Shown here piece by piece: positions 1 to 64,000 of a DNA stretch of 64,000 nucleotides. A program made the translations under genes and the position numbers. Within the stretch, counting starts at the first letter, position 1. Every line of letters starts with the position of its first letter. Location: NCBI GenBank assembly GCA_046757705.1, contig JBHHYT010000001.1, positions 237 to 64,236 on the forward strand, given 5' to 3'. The notes below the pieces were generated by a model. That model saw nothing but the letters and a program-made list of their open reading frames with translations. It did no database searches and was not told the origin of the DNA. Source of the DNA: Thermodesulfobacteriota bacterium (lineage in GTDB: Bacteria > Desulfobacterota > GWC2-55-46).

Positions 1-1
1 A

Positions 2-631
2 GACGGCGTCGAAGCCCTTGTACCCGGCGAAGCTGCCGACTATGGCGCCGAGAAGGATAAGGAGCAGGCTTATGTGAGTGACATCCGAGCCGAGCCTGCC
101 TATCCTGCCCTTCCATGCGTAGAAGTGGTGCTCGCCGTTGTTGGACGAGGGCACCTCTGTGATGGCGAACCTCTTCTTCTTGAAGGCCTTTACGACCCTC
201 TCCCTTACGAAGGAGGCGCTCCCGTCCAGTGCGAAGCTCTGGTGGTTGGAGAACCTCTCGATGAGCTTCGCGTCGAACTTATCCGGCTTGTGGTTGAGAA
301 GCACCTTCCACTTGGGGGGGAACCTCTCGAAGGTGCAGACTATGATGTTGAGCGCGAGAGCGCCGAGCAGAGCGATGAACCACCACGAATGGAACAGGTC
401 GTTCAAGTGGAGCGTGATGATGAACTTCGTCCACTTCTCTCCATAGGCTTGAACGTAATCGCTCACCGGCTTGTTCTGCTCGACTATCGTCCCGAAGATG
501 GAGACGATCGCAAGCGTTAAGAGAACACCGAGCGTGAGCTTGAGCGAATTGAAAAAATACCATATTTTTGAGCCAACTACACGATACCAGGCCTTGCCGG
601 ACATACCCCTGCCACCTCTACTTTCAGGCAT
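2..631 (-). CDS. resB: Cytochrome c biogenesis protein ResB/CcsB (System II), N-terminal part; the gene runs off the left edge of the window
   Basis: Not in the ORF track because it has no stop inside the window. Hand translation of minus frame from ATG at 631 gives MPESRGGRGMSGKAWYRVVGSKIWYFFNSLKLTLGVLLTLAIVSIFGTIVEQ...LFHSWWFIALLGALALNIIVCTFERFPP with no stops to position 2. This matches the ResB N-terminus (IWNFFSS.K, SWW, CS.DR pattern). Alternative start at ATG 604, which has a GAGGTGG Shine-Dalgarno. Confidence 0.6.
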   Translation of the reverse strand, partial: MPESRGGRGMSGKAWYRVVGSKIWYFFNSLKLTLGVLLTLAIVSIFGTIVEQNKPVSDYVQAYGEKWTKFIITLHLNDLFHSWWFIALLGALALNIIVCTFERFPPKWKVLLNHKPDKFDAKLIERFSNHQSFALDGSASFVRERVVKAFKKKRFAITEVPSSNNGEHHFYAWKGRIGRLGSDVTHISLLLILLGAIVGSFAGYKGFDAV

Positions 632-1207
632 TTATTGTTTATCTTTGCCGCCGTTGTCTTTGAACTGCGCCAGGAAATCAGCGGCAGCCTTGCCGATCTG
701 GCTCTCCGGGTTCAAGGCGTTCGCCTTCTCCCAGGCGGTCTTGGCCCCCTCGAGATCCCCCATGCCGTAGGCCATAATAAAACCCTTCGTCAGCCAGATC
801 CTCTGGTGGTAAGGGTTCTTCTTGATACCTTCATTTATGTAGCGCAGCGCCTCGGACGAGTTGCCCATGTAGTGCTGAGAGAGACCCAGGTCGTTATACA
901 CGTCGGTCTCGTTCGGTTTTACCGCTATGACCTTCTTGTAGTATTCGCTCGACTCCGCGAACTGCTTGGACTCGAAGTATACGTCAGCGAGCCGCCAGAG
1001 TATGTCCGCGTCATTCGGGTCTTCCTTGAGCCGCGCCTTCAGGTCGTCTATAAGGGCGGTGCTGTTTACCTGCGGGCCTGCGGCGGGCGCGTTCACGCCA
1101 CCGGTGGCCGTCTTCCGGGTATCGTCCGACTTCGAACAGCCCGCCAGAAGCGGCAGTGCCAGGGCCGCCGCCACGGCCGCCCCGACTATGTAATTTTTAA
1201 TGCTCAC
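632..1207 (-). CDS. TPR-repeat lipoprotein
   Basis: 191 aa. Signal peptide with lipobox LLAGC. Repeated TPR-like helices (ADVYFESKQFAESSEYYKKVIAVKP, NDLGLSQHYMGNSSEALRYINEGIKKNP). GTG start with GGAGG Shine-Dalgarno 7 nt upstream. Stop abuts the resB ATG. Confidence 0.6.
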   Translation of the reverse strand: MSIKNYIVGAAVAAALALPLLAGCSKSDDTRKTATGGVNAPAAGPQVNSTALIDDLKARLKEDPNDADILWRLADVYFESKQFAESSEYYKKVIAVKPNETDVYNDLGLSQHYMGNSSEALRYINEGIKKNPYHQRIWLTKGFIMAYGMGDLEGAKTAWEKANALNPESQIGKAAADFLAQFKDNGGKDKQ

Positions 1208-1249
1208 GAAACCCCTCCATATGCCTTGACCGACTTAAAAACATCCTTG

Positions 1250-1705
1250 TTACATCCTCTGCTGCCTTATCCTTGAAAACTTCTCGTCAACGGCCTTCCT
1301 GATGGCGAGCACGTCCTTGCCCTGTTCATGCAACCGTTTTGCCATTAGGGCCTCGTTTATGCAGATGTCGCAGTAGGCGGCGTGTTCGTTGGTGTAGCAG
1401 GTGAGCAGGCTCTTGTGGTTCATGTGCTTCTTGCAGTCGCAGTAGCAGTAGAGGCTGTCAAGCACCTCCGGCATCTCCCTGGCGACCTCGTAGGCCGTGG
1501 CGGTCTCGGCGTAGAAGTTGGCCGGAGAGAGGGTCGGCCTTGTCTCGCCCCCCCTCATGGAAGCGGCGTCCACGCGCCCGGAGCTTTCCTGCGAGCAAGA
1601 GGCGAGCGTGAGGACGGCCAGAAAAGCCAGAACGAGCATTGCGCCGGATGAATACCTCGAAAATTTCCCTTTTGATTCCAACATATTTGTCCGTCCTCCA
1701 GGCAT
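1250..1705 (-). CDS. Cys-rich lipoprotein with CYCDC motif (PCYCGC-family-like), function unknown
   Basis: 151 aa. Signal peptide with lipobox LASC. Motif LYCYCDCKKHMNHKSLLTCYTNEHAAYCDICINEA resembles the PCYCGC domain family (recalled from memory, not checked). Confidence 0.4.
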   Translation of the reverse strand: MPGGRTNMLESKGKFSRYSSGAMLVLAFLAVLTLASCSQESSGRVDAASMRGGETRPTLSPANFYAETATAYEVAREMPEVLDSLYCYCDCKKHMNHKSLLTCYTNEHAAYCDICINEALMAKRLHEQGKDVLAIRKAVDEKFSRIRQQRM

Positions 1706-1860
1706 GTAATATTCCCAAAAATATCGTCAAGACATATTAACAAAGAAGTATTAAAACATTATTAAGATTGTATTAGTTATTCCTTAACCATGCCCTTCCC
1801 GGAAGTTTCAGACGCCTATCTTTTATCGGATTTTCCGCCGGTTCCTTGAGCGTTTCATCT

Positions 1861-1905
1861 AAAAAAAACGCACCCGACCTCAAACCGGGCGCTCCGGGTG
1901 GTAGG
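1861..1905 (-). terminator. Rho-independent terminator after rnfB
   Basis: Minus-strand RNA CACCCGGAGCGCCCGGUUUGAGGUCGGGUG hairpin (CACCCG/CGGGUG stem) followed by CGUUUUUUUU. It lies about 90 nt downstream of the rnfB stop. Confidence 0.5.
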
Positions 1906-1992
1906 TCTGTGCGCTAAGGGGTCGGAGTTTGTAAGGGATGCGGTTGGCCGGTTTCGATGAGTGACGATCCGAGAGGCCCGTTATATGGGATG

Positions 1993-2850
1993 TCAGCCCG
2001 TCTTTTTCCTTGATGAGGCGTAGAAACTCTCCCGTGTGATGCGCTCCTCGATGCCGGAGAGAATGCATTTGGTGGGGCACCTCTTCGTGGCCTCGTCGTT
2101 CTGCGGAGCGAGGTCGTAGTTGACCGTGGCGAGGTTGTCCTTTATGGTGATGCCTCCTTCCACCGGGCAGTCCTTGACGCACAGCGTGCACGCTATGCAC
2201 GCCACGCTGCAGACCTTCTTCGCGTGCGGGCCTTTGTCCCGGCTCCTGCAGTAGACGAATAGCTTGTGGTCCTCCGGGTGCATCTCGATGATGTTGCGCG
2301 GGCACGCCCTGGCGCACGCCCCGCACCCGACGCACTTGTCGTAGAATACGACCGGCAGGCCGTTGTCATCCATCGCCATGGCGTCGTACCTGCAGGCGTC
2401 CACGCACTCGCCGTAGCCGAGACATCCGTAGGTGCACGCCTTGTCACCGCCGGTGATGTTCGAGGCGGTGCACGTCATATCGCCCTCGTATGTGCCGTTC
2501 CTCTTGGCCTCGGCGTGGCCGCCCTTGCAGAGCACGACGGCGAGTATCCTCTTGTGCTCGGCCGCCTCAACGCCGAGAAGCTCCGCGAGCCTCACGGCCG
2601 TGTCCGCGCCTCCGGCCACACAGGCGTTCGGCGGGGCCTCGCCCTTCAGGAGCGCCTCTGCCAGCAGGGCGCACCCGGGGTATCCGCATCCGCCGCAGTT
2701 TGTGTTCGGCAGCGTATCGGTGATGGCGTGCAGGCGGGGGTCCTCCTCGACCTTGAGCTTCTTGTCGGCAAAGGCGAGGAAGAGGGCGAACGCCGCTCCG
2801 AGCCCGCCCATCGCCGCTATAGATATTACGAGTGTACCGCTTACCAGCAT
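1993..2850 (-). CDS. rnfB: Rnf electron-transport complex subunit B (polyferredoxin)
   Basis: 285 aa. N-terminal TM helix. CGGCGYPGC 4Fe-4S motif. Multiple CxxCxxCxxxCP ferredoxin motifs (CVGCGACARACP, CIACTLCVKDCP). Last gene of the rnfCDGEAB order. Confidence 0.85.
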   Translation of the reverse strand: MLVSGTLVISIAAMGGLGAAFALFLAFADKKLKVEEDPRLHAITDTLPNTNCGGCGYPGCALLAEALLKGEAPPNACVAGGADTAVRLAELLGVEAAEHKRILAVVLCKGGHAEAKRNGTYEGDMTCTASNITGGDKACTYGCLGYGECVDACRYDAMAMDDNGLPVVFYDKCVGCGACARACPRNIIEMHPEDHKLFVYCRSRDKGPHAKKVCSVACIACTLCVKDCPVEGGITIKDNLATVNYDLAPQNDEATKRCPTKCILSGIEERITRESFYASSRKKTG

Positions 2851-2963
2851 CTTCTATCTCTCCCGGGGCCGGCGGCCCCGCACAAGGCCGGGATCTCCCC
2901 GTCCTTCCCTATATCTTACCACAGACGCGCCCCCGTTTTAAAGGCCGGAGGCCACGGCTCAAG

Positions 2964-3542
2964 TCATCCCCTTATGAGCCCCGCGAAGCCCATGAAGGCA
3001 AGCGCCATCATGCCCGCCACAATGAGCGTTATGGATACACCCTGAAAAGGCTTCGGCACGTCCGCGAACTCGAGCTCTTCCCTTATGCCCGACATCATGA
3101 CTATGGCCAGTGTGAAGCCCACGCCCGTGCCGAAGCCGAAGATGATGGACTCCATGTAGTTGTAATCCCGCAATACCATGAAGAGCGCGAGGCCCAGGAC
3201 GGCGCAGTTGGTGGTGATAAGCGGCAGGAATATGCCGAGCGCCCGGTACAGGGTCGGGCTCGACTTCTTTATATACATCTCCACGAGCTGCACGAGCGAG
3301 GCGATGACGATGATGAACGCCACGTACTCGAGGAACGGTACGTTGAACCTCAGCAGTATGTAATGGTATATAGGCCACGTGGCCGCCGCCGTAAGGGTCA
3401 TGACGAAGGTCGTGGCCATGCCCATGTTCAAGGCGTTCTCGGTCCTGTTCGAGACGCCCACGAACGGGCAGATGCCGAGGAAATAGGTCAACACGAAGTT
3501 GTTTATGAGCGATGCCGATATGAAAACCATTATGAGCTTCAA
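2964..3542 (-). CDS. rnfA: Rnf complex subunit A
   Basis: 192 aa polytopic membrane protein. N-terminus LINNFVLTYFLGICPFVGVS aligns to E. coli RnfA [21 protein letters not shown]. TTG start with GGAGA Shine-Dalgarno. Confidence 0.9.
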   Translation of the reverse strand: MKLIMVFISASLINNFVLTYFLGICPFVGVSNRTENALNMGMATTFVMTLTAAATWPIYHYILLRFNVPFLEYVAFIIVIASLVQLVEMYIKKSSPTLYRALGIFLPLITTNCAVLGLALFMVLRDYNYMESIIFGFGTGVGFTLAIVMMSGIREELEFADVPKPFQGVSITLIVAGMMALAFMGFAGLIRG

Positions 3543-3582
3543 CGTACTCTCCTGATAGACCCTTGATTAAATAAGGCCATCC

Positions 3583-4215
3583 CTAAACGCTTGTGCCTGA
3601 CGCGGCCTTCTTGCTCGATATGTAGTTTACGAGCGCCACGAGACCGCCGAGGACGAGGAACGCCCCGGCGGGCAGTATCATCACTATCCACGGCTCGAAC
3701 CAGCTGCCGAGAATCTTGAAGTTCAATATCGAGCCGAAGCCGAGGAGCTCCCTTATGACGCCCATGAGCGTAAGGCTCAAGGTAAAGCCTATCCCTATGC
3801 CGAGGGTGTCCATGGCGGTAGGCAGTATCGGGTTCTTCTGCGCGAAGGTCTCCGCCCTGCCGAGTATTATGCAGTTGACGACTATGAGCGGCACGTACGG
3901 GCCGAGCGCCTTGGATATCGGCGGGAAGAACGCCGCCAGAAAGAGGTCGGCCACCGTGACGAGGAAGGCTATGATGACGATGTAGGCCGGTATCCTGACC
4001 TGTGAGGCTATGAGCCGCCGCACCCCGGAGATGATGAGGTTGGAGGTAAAGAGCACGAAGAGCACCGCGAGGCCCATGGAAAGGCCGTTCAACGCGGAGT
4101 TCGTGACGGCGAGCGCCGGGCACAGGCCGAGCACGAGCCTGAACGGGGGCAGGTCCTGCCAGAGCCCCTTCTTGAACTCGTATGAGAGCGAATGTGTGTG
4201 CTTGCCTTCCGCCAT
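3583..4215 (-). CDS. rnfE: Rnf complex subunit E
   Basis: 210 aa. LVLGLCPALAVTNSALNGLSMGL and LIVVNCIILGRAE are RnfE/NqrD-family hallmarks. Confidence 0.9.
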   Translation of the reverse strand: MAEGKHTHSLSYEFKKGLWQDLPPFRLVLGLCPALAVTNSALNGLSMGLAVLFVLFTSNLIISGVRRLIASQVRIPAYIVIIAFLVTVADLFLAAFFPPISKALGPYVPLIVVNCIILGRAETFAQKNPILPTAMDTLGIGIGFTLSLTLMGVIRELLGFGSILNFKILGSWFEPWIVMILPAGAFLVLGGLVALVNYISSKKAASGTSV

Positions 4216-4232
4216 TCTTCTACCCGTAATTA

Positions 4233-4904
4233 TTATGGCCGTGTTTCGGCCGCGGCCCCGCCGCCCTGGTCACCTGCAGGGCGCTCTTCATCCGCGTGCC
4301 CCGCGTCCTCCGCTTTACTCTTGCGCTCGCGCTTTTTCAGCACCTCCGCTGCGGGGAACTCCTTTAAGAACTTGTCTATCGCCCGGTTGAGGTTCTTTAC
4401 CACCGAGTCCGAGGATATCGTGGCGCCAGTTATGGCCTGGATCTGGTTCGGCTTCTGTGGCTTGCGGTTCTTAATGTACTCTATCCGGGGCCGCACCTCA
4501 ACCCCTTTGAACTGGTCCTGGAACGCGGGCTCGCCTATCCTGTTGCCGAGCCCCGGGGTCTCGAGCTGCTCGAGCACCTTTATCCCCTTGAGCCTCAGGT
4601 AGTCCACGCCGAGGCCGACCATGATGACTATCTTGCCCTGAAAGCCGTTTCCCTCCGCCTTGAAGGCGATGCCGACGGGCTCGCCCTCGGCGTCCAGCCC
4701 CTCGTAGACCGTAAGGGTCTCCTTGCCCACGGTCTTTTCGATCACCTCGTAGTCCCTCGCCTCCGGCAGGACCACGAAGATGGACTCCTTGAGCTCCTTC
4801 TCCTTGTTGGCCTGGATAAGGGGGTTCGCAACGCCGTAGATAGCAGCCAGCAGCCCACCGGCGAGCGCGCCGATGAGCGTCAGGTTGAGAAACATTTTAA
4901 ACAT
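4233..4904 (-). CDS. rnfG: Rnf complex subunit G (FMN-binding)
   Basis: FMN-binding region GFQGKIVIMVGLGVDYLRLKGIKVLEQLETPGLG and ITGATISS. Start set at the internal ATG (MFKMFLNL..., N-terminal TM). The track ORF extends to a TTG at 4985. Confidence 0.8.
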   Translation of the reverse strand: MFKMFLNLTLIGALAGGLLAAIYGVANPLIQANKEKELKESIFVVLPEARDYEVIEKTVGKETLTVYEGLDAEGEPVGIAFKAEGNGFQGKIVIMVGLGVDYLRLKGIKVLEQLETPGLGNRIGEPAFQDQFKGVEVRPRIEYIKNRKPQKPNQIQAITGATISSDSVVKNLNRAIDKFLKEFPAAEVLKKRERKSKAEDAGHADEERPAGDQGGGAAAETRP

Positions 4905-5018
4905 GTTGTTCAAGCCGTAAGACCCCCGCTTCTTATAATATGGCCGGCGCCATGGGCCCCGCAACGACGAGCCAGGGAGCAACAAAGGTATGCGAAGTTA
5001 TAACGCTCTGCCCCATAT

Positions 5019-6026
5019 TCATTTAGCCTTTGAATTGGCCCCGAAGACCCTCGGGCGCGTGTGCTTGTTGATAAGCGGCACAAAGGCGTTCATGAAAAGT
5101 ATCGAGTACATGACGCCCTCGGGCAGCCCCCCGAAGAGCCTTATCACCACCGCCATCACCCCGGCGCATACGACGAATATCCACTGCCCCAGCGCCGTTA
5201 CGGGGCTGGTGACCATGTCGGTCACCATGAACCACGCCCCGAGCATCGCGCCACCCGCGAGGAGGTGGAAAGCGGGGCTAGGGTACTTCGCCGGGTTGGC
5301 GAGCCAGAAGATCGCGGAAAAGACGGCTATGGTGCCGAGGTACCCGATCGGCAGCTTCCAGTTTATGTACCCCTTGTACCTCAGGAAGAGCCCGCCGATG
5401 AGCAGGGCTATGACGGAGGTCTCCCCGAGGGAGCCGGCGGTATTCCCTATGAGGAGGTCGACAAGGGGGGTCAGGTGCTGTTCGAACTTCATGGACGCGA
5501 GCGGGGTCGCCGCGGTGACCGCGTCCACGGCCGCCGCCACCGTGCGGGGCGCGACCCAGGTCGTCATCATGACGGGGTACGTAGCCATCAGGAAGGCCCT
5601 GCCGAGCAGGGCCGGGTTGAATATATTGTACCCGAGGCCGCCGAAGAGCTGCTTGCCTACGCCGATGGCGAAGAACGACCCGAGTATGGCGCCGAATACG
5701 GAGAAACCGGGGGGCAGCGTCATGGCCAGAAGTATGCCGGTGATGATGGCGCTGCCGTCGTGTATCTTGATGGGTTTCCTGCGCGCCCTCTGGAAGCCGT
5801 ACTCCGTGAGAAGGCACGTCCCGATGCAGACGACGTACAGCAGGACCGCCCTCAGCCCGAAGTAATAGACGGAGGCGGCCATGGCCGGAAAAAGGGCCAT
5901 AACGACCGTATGCATTATCTTCGGGACCGACTCGTCGGTAAGAAAATGCGGGGAGGAGGATATTATAAGCCTTTCGGACGGCCCTGCCGGGGCCTCCTGA
6001 GCGTTCCCTGTAGCGTTCTCCTGCAT
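5019..6026 (-). CDS. rnfD: Rnf complex subunit D
   Basis: 335 aa polytopic membrane protein. SSPH motif near the N-terminus. GGLGYNIFNPALLGRAF and FMVTDMVTSP are typical of RnfD/NqrB. Confidence 0.9.
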   Translation of the reverse strand: MQENATGNAQEAPAGPSERLIISSSPHFLTDESVPKIMHTVVMALFPAMAASVYYFGLRAVLLYVVCIGTCLLTEYGFQRARRKPIKIHDGSAIITGILLAMTLPPGFSVFGAILGSFFAIGVGKQLFGGLGYNIFNPALLGRAFLMATYPVMMTTWVAPRTVAAAVDAVTAATPLASMKFEQHLTPLVDLLIGNTAGSLGETSVIALLIGGLFLRYKGYINWKLPIGYLGTIAVFSAIFWLANPAKYPSPAFHLLAGGAMLGAWFMVTDMVTSPVTALGQWIFVVCAGVMAVVIRLFGGLPEGVMYSILFMNAFVPLINKHTRPRVFGANSKAK

Positions 6027-6125
6027 CGGTCTCCCTTTGACGTTTTTTTATGGAAACAACGGCCCCTGCCTGTCAACCGCCCGTTGCACGTCGCCGCCCC
6101 TGCCCGGCGGCGAACGGGGCCCGGC

Positions 6126-7466
6126 CTATTTGGCGGCAGCCGCCGCCATTGCCTGCTGCTCCCTCGCCTTGAGCTTGCCTATCCTTATCCACTGAAGAAG
6201 CGGCCTCTTCGACGGGCAGACGTACGAACAGCACCCGCACTCGATGCAGCTCAGCCCTTCCCATGACTTGAACTCCGCGACCCTGTGGACGCGTCCGTAG
6301 TCTCCGAGCCTGTAGGGCATAAGCCCCATCGGGCACGCATCCACGCACCTGGCGCACCTTATGCACGCCTCGTAGGAAGACGGCTTTATCGACCCGGAGA
6401 ATATGACGGTAATGCCCGAGGTGCCCTTGATGACCGGAACCTCGAGCGTAGACTGCGCGATGCCCATCATGGGCCCACCGTTGAGGACCTCGTACTCGCC
6501 CTGCCCGGATATGCCGCCGCACTGGGCGAGCACCTCGGCAAAGCTCGTGCCTATGCGCACGCGCAGGTTCCTGGGCTCCCTTATGCCGTTGCCGCTTACG
6601 GTCACGACCCTGTCTATGAGCGGCTTGCCGAAGTTTATCGCCTCGTAGATGGCCGCGGCCGTGCCGACGTTGTTCACCACGAAGCCCACGTCGAGCGGGA
6701 GCTTGCCCGTGGGCACCTTCCTGCCGAGCGCGGCCTGGATGAGCATCTTCTCCGCGCCCTGAGGGTACTTCGCCTCGAGCACGATGATGGAGACATCGGG
6801 CGCGGAGCCTATGGCCTTTTTGAGCGCCTCGATGGCGTCCGGCTTGTTCTCCTCTATGCCTATGTAGCCGCGCGAGGCGCTCGTGGCCCGCATGAGTGCG
6901 CGCAGGCCCCACACTACCCTGTCAGGCACCTCCAGCATTATCCTGTGGTCGGCGGTAAGGAAGGGCTCGCACTCGCAGCCGTTGAGTATCACGGCCTCTA
7001 TGACCTTCCCCTTGGGGGGAGAGAGCTTCACGGAGGTCGGGAACGCCGCGCCTCCCATGCCCACTATCCCGGCGTCACGTATGGCGTCTCGCAACGACTC
7101 CGGGGGCATGGAGGAGGGGTCGGCCTCGGCGCCCTTGAGCTTCCACTCCCTGGATGTGCCGTCGCCCTCTATCGTTATGGCAAGCGTCCTCATGCCGCCC
7201 GGGTGCGCGGCGGTATCTATGCTCTTGACCTTTCCGCTGATAGAGGCGTGAATGGGGGCGGAGACGAAGGCCTTTACGTCCGCTATCTTCTGGCCTTCCT
7301 CCACGGCGTCGCCCCTTTTCACGAGCGGCTCGCATGGAGCGCCCGCGTGCTGGCGCAGGGGTATCGTGACGGTCTGCGGAAGCGCGGCGGCGGCCACGGC
7401 CTTGGACGAGGTAAGCTCTTTGTAATAAGAGGGGTGTATGCCCCTGTTGAATGTCTTGTGTCCCAT
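6126..7466 (-). CDS. rnfC: Rnf complex subunit C (NADH-binding, 2x[4Fe-4S])
   Basis: 446 aa. GMGGAAFPT nucleotide/FMN motif. CIRCARCVDACP and CIECGCCSYVCP ferredoxin motifs. C-terminal Ala-rich tail. Confidence 0.9.
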   Translation of the reverse strand: MGHKTFNRGIHPSYYKELTSSKAVAAAALPQTVTIPLRQHAGAPCEPLVKRGDAVEEGQKIADVKAFVSAPIHASISGKVKSIDTAAHPGGMRTLAITIEGDGTSREWKLKGAEADPSSMPPESLRDAIRDAGIVGMGGAAFPTSVKLSPPKGKVIEAVILNGCECEPFLTADHRIMLEVPDRVVWGLRALMRATSASRGYIGIEENKPDAIEALKKAIGSAPDVSIIVLEAKYPQGAEKMLIQAALGRKVPTGKLPLDVGFVVNNVGTAAAIYEAINFGKPLIDRVVTVSGNGIREPRNLRVRIGTSFAEVLAQCGGISGQGEYEVLNGGPMMGIAQSTLEVPVIKGTSGITVIFSGSIKPSSYEACIRCARCVDACPMGLMPYRLGDYGRVHRVAEFKSWEGLSCIECGCCSYVCPSKRPLLQWIRIGKLKAREQQAMAAAAAK

Positions 7467-7735
7467 AGCTCTTAAAGGAGTGGAGATTGGATACTATTTT
7501 CAGCCGTCTTTATCAAGGGGAATCCTCGCCCCCGGGACGGACAACGCCCCCCCGTGTGTTGGCCCGGTTCCCTGGCGGCCGGGATAAAAAAAACCGCCAT
7601 GGCGAGACACCGGTTTTTCATAAGAAAAACTGGCTCTTGCCCAGACGGTCGGCCGGTCCTTATTCGTCTTCCGCTCCCCAGTGGTGACCACCTTGATTCC
7701 GTCAGTTACGGAAGAATTTTGTCACATATTTTTGT

Positions 7736-7765
7736 ATATTAGCTTTAAAAATACGACGATGTCAA
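7736..7765 (-). promoter_or_regulatory. Candidate sigma-70 promoter upstream of rnfC
   Basis: Minus strand TTGACA-N18-TAATAT, located about 270 nt upstream of the rnfC ATG. Sequence inspection only. Confidence 0.3.
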
Positions 7766-7930
7766 GGATTTTATTATAACAATCGTAATCGGCGAAAAGG
7801 GCGGAAAAAGGGGGGTTCTCCGGGGCGGAAAAGGGGGGTGGTCTACGTCCTATACCAGCGGCCCTCCGAGGGGCATGCCCCGGTTCAGATCTCTACCCCC
7901 TCCCAAACAACGCCCTCGCGCCATCGACCG

Positions 7931-8995
7931 CTACCGCCCCCGGGGCATCTCGTCGATGCGCGCCTTTATCTCGAGCGTCTTGGCGTCCCTTATGACCCGG
8001 ACCGTTACGACTGAGCCCAGATCGAGGGTGTCCATTATGTCGTTGAAGTCCTCCATCGTGGCTATCGTATGGCCGTTTACCGCCGTTATCATGTCCCCTC
8101 CCACGGAGACGATGACGTTGCCGATCCTGACGTTTCCCGTAGAGCCACGCAGCCCCGCCCTGGCCGCCGGGCTGCCCTCGTAGACGTCAGCTATCAGCAC
8201 GCCGGGGGTGTCGAAGCCGAGCAACTTTGCATCCTTGGCGCCGATGTTCTGCCCGGCTATGCCGAGCCACGGCCTCGATACGTAGCCCTTCGCCAGGAGC
8301 GGGCCGAGCGCCTCCTTGACGGTGTTCACGGGTATGGCGAAGCCTATGCCAACGGAGCCGCCCACCGGGCTGAATATGGCGGTATTGACGCCTATGAGCT
8401 CGCCCGCGCCGTTAAGGAGCGGGCCGCCCGAGTTGCCGGGGTTTATGGCCGCGTCGGTCTGGATGATGCCGCGCATGAGGCGTCCGTTTACGGCCCTCAT
8501 GGTCCTGTTCAGAGAGCTGATTATCCCCACGGTAAGGGTCTTGTCGAGGCCGAAGGGGTTTCCGATGGCGAGCACCTTCTGCCCGACCTTCAAGCCGGCC
8601 GAGTCCCCGAACTTCACGGACTTGAGCTTCTCCGGCGGGGCCTTTATCCTGAGCACGGCCAGGTCCCGTCCGGGGTCGATGCCAATGAGCGTGCCCGCGT
8701 ACCGCGAGCCGTCGAAGAGCGTCACCTCGAGGCCCTTCGCGCCCTCTACCACGTGGTAGTTGGTGAGTATGTGCCCGTTGCGGTCTATCATCACGCCCGA
8801 GCCGGAGCCGTCGGGTGCCGCGGTGCTGGCGATGTTGACCACGGAGGGGGCTGTACGGCTGTAGACAGAGATGTTCTGCTCCTCGTCGGTAAGCGCGTAG
8901 GAGCGCGCCGGGGAGATAAAAAAGGCGAGCAGGAGCAGGGCCAGCGGCCCGGCAAGCGGGAGTATCTTCGAAAGGTTTCTGTAAGGAGATGCCAT
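7931..8995 (-). CDS. htrA: Periplasmic serine protease HtrA/DegP/DegQ family (trypsin domain + PDZ)
   Basis: 354 aa. Signal peptide. Catalytic-triad context HILTNYHVV, DLAVLRI, GNSGGPL. C-terminal PDZ-like region. Confidence 0.85.
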   Translation of the reverse strand: MASPYRNLSKILPLAGPLALLLLAFFISPARSYALTDEEQNISVYSRTAPSVVNIASTAAPDGSGSGVMIDRNGHILTNYHVVEGAKGLEVTLFDGSRYAGTLIGIDPGRDLAVLRIKAPPEKLKSVKFGDSAGLKVGQKVLAIGNPFGLDKTLTVGIISSLNRTMRAVNGRLMRGIIQTDAAINPGNSGGPLLNGAGELIGVNTAIFSPVGGSVGIGFAIPVNTVKEALGPLLAKGYVSRPWLGIAGQNIGAKDAKLLGFDTPGVLIADVYEGSPAARAGLRGSTGNVRIGNVIVSVGGDMITAVNGHTIATMEDFNDIMDTLDLGSVVTVRVIRDAKTLEIKARIDEMPRGR

Positions 8996-9004
8996 AGTAG
9001 ACGG

Positions 9005-9733
9005 CTACCGGCGCGGCGCCGGGGCGAGCAGGTTGTACTTGATGATGTGCCAGAAGGCGGCCACTCCGTCCTTCCAGTTTATCTTCTTGCCCTCGTCGTA
9101 GGTCCTTCCGGCGTAGGAGATGGACGTCTCGTATATCCTGTACCTGCCCCTGGCGACCTTGGCCGTGACCTCGGGCTCGAAGCCGAACCTGTCGGACTCG
9201 AGGGTAAAGGACCTCAGGACCTCCGTCCTGAATGCCTTGTACCCGGTCTCCATGTCGGAGAGGTTTATGTTCGTGAGCATATTCGAGAAGAAGGTCAGCA
9301 CCTTGTTGCCGACCATGTGCCAGAAAAAGAGCACCCTGTGGCTGTTGCCCATGAAGCGAGAGCCGTAGACCACGTCGGCCCTGCCCTCTATTATCGGCTC
9401 GAGGAGCTTTTCGTAATCCCTGGGGTCGTACTCGAGGTCGGCGTCCTGAACGATGACCACGTCGCCGGTGACGTTCTCTAAGGCGGTCCTCAGGGCGGCC
9501 CCTTTGCCCATGTTCTTCTCCTTGAGGATGAGCTTGAGCCTGCACTCCTTATACGGCCACTTCTTCTCGAGTCCGGCGAGCAGGTCCCTGGTGCCGTCCA
9601 CCGAGCAGTCGTCCACTACAATCAGCTCCGCGGGTATCCCCGTGGCGGTCACCCTCTTTATCACCTCGAGGACGAACTCCCTCTCGTTGAAGACAGGCAT
9701 TACGACCGATACGCTCAGTTTTTTTGAAGACAT
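9005..9733 (-). CDS. Family 2 glycosyltransferase (polyprenyl-phosphate sugar synthase-like, DPM1/ArnC-type)
   Basis: 242 aa. VVMPVFNE...VVDDCSVDGT...VQDADLEYDP (DxD). Short soluble GT-A fold, typical of Dpm1/ArnC-like enzymes. Confidence 0.8.
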   Translation of the reverse strand: MSSKKLSVSVVMPVFNEREFVLEVIKRVTATGIPAELIVVDDCSVDGTRDLLAGLEKKWPYKECRLKLILKEKNMGKGAALRTALENVTGDVVIVQDADLEYDPRDYEKLLEPIIEGRADVVYGSRFMGNSHRVLFFWHMVGNKVLTFFSNMLTNINLSDMETGYKAFRTEVLRSFTLESDRFGFEPEVTAKVARGRYRIYETSISYAGRTYDEGKKINWKDGVAAFWHIIKYNLLAPAPRR

Positions 9734-9938
9734 CCGAAACCCCGTGAAAATAATCAGGACGCCATGACGACTACGCCCGAAAGAATTTTATACAATAAAA
9801 ATAAGTGGATGTCCATAAAAGCCCTATCCCTGCCGAGGGCCCCTGCTTAAAACCTTTTAATTTGCCCCCCCATGGGGTTGCTGTTATACTTATCGGTGCG
9901 TCATATTATATACTTTTGCTAAAAGAGGTAAAGGCATC

Positions 9939-11099
9939 ATGAAAGGGACAGAGATTACGCCTCGGCGCCTGGCCCTCGCAGCAGGCGTTTTTTTTATTTG
10001 CCTCCTCGCGCTGGCGTCCGCTTCCCGGGCCGGGGACCTCAGGGCGCGGTTCGTCAAGGACTACAGGGCGAAGAACCTCCCCGCGCTATCGGAGCTGGTA
10101 AAGACCAACGCCCCAGCGATATCGGCAGAGGTCAAGGCCATCTTGAAAGAGGCCATGGCCGATGGCGTGGACTTCGAGCAGCGGATGCGTCTGCTCGATA
10201 TCGCCAGCGCCATGGCGTCGATGCACAAGCACTGGAACGGCGACGAGTTACTCGCCGCCGAGGTCGACGCCATACTGCGCGCCGAGGTGGACAAGGAGAA
10301 GAAGCGTCGGGCCGAGCTGACCAGGCGGGAGAACTTCAAGAAGTTCCTCGGCAACTTCGTTTTGCGCGATAAGGCGGCGCGGATGGAGGCGACGGGGCTT
10401 GCCCCTGTCTTATACCCCCACTGGCTCCACCGGCTGTACTACAGCTGCAAGGCGTGCCACGGCGGCCTGTTCAAGATGAAGCGCGGGGCCGACACCCTGA
10501 CGCACGCCGCGATGCGCAAAGGCAGGGTCTGCGGCAGGTGCCACGACGGCAAGACCGCCTTCAGCACGGAGACGCCGGTGTGCAAGACCTGCCACGCCGC
10601 CGGGCTCGACGAGGCGCGCCGCTTCGCGGACGTCTCCACGCTCGACCTCGACAGGGTAAAGAAGACCGCCGAACGGGTCGGCTCCGTATGGAGCACCGAG
10701 GACCTGCCCCCCGGCCGCATCCCGCTCGACCGCTTCGGCTCCATAGACTGGGTCTACCTGAGGTCCGTGCAGGCGATCAAGCCGGTAAAGTCGCTTGACG
10801 GAGAGGCGCGTGAGAAGGTGCGGGACAACGTCATACTCTTCGAGTCCCCCATGGAGGGCATCTCGACGGTCCCGTTCGACCACAAGACGCACTCCTCCCG
10901 GATTCGCTGCGCGAGCTGCCACCCGGCGCTTTTCAAGAAAGTCCTCGGCGGCAACAAGGTGGACTCAAAGGCCATGGCCAGGGGGAAGTTCTGCGGGTAC
11001 TGCCACGGCAAGGTGGCCTTCAGGTTCGCCGAGTGCAACAAGTGCCACACGACGGGGGAGTACAAGCCCCCGGAAGGCGCGCTGAGGAGAGGGGAGTGA
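9939..11099 (+). CDS. Secreted hexahaem c-type cytochrome (c3/c7 family-like) with N-terminal helical domain
   Basis: 386 aa. Signal peptide. Six CxxCH motifs (CKACH, CGRCH, CKTCH, CASCH, CGYCH, CNKCH) with c3-type distal His patterns (YPHWLH...CKACH, FDHKTH...CASCH). AGAGGTAAAGG Shine-Dalgarno. Confidence 0.8.
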   Translation: MKGTEITPRRLALAAGVFFICLLALASASRAGDLRARFVKDYRAKNLPALSELVKTNAPAISAEVKAILKEAMADGVDFEQRMRLLDIASAMASMHKHWNGDELLAAEVDAILRAEVDKEKKRRAELTRRENFKKFLGNFVLRDKAARMEATGLAPVLYPHWLHRLYYSCKACHGGLFKMKRGADTLTHAAMRKGRVCGRCHDGKTAFSTETPVCKTCHAAGLDEARRFADVSTLDLDRVKKTAERVGSVWSTEDLPPGRIPLDRFGSIDWVYLRSVQAIKPVKSLDGEAREKVRDNVILFESPMEGISTVPFDHKTHSSRIRCASCHPALFKKVLGGNKVDSKAMARGKFCGYCHGKVAFRFAECNKCHTTGEYKPPEGALRRGE

Positions 11100-11509
11100 A
11101 AAATCCCCCTTTCACCCATCAGGGAAGAGTGAAAGGGTGAGGGGAATGGACCGTTGGAAGGAGCGTAAGCGATACGGCGATCCATCCTTTGCCTGTCATT
11201 CCGAGGAGCCGGAGGCGACGAAGGATCTCTGCGCCAGCAGGATGCAGAAAATGCAGGTCGATTTTATATATCGTCACTCCTCCCCTTCGGGGAGAGGAAC
11301 CGCGGGGGGTGTTCCCTCGCCGTTTGCGTCCCTGCGGGACGCTTCCGGTGATTAGGCTCGCTCAGCTAGGCCGCCTCAGCCCCGTTCGCGCGCCCCGCTT
11401 AAGGTCGCTACGCGCCCTAAGGCGCTGGCCCCGGCGCGCTCTCCCGCCTCTTCCCAAAGCGCCGCTCGCTCTAATCACCCGGTGTATTTTCTAAGAACAA
11501 GAAGGCCCC

Positions 11510-11535
11510 CCCTCTACTTCCCCTTTTCAAAGGGG
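11510..11535 (-). terminator. Hairpin (possible terminator) after the selenoprotein gene
   Basis: Perfect inverted repeat CTTCCCCTT-TTCA-AAGGGGAAG 12-37 nt past the stop. Weak U-tract. Confidence 0.35.
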
Positions 11536-11546
11536 AAGTACCCTGT

Positions 11547-12341
11547 TTACTCCCCCAGCTCCCCGTACCTCTTCCACGGATACGGCAGGTCTATTATCGT
11601 GCCGGGCTCCTTTATCTCGCGCAGTGCCCTGAACGCCTCCCTGATGACCGCCCTCTGCACGTCCACCCTGAATGGCTCTCCGAGAGGGTGGCCCATAGGC
11701 CACTTCACGAAGACCGAACGGGGGGGCTTGACCTGCTCCGTGAACCTGCGGACTATCGAGACCCCGATGGTCGGGATGCCCGCCTCCTCTATCGCCCTCT
11801 GTATCAGTCCCACGGACCGATTGCAGAGCCCTCAGCCGGGGGTGAGCAGGACAGCGCCGGCCCCCTCTTCCCTGAGCCGGGAGGCGACCTCCGGCGCGGT
11901 CTTCCTTATGAGAGTCTCTATGTACGGGCCGTCGACGTGGCCCATGAACCCGAAGTTCACCGGCGCGAGCGACCCTATCGCACCCGCCTGCTCCATCTCC
12001 TTGAGACGGTCTATGGGGTACACGATGTTCAGGTCCTTGTCCGCATCCGTGTGGTCGTAGTAGTCGTGGGTGATGGTGTAATCCCCACGCGGCGCACCGG
12101 AGGGAAGCTCCCTGAAGGACGGGTCTCCGTTCGGGTCCTCCATGTCGAAGGGTTCCTGCGACCTCAGGTGCACCCCTGCTGTCGTCACCAGGGCGACCAT
12201 GCACCCAGAGAGGTCCCCGGCAAAGGGCATCCACGGCACCCCCTCCACCTCTATGGCCGCGACCTTCTCTGCGGCCCTGTGAAGGAGCCAGGGGAACCGT
12301 GTAAGGAGCCTGGCCAGCAACCTGTTCTTGAACCTGCTCAT
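11547..12341 (-). CDS. GrdB/PrdB-family selenoprotein (D-proline/glycine reductase subunit B-like); in-frame UGA read as selenocysteine at 11832-11834
   Basis: Track ORFs 11832..12347 and 11547..11813 are in the same frame, separated only by TGA: ...GAGAVLLTPG-U-GLCNRSVGLIQRAIEEAGIPTIGV.... Surrounding sequence (VHLRSQEPFD, NIVYPIDRL, FGFMGHVDG, AVLLT.GUG.C, EEAGIP, PPRSVFVKWPMG) resembles PrdB/GrdB as recalled. SECIS-like hairpin begins 4 nt after the UGA. Confidence 0.65.
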
Positions 12342-12513
12342 GGGCAACCGCCTTTAGGGGCCAGCTGGATGTTGAAAAAGTCCATCCATGGCTTTTTCAA
12401 GTACGATCCGGCCGGAATGAATCCGTCCAGATCTCACGAATTGCTCGAATCCTTCAGTCTCGCAATCCGGCAATCCGTCCATGGATTGCAGCAGGTTGTT
12501 TTTCAACGACCCG

Positions 12514-12885
12514 CTAAAATATCCCTGCGTCTTTCTGTATCTTGCGCACGTATTTTATTATATCATCGACCTCTTCCGGGGCAACGCCCTTTACGGGGGG
12601 CATGTTGCCGAACCTCCAGTGGTGGGAGGATACGCCCTGGGTGACCGCCCTCCTGAAACTCCAGTCGGAGTGGTGGTTCGGGCGGTATATCCTGTGCACC
12701 AGCGGCGGGCCCTTGTCCGTGCCCGCTCCCTTGATGCCGTGACAGCCCGCGCAGTATTTATTGAAGTACGCCTCTCCGCTCCTTACCGGGTCCTTTACCA
12801 TTATCGACTCTACGGCGGCCGCGTTCGTCGAAACGAGCAGCAGGCCGGTTAAAAACATGATGACCGGAAAAATCTTCAATATCAT
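12514..12885 (-). CDS. Monohaem c-type cytochrome (class I)
   Basis: About 123 aa from internal ATG (MILKIFPVIMFLTGLLLVSTNAAA signal). Single CAGCHG haem-binding motif and a distal Met region. Confidence 0.6.
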   Translation of the reverse strand: MILKIFPVIMFLTGLLLVSTNAAAVESIMVKDPVRSGEAYFNKYCAGCHGIKGAGTDKGPPLVHRIYRPNHHSDWSFRRAVTQGVSSHHWRFGNMPPVKGVAPEEVDDIIKYVRKIQKDAGIF

Positions 12886-12948
12886 CTCCTCGTTAAAGAT
12901 TGGCGACCGGAAGGCTACCACAACGGGCCGTACCGGTCAAAGGCGTCC

Positions 12949-15657
12949 TTACGCCGGTTTGAACCGCTTCAAGCGCAAGGCGTTGGTTACGACGGTGACC
13001 GATGAGAGCCCCATGGCCGCCGCGGCGAACATCGGGTTGAGCAGTATGCCGAAGAACGGGTACAGGACGCCCGCGGCCACCGGTATCAGTACCACGTTAT
13101 AGAAGAATGCCCAGAAGAGGTTCTGCTTGATGTTCCTGATGGTGGCCCGGCTAAGAGCGATGGCCGTTACGATGGAGCGCAGGTCGCCTCCTATGAGCGT
13201 TATGTCCGAGGCCTCCATGGCAACGTCCGTGCCCGTGCCGATGGCTATGCCCACGTCCGCCTGAGCGAGCGCAGGGGCGTCGTTTATGCCGTCGCCGACC
13301 ATAGCGACGACCTTGCCCTCGTCCTGAAGCTTTTTGACCTCCCGCGCCTTGTCCTCGGGCAGCACCTCGGCCAGGACCCTGCCCACGCCGAGGTCCCTGC
13401 CTATGGCGGCCGCCGTCCTCTTGTTGTCCCCCGTTATGATGGCGACCTCGAGGCCCATCCTGCCAAAGGCGGCAACCGCCTCCCTGGAGTTCTCCTTGAG
13501 CGTATCGGCCACCGCCAGGAGCCCGGCGGGCCTGCCGGCCACGGCAACGTATATCGGGGTCTTGCCCTCGTCCGAGAGCCTCCCGGCGGCCTCGGTGAGC
13601 CCGCCGGTGGAGATGGACCTGTCCTCCATGAGCTTCTTGTTGCCGATGAGCACCTCGGCCCCGGCCACCTTCGCGCTTATGCCGTGACCGGGCACCGCCT
13701 CGAACCCCTCGGCGTCCACGACCGCGATGGACCGCTCCGCCGCCGCCTTTACTATCGACTCTCCGAGCGGGTGCTCGCTTCCCTTCTCGGCGCTCGCGGC
13801 GTAGAAGAGCAGCGAGCCCTCGGCGTCGAGCCCCTCTTTCAGGGCGGCCCCGGGGGCGGTCACGAGGTCGGTTAGCGACGGCTCGCCCTTCGTAAGAGTG
13901 CCGGTCTTATCGAGGACTATGGCGTTGAGCTTGTGCGCCGTCTCGAGAGATTCCCCTCCCCTTATGAGTATGCCGTTCTCGGCGCCCTTGCCGGTGCCGA
14001 CCATTATGGACGTGGGTGTCGCAAGGCCCATGGCGCACGGGCAGGCGATGATAAGCACGGCGATGAAGTTGAGCAGAGCGTAGGTGAATGCAGGCTCCGG
14101 GCCGACGAAGAACCAGACCGCGAAGGTCACGGCGGCTATGCCGAATACGATAGGCACGAAGTAGCTCGCCACGAGGTCGGCCATGCGGGCTATCGGGGGC
14201 TTTCCGCTCTGCGCCTGCTCGACCATCTTTATGATCTGGGCGAGGGTCGAGGCCTTGCCCACCCTCGTGGCCCTGAACTTGAACGAGCCGGTCTTGTTCA
14301 TCGTGGCCCCTATGACCTCGTCGCCCGGTTTCTTGCCTACCGGAAGGCTCTCCCCGCTTATCATCGACTCGTCCACAGAGGAGGCCCCCTCCACGACCAC
14401 GCCGTCCACGGGTATCTTCTCACCGGGCCGGACCACGACGGTGTCCCCCTCGACCACGTCGGCCAGCGGGATGTCGGCCTCGTTGCCGCCCCTTACCACG
14501 CGCGCCGTCTTCGCCTGCATGCCAATGAGCTTCTTTATCGCCTCGCTCGTACTGCCGCGGGCCCTCGCCTCGAGGAGGCGCCCGAGGAGGATAAGCGCTA
14601 TGATGGCGGTGGAGGTGTCGAAGTAGACGCCGGTGCCGAGCCCGCGGGCGGTGAAGAAGCCGGGAAAGAAGGCGACCGCCATGCTGTATAGATAGGCCGC
14701 GGAGGTGCCCACGGCGATCAGGGTGTTCATGTCGGTCGTCCGGTGGCGTGCGCTCGCGATGGCGCCCCTGTAGAACCGCCACCCGCTCCAGAACTGCACC
14801 GGTGTGGCGAGCACGAGGAGCAGGAGGTTGTTACGCATAATGGATGGTATCCATCGCAGCCATTCGCCGAACGAGCCGAGTATGATGAAACCGGAGACGA
14901 CGGCGGCGAACAGGAACCTCGTGCGGAGCCTTCCCAGCTCCTCCTTCTTTATCCGCTCGTCCCGCGCCACGAGGTCTTCCTCCTCGCCGGTAACAACGGC
15001 CTCGTAGCCCGCGTCTCGCACCGCCTTTACGAAGTCGTCTACCGTGGCCTCGGTGGGCAGGTAGTTTATGTTCGCCTTCTCCGTGGCGAAGTTCACGGTG
15101 GCGCTGACGACCCCCGGCACGGCGTTGAGCGCCTTCGCTATCTTCGCCACGCACGAGGCGCAGCTCATGCCCTGCACAGGCAGGACGACGTTGGCCACGC
15201 CGGCACCGTAGCCGAGCTCCTTTATCGCCTTTACGAAATCGTCTATGTGGACCTCTGACGGGTCGTAGGTGATGGAGATCTTCTCGGCGGCGAAGTTGAC
15301 GCTCGCCTCCCGGATGCCGCTCATCCCGGCGATCCCCTTCTCTATCTTCGCTGCGCACGAGGCGCAGCTCATGCCCGTTATCGGCAGGGAGACGGTCTTG
15401 GAGCCCTTTCGGGGGGCCTTCGCCTCCTTCTTCACCGCATCACCCGACGATTGTTCCGGGGCGGCCTCCGGGGCGGCCTCTTCAGGGCCGCCGGCCTTCA
15501 GGTACGCCTCCGGGTCGCGGTCGAACTTCACCTTGCAATTGGGGTTGCAGAACCAGTAGTCCACCCCGCCGTAGGTCGAGGTCCCCTTCGCCTTCTCCTT
15601 TGCCACGGTCATGTGGCAGACCGGGTCTACGGCCGTGTTTTTATCCTTTTCTTCCAT
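12949..15657 (-). CDS. copA: Copper-translocating P1B-type ATPase with N-terminal YHS/TRASH domain and two HMA domains
   Basis: DPVCHMTV...[12 protein letters not shown] (YHS). Two GMSCASC HMA motifs. [20 protein letters not shown] motifs. Start set at ATG with GGGGAG Shine-Dalgarno (MEEKDKN). Confidence 0.9.
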
Positions 15658-15876
15658 AATCTCCCCTACAGTATACCCCAAACCAGATTTCATGCCATAA
15701 CCTAAGCCTATTCTACACCTTGTAGTACGATGGTTCAAGCAAATAAACAGGGCGTAAGCTCTTGCGGGTTAACGTATATTTAAGATTGTTTATCAGGGGT
15801 TACTATGTTATCTTATCTATTGCAGTTATCTTTGCCATTACCCCTTGTGGGGGCTCTGAAGGGACGCGTAAGGAAG

Positions 15877-16944
15877 ATGGACGAGTACAGGATAGACAGT
15901 CACAAGCTGATGTTTCACGTGGACCGGGTGGACAGGTGGCTCAAGGGAGAGGACGTCTACCCCATATACATGGAGGTCTCCCCCATCGGGGCGTGCAACC
16001 ACAGGTGCACCTACTGCGCCCTCGACTACATGGAGTACCAGCCCAGGTACCTCGATGCGGCCATGCTCAAGCAGAGGCTCACCGAGATGGGGCGGCTCGG
16101 GGTAAAGTCCATCATGTACGCCGGAGAGGGTGAGCCGTTACTGCACAAGGATATCGCCGGGATAATAAACCACACCAAAAGCTCCGGCATAGACGTCGCC
16201 ATTACCTCCAACGGCGCGCTCTTCAACGAAGAGCTGATGCGCGCCACCCTCGCCTCGATAACATGGATAAAGGTCAGCATAAACGCCGCCACGAAGGAGA
16301 CCTACGCGAAGGTCCACAGGACGAAGGAGGAGGACTTCGTAAAGGTCATCTCCAACATCCGCGCGGCGGTGGAGTTCAGGAAAGAGCGCGGCATCTCCTC
16401 CACCATCGGCATGCAGATGATACTTCTGCCGGATAACTTCGAGGAGGCGGTCCCTCTGGCCCGCAAGGCGAAGGAGATAGGGGCCGACTACCTCGTCATA
16501 AAGTCATACTCACAGCACCTCAAGAGCCTTACGCACAGGTACGAGGAGTTCCGGTACAGCGACTACTACTACCTCAGCGACGAGCTGGACAAGATCTCCG
16601 ACGACAACTTCAAGGTGGTCTTCAGGAAGAACGCCATGGAAAAGCTCTCGGAGAGCAACAGGGCATACGAAAAGTGCCTTGCGCTGCCCTTCTGGTCTTA
16701 CGTAGACTCCGGGGGCGGGGTGTGGGGCTGCAGCGCCTTTCTCGGCGACGAGAGGTTCCTGCTCGGCAACATAAACGAGCAGACCTTCGAGGAGATATGG
16801 AAGGGCGGGCGCAGGAAGAAGGTCATGGAGTTCGTCGCAAAGGAGCTCGATACGAGCGAGTGCCGCAAGAACTGCAGGATGGACGAGATCAACCGTTACC
16901 TCTGGGAGCTTAAAAACCCTTCCTCACACGTAAACTTTATCTAA
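15877..16944 (+). CDS. Radical SAM enzyme with C-terminal Cys cluster (SPASM/twitch-like)
   Basis: CNHRCTYC (CxxxCxxC) and GEGEPLL. C-terminal Cys cluster (WGCSAF, ECRKNCRMDE). Start at ATG 15877 (MDEYRIDSHK) with GTAAGGAAG Shine-Dalgarno. Confidence 0.75.
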   Translation: MDEYRIDSHKLMFHVDRVDRWLKGEDVYPIYMEVSPIGACNHRCTYCALDYMEYQPRYLDAAMLKQRLTEMGRLGVKSIMYAGEGEPLLHKDIAGIINHTKSSGIDVAITSNGALFNEELMRATLASITWIKVSINAATKETYAKVHRTKEEDFVKVISNIRAAVEFRKERGISSTIGMQMILLPDNFEEAVPLARKAKEIGADYLVIKSYSQHLKSLTHRYEEFRYSDYYYLSDELDKISDDNFKVVFRKNAMEKLSESNRAYEKCLALPFWSYVDSGGGVWGCSAFLGDERFLLGNINEQTFEEIWKGGRRKKVMEFVAKELDTSECRKNCRMDEINRYLWELKNPSSHVNFI

Positions 16945-16992
16945 AAACCCCCGATAAGAAAAATAAACTCCGCGAAGACCCCGGAAGACCAG

Positions 16993-18006
16993 ATGAACAA
17001 TGAACTCTTAAAATACGGTATCAAGACGCTCACAAGGGGCCTGCTTGAGCGCATGTACTACACCATGCTGAGGATTCGCATCTTCGAGGAGAAGATAGTA
17101 GAGCTGTACCCGGCCCAGGAGATGAAGTGCCCGGTGCACCTGTGCATCGGCCAGGAGGCCATCGCCGCCGGGGTCTGCCTCAACCTCGGGAAGAGAGACT
17201 ACGTCTTCTCCAACCACAGGGGCCACGGCCACTGCCTCGCCAAGGGCAGCGCCATGGGCCCGCTCATGGCGGAGTTCTACGGCAAGGCCGCGGGCTGCAG
17301 CCGGGGCAAGGGAGGGTCCATGCACATCGTGGACGTGGACAACGGCATACTCGGCACCTCGGCCATCGTCGCCGGGGGGATACCGATGGGAGTGGGCGCA
17401 GCCCTGGCCTCCGTGATGAGGAAGGAAGGGCGAGTAACCGTCATATTCTTCGGCGACGGGGCCTACGACGAGGGTGTCTTCTACGAGTCGTTCAACTTCG
17501 CCTCCCTCAAGAAACTCCCGGTGGTATTCGTCTGCGAGAACAACTTCTACGCCACGAACTCCCACCAGTCGGCCCGGCAGCCGGGCTGCAGGATATCCGA
17601 CGCCGCCAGCGCCTTCGACGCCCACGGCGTGTGCATCGACGGCAACGACGTAATGGCCGTCTACAAGGCCTCTCAAGACGCCATCCTGCGCGCCCGCAAG
17701 GGTGGCGGGCCGAGCCTCATAGAGGCCAAGACCTACAGGTGGAAGGGGCACGTGGGCCCCGATGCCGACTATGAGAAGGGCTGCCGCCCCAAGGAAGAGC
17801 TGCTCTACTGGATAGAGAAGTGCCCGGTAAAATGCTTCAGGGAGTTCCTGTTGAAGGAGCACGTGCTCAACACCGAAGAGCTTGAGGCGATAGCATCGAA
17901 GATAACGGCGGAGGTGGACGCGGCGGTGGAGTTCGGGCAGCAGAGCCCGTACCCGGACCCGTCGGAGCTTCTGACCGACGTCTACTATACGGACGCAGAA
18001 GGATAG
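16993..18006 (+). CDS. ThDP-dependent dehydrogenase E1 component, alpha subunit (PDH/acetoin-DH E1-alpha family)
   Basis: 337 aa. ThDP-binding motif IFFGDGAYDEGVFYESFNFA...VFVCENNFYA. YR.HG.HS-like region RGHGHCLAKG. Confidence 0.8.
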   Translation: MNNELLKYGIKTLTRGLLERMYYTMLRIRIFEEKIVELYPAQEMKCPVHLCIGQEAIAAGVCLNLGKRDYVFSNHRGHGHCLAKGSAMGPLMAEFYGKAAGCSRGKGGSMHIVDVDNGILGTSAIVAGGIPMGVGAALASVMRKEGRVTVIFFGDGAYDEGVFYESFNFASLKKLPVVFVCENNFYATNSHQSARQPGCRISDAASAFDAHGVCIDGNDVMAVYKASQDAILRARKGGGPSLIEAKTYRWKGHVGPDADYEKGCRPKEELLYWIEKCPVKCFREFLLKEHVLNTEELEAIASKITAEVDAAVEFGQQSPYPDPSELLTDVYYTDAEG

Positions 18007-18019
18007 GCGACGAAACGAT

Positions 18020-19063
18020 ATGCCGTGGACGAAGATATACAGCGATAAGACGGAGTTCGAGAGGGCAAACAAGGCCGACCCGGGGCTTCGCGGCCTGACG
18101 TACAGGGCGGCGCTGCTCGAGGCCACCTCCCAGCTCCTCGAGACCGACGACAGGGTATTCGTCATCGGCGAGGGAGTGGACGACTCCGGTGGGGTCTTCG
18201 GCACCACCCTCGGCCTGCACGCCCGGTTCGGCAAAGAGCGCGTGATGGACAGCCCGCTGGCGGAGAACGGCATAACCGGCATCGCCGTGGGCGCGGCCGT
18301 GGCCGGGATGCGCCCCATACTCGTCCACATGAGGGTCGATTTTCTCCCCCTCTCCCTCGACCAGATAATGAACCACGCCGCCAAGTGGCATTACATGTTC
18401 GGCGGCAAGCTGAACGCCCCCATCACCATAAGGTCGATCATCGGCAGGGGATGGGGGTCGGCGGCGCAGCACTCGCAGAGCCTCGCCGCGCTCTTTACGA
18501 ACATACCGGGCCTGAAGGTCGTGATGCCCGCCACGCCCTACGACGCCAAGGGCCTGCTGGCCGCAAGCGTCAGGGACGGCAACCCCGTCATCTTCATCGA
18601 GCACAGGTGGCTCTACGAGCACATGGGGCACGTGCCGCAGGAGCTTTACACCGTGCCCATCGGCAAGGGTGTCGTAAGGCGCAAGGGCGGGGACGCCACC
18701 ATAGTGGCCATCTCGCAGATGGTGCCGGAGTCGGTGCAGGCGGCCTGCGCCCTTGCCGAGGACGGCATGGATTGCGAGGTCATCGACCCGAGGACGATAA
18801 AACCGCTCGACATGGAGCTGATAAAGGAGTCGGTAGCGAAGACCGGGCGGCTCGTCGTGGCGGATACCGGATGGAAGGACGGGGGCCCCGGCGCAGAGAT
18901 AATAGCGCGCATCACCGAAGAGGCCTTCGGCTCGCTCAAGTCCGCCCCCGTACGCATAAACCTGCCCGAGGCCCCCACGCCCGCAAGCCCGGTGCTCGAG
19001 AAGGCATACTACCCGGGCAAGGAAGAGATAATCTCAGCCGTCAGGAAGATGGTGGGCCGATAG
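18020..19063 (+). CDS. ThDP-dependent dehydrogenase E1 component, beta subunit (transketolase-like Pyr and C-terminal domains)
   Basis: 347 aa. VFVIGEGV...GGVFG...ENGITGIAVGAAVAGMRP pattern of E1-beta. 13 nt after the alpha subunit. Confidence 0.8.
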   Translation: MPWTKIYSDKTEFERANKADPGLRGLTYRAALLEATSQLLETDDRVFVIGEGVDDSGGVFGTTLGLHARFGKERVMDSPLAENGITGIAVGAAVAGMRPILVHMRVDFLPLSLDQIMNHAAKWHYMFGGKLNAPITIRSIIGRGWGSAAQHSQSLAALFTNIPGLKVVMPATPYDAKGLLAASVRDGNPVIFIEHRWLYEHMGHVPQELYTVPIGKGVVRRKGGDATIVAISQMVPESVQAACALAEDGMDCEVIDPRTIKPLDMELIKESVAKTGRLVVADTGWKDGGPGAEIIARITEEAFGSLKSAPVRINLPEAPTPASPVLEKAYYPGKEEIISAVRKMVGR

Positions 19064-19141
19064 GCGCCGCACCTGAAGAGGGCCTGAACTCCGGGGCCGT
19101 CCTTACCCTGAACCTGAACTAAACTAAAACCACGGACCTTT

Positions 19142-19942
19142 ATGGCGAAGAAGAGCGCCCCCGGCAGGCCGCGCAGGGCCGCCGGAGGCAAAAAACCGAG
19201 CATCTCCATTATCGTCCCCTGCCTGAACGAGGAGGGCAACCTCAGGGGTACGGTCGCCTGCATAAAAGAGGCGCTCGAGGCCACCGGACGCTTCAGCTCC
19301 CACGAGATCCTCATCTTCGACGACTGCAGCACCGACGGTACCGGCAGGCTGGCCGATGAGATAAGCAAGGAGGAACGCGGGGTAAAGGTCATACACAACC
19401 CGAAGAACATGGGCTTCGGATACAACTATAGCGAGGGCGTCAGGCTGGCCACCAAGGACTACATCATCATGGTGCCCGGAGACAACGAGATACCCGCCGG
19501 GGCGATAAGCACCGTCTTCGCCCTTACCGGCACGGCGGACTGCGTCATCCCGTATACCGCCAACACCTCGGTGCGGCCCCCGTCCCGCAGGGCCATCTCA
19601 TGGCTCTTCGTAACGCTCATGAACGCGGCCTTCGGCCTGAGGCTCAGGTACTATAACGGGACGTGCGTGATAAAGAGCTCGCTTCTCAAGAAGGTGCCGC
19701 TCAAGACCTGGGGGTTCGCCTACATGGCGGCCATACTCGTGCGCCTCATACGCTCCGGGGCGAGCTACACGGAGACCGGGGTCAATATCCGCTCCCGCGA
19801 TTCCGGCAAGACGAAGGCCTTTACCGTAAAGAACATCTTCAGCGTCGTAAGCGCCCTGGCCACCCTCTTCTGGGAGGTCAGGATAAGGGACAGGGCGCTC
19901 TACAGCGCCGGGGCGCGCAGGGTCGAGGCCGGGACGCGCTGA
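19142..19942 (+). CDS. Family 2 glycosyltransferase (polyprenyl-phosphate glycosyltransferase-like)
   Basis: 266 aa. ISIIVPCLNEEGNL...IFDDCSTDGT...MVPGDNE. GT-A DxD fold with basic N-terminal tail. Confidence 0.75.
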   Translation: MAKKSAPGRPRRAAGGKKPSISIIVPCLNEEGNLRGTVACIKEALEATGRFSSHEILIFDDCSTDGTGRLADEISKEERGVKVIHNPKNMGFGYNYSEGVRLATKDYIIMVPGDNEIPAGAISTVFALTGTADCVIPYTANTSVRPPSRRAISWLFVTLMNAAFGLRLRYYNGTCVIKSSLLKKVPLKTWGFAYMAAILVRLIRSGASYTETGVNIRSRDSGKTKAFTVKNIFSVVSALATLFWEVRIRDRALYSAGARRVEAGTR

Positions 19943-20000
19943 GCGCGAGATTCCCCCCTCACCCCGGCATCGTGGATGAAGGAGAAGATGCCGCTACGGT

Positions 20001-21527
20001 ATGCGGTATACACAAGAGAATGAAATGTATGGAGTCAACGTATTGAAGATACTTTTCGTAATAAAGGACGTGGAGTACATCGACCCGATGGGCATAATGC
20101 TCCTCTCCGCCCTGGCCAAGGAGAAGGGGCATGTCACGAGCGCCGCGGTGCTCGCCGAGAGGAACCTCTCTACCCGCATAAGGGCGTTCAAGCCTGACGT
20201 CGTGGCGTTCAGCGCCAAGACCGGCGAGCACAAGTACTACATCGCCGCAAACGACACGGTAAAGTCGATCGATGAGAAGATATTCACCATCATGGGCGGC
20301 CCGCACCCGACCTTCTTCCCGGACATAATAGAGAAGCACCCCTTCGACGCCCTGTGCGTCGGCGAGGGCGACGACGCGTGGCCGGAGCTGCTCGACGCGC
20401 TCGAAGCCAGGAAGGGCATCGACTCCATCCCGAACATCGTTACCCGGAAGAACTTCAAGAAGGGCTCCCCGCCAGAGATCCGCATGCGCAGGAGGGAGCT
20501 CGACGACCTGCCGTTCCTCGACCGCGACCTCTTCTACAAGACCACGCGCCTGGGAAGGTTCCCTATGCGCAGCTTCATGGTGGGCCGGGGCTGCCCGTAC
20601 AAGTGCACCTACTGCTTCAACCACAAGTACAACATGCTGTACAAGGGCAAGGGCGGACTGATGTCCCGGATGAGCGTCGGCAGGCTGATAGCGGAGATAA
20701 AGGACCTGCAGGGCCGGTACGAGACGCAGTTCATAAAGTTCTACGACGACATATTCGTAATGAAGGACGACGAGTGGCTCACGGAGTTCTCCGAGAGGTA
20801 CCCGCGCGAGGTGGGCGTACCCTTCCACTGCCTGATGCGCGCGAACCTCCTGACCGAACCCGTCCTCCTGAAGCTCAAGGCCGCCGGGCTCGCGTCACTG
20901 AGCATGTCGATAGAGAGCGGCAACGACAAGATACGCAACGACGTATTGAAGCGCAATATGAGCAAGGAGACGATGACGGCGGCCTTCGACCTGTGCGTGA
21001 AGCACAACATACCGACCTTCTCCAATACCATATTCGCCGTGCCCGGCTCCACGCTGGCCGATGACATCGAATCGCTCGACCTCAACCTGCGGTGCAAGGT
21101 CGCCCTCGGGGAGTTCCCTCTCTTCTTCCCGTACCCCGCCACCGAGCTTGCAAGGTACGCCATAGAGCGGGGTGACTTCGACGGCGACTATGACAGGCTG
21201 CACATGAGCTACCAGTCGGTCTCGCCCTTGAAGTGCTTCTCGGCGCGCGAAAAACTCCTCCAGAGGAACCTCTCGCTCCTCTCGACCGTCTGCCTCTGGA
21301 AGCCGTCCTTGCGCAACCTCATCGTCAACCACCTGATAAAGCTCCCCCTGCCGAGGACGTACTTTCTCATGTACTACCTCGTCAAGGCGTATCTCGTGAA
21401 GACGAAGATATACCCTATGCGCTTCTCGTTCGTGGACACGGTAAAGGGCATATACGAAAGCTTCGTCCTCGAGAACTTCAAGCACTCGGAGGAGATGTTC
21501 AAGGACAGGAGGGTAAGGAAGCGATGA
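20001..21527 (+). CDS. B12-binding-domain radical SAM enzyme (class B; probable C-methyltransferase or related)
   Basis: N-terminal cobalamin-binding-like domain (ILFVIKDVEYIDPMGIMLLSALAKEKGH...VVAFSAKTGEH). GRGCPYKCTYC radical SAM motif. Alternative start at ATG 20025. Confidence 0.75.
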   Translation: MRYTQENEMYGVNVLKILFVIKDVEYIDPMGIMLLSALAKEKGHVTSAAVLAERNLSTRIRAFKPDVVAFSAKTGEHKYYIAANDTVKSIDEKIFTIMGGPHPTFFPDIIEKHPFDALCVGEGDDAWPELLDALEARKGIDSIPNIVTRKNFKKGSPPEIRMRRRELDDLPFLDRDLFYKTTRLGRFPMRSFMVGRGCPYKCTYCFNHKYNMLYKGKGGLMSRMSVGRLIAEIKDLQGRYETQFIKFYDDIFVMKDDEWLTEFSERYPREVGVPFHCLMRANLLTEPVLLKLKAAGLASLSMSIESGNDKIRNDVLKRNMSKETMTAAFDLCVKHNIPTFSNTIFAVPGSTLADDIESLDLNLRCKVALGEFPLFFPYPATELARYAIERGDFDGDYDRLHMSYQSVSPLKCFSAREKLLQRNLSLLSTVCLWKPSLRNLIVNHLIKLPLPRTYFLMYYLVKAYLVKTKIYPMRFSFVDTVKGIYESFVLENFKHSEEMFKDRRVRKR

Positions 21528-22012
21528 GGCCGAGGGACCACGTGATATACGGCGGGGCGGCGGCGGCCGCGCTGTACCCGGTGCTCGGCTCGGGCTCGCT
21601 CGTGTTCTGGGGCGCGAGCGTGCTCATCGACGTAGACCATTACATCGACTTTGTTTATCACAACGGCCTGAAGGACCTGAGCTTCATGAGGATGCTGGAG
21701 TACCACGCGGTGCTCAGGAGGTGGTGGAGGAGGCCCGAGTTCCTCAACATCGAGGTCTTCCACACCGTCGAGGCCATCGCCCCCTTGGCGCTGCTTTCGT
21801 GGTGGAGCGGTTCGCCGCCCCTTGAGGCGGCCACCCTCGGCATGCTCTTCCACATCGTGCTCGACACCTCCTCGCTCGTCCTCTCGGGGGTGCCGTTCAT
21901 AAGGGCCCACTCGGTCGTCGAGTACATTATCAGAAAACGCCTGCTCGCCAGACGCGGCCTCGACCCGGCTGCGCTGTGCAAGGAGGCGATACGGGTGATG
22001 AACAACAGGTGA
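21524..22012 (+). CDS. Small His-rich integral membrane protein (possible membrane-bound metal-dependent hydrolase, YdjM/DUF457-like)
   Basis: 162 aa from ATG 21524 (GGGTAAGGAAG Shine-Dalgarno, ATGA overlap with upstream stop). Motifs IDVDHYIDF, VFHTVE, LFHIVLD. Track ORF 21233.. is an upstream out-of-gene extension. Confidence 0.35.
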   Translation: MRPRDHVIYGGAAAAALYPVLGSGSLVFWGASVLIDVDHYIDFVYHNGLKDLSFMRMLEYHAVLRRWWRRPEFLNIEVFHTVEAIAPLALLSWWSGSPPLEAATLGMLFHIVLDTSSLVLSGVPFIRAHSVVEYIIRKRLLARRGLDPAALCKEAIRVMNNR

Positions 22013-22128
22013 CGTTTTTTTTGGTTCTCCCCGGTGCGCGTTTTGGCTTATAATGGCATGGACTCCGGGGCTTGAAGGCTTGCGCCCCCCCGGGGTGCCT
22101 AATAACAACGACGGAGGTTGTCCTGTCA

Positions 22129-23031
22129 ATGGCTGCTGAAAAGGTACTTATCATAAAACTCGGATATTCGGAGACGCTCGTCGGGGAGATAAGCCGGAAG
22201 ACGAGCCTCGGGGACGTACTGCGGAGCACGGTGCTTCTGAACCACTACAGGGACGCCCGCGTCACGTGGCTCGTCGACGAGAAGGCCATCGCGCTTCTGA
22301 AGGGCAACCCCCACATAGAGCGGATAATGCCGTATGACCTTACCTCCGTCCTCCAGCTCAAGGCCGAGCGCTTCGACACGGTAATAAACCTCGAGAAGGT
22401 CGCCGGCATATGCGCCTTCGCGGACTCCCTTACGGCGTGGCGCAGGTACGGCTTCCGCTTCGACCCGGACACCGGCACGGCTCTTGCCTACGACGGCTCC
22501 GAGCACGTCCTCGACCTCTGCCTGAGCCAGGAGGACAAGCTGGCGAACAAGAAGTACTGGGAGGACTTCCTCTTCGAGATGGTCGGAGGCAAGTGGAACG
22601 GGGAGGTGCCGGTCATCGGCTACAAGCCCAGGTCGAAGGAGGTCTTCGACATCGGTTTCAACCACAACGTCGGGGAGTACTGGAAGGAGCTCGAGGCGCT
22701 GATAGGCGGCAGGCACACCATCTCATGGCAGAAGGGGCTCAAATCCATCGAGGAGTACATCGAGTGGATAAACTCGTGCAGGCTCCTCGTGACCAACGAC
22801 AGCCTCGGGCTGCACATAGCGCACGCGCTGGACAAGAAGATAGTCTCGCTCTTCGGCCCCACCCTCTCGAGCGAGGTCTATGTAAAGGACGGGGTGAAGC
22901 TGCTGCCCGAGGGCGAGTACGACTGCATGCCGTGCCTCTCCACCGAGTGTGTAAAGGAACGCCCCTGCATGTACGACATAAAGCCCGGGCGCGTGCTCGC
23001 GGAGATAGAAAAACTTCTTTCGGAGAAATAG
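22129..23031 (+). CDS. Family 9 glycosyltransferase (heptosyltransferase-like, RfaC/RfaF family)
   Basis: VLIIKLGYSETLVGEISRKTSLGDVLRSTVLLNHYRDARVTWLV N-terminal pattern. C-terminal LLVTNDSLGLHIAHALDKKIVSLFGPT (GT9 hallmark). Start ATG 22129 with ACGGAGG Shine-Dalgarno. Confidence 0.7.
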   Translation: MAAEKVLIIKLGYSETLVGEISRKTSLGDVLRSTVLLNHYRDARVTWLVDEKAIALLKGNPHIERIMPYDLTSVLQLKAERFDTVINLEKVAGICAFADSLTAWRRYGFRFDPDTGTALAYDGSEHVLDLCLSQEDKLANKKYWEDFLFEMVGGKWNGEVPVIGYKPRSKEVFDIGFNHNVGEYWKELEALIGGRHTISWQKGLKSIEEYIEWINSCRLLVTNDSLGLHIAHALDKKIVSLFGPTLSSEVYVKDGVKLLPEGEYDCMPCLSTECVKERPCMYDIKPGRVLAEIEKLLSEK

Positions 23032-23033
23032 TT

Positions 23034-23945
23034 ATGAGCGGAAGCGGTACAGATACGGCCATGAGCCCGGTGGTCATACCGGAGCATTACAACTACGTGG
23101 CGGCGTTCCTGACGCTCGCCTGCAACCTCAAGTGCAGCTACTGCATAAACCGCTTCGGCGAGGACGGCTTCATAAAAAAGCGCCTCTCAGGCGAGCAATG
23201 GGTGGCGGGGCTCAACAGGATAGTATCCCGGCCGGACCTGCCCCTGACCCTTCAGGGCGGCGAGCCGAGTCTGCACAAGGACTTCATCTACATACTCAAC
23301 AACCTGAAGCCGGAGCTGAATATCGACATCCTCACAAACCTGCAGTTCGACGCCGACGAGTTCATCGCCAGGGTCGACCCCGACAGGATAAAGAGGGACG
23401 CCCCGTACGCATCGATACGCGTAAGCTACCACCCCTCGGAGATGGAGCTCGAGCCGCTTGCGCAGAAGGTATTGAAGCTGCAGAACGCCGGCTTCAGCAT
23501 CGGCATCTGGGCCGTGCTCCACCCCTCTCAGGAGAAGATAGTCCGCGCGGCGCAGGAGCACTGCAAGGGCCTGGGCATAGACTTCCGCTTCAAGGAGTTC
23601 CTCGGCGAGCACGAGGGGAGGATGTACGGCACCTACAAGTACGAGGGGGCGTGCGACCAGAGGTTCGAGAAGACTGTGCTATGCAAGACGACGGAGCTCA
23701 TCATGGGAAGCGACGGCAGCGTCTACAGGTGCCACAGCGACCTGTACGAAGGCAGGGAGCCCGTTGGTAACATCATCGACCCGGCCTTCGAGCTCGAGGA
23801 CATATACCGCGTCTGCGACGTCTACGGCCACTGCAACCCGTGCGACATAAAGGTGAAGACCAACAGGTTCCAGCAGTTCGGACACACCTCGGTGGACATA
23901 AAGCAAGCGCCGGGAGGGGAGAAGATAAAGGTCAATTCCTTTTAA
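23034..23945 (+). CDS. Radical SAM enzyme with C-terminal auxiliary Cys cluster (SPASM/twitch-like)
   Basis: 303 aa from ATG 23034. CNLKCSYC and LQGGEPSL. C-terminal CDQ...CKTT...RCHSD...CDVYGHCNPCD cysteine array. Confidence 0.7.
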   Translation: MSGSGTDTAMSPVVIPEHYNYVAAFLTLACNLKCSYCINRFGEDGFIKKRLSGEQWVAGLNRIVSRPDLPLTLQGGEPSLHKDFIYILNNLKPELNIDILTNLQFDADEFIARVDPDRIKRDAPYASIRVSYHPSEMELEPLAQKVLKLQNAGFSIGIWAVLHPSQEKIVRAAQEHCKGLGIDFRFKEFLGEHEGRMYGTYKYEGACDQRFEKTVLCKTTELIMGSDGSVYRCHSDLYEGREPVGNIIDPAFELEDIYRVCDVYGHCNPCDIKVKTNRFQQFGHTSVDIKQAPGGEKIKVNSF

Positions 23946-25590
23946 ACCGCACTATCGCCGTGCCGTCCCTCTCGTTCGAGAGCACGGTGAAGCGCCCTTC
24001 GTTGCCGAGTATCACCGGCGCCACGTACTCGCCCGCCTCTCTGTAGCACCCGTCAAGCAGTATGTAACTCACCTTCATGTCATCCATGAAACCGAGCATG
24101 GCGGCCCCGTCCGCCGTGTACGGGAACCTTACGGCAAATCCGCCGGTGATGAGCGAGACCAGCTCCGGCTTCCGGGTCATGATGACGTCCGCGGGGCCGG
24201 TCATGGCCTTGAGCCTCTCGGCGGCGCTCAGGTAGTTCCCGTAGCAGGGCACGGACTTGGCGAAGTAACCGGCGCCGAGGGCATCCGGCGCGGGCTCGGC
24301 GCTGACGGCCGCGAGGCGCGCTGGCATGGTGCCCGCCACGCGCAGGAACCTGCCCGCTGCGCGGGGGGTGAGGACGTCCCTTATCTCGAAGAGGTTAAGC
24401 GCCGCGAGCACGACGAAGGCCGCCAGGACAGCGCCGGCAAGGCCGCGGCCCGGGGCCCTTGCCCCGGCGCGCCCGATGGAGGACAGGAGCCTTACGCCGG
24501 CAAGGAAGTACCAGTAGATGAACGGGAGCACGGGCACGACGTACCTGCGCGCGTCACCGGAGCCGTAGACCGGCCAGACCGAGAGGAGGCCGAAGTAGAA
24601 GAACATGTAGAACTCCCTTACCGACCTCTTCCTCCACGCCTCGGAGACGAAGCCCACGAACGCCGGGACGAAGAAGATAAAGGTCAGCACGGAGAGGACG
24701 GGCCCGCGCGCGGCGTCCTTGGCCTCGGAAGAGCTGAATATGGTCCTGGCCACCGCGCCGTAGTAATAGAGGATGTTCTTCGCGAAACGGCCGGCCAGCG
24801 GGCCCGCCGCGAGCCCCCCGGAGTCCCTTGCGTAGTAGTCGGCCTGCATGAATATCGACTGGTAGGTAGCCACCCCGTGCGAGTAGATGCTGCCCCTTAT
24901 CGACCAGGCGGCGAAAGGCAATATGGCGAGCGCGCCGAAGAGGATGAGCTTTTTGCCCCATGCCGCCTTCTCCCCGCGCCCGGAGACGGCGCCGTAAAGG
25001 AGCGCGGCGGCCATGGCCGCCCAGAGCGTAATACCTATCATCCTCATCATGTAGGCGGCCGCCGTAAGCGCCGAGACCACTACGAGCAGGCGCGCGCTGA
25101 GGCCGCGCCTCTCGTACCTCCCGAACCAATGGAGCGCGAGCAGGGAGAGGAAGGCGTACGGCACCTCCGTCATTATCTCCTTGACGAAGAAGAGGAAGTA
25201 GAAGTTCGTGCCGACAAGGAACGCGAGCGCGAGCGCCATGCCCTGCCCGGCCTCCTCCTCGAAGTATGACTTGACCATCCAGACCGTGGCCACGCCGAAG
25301 CCCGCCACGACAAGCTGCATCCACGTGAAGTTGAAGCCGAAGAGGTAGAAGAACGGAGCGAGCAGGAGAGGCAACAGCGGCGGGTACTGCGTGTGCGCAG
25401 GGGCGCCCGGGACGTTTATGTCGGCGAAGCCGTGGCCCGTGGCTATCGACTTGGCGAGCATCACGTAGCTGATCCCGTCGCCTCCCCTTATGCCGGAGAG
25501 CATCCCGTTGATGAGCTGGACAAAGATGAAGACGCACAACGCCAGCACCGCGAGCAGGATGATGTCAGGTTTTTTTTTGAAGAATTCCAT
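23932..25590 (-). CDS. GT-C fold membrane glycosyltransferase, ArnT/PMT_2-like (GT39/GT83-type)
   Basis: 552 aa, about 11-13 TM. N-terminal loop GGDGISYVMLAKSIATGHGFADINVPGAPAHTQYPPLLPLLLAPFFYLFG matches the ArnT/PMT_2 pattern (D..Y...A..G.W....KPPL). 3' end overlaps the convergent radical SAM gene by 14 nt. Confidence 0.65.
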   Translation of the reverse strand: MEFFKKKPDIILLAVLALCVFIFVQLINGMLSGIRGGDGISYVMLAKSIATGHGFADINVPGAPAHTQYPPLLPLLLAPFFYLFGFNFTWMQLVVAGFGVATVWMVKSYFEEEAGQGMALALAFLVGTNFYFLFFVKEIMTEVPYAFLSLLALHWFGRYERRGLSARLLVVVSALTAAAYMMRMIGITLWAAMAAALLYGAVSGRGEKAAWGKKLILFGALAILPFAAWSIRGSIYSHGVATYQSIFMQADYYARDSGGLAAGPLAGRFAKNILYYYGAVARTIFSSSEAKDAARGPVLSVLTFIFFVPAFVGFVSEAWRKRSVREFYMFFYFGLLSVWPVYGSGDARRYVVPVLPFIYWYFLAGVRLLSSIGRAGARAPGRGLAGAVLAAFVVLAALNLFEIRDVLTPRAAGRFLRVAGTMPARLAAVSAEPAPDALGAGYFAKSVPCYGNYLSAAERLKAMTGPADVIMTRKPELVSLITGGFAVRFPYTADGAAMLGFMDDMKVSYILLDGCYREAGEYVAPVILGNEGRFTVLSNERDGTAIVRFKRN

Positions 25591-25610
25591 TGGTTTCAGG
25601 CGCCGCCTTT

Positions 25611-27347
25611 TTACACACCCGGCCTGCCGGCCCGTTTCCTCATCTCTTCTATACGCTCGATAGCGCGGAGCGCGTGCGCGTCCTGCGCGTCGAGCTTGAG
25701 CAGCTCTTTGAGCTCACCCTCCGCCTCGTCGAGAAGCCCGCGGCTCAAGTATAGCACGCCGAGGTTGTACCGGGCCTCTTTATTGCCCGGCTCGATCTCT
25801 ACGATCTCGCGCGTCTCTCTCGTGGCGTCCTCGTACGCCCCCCTGCCCACGTAGTACGCCGCCAGAGTCCTTCTTATGTAGACGGACGACGGGTTGAGCG
25901 CCTTGGCCGCGGTAAACTCCTTGAGCGCCTCGGCGTACATCCCGCGCTCGTAGTACTCTATGCCGAGGTACATGTGAGTGCTCGTTGAGTACGGGTTCTT
26001 CGCTACCTCCGAGGCGTAGAGCTCAAGCCTGTCGTTCCACAGGCCGTTGGCCCTGTACGTGGCCGCCGAGAACGGGAGCACCGGCACGACGAAGAGCAGG
26101 ACGGCTACCGTAGCCGGGGAGATGGACAGGGCGCGCCTCTTGAACACCTCACGTCCGTAGAAGACGGCCGAGACGAAGGTAAGCGCCATGCCGATGGACG
26201 GCAGGTACATCCTGCGCTCGTTGAACGGGTCCTTTATCGGTATCACCGATGACTCCACCGAGAGGGTTACGAAGAACCAGACGAGCCCCAGAGAAGCGAG
26301 AAGCCCCCACCGGTTGCGCGCGCGCACGGAGCGCACGAGGAGGTACGCGGTAAAGAGGATAAGCGCCGCGAGCGCCACCGAAGAGGCTACGACGGCCGGG
26401 TCGAAAAATCTATCCGTGACAGGAAAGTGGTAAAGGAAACCCCCGTGGACAGGGTAGAAGAGGAGCCTTATATAGGTGACCACCACCCACGTCTCGGTCA
26501 GGAGGTACCCGAGCCTCGATATGCCTCCAGCCTCTTCGAGCTTATGCGCCCTCATAAGCTCCTCGACGCCGCTGCCGCTGCCCATTACGCCAAGCTCCGG
26601 CAGGATGAGGCCGAGTGGGATTATAAGCGCGGCGATGAAGAACGGGGCGAGGTAGAGGGCTCGCCTGGACGCCTTGGTGCCCTCACCACTGCCGAAGAGC
26701 ACCGCTTCGAAGGCGAGCATCACGAACGGTATCGTAAAGCTTATCTCCTTGGTCTTCATGGCAAGGACCGTAGAGGCGAGAGAGGCCGCGTACAGGACGG
26801 CGTGGAGGCGCCGTTGCTTGCCGCCTTTTTCATGGAGCAAGCGCGCCTTCATGAAGCAGAGCACGGCGGCGAGGTAGAAGAGAGCCGCCAGTGAGGCGTA
26901 CCTCTGGCTTATGTAGGTGACGGCCTGCACCTGCATGGGATGGACGAGGAAGATGGCCGAGACCGCGAAGGCCGCCGACAGGGGCACGGCAGCGTCGGTG
27001 CCCGTGGACGCGGCGAAGGGGCGCGAGAGGGCGGGCGCATCGAAGAGCGCAAGGACGAGAAAGAAGACTAGCACAGAGTTGGATATGTGGATGGCTATGT
27101 TTACGAGGTGGTAGCCGAAGGTGTGCAGACCGTTGACGGAATAGTTGAGCGCGAACGAGAGGTCCCCCACGTACCTCATCCCCGCGGGCACGAGGAAGTT
27201 GCCAAGCGACTTCACCCAGTCGTTCTCGACGATAAACAGCCTGTCGTCGAATACGAACGGGCCTGAGAAGGCGTTCGAGTAGACCAGAAGCCCGGCGGCA
27301 ACGAGCACGAGCGGGAGGCATATGCGTGAGTAAGACGGTCTGTCCAT
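25611..27347 (-). CDS. TMTC-like membrane protein: DUF1736-type polytopic N-domain + C-terminal TPR repeats (putative GT-C glycosyltransferase)
   Basis: About 579 aa from ATG 27347. FSGPFVFDD motif in first loop. Multiple TM helices. C-terminal TPR array (YLGIEYYERGMYAEALKEF..., YNLGVLYLSRGLLDEAEGEL). Confidence 0.55.
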   Translation of the reverse strand: MDRPSYSRICLPLVLVAAGLLVYSNAFSGPFVFDDRLFIVENDWVKSLGNFLVPAGMRYVGDLSFALNYSVNGLHTFGYHLVNIAIHISNSVLVFFLVLALFDAPALSRPFAASTGTDAAVPLSAAFAVSAIFLVHPMQVQAVTYISQRYASLAALFYLAAVLCFMKARLLHEKGGKQRRLHAVLYAASLASTVLAMKTKEISFTIPFVMLAFEAVLFGSGEGTKASRRALYLAPFFIAALIIPLGLILPELGVMGSGSGVEELMRAHKLEEAGGISRLGYLLTETWVVVTYIRLLFYPVHGGFLYHFPVTDRFFDPAVVASSVALAALILFTAYLLVRSVRARNRWGLLASLGLVWFFVTLSVESSVIPIKDPFNERRMYLPSIGMALTFVSAVFYGREVFKRRALSISPATVAVLLFVVPVLPFSAATYRANGLWNDRLELYASEVAKNPYSTSTHMYLGIEYYERGMYAEALKEFTAAKALNPSSVYIRRTLAAYYVGRGAYEDATRETREIVEIEPGNKEARYNLGVLYLSRGLLDEAEGELKELLKLDAQDAHALRAIERIEEMRKRAGRPGV

Positions 27348-27449
27348 ATCTGGCGTATTATATAACAGCGGTGTGCCGGAGTTGAAATAAAAAAAGAGGA
27401 GGGGCTTTGCGGCCCCTCCTCTTCTCATGTCTTCGTCAGCTCACCCGCA

Positions 27450-27851
27450 TTAAGGGGTGTTGGCGAATACGAACCTGCCGTTGTAGAAGACAATGGAGTT
27501 GTTGTCAGGCAGACTGGCAGCGGTCGTCTTCAGGTGGATAAGACCACTTGAAAGGGTCATGGTACCCGCGCCGTTCAGTGTTATGTTGGCTGAAGGCTGA
27601 TAACCGCCCTCTTTGAGCTTGGCGAGCGTGTCGACCGTCTCGCTCGGGAAGTCGGTCAGATACGCCTGCGCGGCAGTGTAGGCGTTCTTTGTGTCTGAAT
27701 CGAGCGCTGTCTTGTAGCCCCTCAGTCTGTACTTCGAGAACTGCGGGATGGCTATAGCGGCCAGTATCGCTATGATAGCAACGACTATCAGGAGCTCGAC
27801 CAGCGTGAAGCCCTCTTCCCTCTTGATCCTTTTGAGCATGTCTTGTAGCAT
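27450..27851 (-). CDS. pilA: Type IVa major pilin PilA (Geobacter-like N-terminal domain, Cys-less)
   Basis: Prepilin leader ...KREEG|FTLVELLIVVAIIAILAAIAIPQFSKYR. First about 60 mature residues closely resemble G. sulfurreducens PilA-N as recalled. No Cys. S/T-rich C-terminal half. GGAGG Shine-Dalgarno. Confidence 0.85.
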   Translation of the reverse strand: MLQDMLKRIKREEGFTLVELLIVVAIIAILAAIAIPQFSKYRLRGYKTALDSDTKNAYTAAQAYLTDFPSETVDTLAKLKEGGYQPSANITLNGAGTMTLSSGLIHLKTTAASLPDNNSIVFYNGRFVFANTP

Positions 27852-27952
27852 GTGGACCTCCTTTCACCTCTGTTGAATGTTAAAGCTTTTTTATAACTTC
27901 GGATGTTGCCATAAAAACTTGAATCAAACTTGAATCGAATTTGATTTACTAA

Positions 27953-27975
27953 TATTGCAAGTGACGTGCCAAAGC
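27953..27975 (-). promoter_or_regulatory. Sigma-54 (-24/-12) promoter for pilA
   Basis: Minus strand reads cTTTGGCACgtcacTTGCAatatt = TGGCAC-N5-TTGCA, the exact RpoN consensus, about 100 nt upstream of the pilA ATG. Consistent with the sigma-54 enhancer-binding protein PilR encoded upstream. Confidence 0.6.
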
Positions 27976-28029
27976 ACAAAAGTCTGATAAAACAGGGGGT
28001 TAGGAATTATGAAGTGGTTTCTACGGCGT

Positions 28030-28085
28030 CGCCAGGTGACAATTTACGTCACTTTTAGGGACAATTTGCGGCATTTGCGGGGTTG
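28030..28085 (-). promoter_or_regulatory. Candidate enhancer (UAS) for the pilA sigma-54 promoter
   Basis: Palindrome GTGACAATTTACGTCAC plus direct repeats ACAATTTGCGG/CATTTGCGG, located 65-130 nt upstream of the -24 element. Confidence 0.35.
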
Positions 28086-28218
28086 GGGGACCAAAAGTTG
28101 CGCCCCCGGCGTAGCGGTCTGTCGAAAGCAGGCCGCTCCCTCGCAAACCTGCCATTGAATGACGCCCACCAGGGGCTTTTTATTCCACGAGGAGGTGATG
28201 ATCCAGACGCAGGGAGGC

Positions 28219-30534
28219 TTACCTCGCGCCGGTCTTCCTTCCGGGGGGCGCGGGGGCCGGAGGGCGGCCCTCAAGAAGGGCCTCTATGGCCGCGGCCTTC
28301 GCGGTCCTGCCGGCGGCGCGGTGGCTTTCGGCGAGCTTTCCGAGAGCACCGGCGTAATCGGGCTTGTTCTCGATGGCGAGCGCGTAGTACCCGGCCCCTT
28401 CCTCGAACCCGCCTGTCTCGAAGAGTGTGTTTCCGAGCGAATAATATATGTCCGCGAGCTCGGCCATGTCGTCGGTAAGGAAGGCCGCGCGCCTGAAGTT
28501 GACAGTGGCGTCCTCGAGGGCGCCCGTCTCGAAGTACGCACCGGCTATGGTCTTGTAGGCTATCTGCTCGCTGGAGTCGTCGGCGAGCTTCAGGTATCTT
28601 TTCAGGTAGCGGACGGCGTTGCCGTAGTCCTGCAAGTCGTAGTACGCCACCCCCGCACCGAGCAGGCCGTCCTTGTAATCCCCGTCGAGGTCCACCGAGG
28701 CCATGAAGGCGCCGAGGGCCTCCTCCTTCTTATTCAACTTCCCGTAGACCGTGCCGAGCGTGTAGAAGGTCCTGGCGTCGGGGGCGATACCCACGGCCCT
28801 GCCGAGCTCCGCCACCGCTTCCTCGCCGAGGCCGAGCTTCGAGTCGACGAAGCCGAGGAGCCTGTGGGGGCGCGCGTACCCCGCTACCGACCCGTCCTTG
28901 AGCATCCGCACAAGCTCGGCCCTTGCCGCCTCGAGCCCGCCCTTGTCCTCGGGCAGGTCCTTTATCTCCTCGGCGCAGGCGTTCAGCCCGCTTATGCCGT
29001 ACCTCGATAACACGTCCCTGAACCTCGGCGTGTCCTTGAGGTAGAGGATGGAGGTATCGTCGAAGGCCACCGCCTTCCACCCCTCGTTGTCGTGGAGCTT
29101 GCCGCACAGCGGGTCCCTGAGCTTTATAAGCGCCATGTCTATGGAGTATTCGCCGGTAAGCCTGCTCCACCTCCCGGGGTCGGTCACGAGCCTGCTCTTC
29201 CAGAAAAAGTACGGTGAATATACCGTGGGGGTCCTGCCGTCGATGAACACCTTGAGCTCGGGGTAGTAGAATATCAGGTAACCCCCGTAGACGTACTCGT
29301 TGTAGATGTTGCCGGCAAGGTGCTCCCTCTTCATGAACTCGACCGTGCCGGACGGGTACGAGCCGTGCTTTAGCCCCAGCCCCCTGTCCGCGGCCTTCGC
29401 GGCGCCGAGGTAGTCCCTGAACATGACCGCGGCCAGAAAAACGGCGAGCAGGGCGGCGCACCACCGCAGGGCGCGCAGATGCCCCGGCCTCTGCGCGAGC
29501 ACCGGGGCTATGTTGGCGGCGAGCACCGGGGCGGCGAAGAAGCAGAAGAGGCCGAGCCACCTGACGTGGGATACGCCCATGTAGAGCGCTGCGGCCAGGA
29601 GCATCAGGTCTCTGGCCTTTACGCGCTTGAAACTGAGGGCGAGCGCCGCCGCCGTGCAGACCAGGAGCACGATAAAGGCGAAGTGGTCGAGCGGGAACGG
29701 GTAGAAGTAGAAGAAGAGCTCCTTGAATTGCGGCCTTATCCACTCGCCTATGTGGCGTATGGCGTCGGCGTTGCCCGGGCTGTTGTGCACAAAGGGGAAG
29801 AGCAGCAAACGCGGTCCGTACGGGTTTACGAGGGAGGCCACGGGCATGGCCACCGCGGCCAGCAGGTACCTCCTGGCCCTTGAGGAAAGGTCCAGCCTGA
29901 AGCTGTACCCCCCCTGCCTGAACTCGTCTATGACCTGCCCGCCGAAGTAGGAAAAAGCGATGAACGTGCCGAGCACGGCGCTCGAATGCATGTTGATCCA
30001 CACCACCTGCGCGGGCACAAGGAGATACAGGTATATCGGGTTGGACCTCTTCTCATGGAGGGTGAACAGGAGCAGGTACAGGGTCACGAAGAAGAACTCG
30101 AAGAGGTGCGGGCGCACGAAGAACCTCGTGTGCGCGCCGACGAAGGCCAGAAAGAGGACGGCCACGGCAAGCCAGAGCCTGCCCGTTAAAAGGCGAAGGT
30201 TGATGAACAGGGCGGCGAGCGTGAGCGAGACGAGACCCACCTGAAGGAGGAAGAGCCCCGCCCACCCGCCGAGGTATGCGTAGAAGAGGTGCGCGAGCAC
30301 CTGAAAGCCCCAGGTAAAGTCCACCCAGGGGTGCCCGGCGAAGGTGTAGGAGAACGGGTCCGTGGCGGGCACCCTCGAGTGGGAGACGATCCACTCCCCG
30401 CTCCTCAGGGCCCATAGTATGTCGGTGTCCCAGTGCTGTTTCTGAAAAGAGATAAGTACGACGAGGGCGCCGAGCGCCACAAGGAGACAGACGCTTATTG
30501 CCTTTCCCGGTTGTTCACTCCTCGGAGATTTCAT
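28219..30534 (-). CDS. Large polytopic membrane protein with C-terminal TPR repeats (uncharacterised; GT-C-like glycosyltransferase candidate)
   Basis: 771 aa. N-terminal about 420 aa with more than 10 predicted TM helices and WDTD motif after TM1. C-terminal 300 aa TPR repeats (TLGTVYGKLNKKEEALGAF, AGVAYYDLQDYGNAVRYLKRYLKL...). Start overlaps the pilR stop. Confidence 0.45.
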   Translation of the reverse strand: MKSPRSEQPGKAISVCLLVALGALVVLISFQKQHWDTDILWALRSGEWIVSHSRVPATDPFSYTFAGHPWVDFTWGFQVLAHLFYAYLGGWAGLFLLQVGLVSLTLAALFINLRLLTGRLWLAVAVLFLAFVGAHTRFFVRPHLFEFFFVTLYLLLFTLHEKRSNPIYLYLLVPAQVVWINMHSSAVLGTFIAFSYFGGQVIDEFRQGGYSFRLDLSSRARRYLLAAVAMPVASLVNPYGPRLLLFPFVHNSPGNADAIRHIGEWIRPQFKELFFYFYPFPLDHFAFIVLLVCTAAALALSFKRVKARDLMLLAAALYMGVSHVRWLGLFCFFAAPVLAANIAPVLAQRPGHLRALRWCAALLAVFLAAVMFRDYLGAAKAADRGLGLKHGSYPSGTVEFMKREHLAGNIYNEYVYGGYLIFYYPELKVFIDGRTPTVYSPYFFWKSRLVTDPGRWSRLTGEYSIDMALIKLRDPLCGKLHDNEGWKAVAFDDTSILYLKDTPRFRDVLSRYGISGLNACAEEIKDLPEDKGGLEAARAELVRMLKDGSVAGYARPHRLLGFVDSKLGLGEEAVAELGRAVGIAPDARTFYTLGTVYGKLNKKEEALGAFMASVDLDGDYKDGLLGAGVAYYDLQDYGNAVRYLKRYLKLADDSSEQIAYKTIAGAYFETGALEDATVNFRRAAFLTDDMAELADIYYSLGNTLFETGGFEEGAGYYALAIENKPDYAGALGKLAESHRAAGRTAKAAAIEALLEGRPPAPAPPGRKTGAR

Positions 30535-31912
30535 ATTTGCTAAGTTTATACCTCATCGACCGGAAGGAGAGCCCGAGCAACTCGGCCGCCCTCTTCTTCA
30601 CCCCCCCGGTCTTCTTGAGCGCGTCCATTATAATAGCCTTCTCGAACTCCTCGATGGTCTTCTCAAGGTCGACGCCCTCAGGGGGCACCTCGAGCGCCTC
30701 CACGTTCCCCGCGGCCGGCACGGCCGCCGCGCCCGCCTTTTGCGCCATGTACTGCGGCAGGCTGCCGGCGTGTATCGTATCGGTCGGCTCCAGCGTTACG
30801 GCCCGCTCTATAACGTTCTCCAGCTCCCTGACGTTGCCGGAGTACTGGTGCTCTAAGAGCAGGGCCATGGCCTGCTCGGATATCGTCTTCACCTGCTTGC
30901 CGAGCTCAGCATTATACTTGTCCATGAAGTGTCTTGCAAGCAAAGGAATGTCTTCTTTCCTCTCGCGCAGCGGCGGCATGTCTATCCTTATCACGTTGAG
31001 CCTGTAGAAGAGGTCCTCCCTGAACCTCCCGGCCTCGACCTCCGCCTCCAGGTCCCTGTTGGAGGCGGCGATAAGGCGTATGTCCACGGTAACGTCGCTG
31101 GTGCCCCCCACCCTCCGGAAGCTCCGCTCCTGAATGAAGCGCAGGAGCTTTACCTGCAGGTGGAGCGGCAGCTCCGTTATCTCGTCGAGGAAGAGCGTGC
31201 CGCCGTCGGCCTCCTCCGCCAGCCCGGCCTTGCTCGATACCGCCCCGGTAAAGGCGCCCCTGATGTGCCCGAACAGCTCGCTTTCAAGGAGGTTCTCCGG
31301 TATCGCCCCGCAGTTTATGGCGACGAACGGGGCGTCCCTCCTGTCGCTCTCAAAGTGTATGGCGCGGGCCACGAGCTCCTTGCCGGTGCCGCTCTCTCCC
31401 GTTACGAAGACGTTCGTCCTGGTACGCGCTATGCTCCTTATAAGGCCGTAAAGCTCCGTCATGCGCGAGGAGGTGCCGATGAGGTTCGAGTACCCGAACC
31501 GGGTCTTCATGTCCTGCTTGAGCAGGCGGTTCTCCTTCTCCAGGTGCTTGTGCTTGAGCGCCTTTTTTATGTTCAGCTTCACCTCGTCCACATTGAAGGG
31601 CTTGGTGAAGTAATCGAAGGCCCCGGCCTTCATGGCCTCTATGGCCGTCTCCACGGAGGCGTATGCGGTGACCATTATGACGGTCGTCTCCGGGTCGAGC
31701 TCCTTGAGCGCGCGGGTAAACTCCACCCCGTTCATGCCCGGCATCCTCAGGTCTGTTATGACGAGGTCTGCGTGGTTGCTCCGGCAGAACTCGAGGGCCG
31801 CGGGCGCGCTCTCCATGGCGCGGGCGTCGTAGCCTTCCTTGCGGAGCATTATCTCGAGGAACTCCCTCATGTCCCTCTCGTCGTCTACTATCAGTATCAT
31901 CTCTTTAGCCAT
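30515..31912 (-). CDS. pilR: Sigma-54-dependent response regulator PilR (REC-AAA+-HTH)
   Basis: 465 aa. REC (ILIVDDE...DLVITDLRMPGMNG). AAA+ sigma-54 activator motifs (VFVTGESGTGKE, GAFTGA, ESELFGH). C-terminal Fis-type HTH. Confidence 0.85.
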   Translation of the reverse strand: MAKEMILIVDDERDMREFLEIMLRKEGYDARAMESAPAALEFCRSNHADLVITDLRMPGMNGVEFTRALKELDPETTVIMVTAYASVETAIEAMKAGAFDYFTKPFNVDEVKLNIKKALKHKHLEKENRLLKQDMKTRFGYSNLIGTSSRMTELYGLIRSIARTRTNVFVTGESGTGKELVARAIHFESDRRDAPFVAINCGAIPENLLESELFGHIRGAFTGAVSSKAGLAEEADGGTLFLDEITELPLHLQVKLLRFIQERSFRRVGGTSDVTVDIRLIAASNRDLEAEVEAGRFREDLFYRLNVIRIDMPPLRERKEDIPLLARHFMDKYNAELGKQVKTISEQAMALLLEHQYSGNVRELENVIERAVTLEPTDTIHAGSLPQYMAQKAGAAAVPAAGNVEALEVPPEGVDLEKTIEEFEKAIIMDALKKTGGVKKRAAELLGLSFRSMRYKLSKYEISEE

Positions 31913-31933
31913 TGTCCCTGATACCCTGTCCCC

Positions 31934-33622
31934 TTAATGTAGTGTGGCGCCCTCGGCGAGGACCGGGAGCACTATGGTAAAGACCGTCCCGCCTCCGGCG
32001 TCGCTCTGTACGTCTATCCTTCCGCCGTGCGTCTCTATTATCCTGTGGACGATGGCAAGGCCGAGGCCCGTGCCCGAATCCTTGGTGGAGAAGAACGGGT
32101 CGAATATCCTGAGCAAGTCTTCCCGGTCTATGCCCGTGCCCGTGTCCGCCACGGTCACCGAGACGGTGGCTGGCTCCTCGCCTGCGTCCCCGGAGACCCC
32201 CGCCTCCCCTGCCCCGGGGCTCAGGTGCGAGGAGACGGCAAGGGTGCCCGAGCCGCTCATGGCGTGGGCGGCGTTGAGGAATAGGTTCCAGAAGACCTGC
32301 CCGAGCTGCCTTGCGTCGGCCTTTATGAAGACGCTTCCCGGCAGGTCGCTCTCTATGCCTATATCCGAGGCCTCCGGGGCGTTGGCGAACAGCTGTATCG
32401 TCTCGCCTATTATGGCGTTCAGGTCCACTACCTCCCTTGTCTCCCGCGCCGGGCGCGCGAAGAGCAGATAGTCGGTAATGAGCATGTTGAGCCTGCTCGT
32501 CTCGCGCAGCACTATCTCCATGAGCTTGTTGTTATCCCCGTCGAGGCTCACCTCGTCCTTCAGGACCTGTATGGAGCCGCTTATCGACGCCAGCGGGTTG
32601 CGTATCTCGTGGGCTATGCCCACGGAGAGCTCGCCGAGGGCCTTCAACTTCTCGTCCCTCCTGAGCTGCTCCTCCATGGCGCGAAGCCGCGTGAGGTCCT
32701 GGAAGATGATGATGCTGTCGACATCCCCGCCCTGGCCCCGGGAGACCGAGAACCCGAGGAATATCTCCTCTCCGTCCTTCTTCCTGAACTTCTTCTCGAC
32801 ACGCGCGCCCACTCGCGCGGCGCGCTTGCCGCTTGAAAGCATGTCAGGGAAGAACTCCCTTACGTCCTTGTGGTAGACCTCTTTGGCGGAGTAGCCGGTA
32901 ACCGACTCGGCCTCCCTGTTGAAGGATGTTATCCTGTGGTTGCCGTCGAGCGTCATTATGCCGCTCGTTATGTTCTCCACTATGTGCCGGTTGAGCCCCT
33001 CGAGCTTTACGAGGTCGGTCTCCTTCTCCTCGAGCTTCTTCTCTACCTTGGCCGTCTTCTCGGCGAGATACCCGGTAAGGTAGGCCACCGTGAAGAAGGC
33101 GAGGATGTTGGTGGCGACCGTCATGAAGACGTCCTCCCAGCCGGGCTGGAGCGCCGTGGAGGGAAGCACCTTGAAGCGCGCCGGGAGCATGTTGTAGAAG
33201 TCCGCGTCCATCAGCACGCCGTAGGAGATGGACGAAAGGGAGGCCGCGTACAGCCCCCCCCTCATGCCGACCATTATCGTGGCGCCGATCACGGAAAGGG
33301 GGTAGAGTATCTGCAGGTAGCTCTCCGTGCCCCCTGTAACGTAGACGATAACGCTCGTAAGGACGATGTCGACCGTTACCTGCAAGTAGACGAACAGGCG
33401 CAGGTTCCTTACCCTGCCCAGGGCGAGGGCGTAGAATATCGTGAGGAAACCCACGACCGCCACTATAAAATACAGGGGCTGGAAGTTCAGCCGCGTATAC
33501 GAGTATTCCCTTACCTGAAACCAGGTGGTGATGCCGAGGAAGGCCAGAGCGAGCACCACCCTCAACACCATCATGGCCAGAAGTTTGCCCTTGAGCGTAT
33601 TTTGGGTAGATGCCTGTGCCAT
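31934..33622 (-). CDS. pilS: Sensor histidine kinase PilS (multi-TM, PAS, HisKA, HATPase)
   Basis: Six TM helices N-terminal. PAS region. H-box GIAHEIRNPL. N, G1, G2 boxes (DTGTGI, GTGLGLAIV). Start set at ATG 33622 (MAQASTQ). Confidence 0.75.
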   Translation of the reverse strand: MAQASTQNTLKGKLLAMMVLRVVLALAFLGITTWFQVREYSYTRLNFQPLYFIVAVVGFLTIFYALALGRVRNLRLFVYLQVTVDIVLTSVIVYVTGGTESYLQILYPLSVIGATIMVGMRGGLYAASLSSISYGVLMDADFYNMLPARFKVLPSTALQPGWEDVFMTVATNILAFFTVAYLTGYLAEKTAKVEKKLEEKETDLVKLEGLNRHIVENITSGIMTLDGNHRITSFNREAESVTGYSAKEVYHKDVREFFPDMLSSGKRAARVGARVEKKFRKKDGEEIFLGFSVSRGQGGDVDSIIIFQDLTRLRAMEEQLRRDEKLKALGELSVGIAHEIRNPLASISGSIQVLKDEVSLDGDNNKLMEIVLRETSRLNMLITDYLLFARPARETREVVDLNAIIGETIQLFANAPEASDIGIESDLPGSVFIKADARQLGQVFWNLFLNAAHAMSGSGTLAVSSHLSPGAGEAGVSGDAGEEPATVSVTVADTGTGIDREDLLRIFDPFFSTKDSGTGLGLAIVHRIIETHGGRIDVQSDAGGGTVFTIVLPVLAEGATLH

Positions 33623-33745
33623 TTTCAGTCTTTTAACCGGTTGCCGAAGAATGCCGCCCCTGGCCTGTTCCAGCCGCAAGCTGGCCCGGGTCAATCGGTC
33701 CAGTCATCGTGGATTGCCGGCCTGCCGCGCCTTTACCGCGGCCTC

Positions 33746-34966
33746 TTAACCGGCCGCGGCCCCCGCGATCTGGAATATCGGAAGGTACAGGGCGATGACG
33801 AGCCCGCCTACCACCACGCCGAGGAAGGCCATCAGCAGCGGCTCGATGAGCGAGGTAAGGGCGTCCACCGCGGCGTCCACCTCGTCCTCGTAGAAGTCCG
33901 CTATCTTCGTGAGCATCGCGTCGAGCGCGCCCGTGGACTCGCCCACGGCTATCATCTGCGTTACCATCCCGGGGAAGACCTTCGTCTCGATGAGCGGGTC
34001 AGCCAGCGTCTTGCCCTGGCTGAGGCTCGTGCGGGCCTTCATTATGGATTCCTCTATGACGACGTTGCCGGAGGTCTTGGAGACTATCTCGAGGGCCTCT
34101 AGGATGGGCACGCCGCTCGAGAGCATGGTCCCGAGAGTGCGGGTAAAGCGCGCCACGGCCGTCTTTTTTATCAGGTCGCCGAAGACGGGCACCTTGAGGA
34201 TGAACTTATCGATGACCTTCCTGCCCTTCTGCGTCTTGTACGCCCGGTTTATGGCTACCCCGATGCCGACCATGCCGCCGATAATCAGGTACCAGTAGTT
34301 CTTCAGGGCGTTGCTGAGGTTGACGACTATCTGCGTGGGCGCGGGCAGTGCCTGCCCGAAGCCCTCGAACATATCCTCAAAGACCGGCACGACCCATATG
34401 AGCAGGCCGGAGACGACAAGGCAGGCTATGATGATGACCACTACCGGGTAGGTCATGGCGCTCTTGACCTTCGTCTTGAGCTTCTCGGCCTTTTCGAGGA
34501 AGCCGGAGAGCCTGTCGAGGATGGTATCGAGTATGCCGCCGACCTCTCCGGCGGCGATGAGGTTGACGTAGAGCTCATCGAAGACCTTCGGGTGCTTCTT
34601 CAGGGCGTCCGCGAAGGTAGTGCCGCCCTCGACCGAGCTCTTGACGTCGACGAGGACCTTCTTGAACTCCGGGTTATCCTGTTGTGAGGCGAGTATCTCA
34701 AGGCACTGCACCAGAGGCAGGCCCGCGTCTATCATGGTGGAGAACTGGCGGCTGAATATGACCAGCTCCTTGGTCTTGACCCCCCTTGAGAGCCCCGGTA
34801 TCTTGAGCCCGCCGAGCGAGAACCCGGCCTTCTTCTGGTTTATCGAGGCCGGTATTATCTGCTGGCGCCTGAGGGCGGCCGTTGCCTGCGCCATGTTTGC
34901 CGCCTGCACCTCGCCCTTCCTCATCTCGCCGCCTATGGTCTTACCGCTATATACGAAAGTAGGCAT
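33746..34966 (-). CDS. pilC: Type IV pilus inner-membrane platform protein PilC (GspF family)
   Basis: 406 aa. Two GspF repeats. Conserved FSRQFSTMIDAGLPLVQCLEIL and FTRTLGTMLSSGVPILEALEIV. Confidence 0.9.
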   Translation of the reverse strand: MPTFVYSGKTIGGEMRKGEVQAANMAQATAALRRQQIIPASINQKKAGFSLGGLKIPGLSRGVKTKELVIFSRQFSTMIDAGLPLVQCLEILASQQDNPEFKKVLVDVKSSVEGGTTFADALKKHPKVFDELYVNLIAAGEVGGILDTILDRLSGFLEKAEKLKTKVKSAMTYPVVVIIIACLVVSGLLIWVVPVFEDMFEGFGQALPAPTQIVVNLSNALKNYWYLIIGGMVGIGVAINRAYKTQKGRKVIDKFILKVPVFGDLIKKTAVARFTRTLGTMLSSGVPILEALEIVSKTSGNVVIEESIMKARTSLSQGKTLADPLIETKVFPGMVTQMIAVGESTGALDAMLTKIADFYEDEVDAAVDALTSLIEPLLMAFLGVVVGGLVIALYLPIFQIAGAAAG

Positions 34967-36090
34967 TACGTCGTCCTCCCTTGCGGCATACCGGTTCTGA
35001 CGCCGGCGTTGGATAGCATCTGGCGGAGCTCATCCGGCTCCTGGCTTCTCCCGGTAGCCTCCTCAAGCGTTATAAGCCTTCTTGTGTAGAGGTTCATAAG
35101 GCTCTGGTTCATCGTCTGCATGCCGAACCGGCTCTGTCCGACCTGCATCTGGGAGTATATCTGGTGGACCTTGTCCTCCCGTATGAGGTTCCTTATGGCC
35201 GCGTTCGGCAGCATCAGCTCTATGCAGGAGACTCTGCCCTTGTTGTCCGCCCTCGGCACGAGCAGCTGTGAGATGACGGCCTCGAGGACGAACGAGAGCT
35301 GCGCCCTTACCTGCGGCTGCTGGTGGGAAGGGAAGACGTCTATGATCCTGTTTATCGTCTGAACGCAGGAGTTTGTGTGCAGGGTGGCAAAACACAGGTG
35401 GCCTGTCTCCGCTATGGTCAGCGCCGTCTCTATGGTATCCATGTCCCTGAGCTCGCCGAGGAGAACGACATCGGGGTCCTGGCGCAGGATGTACTTGAGC
35501 GCCTTTTTAAAGGCGAAGGTGTCATACCCGACCTCCCTCTGGTTCACCAGGGCCACCTTGGAGTTGTGAAGGTACTCGATGGGGTCCTCGATGGTTATTA
35601 TGTGCTCGGGCCTCTCGGAGTTTATCTTTTCTATCATGGAGGCGAGCGTGGTGGACTTTCCGCTTCCGGTCGGGCCCGTTACGAGGACGAGGCCGCGCGG
35701 CTTTTTGCAGATATCCTCGAGTATGGGGGGCAGGCCCAGCTCCTGAAAGGAGAGTATCTTGAAAGGAATGGTGCGGAAGACCCCCGCAACGGTGCCCCTC
35801 TGAACGAAGAGGTTGCCCCTGAAACGGCTCAACCCCTTTATGCCGAAGGAGAAGTCGAGCTCGTTCTCCTCCTCGAACTTATGCTTCTGGACGTCTGTCA
35901 GGATGGAGTAGCACAGCTGCCTGGTGATGACACCGTTCAAAGCCGGGCCGCTCATCGGGGTGAGCCTTCCGTCCACCCTGACCCTCGGCGGACTGCCGGC
36001 GGCCACATGGAGGTCGGAGCCGCCTTGTTCTATCATTACCCTCAGAAGTTCCTGTAAAGAGCCTTTAACTCCGCCAGCTTCGACTGCCAT
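34966..36090 (-). CDS. pilT: Twitching-motility retraction ATPase PilT
   Basis: 374 aa. Walker A GPTGSGKSTT. DIHV/His box. Typical PilT length. 1-nt overlap with pilC. Confidence 0.9.
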   Translation of the reverse strand: MAVEAGGVKGSLQELLRVMIEQGGSDLHVAAGSPPRVRVDGRLTPMSGPALNGVITRQLCYSILTDVQKHKFEEENELDFSFGIKGLSRFRGNLFVQRGTVAGVFRTIPFKILSFQELGLPPILEDICKKPRGLVLVTGPTGSGKSTTLASMIEKINSERPEHIITIEDPIEYLHNSKVALVNQREVGYDTFAFKKALKYILRQDPDVVLLGELRDMDTIETALTIAETGHLCFATLHTNSCVQTINRIIDVFPSHQQPQVRAQLSFVLEAVISQLLVPRADNKGRVSCIELMLPNAAIRNLIREDKVHQIYSQMQVGQSRFGMQTMNQSLMNLYTRRLITLEEATGRSQEPDELRQMLSNAGVRTGMPQGRTT

Positions 36091-36227
36091 AAACCCTCCT
36101 TAGCATACGTCCATACTCTTATTTCGGAGTTTCTAATGTAATATTAAATTATTTGCTTGGAGATTTTTAAGGACAAAAGTTACAAAACCGTCTTTTTTAG
36201 CGTAAGGTACCGGGTTTTTTCACTTTT

Positions 36228-37928
36228 TCAGTCGGCCATGGTGACCCTGAGGACCTCTTCGATGGTGGTAACGCCTTCGGCGACCTTTGTGATGCCGCTC
36301 ATCCTCAAGGACTTCATGCCGTCCTTGATGGCCTGCCTCTTTAGCTCGGCGGTGGAAGCGCCGTTGAGGACGAGGTCCTTGATGGACTCGGTAAACGGCA
36401 TCACCTCGTAGAGCGCGATCCTGCCCTTGTAGCCGGTGCCCCCGCAGGTGGCGCACCCCTTGCCCTTGTAGCACTCTATCTTGTGGGCCTCCTCGGGAGG
36501 GACCCCGAGGTCGACGAAGACGCTCTCGTTGATGGGGAGCTTCTCCGAGCATTCCTTGCAAATCTTGCGGGCGAGCCTCTGGGCAAGGATGAGGTTGCAG
36601 GCCGAGGAGACGAGAAAGGGCTCGATGCCCATGTTCAGAAGCCTGTTGACGGTCGAAGGGGCGTCGTTGGTGTGCAGTGTCGAAAGGACGAGATGCCCGG
36701 TGAGCGCCGCCTTGATGGCTATCTCGGCGGTCTCGTAGTCCCTTATCTCACCGACCATGATGATATCGGGGTCCTGACGCAGGAAGCTCCTCAGAGAGGC
36801 GGCGAAGTTGAGCCCTATGTCCTCGTGCATCTGGACCTGATTGATGCCCATCAGGTTGAACTCCACAGGGTCTTCGGCCGTGGAGATGTTCTCGCTTGTC
36901 TTGTTGAGCTCCGAGAGCGCGGAGTAGAGCGTCGTGGTCTTGCCGGACCCCGTGGGCCCCGTTACCAGCACGATACCCCAGGGCTTGTGGATGGCGTCCA
37001 TCAAGTGGTTGAGCGCCGTCTCCTCGAAGCCGAGCTTGGTCATGTCGAGCTGCAGGTTGCTCTTGTCGAGGAGCCTCAGGACGACCTTCTCGCCGAAGAG
37101 CGTCGGCAGGACCGATACCCTGTAGTCCATCTCCTTTTTACGGGAGAGTTTCAGCTTGATACGGCCATCCTGCGGGAGCCTGCGCTCGGCTATGTCGAGC
37201 TGGCTCATGATCTTTATCCTCGACACTATCGCGTTCTTGAGCTTCAGAGGGGGCTTCATCACCTCCATCAGAACGCCGTCTATCCTGTACCTGACGCGGA
37301 AGCTCTTCTCGTATGGCTCTATGTGGATGTCGCTTGCGCCCTTCTTTATGGCGTCGGTGAGTATCAGGTTGACGAGCTTTACGACCGGGGCGTCCTCGAC
37401 GGCCTTTTTCAGGTCCGACAGGTCGACCTCGTCCTCTTCCTTGACTATCTCCATCTCGTCGTCGTCGAACTCAGTAAGCACCCCTTCGAGACCCATCATC
37501 TCCGAGGTGTCGTAGAGAGTATCGATGGCGGTCTTGATGGCGGCGTCCGAGGCCACCAGCGGCTCGACGTTGTAGCCGGTGAGGAACTTTATGTCGTCGA
37601 TGGCGAATATGTTGGAAGGGTCCGCCATGGCGACCACCAGCGTTGAGCCGGTGCGGCTTACGGGTATTACCTGATACTTCTGGGCTACGTCCTCCGGGAT
37701 GAGCTGTATGACCTCATGGTCTATGTCCTGTGTAGCTAGGTCGATGGTGGGTATCCCGTACTGCCTGCTGAGGAATGCCGTAAGGTCCTTCTCGCTTATG
37801 TAGCCGAGCTTGGTCAGGTTGTACCCGAGCCTTCCGCCGCTCTTCTTCTGCTCGTCGATAGCGGTCTTGAGCTGCTCCGGGGAGATAAGTTTTTCTCTGA
37901 GTAGAAGCTCGCCTATTCTGTCTGTCAT
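36228..37928 (-). CDS. pilB: Type IV pilus assembly ATPase PilB (GspE family)
   Basis: N-terminal MTDRIGELLLREKLISPEQLKTAIDEQKKSGGRLG... (GspE N1 domain). Walker A GPTGSGKTTT. CxxC-x-CxxC tetracysteine (CKECSEK...CATCGGTG). Confidence 0.9.
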   Translation of the reverse strand: MTDRIGELLLREKLISPEQLKTAIDEQKKSGGRLGYNLTKLGYISEKDLTAFLSRQYGIPTIDLATQDIDHEVIQLIPEDVAQKYQVIPVSRTGSTLVVAMADPSNIFAIDDIKFLTGYNVEPLVASDAAIKTAIDTLYDTSEMMGLEGVLTEFDDDEMEIVKEEDEVDLSDLKKAVEDAPVVKLVNLILTDAIKKGASDIHIEPYEKSFRVRYRIDGVLMEVMKPPLKLKNAIVSRIKIMSQLDIAERRLPQDGRIKLKLSRKKEMDYRVSVLPTLFGEKVVLRLLDKSNLQLDMTKLGFEETALNHLMDAIHKPWGIVLVTGPTGSGKTTTLYSALSELNKTSENISTAEDPVEFNLMGINQVQMHEDIGLNFAASLRSFLRQDPDIIMVGEIRDYETAEIAIKAALTGHLVLSTLHTNDAPSTVNRLLNMGIEPFLVSSACNLILAQRLARKICKECSEKLPINESVFVDLGVPPEEAHKIECYKGKGCATCGGTGYKGRIALYEVMPFTESIKDLVLNGASTAELKRQAIKDGMKSLRMSGITKVAEGVTTIEEVLRVTMAD

Positions 37929-37970
37929 AGTCCCTGCGGTCGATTGAGGTGACAAAAGTTGTCAAAGTCC

Positions 37971-37999
37971 ATCTTATAAAAATAAGATTTACGTGTCAA
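37971..37999 (-). promoter_or_regulatory. Candidate sigma-70 promoter for the pilB-T-C-S-R operon
   Basis: Minus strand TTGACA-N17-TAAGAT. The spacer contains palindrome CTTATAAAAATAAG. About 45 nt upstream of the pilB ATG. Confidence 0.4.
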
Positions 38000-38095
38000 G
38001 GCAATTAGCCCCCCGCCGGGGCTGCATAAGGCGTCCGTAAGTACGCAAAAAACCTTATTTTATAGACACCTTACAGCTCAAGCGCGGCGCGCCCG

Positions 38096-38554
38096 TCAGG
38101 TGTACTTGCGCGCGGTATGCACTATCTCCTCGGCGAAGAAGGGCTTTCTTATGTACTCGTCTATCATGCCCTCCTTCACACCCTGATAGATGGCCTTGTC
38201 CGCGTCCTTGAAGTACCCGGTGAAGAGCACCACGCGCGAGCCGGGGCAGAGGTGCTTGATCTTTCTGAACGTCTCCAGGCCGTTCATGACCGGCATTATC
38301 ATGTCCATGAAGATAAGCGAGTACCCGGTGTCCTCGACCGCCTTGAGGGCCTCCCTCCCGCTCGTGACGTAGATGGCCTCGTACCCGGCGTCCCTGAGTA
38401 TCTCCGAGATGCCAATACCCACGGTCACCTCGTCGTCCACGACGAGGATCCTTCTCGAACCGCCTTTTCCGTCTTTTGGTTTTTTTTCTTCGGCCTTCAA
38501 TCCGTCCCCCTTTCTTATCGGCGCTTGCGAGCAGGACTTAAGTCTCCGCCACAT
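38096..38554 (-). CDS. Single-domain response regulator (CheY-like receiver) with K-rich N-terminal tail
   Basis: 152 aa. RRILVVDDEV...FMDMIMPVMNG...VLFTGY...IRKPF receiver motifs. Downstream of, and 17 nt overlapping, the histidine kinase. Confidence 0.7.
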   Translation of the reverse strand: MWRRLKSCSQAPIRKGDGLKAEEKKPKDGKGGSRRILVVDDEVTVGIGISEILRDAGYEAIYVTSGREALKAVEDTGYSLIFMDMIMPVMNGLETFRKIKHLCPGSRVVLFTGYFKDADKAIYQGVKEGMIDEYIRKPFFAEEIVHTARKYT

Positions 38555-40547
38555 GATTTTCCGCCGGCGAACGGGCGTTTACGGAGGCGCCCTTTTCCGC
38601 CGTGTCCGGGCTGTTCAGGGGGACGAATATCCTGAACGTCGCCCCCCCTTGCGGGCTGTTTTGAACCTCTATCCTGCCGTTGTGCTCCTTTATTATCGAC
38701 TGCGATATGGAGAGCCCGAGCCCTATGTTGTGCCCTCCCCCCTTCTCCTTGGTGGAAAAAAACGGGTCGAATATCTTCTCCATCACATCATCGGGTATTC
38801 CGGGGCCGGTGTCAGTGATCTCAGCTACGGCGTAGTCACCGGACCCCTCGCGGGAGACCCAGGTGGATATGTAGATCGTCCCTCTCCCGTCCATGGCGTC
38901 CCTCGCGTTCTTTATGATGTTGAGGAACACCTCCATTATCTGCCCCTTGCTGCCGAAGACCTTCGGGAGCTGGAGGTCGAAGTCCTCCTCTATCTTTATG
39001 GAGCAGGTCTTTATCTCCGAGATGAATATGCACAGGGTGGCGCGAAGCGCCTCGTTCAGGAACATCGGCTCGAAACCATGCCTCGAGGGGCGCGAGTAGG
39101 TGAGCATGTCGAGTATGATGTACTTCGAGCGCGTTGCGGCGTCCTTCATCTTCTCGAGGAGCCTGTGGTTCGGGTCGTCCGGCGGGGTCCTGTTCAGCAG
39201 CACCTCGGTTATGCTCAGTATACCGGCCAGGGGGCTGTTGAGCTCATGGGCTATGCCCGCGCCCATCTCGCCCAGGGATATCAGCTTTGCCGACTGGACG
39301 AACCTCTGCTCCGAGTCCTGCAACTTTACGTACGCCTGCTCGAGGGCCGTAAGCGAGCTGTTCAACTCGGCCGTCCTCTGGCGGACCGTCTCCTCGAGCT
39401 CCTCGACGTGCTTGCTTATTATCTCCTGAAAGCCCTTCCTCTCTGACAGGTCCCTCCATATCTCCTGCATGAACCTGCGCCCCTCTATCTCCATGACCGA
39501 GGCGGCGATCTCTATGGGGACGACGCTTCCGTCCTTCCTTACGACCTCGGCCTCGTGGATGTACCCCCTGCCGTCGCGGGCGAGCCTCCTGAACGCGTCC
39601 CTGTACTCCTCTACCCGCTCACGCGGGTACAACTGAGTCGTCTTCATCGCCTTGAGCTCCGTGGACGTATAGCCCGTGAGCTTCTCGGCCGCCGGATTGA
39701 CATCGGTGAACGTGTCGGTCTCGAGGTCTTTGATCAGTATCGCGTCCGCCGCCATCTGCATAAGCTTCGAGTGCTTCTCGTCGAGCGCCTCGAGCCTGGA
39801 TGTCGCAGTCGAAAGCGAGGCGGCCATATCGTCGAACGCGCTACCCGTCTCCTCGAACTCGTCACCCGTGTTTATGCCGAGCCGGTAGTCGAGGTCACCG
39901 GAGGCGAGCGCCTCCGCGCCCTTTTTGAGCTCGTCTATGGGCACGAGCAGCCTGTCGTGGACGACGTACAGGATGCACAGGCTGGTCAGTACGAGGATGC
40001 CGCCGCCCCAGTAGATGAAGTTCCACGAGTGGTCGGTGATAATCGCCTCGTACTTCTCAAGCGATATCTCTACGGATATGGCGCCTATTATCTCCCCGGC
40101 GTGCGTGTGGTGGCACCTCACGCACCCCTTGCGAGCGATTATTGGCTTTACGAAACGGGCCACGCTGAAGCCGCCGTCTCTCGATATCATGCTTACCAGC
40201 CTGCCTTCGAGCGCCGCCCGGTCGTACTCGTCCACGGGCAGCTCATCCTCCTCCATGCCGTGCTGCCAGTCGATGACCACGCCGTGCATGACACGCACCT
40301 CCTTGACGCCCTCTATCAGCTTGAACCTCTCTATTATGGCCCTGTTCTCGGCCCTTCCCCCTCCGGCGCTCATAGAATGGAGCAGCTCTTCAAAGAGCCC
40401 GTTGCTCAAACGTTCGCTCTCGCTCAGGCCGATGTCGGTAAGGAGCTTCATGTTGGAGTGTAGGTCGTTGAAGACGAGCAGGCCTATGCCGACGGCAAGG
40501 ATTGCGCCGATGTAGATAGTGAACCTCTGGGATAGCCTGAGCCTCAT
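38538..40547 (-). CDS. Sensor histidine kinase with periplasmic CxxCH (haem c) motif, PAS domain, HisKA, HATPase
   Basis: 669 aa. TM1, periplasmic domain containing ARKGCVRCHHTHAGE, TM2. PAS. H-box GIAHELNSPL. N/G boxes (IKNARDAM, DTGPGI, GLGLSIS). Confidence 0.8.
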   Translation of the reverse strand: MRLRLSQRFTIYIGAILAVGIGLLVFNDLHSNMKLLTDIGLSESERLSNGLFEELLHSMSAGGGRAENRAIIERFKLIEGVKEVRVMHGVVIDWQHGMEEDELPVDEYDRAALEGRLVSMISRDGGFSVARFVKPIIARKGCVRCHHTHAGEIIGAISVEISLEKYEAIITDHSWNFIYWGGGILVLTSLCILYVVHDRLLVPIDELKKGAEALASGDLDYRLGINTGDEFEETGSAFDDMAASLSTATSRLEALDEKHSKLMQMAADAILIKDLETDTFTDVNPAAEKLTGYTSTELKAMKTTQLYPRERVEEYRDAFRRLARDGRGYIHEAEVVRKDGSVVPIEIAASVMEIEGRRFMQEIWRDLSERKGFQEIISKHVEELEETVRQRTAELNSSLTALEQAYVKLQDSEQRFVQSAKLISLGEMGAGIAHELNSPLAGILSITEVLLNRTPPDDPNHRLLEKMKDAATRSKYIILDMLTYSRPSRHGFEPMFLNEALRATLCIFISEIKTCSIKIEEDFDLQLPKVFGSKGQIMEVFLNIIKNARDAMDGRGTIYISTWVSREGSGDYAVAEITDTGPGIPDDVMEKIFDPFFSTKEKGGGHNIGLGLSISQSIIKEHNGRIEVQNSPQGGATFRIFVPLNSPDTAEKGASVNARSPAENHVAET

Positions 40548-40685
40548 ACAGCGCCTTGAGGAAAAACGGGCGTCGAGGCTGATGAGTTTTCTAAGGTGGG
40601 CCCTGTGGTTTAAGGTTTCTTTAAACGGGGTGTAATACGGGATGTGGTGCGCGCGAACCTGAAGTGGAGTACGTTTTCAATATAT

Positions 40686-40714
40686 ATATTAATATCTACA
40701 AGGGTTTTTGTCAA
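40686..40714 (-). promoter_or_regulatory. Candidate sigma-70 promoter for the kinase/regulator pair
   Basis: Minus strand TTGACA-N17-TAATAT within an AT-rich (ATATATAT) stretch. Overlaps the pgsA stop. Confidence 0.3.
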
Positions 40715-41289
40715 TCTCCGGAGAGCGAATACTTCCTGAAAAAGTTGATGAAGTAGTCTACTCCGGACCAGATGGTGAGCACGAAGGCTATGACGAGCAG
40801 GACCATGCCCACGGTGTGGAAGTCTATGCCCCAGAAGGTGTAGTGGAGGATGAGCGGCACGAGGGCGGCTATCTGGGAGACGGTCTTCAGCTTTCCGAGC
40901 CTGCTCGCGGAGATGACGACACCGGCGTCGGTGGCAATGGCGCGCAGCCCCGTTACCGCTATCTCGCGGCTTATCATCAGAGCGATCACCCACGCCGGGG
41001 CGCGCCCCAGGGAAATGAGCATGATAAAGGCGGTGGTTATGAGTATCTTGTCGGCCAGGGGGTCGAGGAACTTGCCCAGAGAGGTGACGTCTCCGCTCTT
41101 GCGCGCGATGTAGCCGTCGAGCCAGTCGGTGACGCACACGGCGGCGAAGAGTATGGTCGAGGTGACGGCGAGACCCCTGCCGGGATACAGCAACAGGACC
41201 ACGAGCACCGGCGCCGCGCATATCCTGATTATGGTCAGGCTGTTTGGGAGGTTCAGATGCCTTGCAGATGAACCCGGTTGCATAACCAT
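40711..41289 (-). CDS. pgsA: CDP-diacylglycerol--glycerol-3-phosphate 3-phosphatidyltransferase
   Basis: 192 aa. NLPNSLTIIRI, DWLDGYIARK, GKFLDPLADK CDP-alcohol phosphatidyltransferase motifs. Confidence 0.8.
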   Translation of the reverse strand: MVMQPGSSARHLNLPNSLTIIRICAAPVLVVLLLYPGRGLAVTSTILFAAVCVTDWLDGYIARKSGDVTSLGKFLDPLADKILITTAFIMLISLGRAPAWVIALMISREIAVTGLRAIATDAGVVISASRLGKLKTVSQIAALVPLILHYTFWGIDFHTVGMVLLVIAFVLTIWSGVDYFINFFRKYSLSGD

Positions 41290-41348
41290 ACCGAAAGACC
41301 TTCTCTCAATGCTTCGTTTATGGGCTTAATGCGCCTGCGGGGGTATTC

Positions 41349-41942
41349 CTATCTGCCGACCCTGCTGCCCCTGTAATACTCCATGACCTTGCTCACGAAC
41401 GCCCGCGTCTCCTCGTAAGGAGGCACCCCGCCGTACCTCTCCACCGCCCCTTCTCCGGCGTTGTATGCGGCAAGCGCCAGGGGCACCTTCCAGTCGAACC
41501 TCTCGAGGAGACGGCTCAGGTACCTTATGCCGCCTTCGATGTTATCCTCGGGGTCGTGTATGTCCTTTACGCCCATGCGCCGGGCCGTCTCGGGCATAAG
41601 CTGCATGAGCCCACGCGCGCCCACGGCAGAGACCGCCCCGGCGTCGTAGTCCGACTCGGCCTTTACGACCGCCCTGACGAGGGCGGGGTCTATGCCGTAC
41701 CTCGCGGCCGAGATGTATATCATCGCGTCAAGCTTCTTTTTCGCTACGCGGCGGGGCGGGGCCGGGGCCGCCTGAAACCCCTTCTCCTCCAACACCCGGC
41801 TGTAACCCGGCCTCCTGACGTTGGTTATGTGGACAACGCCGAACTCATCGGTATACTTGTAAAAGTCCGCGGATGCGGTCAAGGAGGCCAGCAAGATGAT
41901 TATAACGGAGAAAACAGGAATGTAAATTTTTTTCATGGCCAT
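41349..41942 (-). CDS. Lytic transglycosylase (SLT domain), secreted
   Basis: Signal peptide MAMKKIYIPVFSVIIILLASLTASA. SLT motifs ESDYDAGAVSAVGARGLMQLMP and AYNAGEGAV. Start ATG 41942 with GAGG Shine-Dalgarno. Confidence 0.75.
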   Translation of the reverse strand: MAMKKIYIPVFSVIIILLASLTASADFYKYTDEFGVVHITNVRRPGYSRVLEEKGFQAAPAPPRRVAKKKLDAMIYISAARYGIDPALVRAVVKAESDYDAGAVSAVGARGLMQLMPETARRMGVKDIHDPEDNIEGGIRYLSRLLERFDWKVPLALAAYNAGEGAVERYGGVPPYEETRAFVSKVMEYYRGSRVGR

Positions 41943-42367
41943 CGCACAGCCTCTTTCCGCGGCGCGTCGTGACGGTTTGAGGACATTTCGACACCGACAG
42001 TCTACAATGGCGCACCCAAAAGGGCAAGCCCTTTTTACCCCTCCGGGTATCGGGCCCCGGTTTTCGGCGCCGGTAAACGGCCGCCCGAGACCCCTTTCCA
42101 TCTATCGTTCGGAGAGGTTGCTTCGTCGCCTTCGGCCCCTCGCAATGACACCCCATCACCTTGATGGGTGAGGGTTGGAGTGGGGTCGAAGTCAGCCTCT
42201 CACCCTCCCCTCAATCCCCTCCCATCGAGGGAGGCGAAGTTTTGCAACAGGGGCCCTCCATCCCCCTGTTACAAAGGGGGATGGAGGGGGGTCTGCAGTC
42301 GTCGTTCTGATGGGGCAAAACGACCGAAGGACACCCCGGCCGCAAGACATTGAAAAAAAATAAAAAT

Positions 42368-42397
42368 TTGACAAAAAACAACACTTGTCTTAATCTT
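42368..42397 (+). promoter_or_regulatory. Candidate sigma-70 promoter for nadB
   Basis: TTGACA-N18-TAATCT about 115 nt upstream of the nadB start. Confidence 0.3.
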
Positions 42398-42510
42398 TAC
42401 CTTCACCCGGCGGAAAAAAGCAGGCCCCCGTAAGGGCCGCGATAGCCCCCTGCCGTATATATCGTCGGCGGGCTTTGAAAGCTTTACCCGGGCCCCCTCA
42501 AGGAGAGCCA

Positions 42511-44124
42511 TTGGAGATAAGGTCTGATTACCTCGTTATCGGAAGCGGCATCGCGGGCCTGAGCTTCGCGCTCAAGGCCGCCGCCAAGGGCACCGTGACC
42601 GTGCTTACGAAGAGGAACATCCGGGAGAGCGCCACATTCTACGCCCAGGGAGGCATCGCGTCGGTGTCGAGCAAGGAGGACACCTTCGAGGCGCACATAA
42701 AGGACACGCTCTACGCCGGGGCCGGGCTGTGCGACAGGCGGATCGTCGAGATGGTCGTAAGGGACGCGCCTGAACGGGTGGAGGAGCTCATAAGGCTCGG
42801 GGTCGAGTTCTCCAGACGCTGCGCGGGCTCGGAGGCCGAGCTCGACCTCGGCAGGGAGGGCGGGCACTCCAAGCGCAGGATAGTCCACGCCGAGGACCTC
42901 ACGGGCAGGGCCGTTGAAGAGGCGCTCGTCTGCGCCGTTGCATCCAACCCCAATATCACCGTATTCGAGAACCATATCGCCATAGACCTCCTTGCGCACT
43001 CCAAGTTCGTCGGCCCCCCTGCCCATGGCAAGGAGGCCATATGGGGCGCATACGCGCTCGATAAGGCCACCGGGGAGGTGAAGTCCTGCCTTGCGCGGGC
43101 AACCGTGCTGGCCACGGGCGGCGCGGGCAAGGTATATCTGTTCACCAGCAACCCGGACGTCGCCACCGGCGACGGCACGGCCATGGCTTACCGCGCCGGC
43201 GCCGAGGTGGCGGACATGGAGTTCATCCAGTTCCACCCCACCTGCCTGTACCACTCCAAGGCGAAGAGCTTCCTCATCTCCGAGGCGTTGAGGGGCGAAG
43301 GCGGCAGGCTCATCCTCAGGGACAACACGCAGTTCATGAAGAGACACCACCCGATGGCGGACCTCGCGCCCAGGGACATCGTGGCGCGCGCCATAGACTT
43401 CGAGCTCAAGAAAAGCGGGGACGAGTGTGTCTACCTCGACATCAGCCACAGGCCCGCCGCCTTCATAAAGGGGCGTTTCCCGAACATCTACCGCAAGTGC
43501 CTCGAGTTCGGCATCGACATAACCGCCGGGCCCATACCGGTCGTCCCGGCGGCGCACTATACGTGCGGAGGTATACGCACCGACGACAGCGGCAAAACGG
43601 GCCTCGACAGGCTCTACGCAATAGGCGAGACCGCGTGCACCGGGCTTCACGGCGCCAACCGGCTTGCCTCCAACTCCCTGCTCGAATCGCTCGTCTTCGC
43701 CGACAGGGCCGCCCGGCAGGCCCGGCGGGTGGTGGACGGGAAGGAGACCGTGCCACAGATACCGCCGTGGGAGCCGGGCGGGGCCGTAGTGAGCGACGAG
43801 GCGGTCGTCATAACCCAGAACTGGGACGAGATACGCCGTTTCATGTGGAACTACGTGGGCATCGTCAGGTCGGACAAGAGGCTCGAGAGGGCGAAAAGGA
43901 GGATAAACCTCCTCAAGGAAGAGATAAACCAGTACTACTGGGACTTCACCATAACGAACAACCTCGTGGAGCTGAGGAACATCGCCACCGTGGCGGAGCT
44001 TATCATAGACTCCGCGGCCCTGAGGAAGGAGTCGCGCGGCCTGCACTATAACATCGACTACCCGGAGAAGAACGACAGGGATTTTCTCAAGGACACGGTC
44101 CTGAAGCTCACCGCGCCTGCCTGA
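42511..44124 (+). CDS. nadB: L-aspartate oxidase
   Basis: DYLVIGSGIAGLS FAD motif. RESATFYAQGGIA, HPTCLYH, RGEGG. Start placed at TTG 42511 (MEIRSDYLVIGSG) with AAGGAGA Shine-Dalgarno; track ORF starts at 42475. Confidence 0.85.
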   Translation: MEIRSDYLVIGSGIAGLSFALKAAAKGTVTVLTKRNIRESATFYAQGGIASVSSKEDTFEAHIKDTLYAGAGLCDRRIVEMVVRDAPERVEELIRLGVEFSRRCAGSEAELDLGREGGHSKRRIVHAEDLTGRAVEEALVCAVASNPNITVFENHIAIDLLAHSKFVGPPAHGKEAIWGAYALDKATGEVKSCLARATVLATGGAGKVYLFTSNPDVATGDGTAMAYRAGAEVADMEFIQFHPTCLYHSKAKSFLISEALRGEGGRLILRDNTQFMKRHHPMADLAPRDIVARAIDFELKKSGDECVYLDISHRPAAFIKGRFPNIYRKCLEFGIDITAGPIPVVPAAHYTCGGIRTDDSGKTGLDRLYAIGETACTGLHGANRLASNSLLESLVFADRAARQARRVVDGKETVPQIPPWEPGGAVVSDEAVVITQNWDEIRRFMWNYVGIVRSDKRLERAKRRINLLKEEINQYYWDFTITNNLVELRNIATVAELIIDSAALRKESRGLHYNIDYPEKNDRDFLKDTVLKLTAPA

Positions 44125-44179
44125 CCCCGGCAAGGCCCCTCAAAGAAAGGCAAACGCCGCCCCATTAAAAACGCCCCTC

Positions 44180-44216
44180 TCCATGGGAGAGGGGCGGCGT
44201 GCGTGCGTATCATCGA
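44180..44216 (-). terminator. Rho-independent terminator (palindromic, REP-like) after the hybrid kinase gene
   Basis: Perfect palindrome CGCCCCTCTCC-CATGG-GAGAGGGGCG followed on the minus strand by UUUUUAAUGG. Also lies 3' of nadB on the plus strand. Confidence 0.55.
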
Positions 44217-44236
44217 AGCATCGAAAGTGTACGCCA

Positions 44237-45304
44237 CTACCCCTCGCTTATCGGGTGGAGCCGGATGGTGACGGAGGTGCCCTTGCCTCTCTCGCTCTCC
44301 ACCTCTATCTCCCCTCCGTGGTCCTGCAATATCCTGTAGCTTATGGTCAGGCCGAGCCCGGCGCCCTCGAACTTGCCGGACTGGAAGGGGTTGAATATCT
44401 TCCTGAGGTCTTCCTGGTTGATGCCCACGCCGTTGTCCGAGACCCTTATGGCGATGGTCTGGTCTATGGACGGGAAGGTCTCCACCCTTATCTCGCCCTT
44501 TTTCTCGATGGCCTCGACGGAGTTCTGCAGGATATTGTATAAGGCCGTCTTCAGGTTCCCGTAGTCGAGGTTCACCGGCGGGGGGTCGGGCATCAGGTGG
44601 GTCTTTATGGAGATCTCCTTGCCCGATCCCTCCATGAACTCCTTTACCTCCTTTACCGCACCGTTGATGACCTTGTCGATATCCCCCCTCGTAAGGGTGG
44701 ACACGAGTATCATCTTGTACTCGTCGACCCTCTGCAGCATGCGTTCGAGCCTCTCGACCGATTTTATGATATACCGCTCGTACTCCCTGTTCTGCTCATT
44801 GGCCTCGCTCTCGAGCAGCCTTCTGGCCATGCCGCCTATGGTGGTGAGCGGGTTCCTTATCTCATGCGCTATGCCGTCTACCATCTCGCCGAGGGCGGCC
44901 ACCTTCTCGGTCTCGCGCAGCTTGTTCTGCAGGGCCCTCATGCGCAGCAGGGATTTTACGCGAGCGGCCACCTCCAGGAGGCTGTACGGCTTGTTTATGT
45001 AGTCCTCCGCACCGACCTCGAAGCCGAGCACCTTGTCCTCTATGTCCGCCCTGCCCGTGAGCATGATAACCGGTATGTAGCACGTCTCCTCGCGCGACTT
45101 GAGGTGGCGAAGCGCCTCGTAGCCGTCCATCTTGGGCATGGTTACGTCCATGATAATGAGGTCCGGATGAAAGGAACGGACCTCTTTGAGGGCCTCCACC
45201 CCGTTTGCGGCGTTGCCTACCTCGTAGCCTTCCTGCTCGAGCTTTGCCGTAAGGAGCGCCAGGTTGCGCTCATCGTCGTCAACGGCAAGTATCCGTGGTC
45301 TCAT
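44237..45304 (-). CDS. Hybrid receiver-histidine kinase (REC-HisKA-HATPase), cytoplasmic
   Basis: 355 aa. ILAVDDDE...IIMDVTMPKMDG receiver. H-box GIAHEIRNPL. DNGVGI, GAGLGLTIS. Confidence 0.75.
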   Translation of the reverse strand: MRPRILAVDDDERNLALLTAKLEQEGYEVGNAANGVEALKEVRSFHPDLIIMDVTMPKMDGYEALRHLKSREETCYIPVIMLTGRADIEDKVLGFEVGAEDYINKPYSLLEVAARVKSLLRMRALQNKLRETEKVAALGEMVDGIAHEIRNPLTTIGGMARRLLESEANEQNREYERYIIKSVERLERMLQRVDEYKMILVSTLTRGDIDKVINGAVKEVKEFMEGSGKEISIKTHLMPDPPPVNLDYGNLKTALYNILQNSVEAIEKKGEIRVETFPSIDQTIAIRVSDNGVGINQEDLRKIFNPFQSGKFEGAGLGLTISYRILQDHGGEIEVESERGKGTSVTIRLHPISEG

Positions 45305-45317
45305 CCTGTCCTTACCT

Positions 45318-46262
45318 TCAGTAATTGAATGCCGCGGCGTCGAGGCCGTCCTTTATCCCCTGATAAAAAAGGGCCTTTTCGTTGTCCCCCAGCTCCCTGC
45401 AGACGCTGATGAGCCTGTCGAGCGCCTCCATGGTATTGCTGCGGGAGCCGCTGTTGGAGCTTACGACATAATAGCGCTCGAAGAGGAAGAGGGCCTTGAT
45501 GCGGCGGCCCGTCTTCAGGTTCAGCTCCGCCAGCTTCCTGAGGTCATGCGCTATCTTATCCGGCACCCCGGCGCTGGCGTCGAGCCTGTACGCCTTCTCG
45601 TAGTAATCGAACGCCTCTTCGGCATCGCCACCGGCAACGCTTGTATCGCCGAGCGCCCTGTAGGAGTTGGCCTGCTCGAGGGTGTCCCCGGCGTCGGTGT
45701 TTATCCTGAGCGCCGTGCCTAAGACCTCCCTGGCCTGCGCGTGCCTCCCGCAGTCGATATAGATGTAGCCGAGCAGGTTGAGCCTTGCTCCGGATTTATA
45801 ACCCAATCTGCTGTCGATTTGCAACGATTCTTCCATGTAGTCGAGCGCGGGGCCGGTCCGGCCCGAGAGATACTCGACCTTTGCGAAGGTCGCGTACGCC
45901 TCGGAGAGGTTCGCCTCATCCTTTGTCACCTCTCCGAGCCTCACCGCCGAGTTGAGAAAATCCGCAGCCGCCACGTACCTCCCGAGCGCCGTGTAGACCC
46001 TGCCTATGTTCACGAGGTCACGCATCTCGCCGGAACGGTTGTCGATGGAACGGTCTATACGGAGCGCCTCCCTGAACTTGTCCAGCGCCCTCTCGCGCGC
46101 GCCCGAGGCGAAGGCCTCGGCCCCGTCCCTGCTCGCCCCCTCGGACATGGAGAGCATAAACGGCCTGTCGGCGCGGATATGCGCGCACCCGGCGAAGAGC
46201 CCGGCGCCCGCAAGAGCCACGGCAAAGACAATACCAGCATACCTGCCCAAAAACCTACTCAT
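45318..46262 (-). CDS. TPR-repeat lipoprotein
   Basis: Lipobox LFAGC. TPR-like repeats (NIGRVYTALGRYVAAADFLNSAVRL, NLLGYIYIDCGRHAQAREVLGTALRI, YRALGDT...AEEAFDYYEKAYRL). Confidence 0.5.
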   Translation of the reverse strand: MSRFLGRYAGIVFAVALAGAGLFAGCAHIRADRPFMLSMSEGASRDGAEAFASGARERALDKFREALRIDRSIDNRSGEMRDLVNIGRVYTALGRYVAAADFLNSAVRLGEVTKDEANLSEAYATFAKVEYLSGRTGPALDYMEESLQIDSRLGYKSGARLNLLGYIYIDCGRHAQAREVLGTALRINTDAGDTLEQANSYRALGDTSVAGGDAEEAFDYYEKAYRLDASAGVPDKIAHDLRKLAELNLKTGRRIKALFLFERYYVVSSNSGSRSNTMEALDRLISVCRELGDNEKALFYQGIKDGLDAAAFNY

Positions 46263-47205
46263 CCACCCTCCTTTTAAACAGGGAACCGTCAAGGGGCACC
46301 AGCGCCGGGGCCGTCCGCCCGGGCAACATCAGCCTTATGGGCCAGCTCCGCCTCAACCCTTTCATGACATGCCTGCCATCCGACGCAGCCTGCCCGGCGT
46401 CGATGAGCAGCCGCCTTATCCTCTGCTTCTCGGCGGACATCATACCAGTAATCCCACCCAGGTCGTCAACTATCTTTTCCACCTTCACGGAGATCCTCTC
46501 GGCCCTCCCGGAGATGGAGCCGAGCCGGGCCGCCGCAGGGCCCAGGTCGTCGGCTACCGCGTCGAGCTTGCGCACGAACGCCCTCGACTCCCTGACCGTG
46601 GCGGAGAACTCCCTCATCGTGTCGGCCATCGCCTCCCTCGACCGGTTCAATTCTACGGTAAGCCCCCTCATGTTTTCAAGTATAACCTTTATATCGCCTT
46701 CCGGGTCGTTTGCATAGTCTATAATCTCCTTTATTTCCTTGAGCACCGGTTTGGCCTCCCTTATGAGCGTCTCTATGCCGCCCGTCCTCTCGAACGGGAG
46801 CACCTCCCCGTCTGCGAGCATCCTGCCCTCCGGGTCCCCGCCCGTTATCTCGACGAAGGCGTCCCCTATGAAGCCCTCCTTTACGAGGCGCGCCCTGGAG
46901 CCCTCGCGTATCCACCTCTCATACCTCTTGTTCACCTCCGCAAAGACCTCTACGCGGGCGTCGCCTGTAAGCTCTATACTCCTGACCCGGCCTATCTTGA
47001 ACCCCGAGAGCTTCACCGGCATCCCCTTCACGATGCCCGCGCCGCTCTCCGAGACGAAGTGCAGGCGGTACTTCTTGGTGAACAGGTCGCGCTCCCTGCC
47101 GATGAGCACCATGACGAGCAGGACGCCGATAACGGCGAAGAGCACGAGCACGCCCGTTTTTACCTCGAGGTTCCTGAACCTCGGGTCCTTCTCCCTTATG
47201 CCCAT
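46255..47205 (-). CDS. mlaD: MCE-domain protein (MlaD-like)
   Basis: N-terminal TM (VLVLFAVIGVLLVMVLIG) then MCE domain (KYRLHFVSESGAGIVKGMPVKLSGFKIGRV). Long coiled C-terminus. Confidence 0.7.
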   Translation of the reverse strand: MGIREKDPRFRNLEVKTGVLVLFAVIGVLLVMVLIGRERDLFTKKYRLHFVSESGAGIVKGMPVKLSGFKIGRVRSIELTGDARVEVFAEVNKRYERWIREGSRARLVKEGFIGDAFVEITGGDPEGRMLADGEVLPFERTGGIETLIREAKPVLKEIKEIIDYANDPEGDIKVILENMRGLTVELNRSREAMADTMREFSATVRESRAFVRKLDAVADDLGPAAARLGSISGRAERISVKVEKIVDDLGGITGMMSAEKQRIRRLLIDAGQAASDGRHVMKGLRRSWPIRLMLPGRTAPALVPLDGSLFKRRVDE

Positions 47206-47894
47206 CAGCGTACACCTCCCTTTTCAACGAACACGCCGCCCTCTATGCGCACCACCCGGCAGGCCTTGAAGACCGGGGCGTCCGCCGCGCTGGTGGAGGT
47301 AAAGAGCAGCCCACGGGACGGGCCGCAGGCGTGGAAACCGAGTATCAGCGAGGCTAGGACCTCCTTCTCGAAGGCCGTAAGTCCGGCGCCTATGCTCTCG
47401 CAGACGAGCACCTCCGGGTCCATGGAAAGGGCCCGCGCCACCGCGACCCTCTTCCTGTCGTGGAACCCCAGCAGGTCCGGCAGCCCCCAGAGGTCACCTT
47501 TAAAGCCCGTTGCGCCGAGCAGTTCACTTGCGAGCTCCAAGCACTCCTCAGGAGGCGTGTTCGTGTGGTAGAGCATCGGCAGGGCCACGTTCTCGATGAC
47601 CTTCAGGTTGCTCACCAGCACGGTGTCCTGAAAGACGAAGCCCATCCTCTTCTTGAGCCCGTTGAACGCCGACGGGGAAATCCCGGCTACCCCCTCTCCG
47701 AACAGGCGCACGGCGCCGCCCTCTGGCGCGAGCAGCCCGGAGATGAGCTTCAGGAGCACGCCCTTGCCCGAGCCCACCGGGGCGGTAACGAGCAGTATCT
47801 CCCCGGGGGCAAGCGAAAGGTGCGCCCGGTCGAATATGAGACGGCCGGCGTCGTTGGTATAGGTTACGTCCGTAAGCTCGACAAGTGGTTCCAT
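47205..47894 (-). CDS. mlaF: ABC-transporter ATPase-like protein (MlaF-like) with degenerate motifs
   Basis: 229 aa. Walker A APVGSGKG (S/T replaced by G). LSGGQ replaced by LGFHD before RKRVAVARAL. Walker B region VLVCESIGAGL. ATGA overlap with mlaD. Confidence 0.6.
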   Translation of the reverse strand: MEPLVELTDVTYTNDAGRLIFDRAHLSLAPGEILLVTAPVGSGKGVLLKLISGLLAPEGGAVRLFGEGVAGISPSAFNGLKKRMGFVFQDTVLVSNLKVIENVALPMLYHTNTPPEECLELASELLGATGFKGDLWGLPDLLGFHDRKRVAVARALSMDPEVLVCESIGAGLTAFEKEVLASLILGFHACGPSRGLLFTSTSAADAPVFKACRVVRIEGGVFVEKGGVR

Positions 47895-48015
47895 TCCATC
47901 CCCGGGGCCTGCGCCCTCGGCCTGTGCCCTGCGGCAGTGCCGTCTGTCACACCCCTCTCCTTCAAGTCATGGTGAGGGGTGCCGAGACAGAAAAACCACC
48001 CGGCCCGCGCGGCGC

Positions 48016-48798
48016 TTACATGAAAAACAGTATGGTGATGGCGGCGTCTGTCACGAAGACGAGGCCGAGGCTGCCGATGACCGCCTTCGTGACCTCCTGT
48101 GGTATCTGGGTAATCGACCTTTGCACCATCAGTCCGTGGTAAGAGCATACGGTGCCTGTTATAAGCCCGAAGAGGATGCTCTTCAATATCGAGACGCCCA
48201 CCTCGACAAAGCCCATGGCCCCGAGTATGCTCGACATGTAGACCGAAAAGGCTACCTTCTTCCCGAAGCCCGCCAGCAGGTACCCTCCCCCGATGGATAT
48301 GACCTCGAAGTAGACGGTGAGCGCGAAGACGCTCACGGCCGTGCCTATGACCCGGGGCATCACGAGGTAGTGCATGGGGTCTATGCCCATGACCTCGAGG
48401 GCCGCGATCTCCCGGGATATCTTCATGGTCCCGAGCTCCGCGGCTATGGCGGTGCCGCTGCGCGCTATGACTATGACCGAGGCGATGACAGGGCCGAGCT
48501 CGCGAACCACGACCCAGACGAGCATCTCGCCTATGAGCCCCTCGCCCCCGAGGCGCGGCAGTATGCTCAGCGCCTGTGTGACGACTATCAGGCCGAGGAT
48601 GAGCGCTATCCAGGAGACGATGGGGATGGCCTCGTAGGCGGTAAAGTATATCTGCTTCAAAAAAACGCTGAAGGTCGCCCGCCGCCGACCCACGAGCCTG
48701 AGAGCGGAACCGAGCGAGAAGGCGAGCAGCCTCCACTGGGCGTGTAGCACCCCCGCGCGCAATGACAGCTTTTCGCCTAAAGACCGGAATATCCCCAT
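48016..48798 (-). CDS. mlaE: ABC permease MlaE-like
   Basis: About 260 aa from ATG 48798 (MGIFRSLGEK). Conserved MlaE segments EAIPIVSWIALILGLIVVTQ, IVIARSGTAIAAELGTMKISREI.AL.VMGIDP. Confidence 0.75.
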   Translation of the reverse strand: MGIFRSLGEKLSLRAGVLHAQWRLLAFSLGSALRLVGRRRATFSVFLKQIYFTAYEAIPIVSWIALILGLIVVTQALSILPRLGGEGLIGEMLVWVVVRELGPVIASVIVIARSGTAIAAELGTMKISREIAALEVMGIDPMHYLVMPRVIGTAVSVFALTVYFEVISIGGGYLLAGFGKKVAFSVYMSSILGAMGFVEVGVSILKSILFGLITGTVCSYHGLMVQRSITQIPQEVTKAVIGSLGLVFVTDAAITILFFM

Positions 48799-49128
48799 AA
48801 TAACAAGCCGTCTACTGAAAAAGCAAAAGGGGACCCGTATAGGAAGTCCCCTGGTGCGTGTGTCCGAGAAGCGGTTTTTTGGATGATGTAATCGGAAAGC
48901 TGGCGGGAGCCCGCCAAGGGCCCCCTCGGTATTCTTTACAACGGGCCTCCCCGGAGCAGGCTGCGGGGTATCCCCTGAAACCTGCCCTCCCCATCGGGGG
49001 GGAGGGCCGTGAAAGAAAGGCATCCGGCTGGCGCCGGTGGATCAGACGATCGAAAACGGCCTGAAAGCACGGCGCTCCGGGCCGCATCCGTCAACGGCCG
49101 CCCCTTGCCCATTGCCCGGCGTGGAGGC

Positions 49129-49884
49129 TCAGAAGTCCGCCCTGACGTTAAGGAACGGCCCCTTGACCGTCAGGTCCCCCTTGTCAAGATCCTTCTCAAC
49201 GTGTATCTTGAAGAGCCTGTAACCGCCGGATACGACCACGAAGGGCGCGGGCTTGAAGTTGAACGCCGCCTCTCCGTCGACGAGATAGGCGTTGCCGCCA
49301 AGCGTTATTCCCGTCACCTCGCCCCCGACAGAGAAGAGGAACGGAAGCGAGACCTGGGCGGAGACGCCCACCGTGGGTATCGGGACGTTGAAGTTCTCGT
49401 TCTCGTCGAGCCCGAGTGACGTCGCCTTGAGGCGCGCGTTGCCGTCGAAGTACTTGAGCTCGAATATGAAGCCGAGGTGGTTATCAAGCATATCTATTAT
49501 ATCATATTCGTAGCCGAGGCGGTGGTAGTTCACATTCAGCTCCGACTCGACGGGGGTGGACGCCGTGTAGGTCTTGCCGCCGAAGATGACCTGCTGCGCA
49601 AGGGTGCTGGTGGCGTCCCACTTGAGAGGCACGAACGCGTACCTGATCTTGTGGCTTCCGAGCTCGAGGGTTATCCTGCCCTCGACGAAGCCCTTCGTCT
49701 CGTCGACGCCGAGGTCGTTGACGAAGTCGACGTTTGTCCCGGCGATGGAGCCGCTCGATGCCGTAATATCGCTGCTGAGGTTGGTAAACCAGTACCGGGC
49801 ATCGACGTCCACTACGGCCGACGCCTTTGAGCTGAACGAGACGGCGGCCAGAAATACGGCAAAAGCCAGCAGGATCTTCTTCAA
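49129..49884 (-). CDS. Outer-membrane beta-barrel protein (secreted, C-terminal Phe)
   Basis: 251 aa. Signal peptide MKKILLAFAVFLAAVSFSSKASA. Alternating amphipathic beta-strands. Terminal ...NVRADF. Confidence 0.4.
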   Translation of the reverse strand: MKKILLAFAVFLAAVSFSSKASAVVDVDARYWFTNLSSDITASSGSIAGTNVDFVNDLGVDETKGFVEGRITLELGSHKIRYAFVPLKWDATSTLAQQVIFGGKTYTASTPVESELNVNYHRLGYEYDIIDMLDNHLGFIFELKYFDGNARLKATSLGLDENENFNVPIPTVGVSAQVSLPFLFSVGGEVTGITLGGNAYLVDGEAAFNFKPAPFVVVSGGYRLFKIHVEKDLDKGDLTVKGPFLNVRADF

Positions 49885-49938
49885 AGCATACCTCCTTGAG
49901 TATAAGTCCGTTTTGCAGCTACCGCGAAGGGCTGTGGG

Positions 49939-50784
49939 CTACCGGAGCACGAAGACGACCCTCGCCCTTTCGAGAAAATTGTTAGACCGGTTGGACGTCA
50001 ATACGACCTCGGCATCCCCTGGCGCGATCCGCACGTCCGTTGACCTCAGCACCCCGCCGGCCCTTACCACCAGCGGGTTGGTGGAGCCGCGCTCCGCGAG
50101 AAGCGCCCGCGCCTTGCCGATGTCGTTCGTGTACCCGGCCGCCCCCCTCTCGACGAGTACGTCACCTGCCACGGAGGACGGGTCGTAGACGACCTCCCCG
50201 CCCCCGGTGAGCACCCGGTTTATGAGCGCTGGCTTGAAGGGGTGGCCCCTGACGTCTATGATAAGCCCGTCGTACGTCCCTGTGCTCGCAACGCCGGGGC
50301 CGGGCACGAACGGAGGCATGCCGCCCGGGTACATGGGCGTCACCTGCGGCAGGAGCGTGCCTATGAGGCCGCCCGGGCCCGTCATGGGCACGGAGAGATA
50401 GACTATTGCCATGCCGGTCGACGGGCCGTAGTCCTCCTTGACGGTCCGGGCCCCCTTTATGACCCCCTGCACCATGGTCCTCACGACGTCGGACTTGCTG
50501 GCGGCGTTCACTATCGTGGTCTCCCCGTCTACCGTCACGCCGCCGACCATCGATGCGGCCTCCCTCAAGGCGACCACCCTGGCGGCGCGAAGCGCCATCA
50601 ACCTCTTCTGCGCCGCGGAGTACGCCCCCGACGGGGCGGCGCCCTCGCCCCTTACCACGATGGAGCCGGAGACGAACGCCTGCGAAGGCCCGGAGGAAGG
50701 CTCAGGGTTATTATCACCCAAACCGGCGGCTGCGGCTGTGACAAACAGTACAAAAAAGACGGGAATGAGCAAAATTTTTCTCAT
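49939..50784 (-). CDS. Secreted LPP20/FlgP-like domain protein
   Basis: About 281 aa from ATG 50784 (signal MRKILLIPVFFVLFVTAAAAG). LPP20-like segment VVRGEGAAP...AAQKRLMALRAARVVALREAASMVGG...GVIKGARTV...AIVYLSVP. Pro/Gly-rich linker. Confidence 0.4.
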   Translation of the reverse strand: MRKILLIPVFFVLFVTAAAAGLGDNNPEPSSGPSQAFVSGSIVVRGEGAAPSGAYSAAQKRLMALRAARVVALREAASMVGGVTVDGETTIVNAASKSDVVRTMVQGVIKGARTVKEDYGPSTGMAIVYLSVPMTGPGGLIGTLLPQVTPMYPGGMPPFVPGPGVASTGTYDGLIIDVRGHPFKPALINRVLTGGGEVVYDPSSVAGDVLVERGAAGYTNDIGKARALLAERGSTNPLVVRAGGVLRSTDVRIAPGDAEVVLTSNRSNNFLERARVVFVLR

Positions 50785-50917
50785 CCTACCTCCCTGGCCA
50801 ACGGCTCTCGCGCAGAAAAGGCCGCCTGAGCCGGCCGTGGAAATGAAACCCTGCGGCAGTATGCCGAAAAAAAAACCGTCCATGGACCGCGCAAGCGGGT
50901 CGTCTTTCACAGGCCCG

Positions 50918-52132
50918 CTAATATATGTTGAGCCTCTGCTTGAGCACCCTTACGGCGAGTATCGCCTCGGCGCCGTCGACCTCGTCGTCCGGCCTGAACT
51001 CCCCGGAGAGCTCGGTCTCCATCAGGTTGCGGGTGGTCACGTTCATAATCGCGTTGTACCACGCGCTATCGGGCCGGACGTCCGGGAACGGCGAGCGCCT
51101 GTGGCCGAAGTATGCGGAGGAGATAGTCTCGTCCCCGGTGAGCTTTATGAGCACGTCCTCGAGCACCAGGGCGAAGTCCTTCCGAAGGACCGGCCTGTCC
51201 GGGCCGAAGAGGTACTCCTTCGATGACGGGTCCAGCACCGGCTCGAGGCCGCGCACCCCCCACTTCATAAGCAGGAGTATCTCCTGCTTGAAGGGGCTCG
51301 CCGCCACGTCCACGGGCGTGGGCCCCGGCTTCATCCTCTCTATCTCGGAGCTTACCGGTATCCTTCCGGCGAAGAGCCTGTCTATCTTCAGCTCGTCGAC
51401 GAGAAGCGCCGCCATGTCCCCGCGCGAGACCCTGTCCTTGACGGCTATCTCCGTCCCTATGTCCCCGAGGGTGATGCCGGCGAGCGCCCTTACTATCTTG
51501 TCGGTCTTCTTCCACGCCCTGTCGGCCTTTTCGTTCCATTTGCCTTCCCTGCGCAGGCCGAGCACGTCGCCGAACCTGTCCCGGGCCTTCTGGAACTCTC
51601 CGGCCTCGAGGTACGCGACACCCATGAAGTACGGGGCGGCCTCCCTGCCGTCGTAGAATACGAGCGCGTTCTCGTCGACCTTGAGCTTCATGGCCTTGCG
51701 GTAGCCGCCCTCGGCCGAGCGGAGCCACTTCCTCGGCTTGAGGACGGTATCGACACGCATGGACGCGAGGTAGTACGCGAACTCGTCTTCCTTGGTCTCG
51801 GCCCTCTTGAACGCCCTCTTGAGGTCGTAGAAGGACTTGTCCGCCGCCTCCTGGCGCATCTCACCGGACGGAAGCGCGGCGGCGGCGTACGCCTCGTACA
51901 GAGCGCGCCCGGCGTATCCTGGCCCGAAGCCCCTGTCGCACCGGAGCGAGCGGTCGAACTTCGCGGAGGCGTCCGCGAGCCTGCCCTGCTCTATCATCTC
52001 CATGCCGACGGAGTAATGGTGGCGCGGGTTGTCCTCGGGGGAGGTACAGACCATCTCCGGCCTGGAGCACCCGGCAGCCACGAAAAGCAGGGCCGCCAAC
52101 AGGGGCAGCAACAGCCTTGAAGGATTTCTCAT
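50918..52132 (-). CDS. Lipoprotein with two C-terminal SLH (S-layer homology) domains
   Basis: About 404 aa from ATG 52132 (lipobox FVAAGCS). SLH motifs DVAASPFKQEILLLMKWGVRG...FGPDRPVLRKDFALVL and FPDVRPDSAWYNAIMNV...FRPDDEVDGAEAILAV match FxDVxxxxWxxxxI...G...F.P...iTRaEaa. Confidence 0.6.
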   Translation of the reverse strand: MRNPSRLLLPLLAALLFVAAGCSRPEMVCTSPEDNPRHHYSVGMEMIEQGRLADASAKFDRSLRCDRGFGPGYAGRALYEAYAAAALPSGEMRQEAADKSFYDLKRAFKRAETKEDEFAYYLASMRVDTVLKPRKWLRSAEGGYRKAMKLKVDENALVFYDGREAAPYFMGVAYLEAGEFQKARDRFGDVLGLRREGKWNEKADRAWKKTDKIVRALAGITLGDIGTEIAVKDRVSRGDMAALLVDELKIDRLFAGRIPVSSEIERMKPGPTPVDVAASPFKQEILLLMKWGVRGLEPVLDPSSKEYLFGPDRPVLRKDFALVLEDVLIKLTGDETISSAYFGHRRSPFPDVRPDSAWYNAIMNVTTRNLMETELSGEFRPDDEVDGAEAILAVRVLKQRLNIY

Positions 52133-52262
52133 CGGATGCACCTCCTCGTATTCGGTCAGGGAACCTCTGAACAATTCATCACATCTCCAATGGCTTGACG
52201 CCATCGAAGATGGCAGCACGTCCATGTGCCGCGCAAGGTCTGAACAGATCAGGCATTCCCTG

Positions 52263-53252
52263 TCAGTCCAGCACCTTTACCACGTCGCCGGCGCGGAAGC
52301 CCGCGCCGGACTTTACCGCGCCCTCCGAGATGTTCTCGCCCTGATGGGTGGTCAGGGTTATCTCGCCTATCTTCTTCTCCCTCTTGCCGAGCACCCTGCC
52401 GGTATCCGGGTCTATGAGGTCTCTGCCGGGCCTGTAGACGCCGAGCGTGGTGCCCGGCTCGAGCCTGCTCCTGGTCCCTGCCCTTATGATTATGCTGGGC
52501 CCTTCCACGAGCACCACGCGGCTTTTGAAGGGTATGGCGTTGAGCTTCTCTATCATATTCGACATGGCCTTTGAGAGGGCGTCGCGAAGCGCGCCGTCCC
52601 TCAGGCCGGGGTCGGCGGTCGCCCTCGAACCCAGGCCGAGTATGCCGCCGGTCTTCTTCCTGTACTCGCCCAGCCCGGACTCGGACAAGAGGGTCTTTCC
52701 CGTGGAGACGTCCACGAGGGCGTAGTCCACCTGCACCCGCGCTATCCGGGTCTTGCTCTGGGTGAGTATGGTGTTGATCGACTCCTCGACCTCGGCGTAA
52801 GAGGTTATGGAGCCGGATATCCTGAAGTCCACCGACTCGAAGCCGGCGGCGGCGTCCTTCCTGCCCTTCCTGAGGGCCCCGGTCTGCTGAAGCTCGATAA
52901 GCCGCTCCTGCTCCTTCATCTCGTCTTTGGTCAGCACCACCGGCTCGAGCCCCGCCTGCTTTACGATGGTCCTCAGTATGTCGGTGGCCGCCTCCCCGAC
53001 GCCGATGGTCCCGCTCGGGGTCCTGTTGTCGAACTGGAGTATGGCGATGTTGTAGTCAGGCCCGCGGTACATGGAGCCGAGCTGCTCGAGCTCCCCGGTC
53101 TGCTCGGTGAGGCTTACGTCCTCCTTTACCGCCCCGGACATCGTCGGCCCGCAGCCCGTAAAGAGGAAGGCCGCCCCGATAAGCACGGCGAAAAGGACGC
53201 TCAACGTCCCTGCTTTAAACCCGTTTATCATCTCTGCCCCTCCTTTTTTCAA
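52263..53252 (-). CDS. CsgG-family lipoprotein (curli-type secretion channel-like)
   Basis: 329 aa. Lipobox LFTGCG. YNIAILQFDNRTPSG...GVGEAATDILRTIVKQAGLEPV...KEQERLIELQQTG matches the CsgG family N-domain pattern. Confidence 0.65.
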   Translation of the reverse strand: MKKGGAEMINGFKAGTLSVLFAVLIGAAFLFTGCGPTMSGAVKEDVSLTEQTGELEQLGSMYRGPDYNIAILQFDNRTPSGTIGVGEAATDILRTIVKQAGLEPVVLTKDEMKEQERLIELQQTGALRKGRKDAAAGFESVDFRISGSITSYAEVEESINTILTQSKTRIARVQVDYALVDVSTGKTLLSESGLGEYRKKTGGILGLGSRATADPGLRDGALRDALSKAMSNMIEKLNAIPFKSRVVLVEGPSIIIRAGTRSRLEPGTTLGVYRPGRDLIDPDTGRVLGKREKKIGEITLTTHQGENISEGAVKSGAGFRAGDVVKVLD

Positions 53253-53314
53253 GTGTTCTCAAATCATGCTGGTCGCAAAGCCGGGGGCCTGTCCGGGGCC
53301 CGCCTGACGTCACC

Positions 53315-54169
53315 TCAGGGGCCGGCCGCCCCGCCCCTGGCCCTCCCGGGGCCCGCCGGGAAGCCGGAGAGGACCTTTTTCAGCAAGACGTCCGTCTCCG
53401 CCTTCAGGTGCACGCCGAGGGCGGTGGTGATGATCTTCTCCGAGAGGGCGATGATGGCGGCGTCCCCGGCCTTGCGCGTCCCTATGACGCTTACAAGGCG
53501 CCAGTCGGAGAGCCCCTTTATGTCCTCTATCCCCTTTATGGAGCTGAACTCGTCGAGCCCGTCGCCCTCCAGCTCCTGCAGTATGGTTATGCCAGCGCCC
53601 GCCTTGCCCCCGGCTATCGCCGCCTTTACGCCGAGGCCGTCCGACCATACGACGACGCCCGTTCTCGTGTCCACGAGCTTGAAGCCCGCCCTGACCTTCT
53701 TGACGTTGTACAGGCCGGTGGTTATGTCGTCGAAGTTCAATACGTAGCCGTATATGACGCCGTCGACGCCGAGCACCTCTCCCACCTTCCCGGGGGTGGT
53801 CATCTCGAGCTGCGAGCCGAGCGTTATGCCCATCCTGTTTACGAGGACGGAGTCGGTCTGCTCAAGGGGCATCACCGAGTAGTGGCGTCCCTGGATGCGG
53901 CGGAAGAACTCCTCCCTTATCATGCGCGGGCCCTTCACGTCGTTCGTGGCGTTGTAGAACGGCAGTATGGCCACCGTGTAGACGGGGTTGGACGGGTCGG
54001 GCGCCACGGGGCGCACTCTCGGGCCCGCCGCGCACGCGGTGAGAGCAAAGGCGGTAAAGAGGAGCAATGCCGCGAACCGCGCTTTTTTTGATGACACAGC
54101 CCTTCTTCGAGCCACACTACCCGCGCGGGTACCGGGGTATGAGAGATTTCCGGACATCCACTGCTCCAA
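53315..54169 (-). CDS. Lipoprotein, CsgG-partner-like (DUF799/GNA1162-like; uncertain)
   Basis: 284 aa. Lipobox ALTACA. YTVAILPFYNATNDVKGPRMIREEF segment resembles DUF799-type lipoproteins that co-occur with CsgG homologues (from memory). Confidence 0.4.
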   Translation of the reverse strand: MEQWMSGNLSYPGTRAGSVARRRAVSSKKARFAALLLFTAFALTACAAGPRVRPVAPDPSNPVYTVAILPFYNATNDVKGPRMIREEFFRRIQGRHYSVMPLEQTDSVLVNRMGITLGSQLEMTTPGKVGEVLGVDGVIYGYVLNFDDITTGLYNVKKVRAGFKLVDTRTGVVVWSDGLGVKAAIAGGKAGAGITILQELEGDGLDEFSSIKGIEDIKGLSDWRLVSVIGTRKAGDAAIIALSEKIITTALGVHLKAETDVLLKKVLSGFPAGPGRARGGAAGP

Positions 54170-54234
54170 AACGGCCTTCCAGATGCGCCTTGCCCATTCT
54201 TTCGAGAAGAATGATGAGGGATTATAAGCCGGAC

Positions 54235-55485
54235 CTACCTGTTGAGGTCCACGCCCTCGACTATCACGTCAACGGAGTCCTTCGTGGCGCCCGTTACCCT
54301 GAAGTACGGCCCGAGCCTCGATACCCCGTCGGCTATCTTCTGGGCGCTTACCGTGGCCTCGAGTTCGAGCACGGCCGTGTCGCCGGTGTAGGAGCGCAGG
54401 AATATCGCCTCTATGCCCCTTATCCTGCCCTTGAGCCTTTTCTTGAAGTCCTTCAGCTCCTTGTAGTTGTCGACGCCGGAAAGGCGCAGGGTTACGGTCC
54501 GGGGGCCCGCCCACCTCTTCGTTATCTGCTCCACGAGCCTGCCGCCGAGCTCCGCCGAGGCCTTTGATATGGCCTCTGAGCCGCCGGTTATCGAGGAGAT
54601 GTTCCTCGCGGCGCCGTGGCCGGTGCTCGTGCCGAGCACCACCCCGTCGTCGACCCTCACGGCCGTTGCCGTCACATCTGCCAGATAGGTGCCGACGGTG
54701 CTTCCCGGCGTGCGGGGGCCCTCTGTGGCCACGGCCTTGCCGTAGACGACGATATCCGCGTTGAGCCCCTTTCCGACGGAGCGTGCCCCGTCCCTGCCAA
54801 GGTCGGCGACCTTCACGGCGTCGGAGAGGTCGAAGGTGCCTGTGCTGCCGGAGATGTCCACGACGTTGAAGCCCTTATCCACGAAGAGCTCCTTCAACGA
54901 TGACTCGGCGGCGGACAGGTCGACCGACTCGCCCCTGTACTCGCTCCTTCCCCACCACCAGAAGACGTAGTACCTGTGGCCGATGTTCTTCTCGGCCATC
55001 ATGAACAGTACCCTCGGGTTCTCGGCCTTTCTCCTGAGGATGCCCAGCGCGCCCAGCTCGTCGCGCAGGCCTCCGACTGCTACCTCGGCGCGCACGCTTA
55101 CCCGGTAGACGCCTGAGGACTGCCCCTCGGCGGTAACGGAATAGCTCTTGATGTAGCCGTGGGTCTGCGTATAGACGTTGTCGCTCAATGCCTGATAGTT
55201 CTCTACCATGGTCTCGGAGGAGACCAGCGTACCCACGCCCTGCTCGACGGCCTTTCTGAGCGCGTCGGCTATGGCGGAGTCCCGTGCCGCGGCCTCACCC
55301 CCGCCGGCAACAACGGCCACCCCCGTGGATTCCACGACCTTTATCCCGGGAGCGGCCCGGGCACGGGCTGGCACGGCCATGAGGAGGCATGCAAACAGGA
55401 AGATGGCAACTGCCATGAAGCGGCAGCTCCCGGACGGACCGAGGGGTGCGGTTGTATTTTCCATGGATAAAGACCTCCTGATCAA
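54235..55485 (-). CDS. Secreted three-domain protein with N-terminal LPP20-like domain (FlgT/FlgP-like architecture)
   Basis: 416 aa (likely start at internal ATG 55416, MAVAIFLFACLLMAVPARA signal). IKVVESTGVAVVAGGGEAAARDSAIADALRKAVEQGVGTLVSSETMVENY...VYRVSVRAEV is LPP20-like. Confidence 0.4.
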   Translation of the reverse strand: MIRRSLSMENTTAPLGPSGSCRFMAVAIFLFACLLMAVPARARAAPGIKVVESTGVAVVAGGGEAAARDSAIADALRKAVEQGVGTLVSSETMVENYQALSDNVYTQTHGYIKSYSVTAEGQSSGVYRVSVRAEVAVGGLRDELGALGILRRKAENPRVLFMMAEKNIGHRYYVFWWWGRSEYRGESVDLSAAESSLKELFVDKGFNVVDISGSTGTFDLSDAVKVADLGRDGARSVGKGLNADIVVYGKAVATEGPRTPGSTVGTYLADVTATAVRVDDGVVLGTSTGHGAARNISSITGGSEAISKASAELGGRLVEQITKRWAGPRTVTLRLSGVDNYKELKDFKKRLKGRIRGIEAIFLRSYTGDTAVLELEATVSAQKIADGVSRLGPYFRVTGATKDSVDVIVEGVDLNR

Positions 55486-55746
55486 GCGCCTGTGGCCTGG
55501 GGTGGGGTTTCATGAGGAAAGAGGGAAGCGGCTTACCGTCTTCGGGTGTTGAAAAGCTCCTTTTTGGACTTTTTCAGCCGCGACCTGCCCTGGGTGAAGT
55601 CGTGCAAGTCTTGCAAATTGCCGGGCTTTTCAGTCTGCTGCCCGGCAATCCATCCTAAGGATCCGTTGAAAGGTTGTTCTTGGCCCAACCTGCTACATAT
55701 ATAGCATATCCGGGACCGCAAGTCCATAATGGAGGCTCACCGGCCA

Positions 55747-56229
55747 TCAGTTCTGCACCTGTGGGCTGGCAGCGGAGGCCGTAGTGCCCGTCTCGAACCT
55801 CAATATGCCCGACTGGTCGGCGTAGAACCAGCGGGCGGAGGTGGAGCCGTCTACCGGGGCTGCGGTCACCTGCCAGACGGGCTTGCCCCCGGAGGTGCCT
55901 GAGGAAAGGCTGAAGGTATACTCGTGCTCGATGCGCGTCGACGCACCTGTGGAGGGCGTTATCAGCCCCGTCGTTTCGAGCTCGTCGAAGTCGCCGGTGT
56001 ACGACGCCGTCGGGCTCCCCAGGTAATAGAGCTCCTCGGCCTTTACGAGCTTGGAGAGGTATGAGATCACAGCGGTCTCCCGCGCCTTCTGTATGAACTT
56101 GCTGTAGACGGGCAGGGCTATGACGGCGAGTATGGCGACTATGGCCATGGTGAACAGGAGCTCGAGGACGGTAAAACCGCCTGTACCGCCACCGCTTCCG
56201 GCCGGCCCGCCCGCCGCATGCGCGCTCAT
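55747..56229 (-). CDS. Type IV pilin-like / pseudopilin protein (prepilin N-methylation domain)
   Basis: G|FTVLELLFTMAIVAILAVIALPVY class III signal. Gly-rich leader. S/T-rich mature domain. Start set at ATG 56229; track ORF extends to 56283. Confidence 0.6.
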   Translation of the reverse strand: MSAHAAGGPAGSGGGTGGFTVLELLFTMAIVAILAVIALPVYSKFIQKARETAVISYLSKLVKAEELYYLGSPTASYTGDFDELETTGLITPSTGASTRIEHEYTFSLSSGTSGGKPVWQVTAAPVDGSTSARWFYADQSGILRFETGTTASAASPQVQN

Positions 56230-56269
56230 ACCGTTTGTCCGCACCATAGGCTTTTTCCCGAAGGCCCCT

Positions 56270-56836
56270 CTAACCATCGGCACAGCGGGCGTTAAGCTCG
56301 CTTATGAGGCCCTGCGTAAGGTGTTTAACGTCCTCGGGGTACTCGGCGCCCTCGGCCTCGAGCATCGCCGATATCATCTCGAGACGGGTCTTGACGTCGT
56401 TGCAGAAGGCGGCGTCGCGGTTCCGTCTCAGCTCAAGCTCCTGCGCAAGCGCGTTAAGAAGCCCCTCCATCTCCTTGAACTCGTCCCTCTTCCTTATGCG
56501 GATGCGGTGCGCGTAGTTCCCGGACGTAAGCTCCTCGATCATCCTCTCGAACCTGTACATCGGCCCCACGACACGGTGGGAGGAGAATATGGCGTGCACC
56601 GCGGCAAGCACCGCGACCAGGAAAAAGCCTATCCAGACCCTCTTGTGCAGGAAGAGCACCATCGAGGATATGCGCGCCTGCTCATCGATGCTCGCGGCGG
56701 AGTTGAGCGCGCTGTAGAGCGGATAGAAGATGATAAAACCGAGTATGGCAGAGTAGATGACAATGTAGATAAAGAAGGTCAAGGCGAGCTTGAGCTGGTA
56801 CTCGGGCTTTACGATAATCTTTTTACGGGCAGCCAT
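56270..56836 (-). CDS. Membrane protein with two TM helices and a HAMP domain (no output domain)
   Basis: Start set at ATG 56836 (MAARKK) with GGAGAA Shine-Dalgarno. TM1, TM2, then HAMP-like GPMYRFERMIEELTSGNYAHRIRIRKRDEFKEMEGLLNAL. Confidence 0.45.
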   Translation of the reverse strand: MAARKKIIVKPEYQLKLALTFFIYIVIYSAILGFIIFYPLYSALNSAASIDEQARISSMVLFLHKRVWIGFFLVAVLAAVHAIFSSHRVVGPMYRFERMIEELTSGNYAHRIRIRKRDEFKEMEGLLNALAQELELRRNRDAAFCNDVKTRLEMISAMLEAEGAEYPEDVKHLTQGLISELNARCADG

Positions 56837-57004
56837 CGTGTGCTTCTCCAAAATAAACTCTGAACAATTCGTCCCGGAACCATTCAGACCCTTCCCGAAT
56901 AAAGGAACCCTGTATCTGAATCACAACCCAACTCTCCCCCGTGGGAGAGGGCAAGGGGCAAGCGGTTGCCGAAAACACCCCCTGAGGAGCGCAATGGCGC
57001 GGCA

Positions 57005-58189
57005 TCAAGGGGTCTCGTTGAACTCCTCTTTTATCCGGTCGAGCTTGCCCGGGTCCGCAAAGAGGTCGATGGCGGTAAGGCCGAGGCACTTTACCCCCTC
57101 CATAAGCGCCCTGTGGCCGTCCGGGGTGACGGTGGCATCGGCGAAGCCGTGGGTATGTATGTTTATGCCCGGCCTCATCGGCACGTGCGGGTGTATGGCC
57201 GGCACCACGCGCGACACGTTGCCGATGTCGGAGGAGCCTACGTTCCTGTCCGCCGGCTGCACCGCCTCCTCGAGCCCGAGCATGTTCAGCGCCCCCCTGT
57301 ACACATCGCTGAACGAGTGGTTCAGCTTCATGGGGGCGTTCATCTCGCCCGCCTCCTCGGCCTCGAGCGAACAGCCGGTGGCCAGCGCCGCGCCCTCGGC
57401 GCATTTTATGACCTTCTGCTTTACGGCCTGCAGCTCCCCGAGCTCGTTGGACCTGACGTAGAAGCAGGCCGCAGCCCTGTCCGGGATGATGTTCGGGGCC
57501 CTGCCGCCGTCGGTTATTATGCCGTGTACCCTCACGCCCGTGGACAGCTGCTGCCTGAGGGCGTTTATGGAATTGAATGTCTGGATGACCGCGTCGAGGG
57601 CGTTTACGCCCTCTTCCGGGTACGCCGAGGCGTGGCTTGCGTGCCCGTGGAAGGTGAAGCTGATTTTCGCAAGCCCGATGAAGTTCTTTAAGACGGTCCT
57701 CCTCGATGAGGCGTGCACCATCATGGCCGCGTCCACCCCCTCGAAGAGCCCCTTTTTTATCATCTCCAGCTTGCCCTTGCCGAGCTCTTCGGCCGGTGTG
57801 CCGAGCACAAGGAGCGTACCCTGTCCGCCCGCAAGGGCGTCCTTCATGACGGCGGCGATGGCGGCGCCCGCGCCTATGGAGGCGGTACCCCCGATGTTGT
57901 GGCCGCAGCCGTGGCCTACGCCGGGCAGCGCGTCCATCTCCGCAAGGAGGGCGATTACAGGGGCGCCTGAGCCGATCACGGCCCTGAAGGCGGTCGGCAT
58001 CCCGGCCACCCCCTCCTCCACGGCAAAGCCCGCCTGCGCGAGGAAGGCGCGCATGGCCGCGCTCGTCCTGTGCTCCTCGAGGCCGAGTTCCGGGTTGCGG
58101 TAGAAGCTGTCGCTCATAGCGGTCAACCTCTCGTTGAGCCCGTCGGCGGCCTCTACGAGCCGTTCTTTCAGTACCGCTGTCTTATCCAT
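57005..58189 (-). CDS. M20D-family amidohydrolase (aminoacylase/hippurate hydrolase-like)
   Basis: About 394 aa from ATG 58189. RNPELGLEEHRT, ALLAEMDALPGVGHGCGHN, dimerisation domain. Typical M20D layout. Confidence 0.75.
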   Translation of the reverse strand: MDKTAVLKERLVEAADGLNERLTAMSDSFYRNPELGLEEHRTSAAMRAFLAQAGFAVEEGVAGMPTAFRAVIGSGAPVIALLAEMDALPGVGHGCGHNIGGTASIGAGAAIAAVMKDALAGGQGTLLVLGTPAEELGKGKLEMIKKGLFEGVDAAMMVHASSRRTVLKNFIGLAKISFTFHGHASHASAYPEEGVNALDAVIQTFNSINALRQQLSTGVRVHGIITDGGRAPNIIPDRAAACFYVRSNELGELQAVKQKVIKCAEGAALATGCSLEAEEAGEMNAPMKLNHSFSDVYRGALNMLGLEEAVQPADRNVGSSDIGNVSRVVPAIHPHVPMRPGINIHTHGFADATVTPDGHRALMEGVKCLGLTAIDLFADPGKLDRIKEEFNETP

Positions 58190-58275
58190 AAGGTCTTTAT
58201 CGGCCCTTTCGGCGACACCTTGAAGCCGGCGCCCGCAGCGCCGGATTACCAAGCGCTGCGGCCGCCCGGCGGGCA

Positions 58276-59994
58276 TTAAGCCCCCTTTATGAAACCGAGC
58301 TTCTCGAGCTTGAGGAGCACCATCTGGGAGGCCTCGTCCGGCGTGCACTCGGTTGTGTCGATGACTATCTCCGGGTTCTCCGGGGCCTCGTACGGGTCGC
58401 TTATGCCGGTGAACTCCTTTATTATGCCGGCACGCGCCTTGGCGTACAGGCCCTTGCGGTCCCTCTGCTCGCAGACCTCGAGGGGTGTTGAGACGTGGAC
58501 CTCGATGAAGCCGCCGGACCCGGAGATCTCATCGCGCACGTGGCGGCGGGTCTTTGCGTAGGGGGCGATGGGGGCGCAGATGGCGGCCCCGCCGTTCTTC
58601 GTTATCTCGCCGGCCACGAAGCCTATGCGCTGGATGTTCAGGTCCCTGTGCTCGCGCGAAAAGCCGAGCTCGCTCGATAGGTTCTTGCGCACGAGGTCCC
58701 CGTCGAGGAGCGTTACCGGGCGCCCGCCCATCTCCATGAGCTTTACCATCAGGGCGTTGGCTATGGTCGACTTCCCTGAACCGGAAAGACCGGTGAAAAA
58801 CACGGTGAAGCCCTGCTTGTGGCGGGGCGGGTATGTCCTCCTCAGCTCCGAGACGACCTCGGGGTACGAGAACCACTCGGGTATGTCGAGGCCCTCGGCG
58901 AGCCTGCGGCGGAACTCGGTCCCCGAGATGTTAAGGACGGTTGCGCCCTCCTCGACCTCGTCGACCGGCTCGTACTCGGCCTTCTCCTTGACGTAGACCA
59001 TCATCTGGAACGGAACCATCTCTATGCCGAGGTCCTTCTCATGCTCCTTGAAAAGCTCCTGCGCGTCGTAGGGGCCGTAGAAGGGCTCGCCCTTGCTGTC
59101 TACCCCGGGGTCGGCGTGGTTCCTGCCGATGATGAAGTGCGTGCACCCGTAGTTCTTCCTTATAAGGGCGTGCCAGAGCGCCTCGCGGGGCCCGCCCATG
59201 CGCATGGCGAGCGGCAGAAGGCTGAGCATCGTCGTCTGCTCCGGGTAGTGCTTTATAAGGTGCTCGTAGCAGCGTATACGGGAGTAGTGGTCGATATCCC
59301 CGGGCTTGGTCATGCCGACGACCGGCTGGATCAGGAGGTTCGCCTCGACCTGTTTGGCGGCCCTGTACGTAAGCTCCTGATGGGCGCGGTGCATGGGGTT
59401 GCGGGTCTGGAAGGCCACTATCTTCCTCCAGCCGGACTTATCGAAGGTCTCGCGAAGCGCCTTCGGGGTGTTCCTGTGGTGCTTGAAGTCGTAGTGCCCC
59501 GGCATCTCCACGCCGTCGAGGCTGCCGCCGACGTAGACCGGGTGCGCCTTGTTCATGAGGTAATTGACGCCGGGGTGGAAGTCGTCTGTCGTCTTGAAGA
59601 CGTTGGTGGCCTCCGAGGCCTTGTCGGGCGTCCAGACGTCGGAGACGGTAAGCACGGCGATGAGCACGCCCTCCGGGTCCCTGAGGGCCACCTTCTGCCC
59701 GCTCTCGAGCTTTACCGCGAACTCCTCGGTCACGTCCAGCGTTATGGGCATCGTCCACAAAAGGCCGTTGCCGAGGCGCATCTCCTTTACCACGCCGTCG
59801 TAGTCGGCCTTCCCGAGAAAACCTTCAAGGGGCGAGAAAGCCCCGCTAAGGAGCATCTCGATATCCCACAGCTGACGCTCCGTAAGGTCCCACGATACGA
59901 AGTCCCGCGCCTGGGCCTTGAGCGCCTCCGCCTCTGCTGCGGGCAGCATCCTGTCCTTTAATACACCGCCATGCGGTTCGATGAGTGTTGACAC
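58276..59994 (-). CDS. sat: Bifunctional sulfate adenylyltransferase (Sat-type ATP sulfurylase) / APS kinase
   Basis: 572 aa. N-terminal ATP sulfurylase (QTRN.MHRAH..L, GRNHADPG). C-terminal APS kinase with P-loop FTGLSGSGKST. Confidence 0.85.
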   Translation of the reverse strand: MSTLIEPHGGVLKDRMLPAAEAEALKAQARDFVSWDLTERQLWDIEMLLSGAFSPLEGFLGKADYDGVVKEMRLGNGLLWTMPITLDVTEEFAVKLESGQKVALRDPEGVLIAVLTVSDVWTPDKASEATNVFKTTDDFHPGVNYLMNKAHPVYVGGSLDGVEMPGHYDFKHHRNTPKALRETFDKSGWRKIVAFQTRNPMHRAHQELTYRAAKQVEANLLIQPVVGMTKPGDIDHYSRIRCYEHLIKHYPEQTTMLSLLPLAMRMGGPREALWHALIRKNYGCTHFIIGRNHADPGVDSKGEPFYGPYDAQELFKEHEKDLGIEMVPFQMMVYVKEKAEYEPVDEVEEGATVLNISGTEFRRRLAEGLDIPEWFSYPEVVSELRRTYPPRHKQGFTVFFTGLSGSGKSTIANALMVKLMEMGGRPVTLLDGDLVRKNLSSELGFSREHRDLNIQRIGFVAGEITKNGGAAICAPIAPYAKTRRHVRDEISGSGGFIEVHVSTPLEVCEQRDRKGLYAKARAGIIKEFTGISDPYEAPENPEIVIDTTECTPDEASQMVLLKLEKLGFIKGA

Positions 59995-60045
59995 CTTTCA
60001 CTTCCTCCTTCTCGTTGATTAATTTTTTAAAAATCTCTGAGCCAA

Positions 60046-60849
60046 TCAGACCTTCCCTATGTACTTCCGCCATGGGAAGGGCGGAGAGCCCGTCACCATG
60101 AAAAACGGGTTCAGCAAGTCCTCCCGATTGTAGCGCAGCGCCTTGCCGTCGAGGTCGGTCACCCGCCCTCCCGCGGCCTCCACGACGCACTGGGCCGCGG
60201 CGGTGTCCCACTCCATGGTGGGCCCGAGCCTCGGGTATATGTGCGCCGTGCCGTCGGCAACGAGACAGAACTTGAGGGAGCTGCCCATGCACACCACCTC
60301 GTAGGCGCCGACCTCGCTTAAAAAGGCGTCGAGCGCCTCTCCCCTGTGCGAGCGGCTCGCGACCACCTTGAGCGGGCCTTCCCCCGAATAGCCGGATACG
60401 CTTATGCGGGAGGTCGCACCGTCGCTTACCCTGAACGCCCCCGATCCCTTCACGCCGTAGTACGTCACACCGAGCGCCGGGGCGTAGACCACGCCGAGCA
60501 CCGGCCAGGCGTCCTCGACGAGGGCGATGTTGACGGTGAACTCGCCGTTACGCTTTATGAACTCCTTGGTGCCGTCCAGGGGGTCGACTATCCAGAGCCT
60601 CTTCCACGCCTTGCGTACCTGGAAAGGCTCGGCCTTCGACTCCTCCGAGAGCACCGGCACATCGGGCGTAAGGGCGGCGAGCGCGCCTGTTATTATATCA
60701 TTGGCGGCCTTGTCGGCAAGCGTAAGCGGAGAGCCCTCCTCCTTGTAGGTGGTGCCGAAGTCCGCAGACCCGTAGACCTCGAGTATCGCATCTCCGGCCC
60801 TGTGCGCTACCGCTACGACCTCTTTTAAAAGCTCATCCATGCTCAACAA
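60046..60849 (-). CDS. cysQ: 3'(2'),5'-bisphosphate nucleotidase
   Basis: 267 aa. Inositol monophosphatase-family motifs WIVDPLDGTKEF and metal-binding EES...D. Confidence 0.8.
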   Translation of the reverse strand: MLSMDELLKEVVAVAHRAGDAILEVYGSADFGTTYKEEGSPLTLADKAANDIITGALAALTPDVPVLSEESKAEPFQVRKAWKRLWIVDPLDGTKEFIKRNGEFTVNIALVEDAWPVLGVVYAPALGVTYYGVKGSGAFRVSDGATSRISVSGYSGEGPLKVVASRSHRGEALDAFLSEVGAYEVVCMGSSLKFCLVADGTAHIYPRLGPTMEWDTAAAQCVVEAAGGRVTDLDGKALRYNREDLLNPFFMVTGSPPFPWRKYIGKV

Positions 60850-60919
60850 CCCTCAGGTACCCCCCCGTTCAACAGACGCGCCCGTATAAAGAGAGGCGGG
60901 GCCCGACGTCGGTCTAAAA

Positions 60920-61615
60920 CTACTTATGAAGCCCGCACTCGGTCTTCTCGAACCCCGTCCACCTGCCGGAGCGGGGGTCTTCGCCGGGCCCTACCTTTCG
61001 GGTGCACTTCTCGCAGCCGATGGAAGGATAGCCCTTGTCGAGCAATTCGTTATACGGGACGTCATTGGCGCAGATGTAGTCCCAGACCTCTTTTTTCGTC
61101 CAGCCCGCAAGCGGGTTCACCTTTATAAGGCCGTACTTCCTGTCGATGGAGACTATGGGGGCGTTGGCCCTCGTGGGTGCCTGCTCCCGCCTTATGCCGG
61201 TTATCCAGACCTTGAGCCCGGAGAGTGCCTCCTTGAGGGGAGCGACCTTCCTTATATTGCAGCACATGTCCGGGTCGGTCTTCCACAGCTCGGGGCCGTG
61301 CTCCCGCTCCATCTGATCGAGGGAGACGGGAGAGGAGTAGACCTCTATCTTTATGCCGTACCTCTGCTCGGCCTTCTCCTTGAGCGCGCAGGTCTCCTTG
61401 AAGAGAAGGCCGGTGTCTATGACGAATATGCGCGCGTCCTTCTTTATCTTTACGAGCATGTCGAGCAGGACCAGCTCTCCGAGCGAGCAGGCGAGCGCGA
61501 ACTGCTCGCGGTCGAAGTTGTCCACAACCCACCGGAGCGCCTCCTGCGGGGGCCTGCCCTCGAGGCCGTCGCTTACCCTTTTCAGTTCTTCCTCAGACCA
61601 TTGCTTCTTTGACAT
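60920..61615 (-). CDS. cysH: Phosphoadenosine phosphosulfate / APS reductase (CysH family) with C-terminal Cys pair
   Basis: Start at ATG 61615 (MSKKQW). PP-loop-like SLGELVLLDM. KTECGLH signature. C-terminal SIGCEKCT. Confidence 0.8.
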   Translation of the reverse strand: MSKKQWSEEELKRVSDGLEGRPPQEALRWVVDNFDREQFALACSLGELVLLDMLVKIKKDARIFVIDTGLLFKETCALKEKAEQRYGIKIEVYSSPVSLDQMEREHGPELWKTDPDMCCNIRKVAPLKEALSGLKVWITGIRREQAPTRANAPIVSIDRKYGLIKVNPLAGWTKKEVWDYICANDVPYNELLDKGYPSIGCEKCTRKVGPGEDPRSGRWTGFEKTECGLHK

Positions 61616-61792
61616 AGGTACACCCTGCATTATATTCGTATCGTTTATAGACCGTTCCACCCTGCCCCGTACACCGCCCCCGGTACACTCCGCCCGGGGC
61701 ACCCGTCCCCGCAAATCGCCCCCGCAAATCGCCCCCGTAGCACCCGCCCCAAACCGCCCCCGGGGCCGCCTCCCGTCATCGATGCGCAGGAG

Positions 61793-61835
61793 GCCTTTAA
61801 AACCCCCTCTCCCCTTCGGGGAGAGGGGGGGGATG
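61793..61835 (-). terminator. Rho-independent terminator after usp (REP-like palindrome)
   Basis: CCCCCTCTCCCC-TTCG-GGGGAGAGGGGG (12-bp stem, UUCG loop) followed on the minus strand by UUUUAAAGG. 20-60 nt past the usp stop. Confidence 0.55.
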
Positions 61836-61853
61836 AGGGGTAGATGTCCCGCA

Positions 61854-62327
61854 TCAGTCCTCGGTGAAGAGTACCACCTCGCAGGCCGCCTGCTCCTTCA
61901 CCTCTTCCGCGAGAGAGCGGGAGAAGTATTTGAAAAAAGACCTCTTCTTCCTTCTGACGAGCACGGCCACCGGGGCCCCGGTGCTTTCTATGAGGCCGAG
62001 GACCCTGGAGACGAAGTCCCCCTGCTCCATGAGCGGCTCGAAGTCGACCCCCTCCTCCATCGCCTTTATCTGCACCTTGCCGAGCTCTTCGTAGCCCCTC
62101 TGCCGGTACTCCTTCATTATAGACTCCGAGAGCTCGGTGGAGGGCTTCTCGCCTATGAAGCCGATGTCCGAGAAGGTGTCGAAGACCTCGCTGGCGAGCC
62201 CGGTCTCGAGCAGGTAGAGGGCGATAAGCCCCATCCCCTCCTCTTTCGACCTTGCCACCGCGTAGTCCACCGCCTCTTCGGATGTCTCGGACGTCGAGAG
62301 CACGAGCAGGAGTTTAGGCTTGCTCAT
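61854..62327 (-). CDS. Universal stress protein (UspA family)
   Basis: About 157 aa from ATG 62327 (MSKPKLLLVLS). Usp fold pattern with C-terminal ...VLVRRK...CEVVLF. ATGA-type overlap with the upstream transporter stop. Confidence 0.7.
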   Translation of the reverse strand: MSKPKLLLVLSTSETSEEAVDYAVARSKEEGMGLIALYLLETGLASEVFDTFSDIGFIGEKPSTELSESIMKEYRQRGYEELGKVQIKAMEEGVDFEPLMEQGDFVSRVLGLIESTGAPVAVLVRRKKRSFFKYFSRSLAEEVKEQAACEVVLFTED

Positions 62328-63757
62328 CCCATATACCCCCGGCCTATGAGCGGCCACCAGAAGGCGGCCACTATGTTAAATACTATCCATGCCGTAACGG
62401 ACATGATAACGCCTCCCTTTATCATGTCCCGAGTAGTGACGAAGTTCGACGAGACCGCTATGGCGTTGGCCGGCGTCGACATCGGCAGCATGAAGGCGAG
62501 CCCCGCTGGCACCGCTATGGCGTACGTCAGCATGGCCGGGTCCATCGACAGCCTGCCCGCCATGCCGATGCAGACCGGCAGGAGCACGGCTATGACCGCG
62601 GCGTTGCTCATGGCCTCCGTCAGGAGGATGGACAAGAGCGAGAATATCGCGAAGACCACCCAGGGGCTCCCGGCCCACTTGCCCACAACGCCGTTTACTA
62701 TCCACGAGGCCGCTCCGCTCCTGTCCAGCGCGGTGCCGAGTATGATGGCCCCGCCGTACATCAATATTATACCCCAGTTCACATACTCTTCGATATCTTT
62801 CCATCTTACGAGGCGGAAGACGAAGAGCGCGACGACCGAGATAAGCGCCACGGCGGCAAGGCCGAAGGCGCCGCCGAAGAATATCCACGCGAGCACCGTG
62901 AGGCAGAGCACCGTGCCCACGGCGTACTCCGTAACGGTGATCTTGCCGAGGTTCTTGAGCCTGCGCGCAAGCACCCTGTGCGCCTGCTCCACCCCGGTCA
63001 CATCGATGGGGAAAAAGCGCGTGAGCAGGAAGTACCCCGCAAAGAGCATCACCACCACCAGCGGCAGGACCGCTATCGTGTAGTCGAGAAAGCCTATGGT
63101 CCCGCCGGTGGTCTCCCGCAGGATGCCTATGGCCAGAGGCACCCGCGCGCCTCCGAGGAAGGTGCCCACGCCCCCTATGACGCAGCCCCAGGCGAGCGCG
63201 AAGAAGAGCAGCTTGCCGTAGTTCGACCTTCCCGGGCGCAGGTTGAGCCCCTTGGATATCTCCAGCACTATGGGAAAGAGCATCGCTGCCACGGCGTGCT
63301 CCGACATGAAGAACGAGAGCACGGCGGCAAGCCCGAATATGCTTATGAGCAGCTTGCGCGGAGAGCGCCCGAACCTGTTCATGATGTTGAGCGCTATCCT
63401 GTTGGAGAGCCCCGAGTGCATGACCGCCCCGGCGAGAATGAACGCGCCGAGTATGAAAAAGACGGCCTCGTTGCCGAAGAGCGCGTATGTCTCCCTCTGG
63501 GGGAGCACCCCGAGCAAAGGAACGAGCACGATGGCGAACAGGCTCGTAATGGCAAGGGGCACCGCGTTCGTCACCCAGAGCACGAGGCAGAGAAGGAATA
63601 TCGCTATGGCCCTCTGCCCCTGGACCGAAAGCCCTTCCGGGGCCTGCCGGGTAACGACGAACAGGAAGAGAGCGGCGAGGACGATGAAAAAGACCGGCCT
63701 GACAGCCTTCGACAAAAGGATAAGCCATATAGGCCTTGTGTCTATCTCAATGCTCAC
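62324..63757 (-). CDS. SLC13/DASS-family anion:Na+ symporter (putative sulfate permease)
   Basis: 477 aa. About 12-14 TM. Duplicated hairpin motifs (SNAAVIAVLLPV, MSTPANAIA). Translationally coupled to usp in the sulfate-activation cluster. Confidence 0.75.
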   Translation of the reverse strand: MSIEIDTRPIWLILLSKAVRPVFFIVLAALFLFVVTRQAPEGLSVQGQRAIAIFLLCLVLWVTNAVPLAITSLFAIVLVPLLGVLPQRETYALFGNEAVFFILGAFILAGAVMHSGLSNRIALNIMNRFGRSPRKLLISIFGLAAVLSFFMSEHAVAAMLFPIVLEISKGLNLRPGRSNYGKLLFFALAWGCVIGGVGTFLGGARVPLAIGILRETTGGTIGFLDYTIAVLPLVVVMLFAGYFLLTRFFPIDVTGVEQAHRVLARRLKNLGKITVTEYAVGTVLCLTVLAWIFFGGAFGLAAVALISVVALFVFRLVRWKDIEEYVNWGIILMYGGAIILGTALDRSGAASWIVNGVVGKWAGSPWVVFAIFSLLSILLTEAMSNAAVIAVLLPVCIGMAGRLSMDPAMLTYAIAVPAGLAFMLPMSTPANAIAVSSNFVTTRDMIKGGVIMSVTAWIVFNIVAAFWWPLIGRGYMG

Positions 63758-63823
63758 TTGCGACCGCTCCGCTGCTTCAGATGTCCGTGTCCAACCCCGG
63801 CACAGCCCTGTACGGCAATTCGC

Positions 63824-64000
63824 TTAGCCGGAGGAGTCCGGCGGGTCGTCGTGGTCCTTGACCCTGAGCTTGCGCCTTATCGAGGAGAGCCCCCACGCGG
63901 TCTTGCGCCCTATGCTCGACTTGTAGAAGCTCTCGATAAACGAGGAACGCGCGCCGTCGGCGCCCATAAGCCCCCTTATCTCGGCGGGCGTCGTGACCAT
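63824..64000 (-). CDS. C-terminal fragment of an unidentified protein (gene continues beyond window edge)
   Basis: Open minus-strand frame from the window edge to TAA at 63824-63826 (...SFIESFYKSSIGRKTAWGLSSIRRKLRVKDHDDPPDSSG*). The ATG exactly at 64000 is probably coincidental. Confidence 0.3.
   Translation of the reverse strand: MVTTPAEIRGLMGADGARSSFIESFYKSSIGRKTAWGLSSIRRKLRVKDHDDPPDSSG

Follow-up and report, generated by a model that had tools for sequence, protein, structure and literature searches.

The three-repeat S-layer homology (SLH) domains of Sap (B. anthracis, PDB 3PYW/6BT4) and SpaA (P. alvei, 6CWC) belong to Gram-positive surface proteins. Their ligand pocket is formed by SLH-Arg43 of SLH1, SLH-Gly29 of SLH2 and SLH-Trp13 of SLH3, and groove G2 is the primary ligand site in both proteins; the flip-glycine and the stacking aromatic have ligand-specific roles, and Arg43 also stabilises the SLH trimer structurally (Blackler et al., PMC6081394). 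Conservation of the W, G and TRAE residues goes together with a pyruvylated SCWP as ligand, and the Negativicutes, whose SLH domains bind polyamines, have lost them (Silale et al., PMC10628300). In diderm Terrabacteria, the SLH domains of OmpM/SlpA/Slp, on the periplasmic side, connect outer membrane and wall, and OmpM is a trimer with a coiled-coil stalk, a fused porin barrel and one SLH per chain. A published survey describes SLH as typical of Terrabacteria, the combination of SLH and CsaB as “practically absent” from Gracilicutes, Lol as a Gracilicutes trait and OmpM as absent from Gracilicutes. The survey lists SLH only where CsaB is also present, and its table has no such pair in the type strains of G. 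sulfurreducens, T. yellowstonii, S. aciditrophicus and M. marinus.

The protein encoded at 50918..52132 (minus strand) of the window, the whole 64-kb stretch of DNA analysed here, combines these elements in another way. Its SLH module is C-terminal on a lipoprotein predicted to face the periplasm of a diderm, whereas those of Sap and SpaA end a secreted S-layer protein or enzyme of a monoderm. Identity to these two is only 13–15%, the first repeat lacks the FxDV cap, and no pyruvylated SCWP or CsaB is known from the hosts of the family. As proposed below, it would join outer membrane and wall from the same side as OmpM, but it has three SLH repeats per chain, a lipid anchor, no barrel or stalk, and Gracilicutes hosts. 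The TPR outer-membrane lipoproteins PilF/PilW and BamD, unlike the SLH-TPR family, have no wall-binding domain. Pal and PorE (PG1058, of the Porphyromonas type IX secretion system) are outer-membrane lipoproteins that bind peptidoglycan through an OmpA_C-like domain recognising the peptide stem; PorE, which additionally contains TPRs, is the anchor of one particular envelope machine. In contrast to these two, the family uses SLH, and characterised SLH domains bind pyruvylated glycan or polyaminated peptidoglycan.

Architecture of the SLH-TPR lipoprotein

The ORF is a real gene, and its 404-aa product is identical (100% identity, 100% coverage) to an NCBI entry on a 64,365-bp contig, [quoted passage not shown]. 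The product is a lipid-anchored envelope protein wholly covered by a signal peptide with lipobox, a TPR solenoid and a C-terminal three-repeat SLH module (Table 1). The earlier note had placed a lipobox and a TPR-like domain ahead of the SLH repeats, and this order is correct. Conservation was counted over 109 family members, and the lipobox Cys22, the predicted lipidation site, is invariant (109/109), as expected of a bacterial lipoprotein. The residue at position +2 is A, G or S, and Asp is absent among the six commonest residues listed there. The predicted structure has a high pTM and is all-helical, consisting of TPR and SLH parts. Since the model has no barrel or stalk and the nearby barrel gene is non-adjacent, the protein was not placed in the OmpM/Slp tether class. 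Membership of BamD (TIGR03302, 18.8 bits against a cut-off of 81.4) or PilW (TIGR02521, 14.2 bits against 154) was rejected because both scores, each over the N-terminal ~60 residues only, are far under the NCBIfam cut-offs. The Pal/OmpA_C-like class was likewise rejected, as Pfam gave no OmpA-family match at E ≤ 1.

Table 1 Features of the SLH-TPR locus in the window.
Feature	Coordinates	Strand	Basis or score
mlaE-mlaF-mlaD (MCE/ABC lipid transporter), directly downstream	46255..48786	-	Pfam MlaE, ABC_tran, MlaD
Small outer-membrane beta-barrel, C-terminal Phe	49129..49884	-	TIGR04219-family E 2.5e-19, 69.4 bits (below the cut-off of 105)
Partner: Sec-exported 282-aa protein, FlgP/Lpp20-fold N-domain and Tp0624-like C-domain	49939..50787	-	
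SLH repeat C, aa ~347-404, FPDVRPDSAWYNAIMNV...FRPDDEVDGAEAILAV	50921..51094	-	Pfam SLH aa 348-391
SLH repeat B, aa ~271-340, PVDV...WGVRG...FGPDRPVLRKDFALVL	51113..51322	-	hhalign vs repeat C
SLH repeat A (cryptic), aa ~219-256, SRGD core helix	51365..51478	-	hhalign vs repeat B
TPR-like alpha-solenoid, aa ~36-217	51482..52027	-	predicted structure
Signal peptide and lipobox, aa 1-22 (LLFVAAG|C)	52067..52132	-	sequence read directly
CsgG/LpoB-fold lipoprotein (lipobox ...LFTGC)	52263..53252	-	Pfam CsgG 23.4 bits vs 20.8
GNA1162-like (DUF799) lipoprotein (lipobox ...ALTAC)	53315..54169	-	PF05643 37.1 bits vs 25.9
FlgT_N-like / LipL46-like exported protein	54235..55485	-	Pfam FlgT_N 36.7 bits vs 28.8

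Membership of the SLH domain family (Pfam PF00395 / PROSITE PS51272) follows from a significant PF00395 match (E 5.8e-11, 42.6 bits against a gathering score of 20.8) in a single stretch. The two SLH repeats read by eye in the earlier note are both genuine (repeats B and C align in register by profile-profile hhalign with E 6e-8 and a probability of 94.7%), and both peptide strings quoted for them occur in the translation, the second corresponding to the Pfam stretch; the count, however, was too low, as the cryptic repeat A brings the number to three (A against B, E 9e-5, in register). Repeat B is not called by Pfam in the window sequence; in the Geomesophilobacter orthologue, Pfam calls two stretches (58.7 bits). 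Repeat A aligns in register with the Sap SLH2 segment “...IDRVSMASLLV”, and its core helix carries the family motif [TS]R[AG][DE]; the family consensus of repeat B is VTRAE. The first helix of repeat A is probably borrowed from the solenoid, of which it would be the last helix (aa 200-217). Matches of the C-terminal half in the PDB came from a 34-sequence profile, and a single-sequence phmmer search of this half against the PDB matched nothing relevant. The family profile matched the SLH domain of OmpM1 (8bz2) with E 5e-4. With three tandem repeats of one core helix each and a fold match in the predicted structure, the module is modelled as a complete Sap/SpaA-type domain, in which a single chain forms the three-pronged spindle.

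When the pocket residues were mapped by sequence register, not coordinates, the canonical triad was found in G2 and not in G1 or G3. The G2 triad consists of R237 (repeat A, equivalent to SLH-Arg43; R in 105/109 and K in 4/109), G295 (repeat B, equivalent to SLH-Gly29; 101/109) and the aromatic at 358/359 (W358/Y359 of repeat C, equivalent to SLH-Trp13; F/Y at position 359 in 105/109), so that its positions are kept in 93–96% of the 109 members. Repeat B also retains D275 in every member (109/109) and its own Arg43 equivalent, R317, in 103/109. In repeat C, the Arg is replaced by G387 (Gly in 107/109) and the Gly29 position is deleted, with a 2-residue gap opposite the “xG” of the repeat-B GIIxG motif in the hhalign alignment; repeat A has Thr/Ser at the corresponding position in 90/109. 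By this mapping, G2 is an intact canonical ligand groove and the other two are degenerate. Because of the structural role of Arg43, its conservation alone does not prove ligand binding.

Gene neighbourhood, distribution and candidate ligand

The partner gene adjoins the SLH-TPR gene on its downstream side in 80 of the 84 related loci, and its product has no lipobox. The N-domain of the partner matches FlgP, which belongs to the basal disk in C. jejuni and to the LPHT ring in Vibrio, and the closest solved relative of the partner is Tp0624 of Treponema pallidum. In Tp0624, related N-terminal domains are fused to an OmpA-like wall-binding domain, which independently links the partner module with wall anchoring. 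Tp0624 and FlgP/Lpp20 are relatives of the partner and not of the SLH-TPR protein; compared with Tp0624, wall binding would here be supplied in trans by the neighbouring SLH-TPR lipoprotein, and compared with flagellar FlgP, the partner shows no flagellar context in the annotated loci.

The genes for the CsgG/LpoB-fold, GNA1162-like and FlgT_N-like proteins usually precede the SLH-TPR gene. The Pfam CsgG match of the first covers only profile positions 64-156 of 210 and its LpoB match is weak; the orthologue in locus L064 scores 48.8 bits for CsgG and 34.8 bits for LpoB. A function as a CsgG secretion channel was not assumed, because the match spans only the shared alpha/beta core, a fold that also occurs in the non-pore proteins PelC, PqiC and LpoB (PMC13631591). 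CsgG, PelC, PqiC, LptE and FlgT have this one alpha/beta fold and are outer-membrane lipoproteins forming rings or plugs (PMC13631591). The FlgT_N-like protein matches NCBIfam LipL46 with E 1.5e-7 over ~300 aa, far below the cut-off, and weakly matches FlgP (9hmf_C). The small beta-barrel gene lies two genes downstream of the SLH-TPR gene and is present in 34/84 loci, and mlaE lies within 10 kb in 31/84, including divergently oriented copies in Nitrospirota loci; mlaE-mlaF-mlaD may possibly be functionally linked to the cluster. A scan for an operon promoter and terminator gave results at chance level. Identities across phyla are 54–59% for the SLH-TPR protein and 35–42% for the partner, and the CsgG-like protein is below 30% or undetected; within the cluster, the SLH-TPR protein has evolved most slowly.

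The family is large, widespread and unstudied. At E ≤ 1e-30 it is matched by 147 clusters (50% identity), and it occurs with conserved synteny in at least 195 species-level genomes, as scanned with a close 28-sequence alignment because the 109-sequence alignment was too diverse for this use. Its hosts are Thermodesulfobacteriota (including Geobacteraceae), Nitrospirota and Magnetococcales, and the named homologues listed come from these groups and from metagenomes, except for one MAG record labelled Pedobacter sp. Geomesophilobacter sediminis Red875 (NZ_JAEMHM01) is the only cultured carrier among the matches listed, nearly all others being MAGs. A literature search on the family, and on SLH in Geobacter or Thermodesulfovibrio, found nothing relevant. 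The impression of a deltaproteobacterial-looking host in the earlier note is borne out by the source of the window, a Thermodesulfobacteriota (former Deltaproteobacteria) MAG, and by its gene content (Rnf, a c7-type multihaem cytochrome, type IV pilus genes and Sat/CysC). SLH was also rightly considered unusual for this host, as Thermodesulfobacteriota is not a phylum with standard SLH anchoring.

An anionic wall glycan of the pyruvylated type is the probable ligand. Pfam detected no CsaB (PS_pyruv_trans) in the glycan cluster of the window. A tblastn search with E. coli WcaK, of low sensitivity, through the window and the 84 loci (1.3 Mb) gave a single weak match, which was rejected as a pyruvyltransferase since Pfam identifies it as LptD. 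Neither the window nor the 1.3 Mb of related loci yielded a second SLH protein. Should the carriers, like the surveyed type strains, be without an SLH-matching CsaB, a CsaB product would be excluded as the ligand.

Proposed role and alternative explanations

We propose, with a probability of about 55%, that the SLH-TPR protein is one subunit of a conserved assembly of outer-membrane lipoproteins, which it would anchor to the wall and scaffold through its TPRs. The lipid anchor at Cys22 would hold the protein in the outer membrane. The TPR solenoid, starting ~13 residues below the anchor, would hold partners from the same operon, as suggested by gene order: the adjacent FlgP/Lpp20-plus-Tp0624-like periplasmic protein and the CsgG/LpoB-fold, GNA1162-like and FlgT_N-like proteins, whose folds are of types known to make rings or disks beneath the outer membrane. 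In the G2 pocket, the TRAE-type Arg237, the flip-glycine G295 and the stacking aromatic W358/Y359 would grip an anionic cell-wall sugar, most likely a ketal-pyruvylated (or similarly carboxylated) glycan linked to peptidoglycan. The physiological role of the protein would then be to staple to the sacculus a specialised lipoprotein assembly and, at that site, the outer membrane as well. The strict linkage to the FlgP/Lpp20-like partner, and to folds that form rings, speaks for an anchor dedicated to one complex and against a bulk tether.

A general, Lol-sorted tether between outer membrane and peptidoglycan, doing the job of Pal or Lpp through SLH, which is the other alternative of the earlier note, seems rather unlikely. 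It would account for the Pal-like combination of lipid anchor and wall-binding module and for the very strong conservation across phyla, and the published table gives T. yellowstonii and Desulfobacca acetoxidans as lacking OmpM, OmpA, Pal and Lpp; the co-location with the partner and ring-fold lipoproteins, however, suggests a dedicated assembly, the single cultured carrier listed does not look like universality within the phyla, and the same table credits G. sulfurreducens with Pal and OmpA-type proteins. We also doubt that the module has lost wall binding and been repurposed as a platform for protein–protein contacts or oligomerisation inside a lipoprotein complex. Two degenerate grooves out of three, the missing CsaB in the window and related loci, the structural role of Arg43 and the high pTM, which suggests rigid packing of the module on the TPR domain in the model, are in line with such a change, but the full G2 triad, including flip-glycine and stacking aromatic, is kept at the above frequencies in several phyla, and at the very groove that is the primary site in SpaA and Sap.

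The FlgP match of the partner, the FlgT_N-like and CsgG-fold proteins alongside, the TPR proteins that scaffold the C. jejuni motor (PMC12222027) and a pilin-like gene just upstream of the cluster would also fit a scaffold in the periplasm that serves a machine for motility or secretion (for example a flagellar basal-disk, an H/T-ring-like structure or a type IV pilus), in the role of MotX plus MotY or PflA/PflB. We regard this as quite improbable: neither the window nor three loci with annotated flanks showed recognisable flagellar genes around the cluster, the Lpp20/FlgP and CsgG/LpoB folds are frequent in non-flagellar proteins as well, and only 11 loci retain the pilin-like neighbour. Recent transfer from Terrabacteria together with the CsgG cluster, which the earlier note had raised, or an S-layer protein, is very improbable, even though SLH is typical of Terrabacteria and some MAG records name family members “S-layer protein”. 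The GC3 of the gene (0.87, against 0.81–0.86 for its neighbours) is native, the synteny extends over the species-level genomes counted above, clusters at ~68% identity are mostly coherent with taxonomy, none of the named homologues listed is from Firmicutes or Cyanobacteria, and the lipoprotein architecture relies on Lol; a recent event was rejected on composition and distribution. The identity of about 65% between Geobacteraceae and Nitrospirota versions would leave room for an ancient lateral spread among Gracilicutes phyla. An S-layer protein was rejected because this is a 404-aa TPR lipoprotein without a self-assembly domain.

SLH anchoring is a supposed hallmark of Terrabacteria, and the family puts a complete SLH module on a Gracilicutes lipoprotein. 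If the module binds the wall, its carriers must have a wall epitope, a pyruvylated or similar glycan, that is undescribed for them and that the published survey, needing CsaB to list SLH, would have missed. A bolder extension, which we hold to be improbable, is a hybrid tether that crosses the proposed “ancient divide” by uniting a Lol-dependent lipoprotein (the Gracilicutes solution) with the SLH/anionic-glycan mechanism (the Terrabacteria solution), and that serves as the main or only link between outer membrane and wall in Thermodesulfovibrionales- and Desulfobacca-like lineages; if true, these phyla would possess a wall polymer, pyruvylated or modified in some other way, that has gone unrecognised. 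With the wall-anchoring subunit as the preferred reading, the family offers a first way into an operon, so far uncharacterised, that encodes FlgP/Lpp20-, CsgG/LpoB-, GNA1162- and FlgT_N-like proteins and whose most conserved subunit looks like a wall anchor, and the cultured carrier Geomesophilobacter sediminis Red875 makes this idea testable.

SLH module and ligand groove

A Pfam search gave a significant SLH match to aa 348–391 of the SLH-TPR protein (42.6 bits, E 5.8e-11; gathering score 20.8), confirming and extending the recognition by eye of an S-layer homology protein at this locus. The earlier note had counted two repeats. Its other repeat (aa ~271–340) received no Pfam SLH call in the 404-aa protein; hhalign comparison of sub-alignments taken from the 109-sequence family alignment showed that it is homologous to, and in register with, the last repeat (E 6e-8, probability 94.7%). 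In the Geomesophilobacter orthologue, two stretches are called by Pfam SLH (58.7 bits). Both repeats therefore stand, but their true number is three. A cryptic repeat is present at aa ~219–256 (repeat A, followed by B and C), and its core helix DRVSRGDMAALLVD aligns to RPVLRKDFALVLED of repeat B (hhalign E 9e-5) and is also in register with the helix KIDRVSMASLLVE of Sap SLH2. The AlphaFold2 model built from the family alignment was confident (pLDDT 94.4, pTM 0.89), and in a Foldseek search its top-ranked structure was the SLH domain of Sap (3pyw; target-normalised TM-score 0.63); the registers from Pfam and hhalign place this fold match on aa ~200–404. A profile of the C-terminal half matched the PDB sequences of Sap (5.4e-5) and the OmpM1 SLH domain (5e-4). 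Because the repeat homologies, the fold match of the model and the PDB profile matches agree, the C-terminal module is a complete three-repeat SLH domain.

The lipobox and TPR-like domain described ahead of this module were also borne out. The N-terminus reads MRNPSRLLLPLLAALLFVAAG|C, and the lipobox Cys is invariant in the homologues (109/109). The residue that follows it, used in the E. coli +2 rule to predict lipoprotein sorting, is A, G or S, which predicts sorting to the outer membrane. Residues ~36–217 form a TPR-like solenoid, in line with hits of the family profile to consensus TPR proteins; for the 404-aa protein itself, scores from individual Pfam TPR models and from the NCBIfam models for BamD and PilW lay well below threshold.

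In SpaA, pyruvylated ManNAc is bound in groove G2, one of three ligand grooves, by SLH-Arg43 (TRAE motif) of SLH1, SLH-Gly29 (GIIxG) of SLH2, which is required for a backbone flip, and SLH-Trp13 of SLH3 (PMC6081394). Assigned by sequence register, the corresponding family triad consists of R237 in repeat A (R in 105/109, K in 4/109), G295 in repeat B (Gly in 101/109) and an aromatic position 359 in repeat C (F/Y in 105/109; the SLH-TPR protein has W358 too). The other two grooves are degenerate: the Arg position of repeat C is Gly in 107/109, its GIIxG motif lacks the ‘xG’ residues, and the position of repeat A corresponding to Gly29 is mostly Thr/Ser. R317 of repeat B is retained in 103/109, and its conservation may be structural. 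Silale et al. note that OmpM-like proteins with pyruvylated SCWP as their presumed ligand conserve the W, G and TRAE positions, and that polyamine-binding Negativicutes do not (PMC10628300). From this pattern and the retained G2 triad, the family is inferred to keep a single functional pocket that would bind an anionic sugar.

Operon and genomic surroundings

The gene belongs to a conserved series of envelope genes (table). Conservation was assessed by tblastn of the window’s neighbour proteins against 84 related loci (1.3 Mb with the window). The partner, the 282-aa gene, adjoins the SLH gene in 80 of these, and contig ends account for at least two of the four absences. The FlgT_N-like (54/84), GNA1162-like (46/84), CsgG-like (38/84), small barrel (34/84) and mlaE (31/84) genes were found less often; in loci missed by tblastn (a Nitrospiraceae locus and Geomesophilobacter), Pfam still detects upstream FlgT_N- and CsgG-type genes. 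The SLH-TPR protein is the slowest-evolving member of the operon.

Features of the window
Feature	Coordinates	Strand	Remarks
rnfCDGEAB operon	1993..7466	-	
ZMP/ZTP riboswitch	7632..7719	-	RF01750, 54.1 bits (gathering score 39)
Glycan/envelope cluster	9005..30534		Two GT2, GT9 (heptosyltransferase-like), three radical-SAM (one B12-binding, one SPASM)
Type IV pilus block	27450..37955	-	pilA by N_methyl motif; pilR, pilS, pilC, pilT, pilB by eye only
Response regulator, histidine kinase	38096..40547		Additional pair, by eye only
549-aa ORF	42475..44124	+	Aspartate-oxidase-like by eye; has the high GC3
549-aa ORF	42484..44133	-	Antisense to the preceding ORF
mlaE, mlaF, mlaD	46255..48786	-	Last in gene order
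Small barrel	49129..49884	-	TIGR04219-related; after partner
Partner	49939..50787	-	282-aa exported protein; directly after SLH-TPR gene
SLH-TPR gene	50918..52132	-	404 aa; longer ORF option extends to 52225
CsgG/LpoB-fold lipoprotein	52263..53252	-	Third, then SLH-TPR gene
GNA1162-like lipoprotein	53315..54169	-	Second
FlgT_N-like/LipL46-like	54235..55485	-	First in gene order
Prepilin-type gene, small membrane protein	55747..56283, 56270..56851	-	Directly upstream of operon

The partner is ‘hypothetical’ in every annotation. Its N-domain has the FlgP/Lpp20 fold with a low-confidence hairpin (aa 84–107) and matches the basal-disk FlgP of C. jejuni (9hmf_C, 1.3e-17) and Vibrio FlgP (5.6e-14). 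The sole match of its C-domain is Treponema Tp0624 (9.9e-6), and the domain probably corresponds to the D2 fold of Tp0624, described as previously uncharacterised. In Tp0624 an OmpA-like wall-binding domain is fused to two N-terminal domains (PMC5104382), and this fusion of related domains hints that the partner module may work with a wall anchor. The FlgT_N-like protein weakly matches LipL46 of Leptospira (~300 residues, E 1.5e-7, far below cut-off), giving the operon a second unexpected spirochaete relative.

CsgG, PelC, PqiC, LptE and FlgT share an alpha/beta core and form rings or plugs as outer-membrane lipoproteins (PMC13631591). As the CsgG match spans this core only, a pore is not assumed. 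Since PqiC-type rings dock MCE transporters (PMC13631591), the adjacency of mlaEFD is noteworthy, and the operon may be linked to lipid transport. The mla genes adjoin the operon in the window’s clade and are divergent upstream in several Nitrospirota loci (L034, L040, L043, L044, L046, L061). In the Nitrospirota-type loci L003 (12271..17757) and L034 (12423..18843), the cluster is extended by a GNA1162-NosD/beta-helix-TPR fusion and a transglutaminase-like protein, and L034 additionally has a wall-related TPR-SLT lytic transglycosylase. Upstream of the operon, the prepilin-type gene (N_methyl/ComP_DUS-like) is retained in 11 related loci, and the small membrane protein matches the HAMP/linker region of sensor kinases.

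Elsewhere in the window, a ZMP/ZTP riboswitch heads the rnf operon ~166 nt upstream of rnfC. Riboswitches of this class usually accompany purine and folate genes, and an ion-pumping ferredoxin:NAD oxidoreductase is not a typical target for them. The glycan cluster also encodes a TPP-dependent E1 alpha/beta pair and PMT_2-like and TPR membrane proteins. The near-perfect overlap of the 549-aa ORFs on opposite strands illustrates that, in this GC-rich window, long ORFs read in antisense should be taken as artefacts.

Host, distribution and origin

Along its entire length the 404-aa product shows 100% identity with an NCBI protein (‘MAG: S-layer homology domain-containing protein [Thermodesulfobacteriota bacterium]’, 64,365-bp contig), so that start codon and host assignment are independently sourced. 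The genome had been described as deltaproteobacterial-looking, and Thermodesulfobacteriota is home to most former Deltaproteobacteria, including Desulfuromonadia and Syntrophia. The window content is consistent with this host (rnfCDGEAB, HtrA-like protease, SLT lytic transglycosylase, c7-type multihaem cytochrome, glycan cluster, Sat/CysC, CysQ and MlaEFD).

When 1.84 billion representatives were searched in full with HMMER, 582 clusters passed E<=1e-3, 393 passed <=1e-10 and 147 passed <=1e-30; among the matches listed, nearly all are ~400 aa and aligned end to end. A pattern scan with one genome per GTDB species confirmed 195 carriers. The best 80 of these include ‘Deltaproteobacteria’/Thermodesulfobacteriota MAGs, Geobacteraceae, Geomonas, Geobacter, Desulfuromonadaceae, Syntrophaceae, Syntrophorhabdaceae and Nitrospirota/Thermodesulfovibrionales, with Geomesophilobacter sediminis Red875 as the sole cultured strain; remoter members occur in Magnetococcales and marine metagenomes. 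Records are named ‘S-layer homology domain-containing protein’, ‘TPR repeat protein’ or ‘S-layer protein’. Judged by the architecture of a 400-aa TPR lipoprotein, the last (L052, L066, L069 and related MAG records) is a misnomer that spread from the domain name. A literature search found no paper on the family; the finding is already partly in database annotation, and the family itself is unstudied.

The interpretation offered in the earlier note finds partial support. Its proposal that the gene was acquired horizontally with the CsgG cluster is not supported for a recent import. Its composition is native (GC3 0.87 versus 0.81–0.86 in neighbours and 0.75–0.88 in most of the window; local GC 0.65, window range 0.55–0.65), clusters at ~68% identity are mostly taxon-coherent, and composition, distribution and identity clusters gave no sign of recent import from Terrabacteria. 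Mean identity between the Nitrospirota and Geobacteraceae versions is 65%, above the 60% between the window protein and its own clade, which points to either very strong constraint or old lateral spread among these phyla.

Proposed role in the envelope

The protein carries a lipobox and a TPR solenoid ahead of a complete SLH module with one canonical pocket kept, and is encoded in a conserved operon of ring-fold envelope proteins. It would sit in the inner leaflet of the outer membrane, hold operon partners via the solenoid and grip an anionic wall-linked glycan in G2, so that the assembly, and locally the outer membrane, would be fastened to the sacculus. In function it would be comparable to Pal and, still more, to PorE, a TPR-containing lipoprotein of the type IX secretion system; both carry OmpA_C in place of SLH. 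Identification as OmpM was rejected on the lack of barrel or stalk, and as an S-layer protein on architecture.

No pyruvyltransferase was found in the window’s glycan cluster, and tblastn with E. coli WcaK over the 1.3 Mb, a search of low sensitivity, gave only a false match. Family-specific repeat HMMs detected no second SLH gene in the 1.3 Mb. A published survey of SLH-plus-CsaB and OmpM/OmpA/Pal/Lpp tethers counts SLH only where CsaB co-occurs; G. sulfurreducens, T. yellowstonii, S. aciditrophicus and M. marinus were scored without the SLH-plus-CsaB pair, and T. yellowstonii and Desulfobacca acetoxidans with none of the four classical tethers. A genuine tethering role for the family at the outer membrane of some Gracilicutes is given a low probability. 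Here the SLH wall-anchor module occurs in unexpected phyla, with an architecture and an operon context that are both new, and one cultured strain is identified where the family could be tested.
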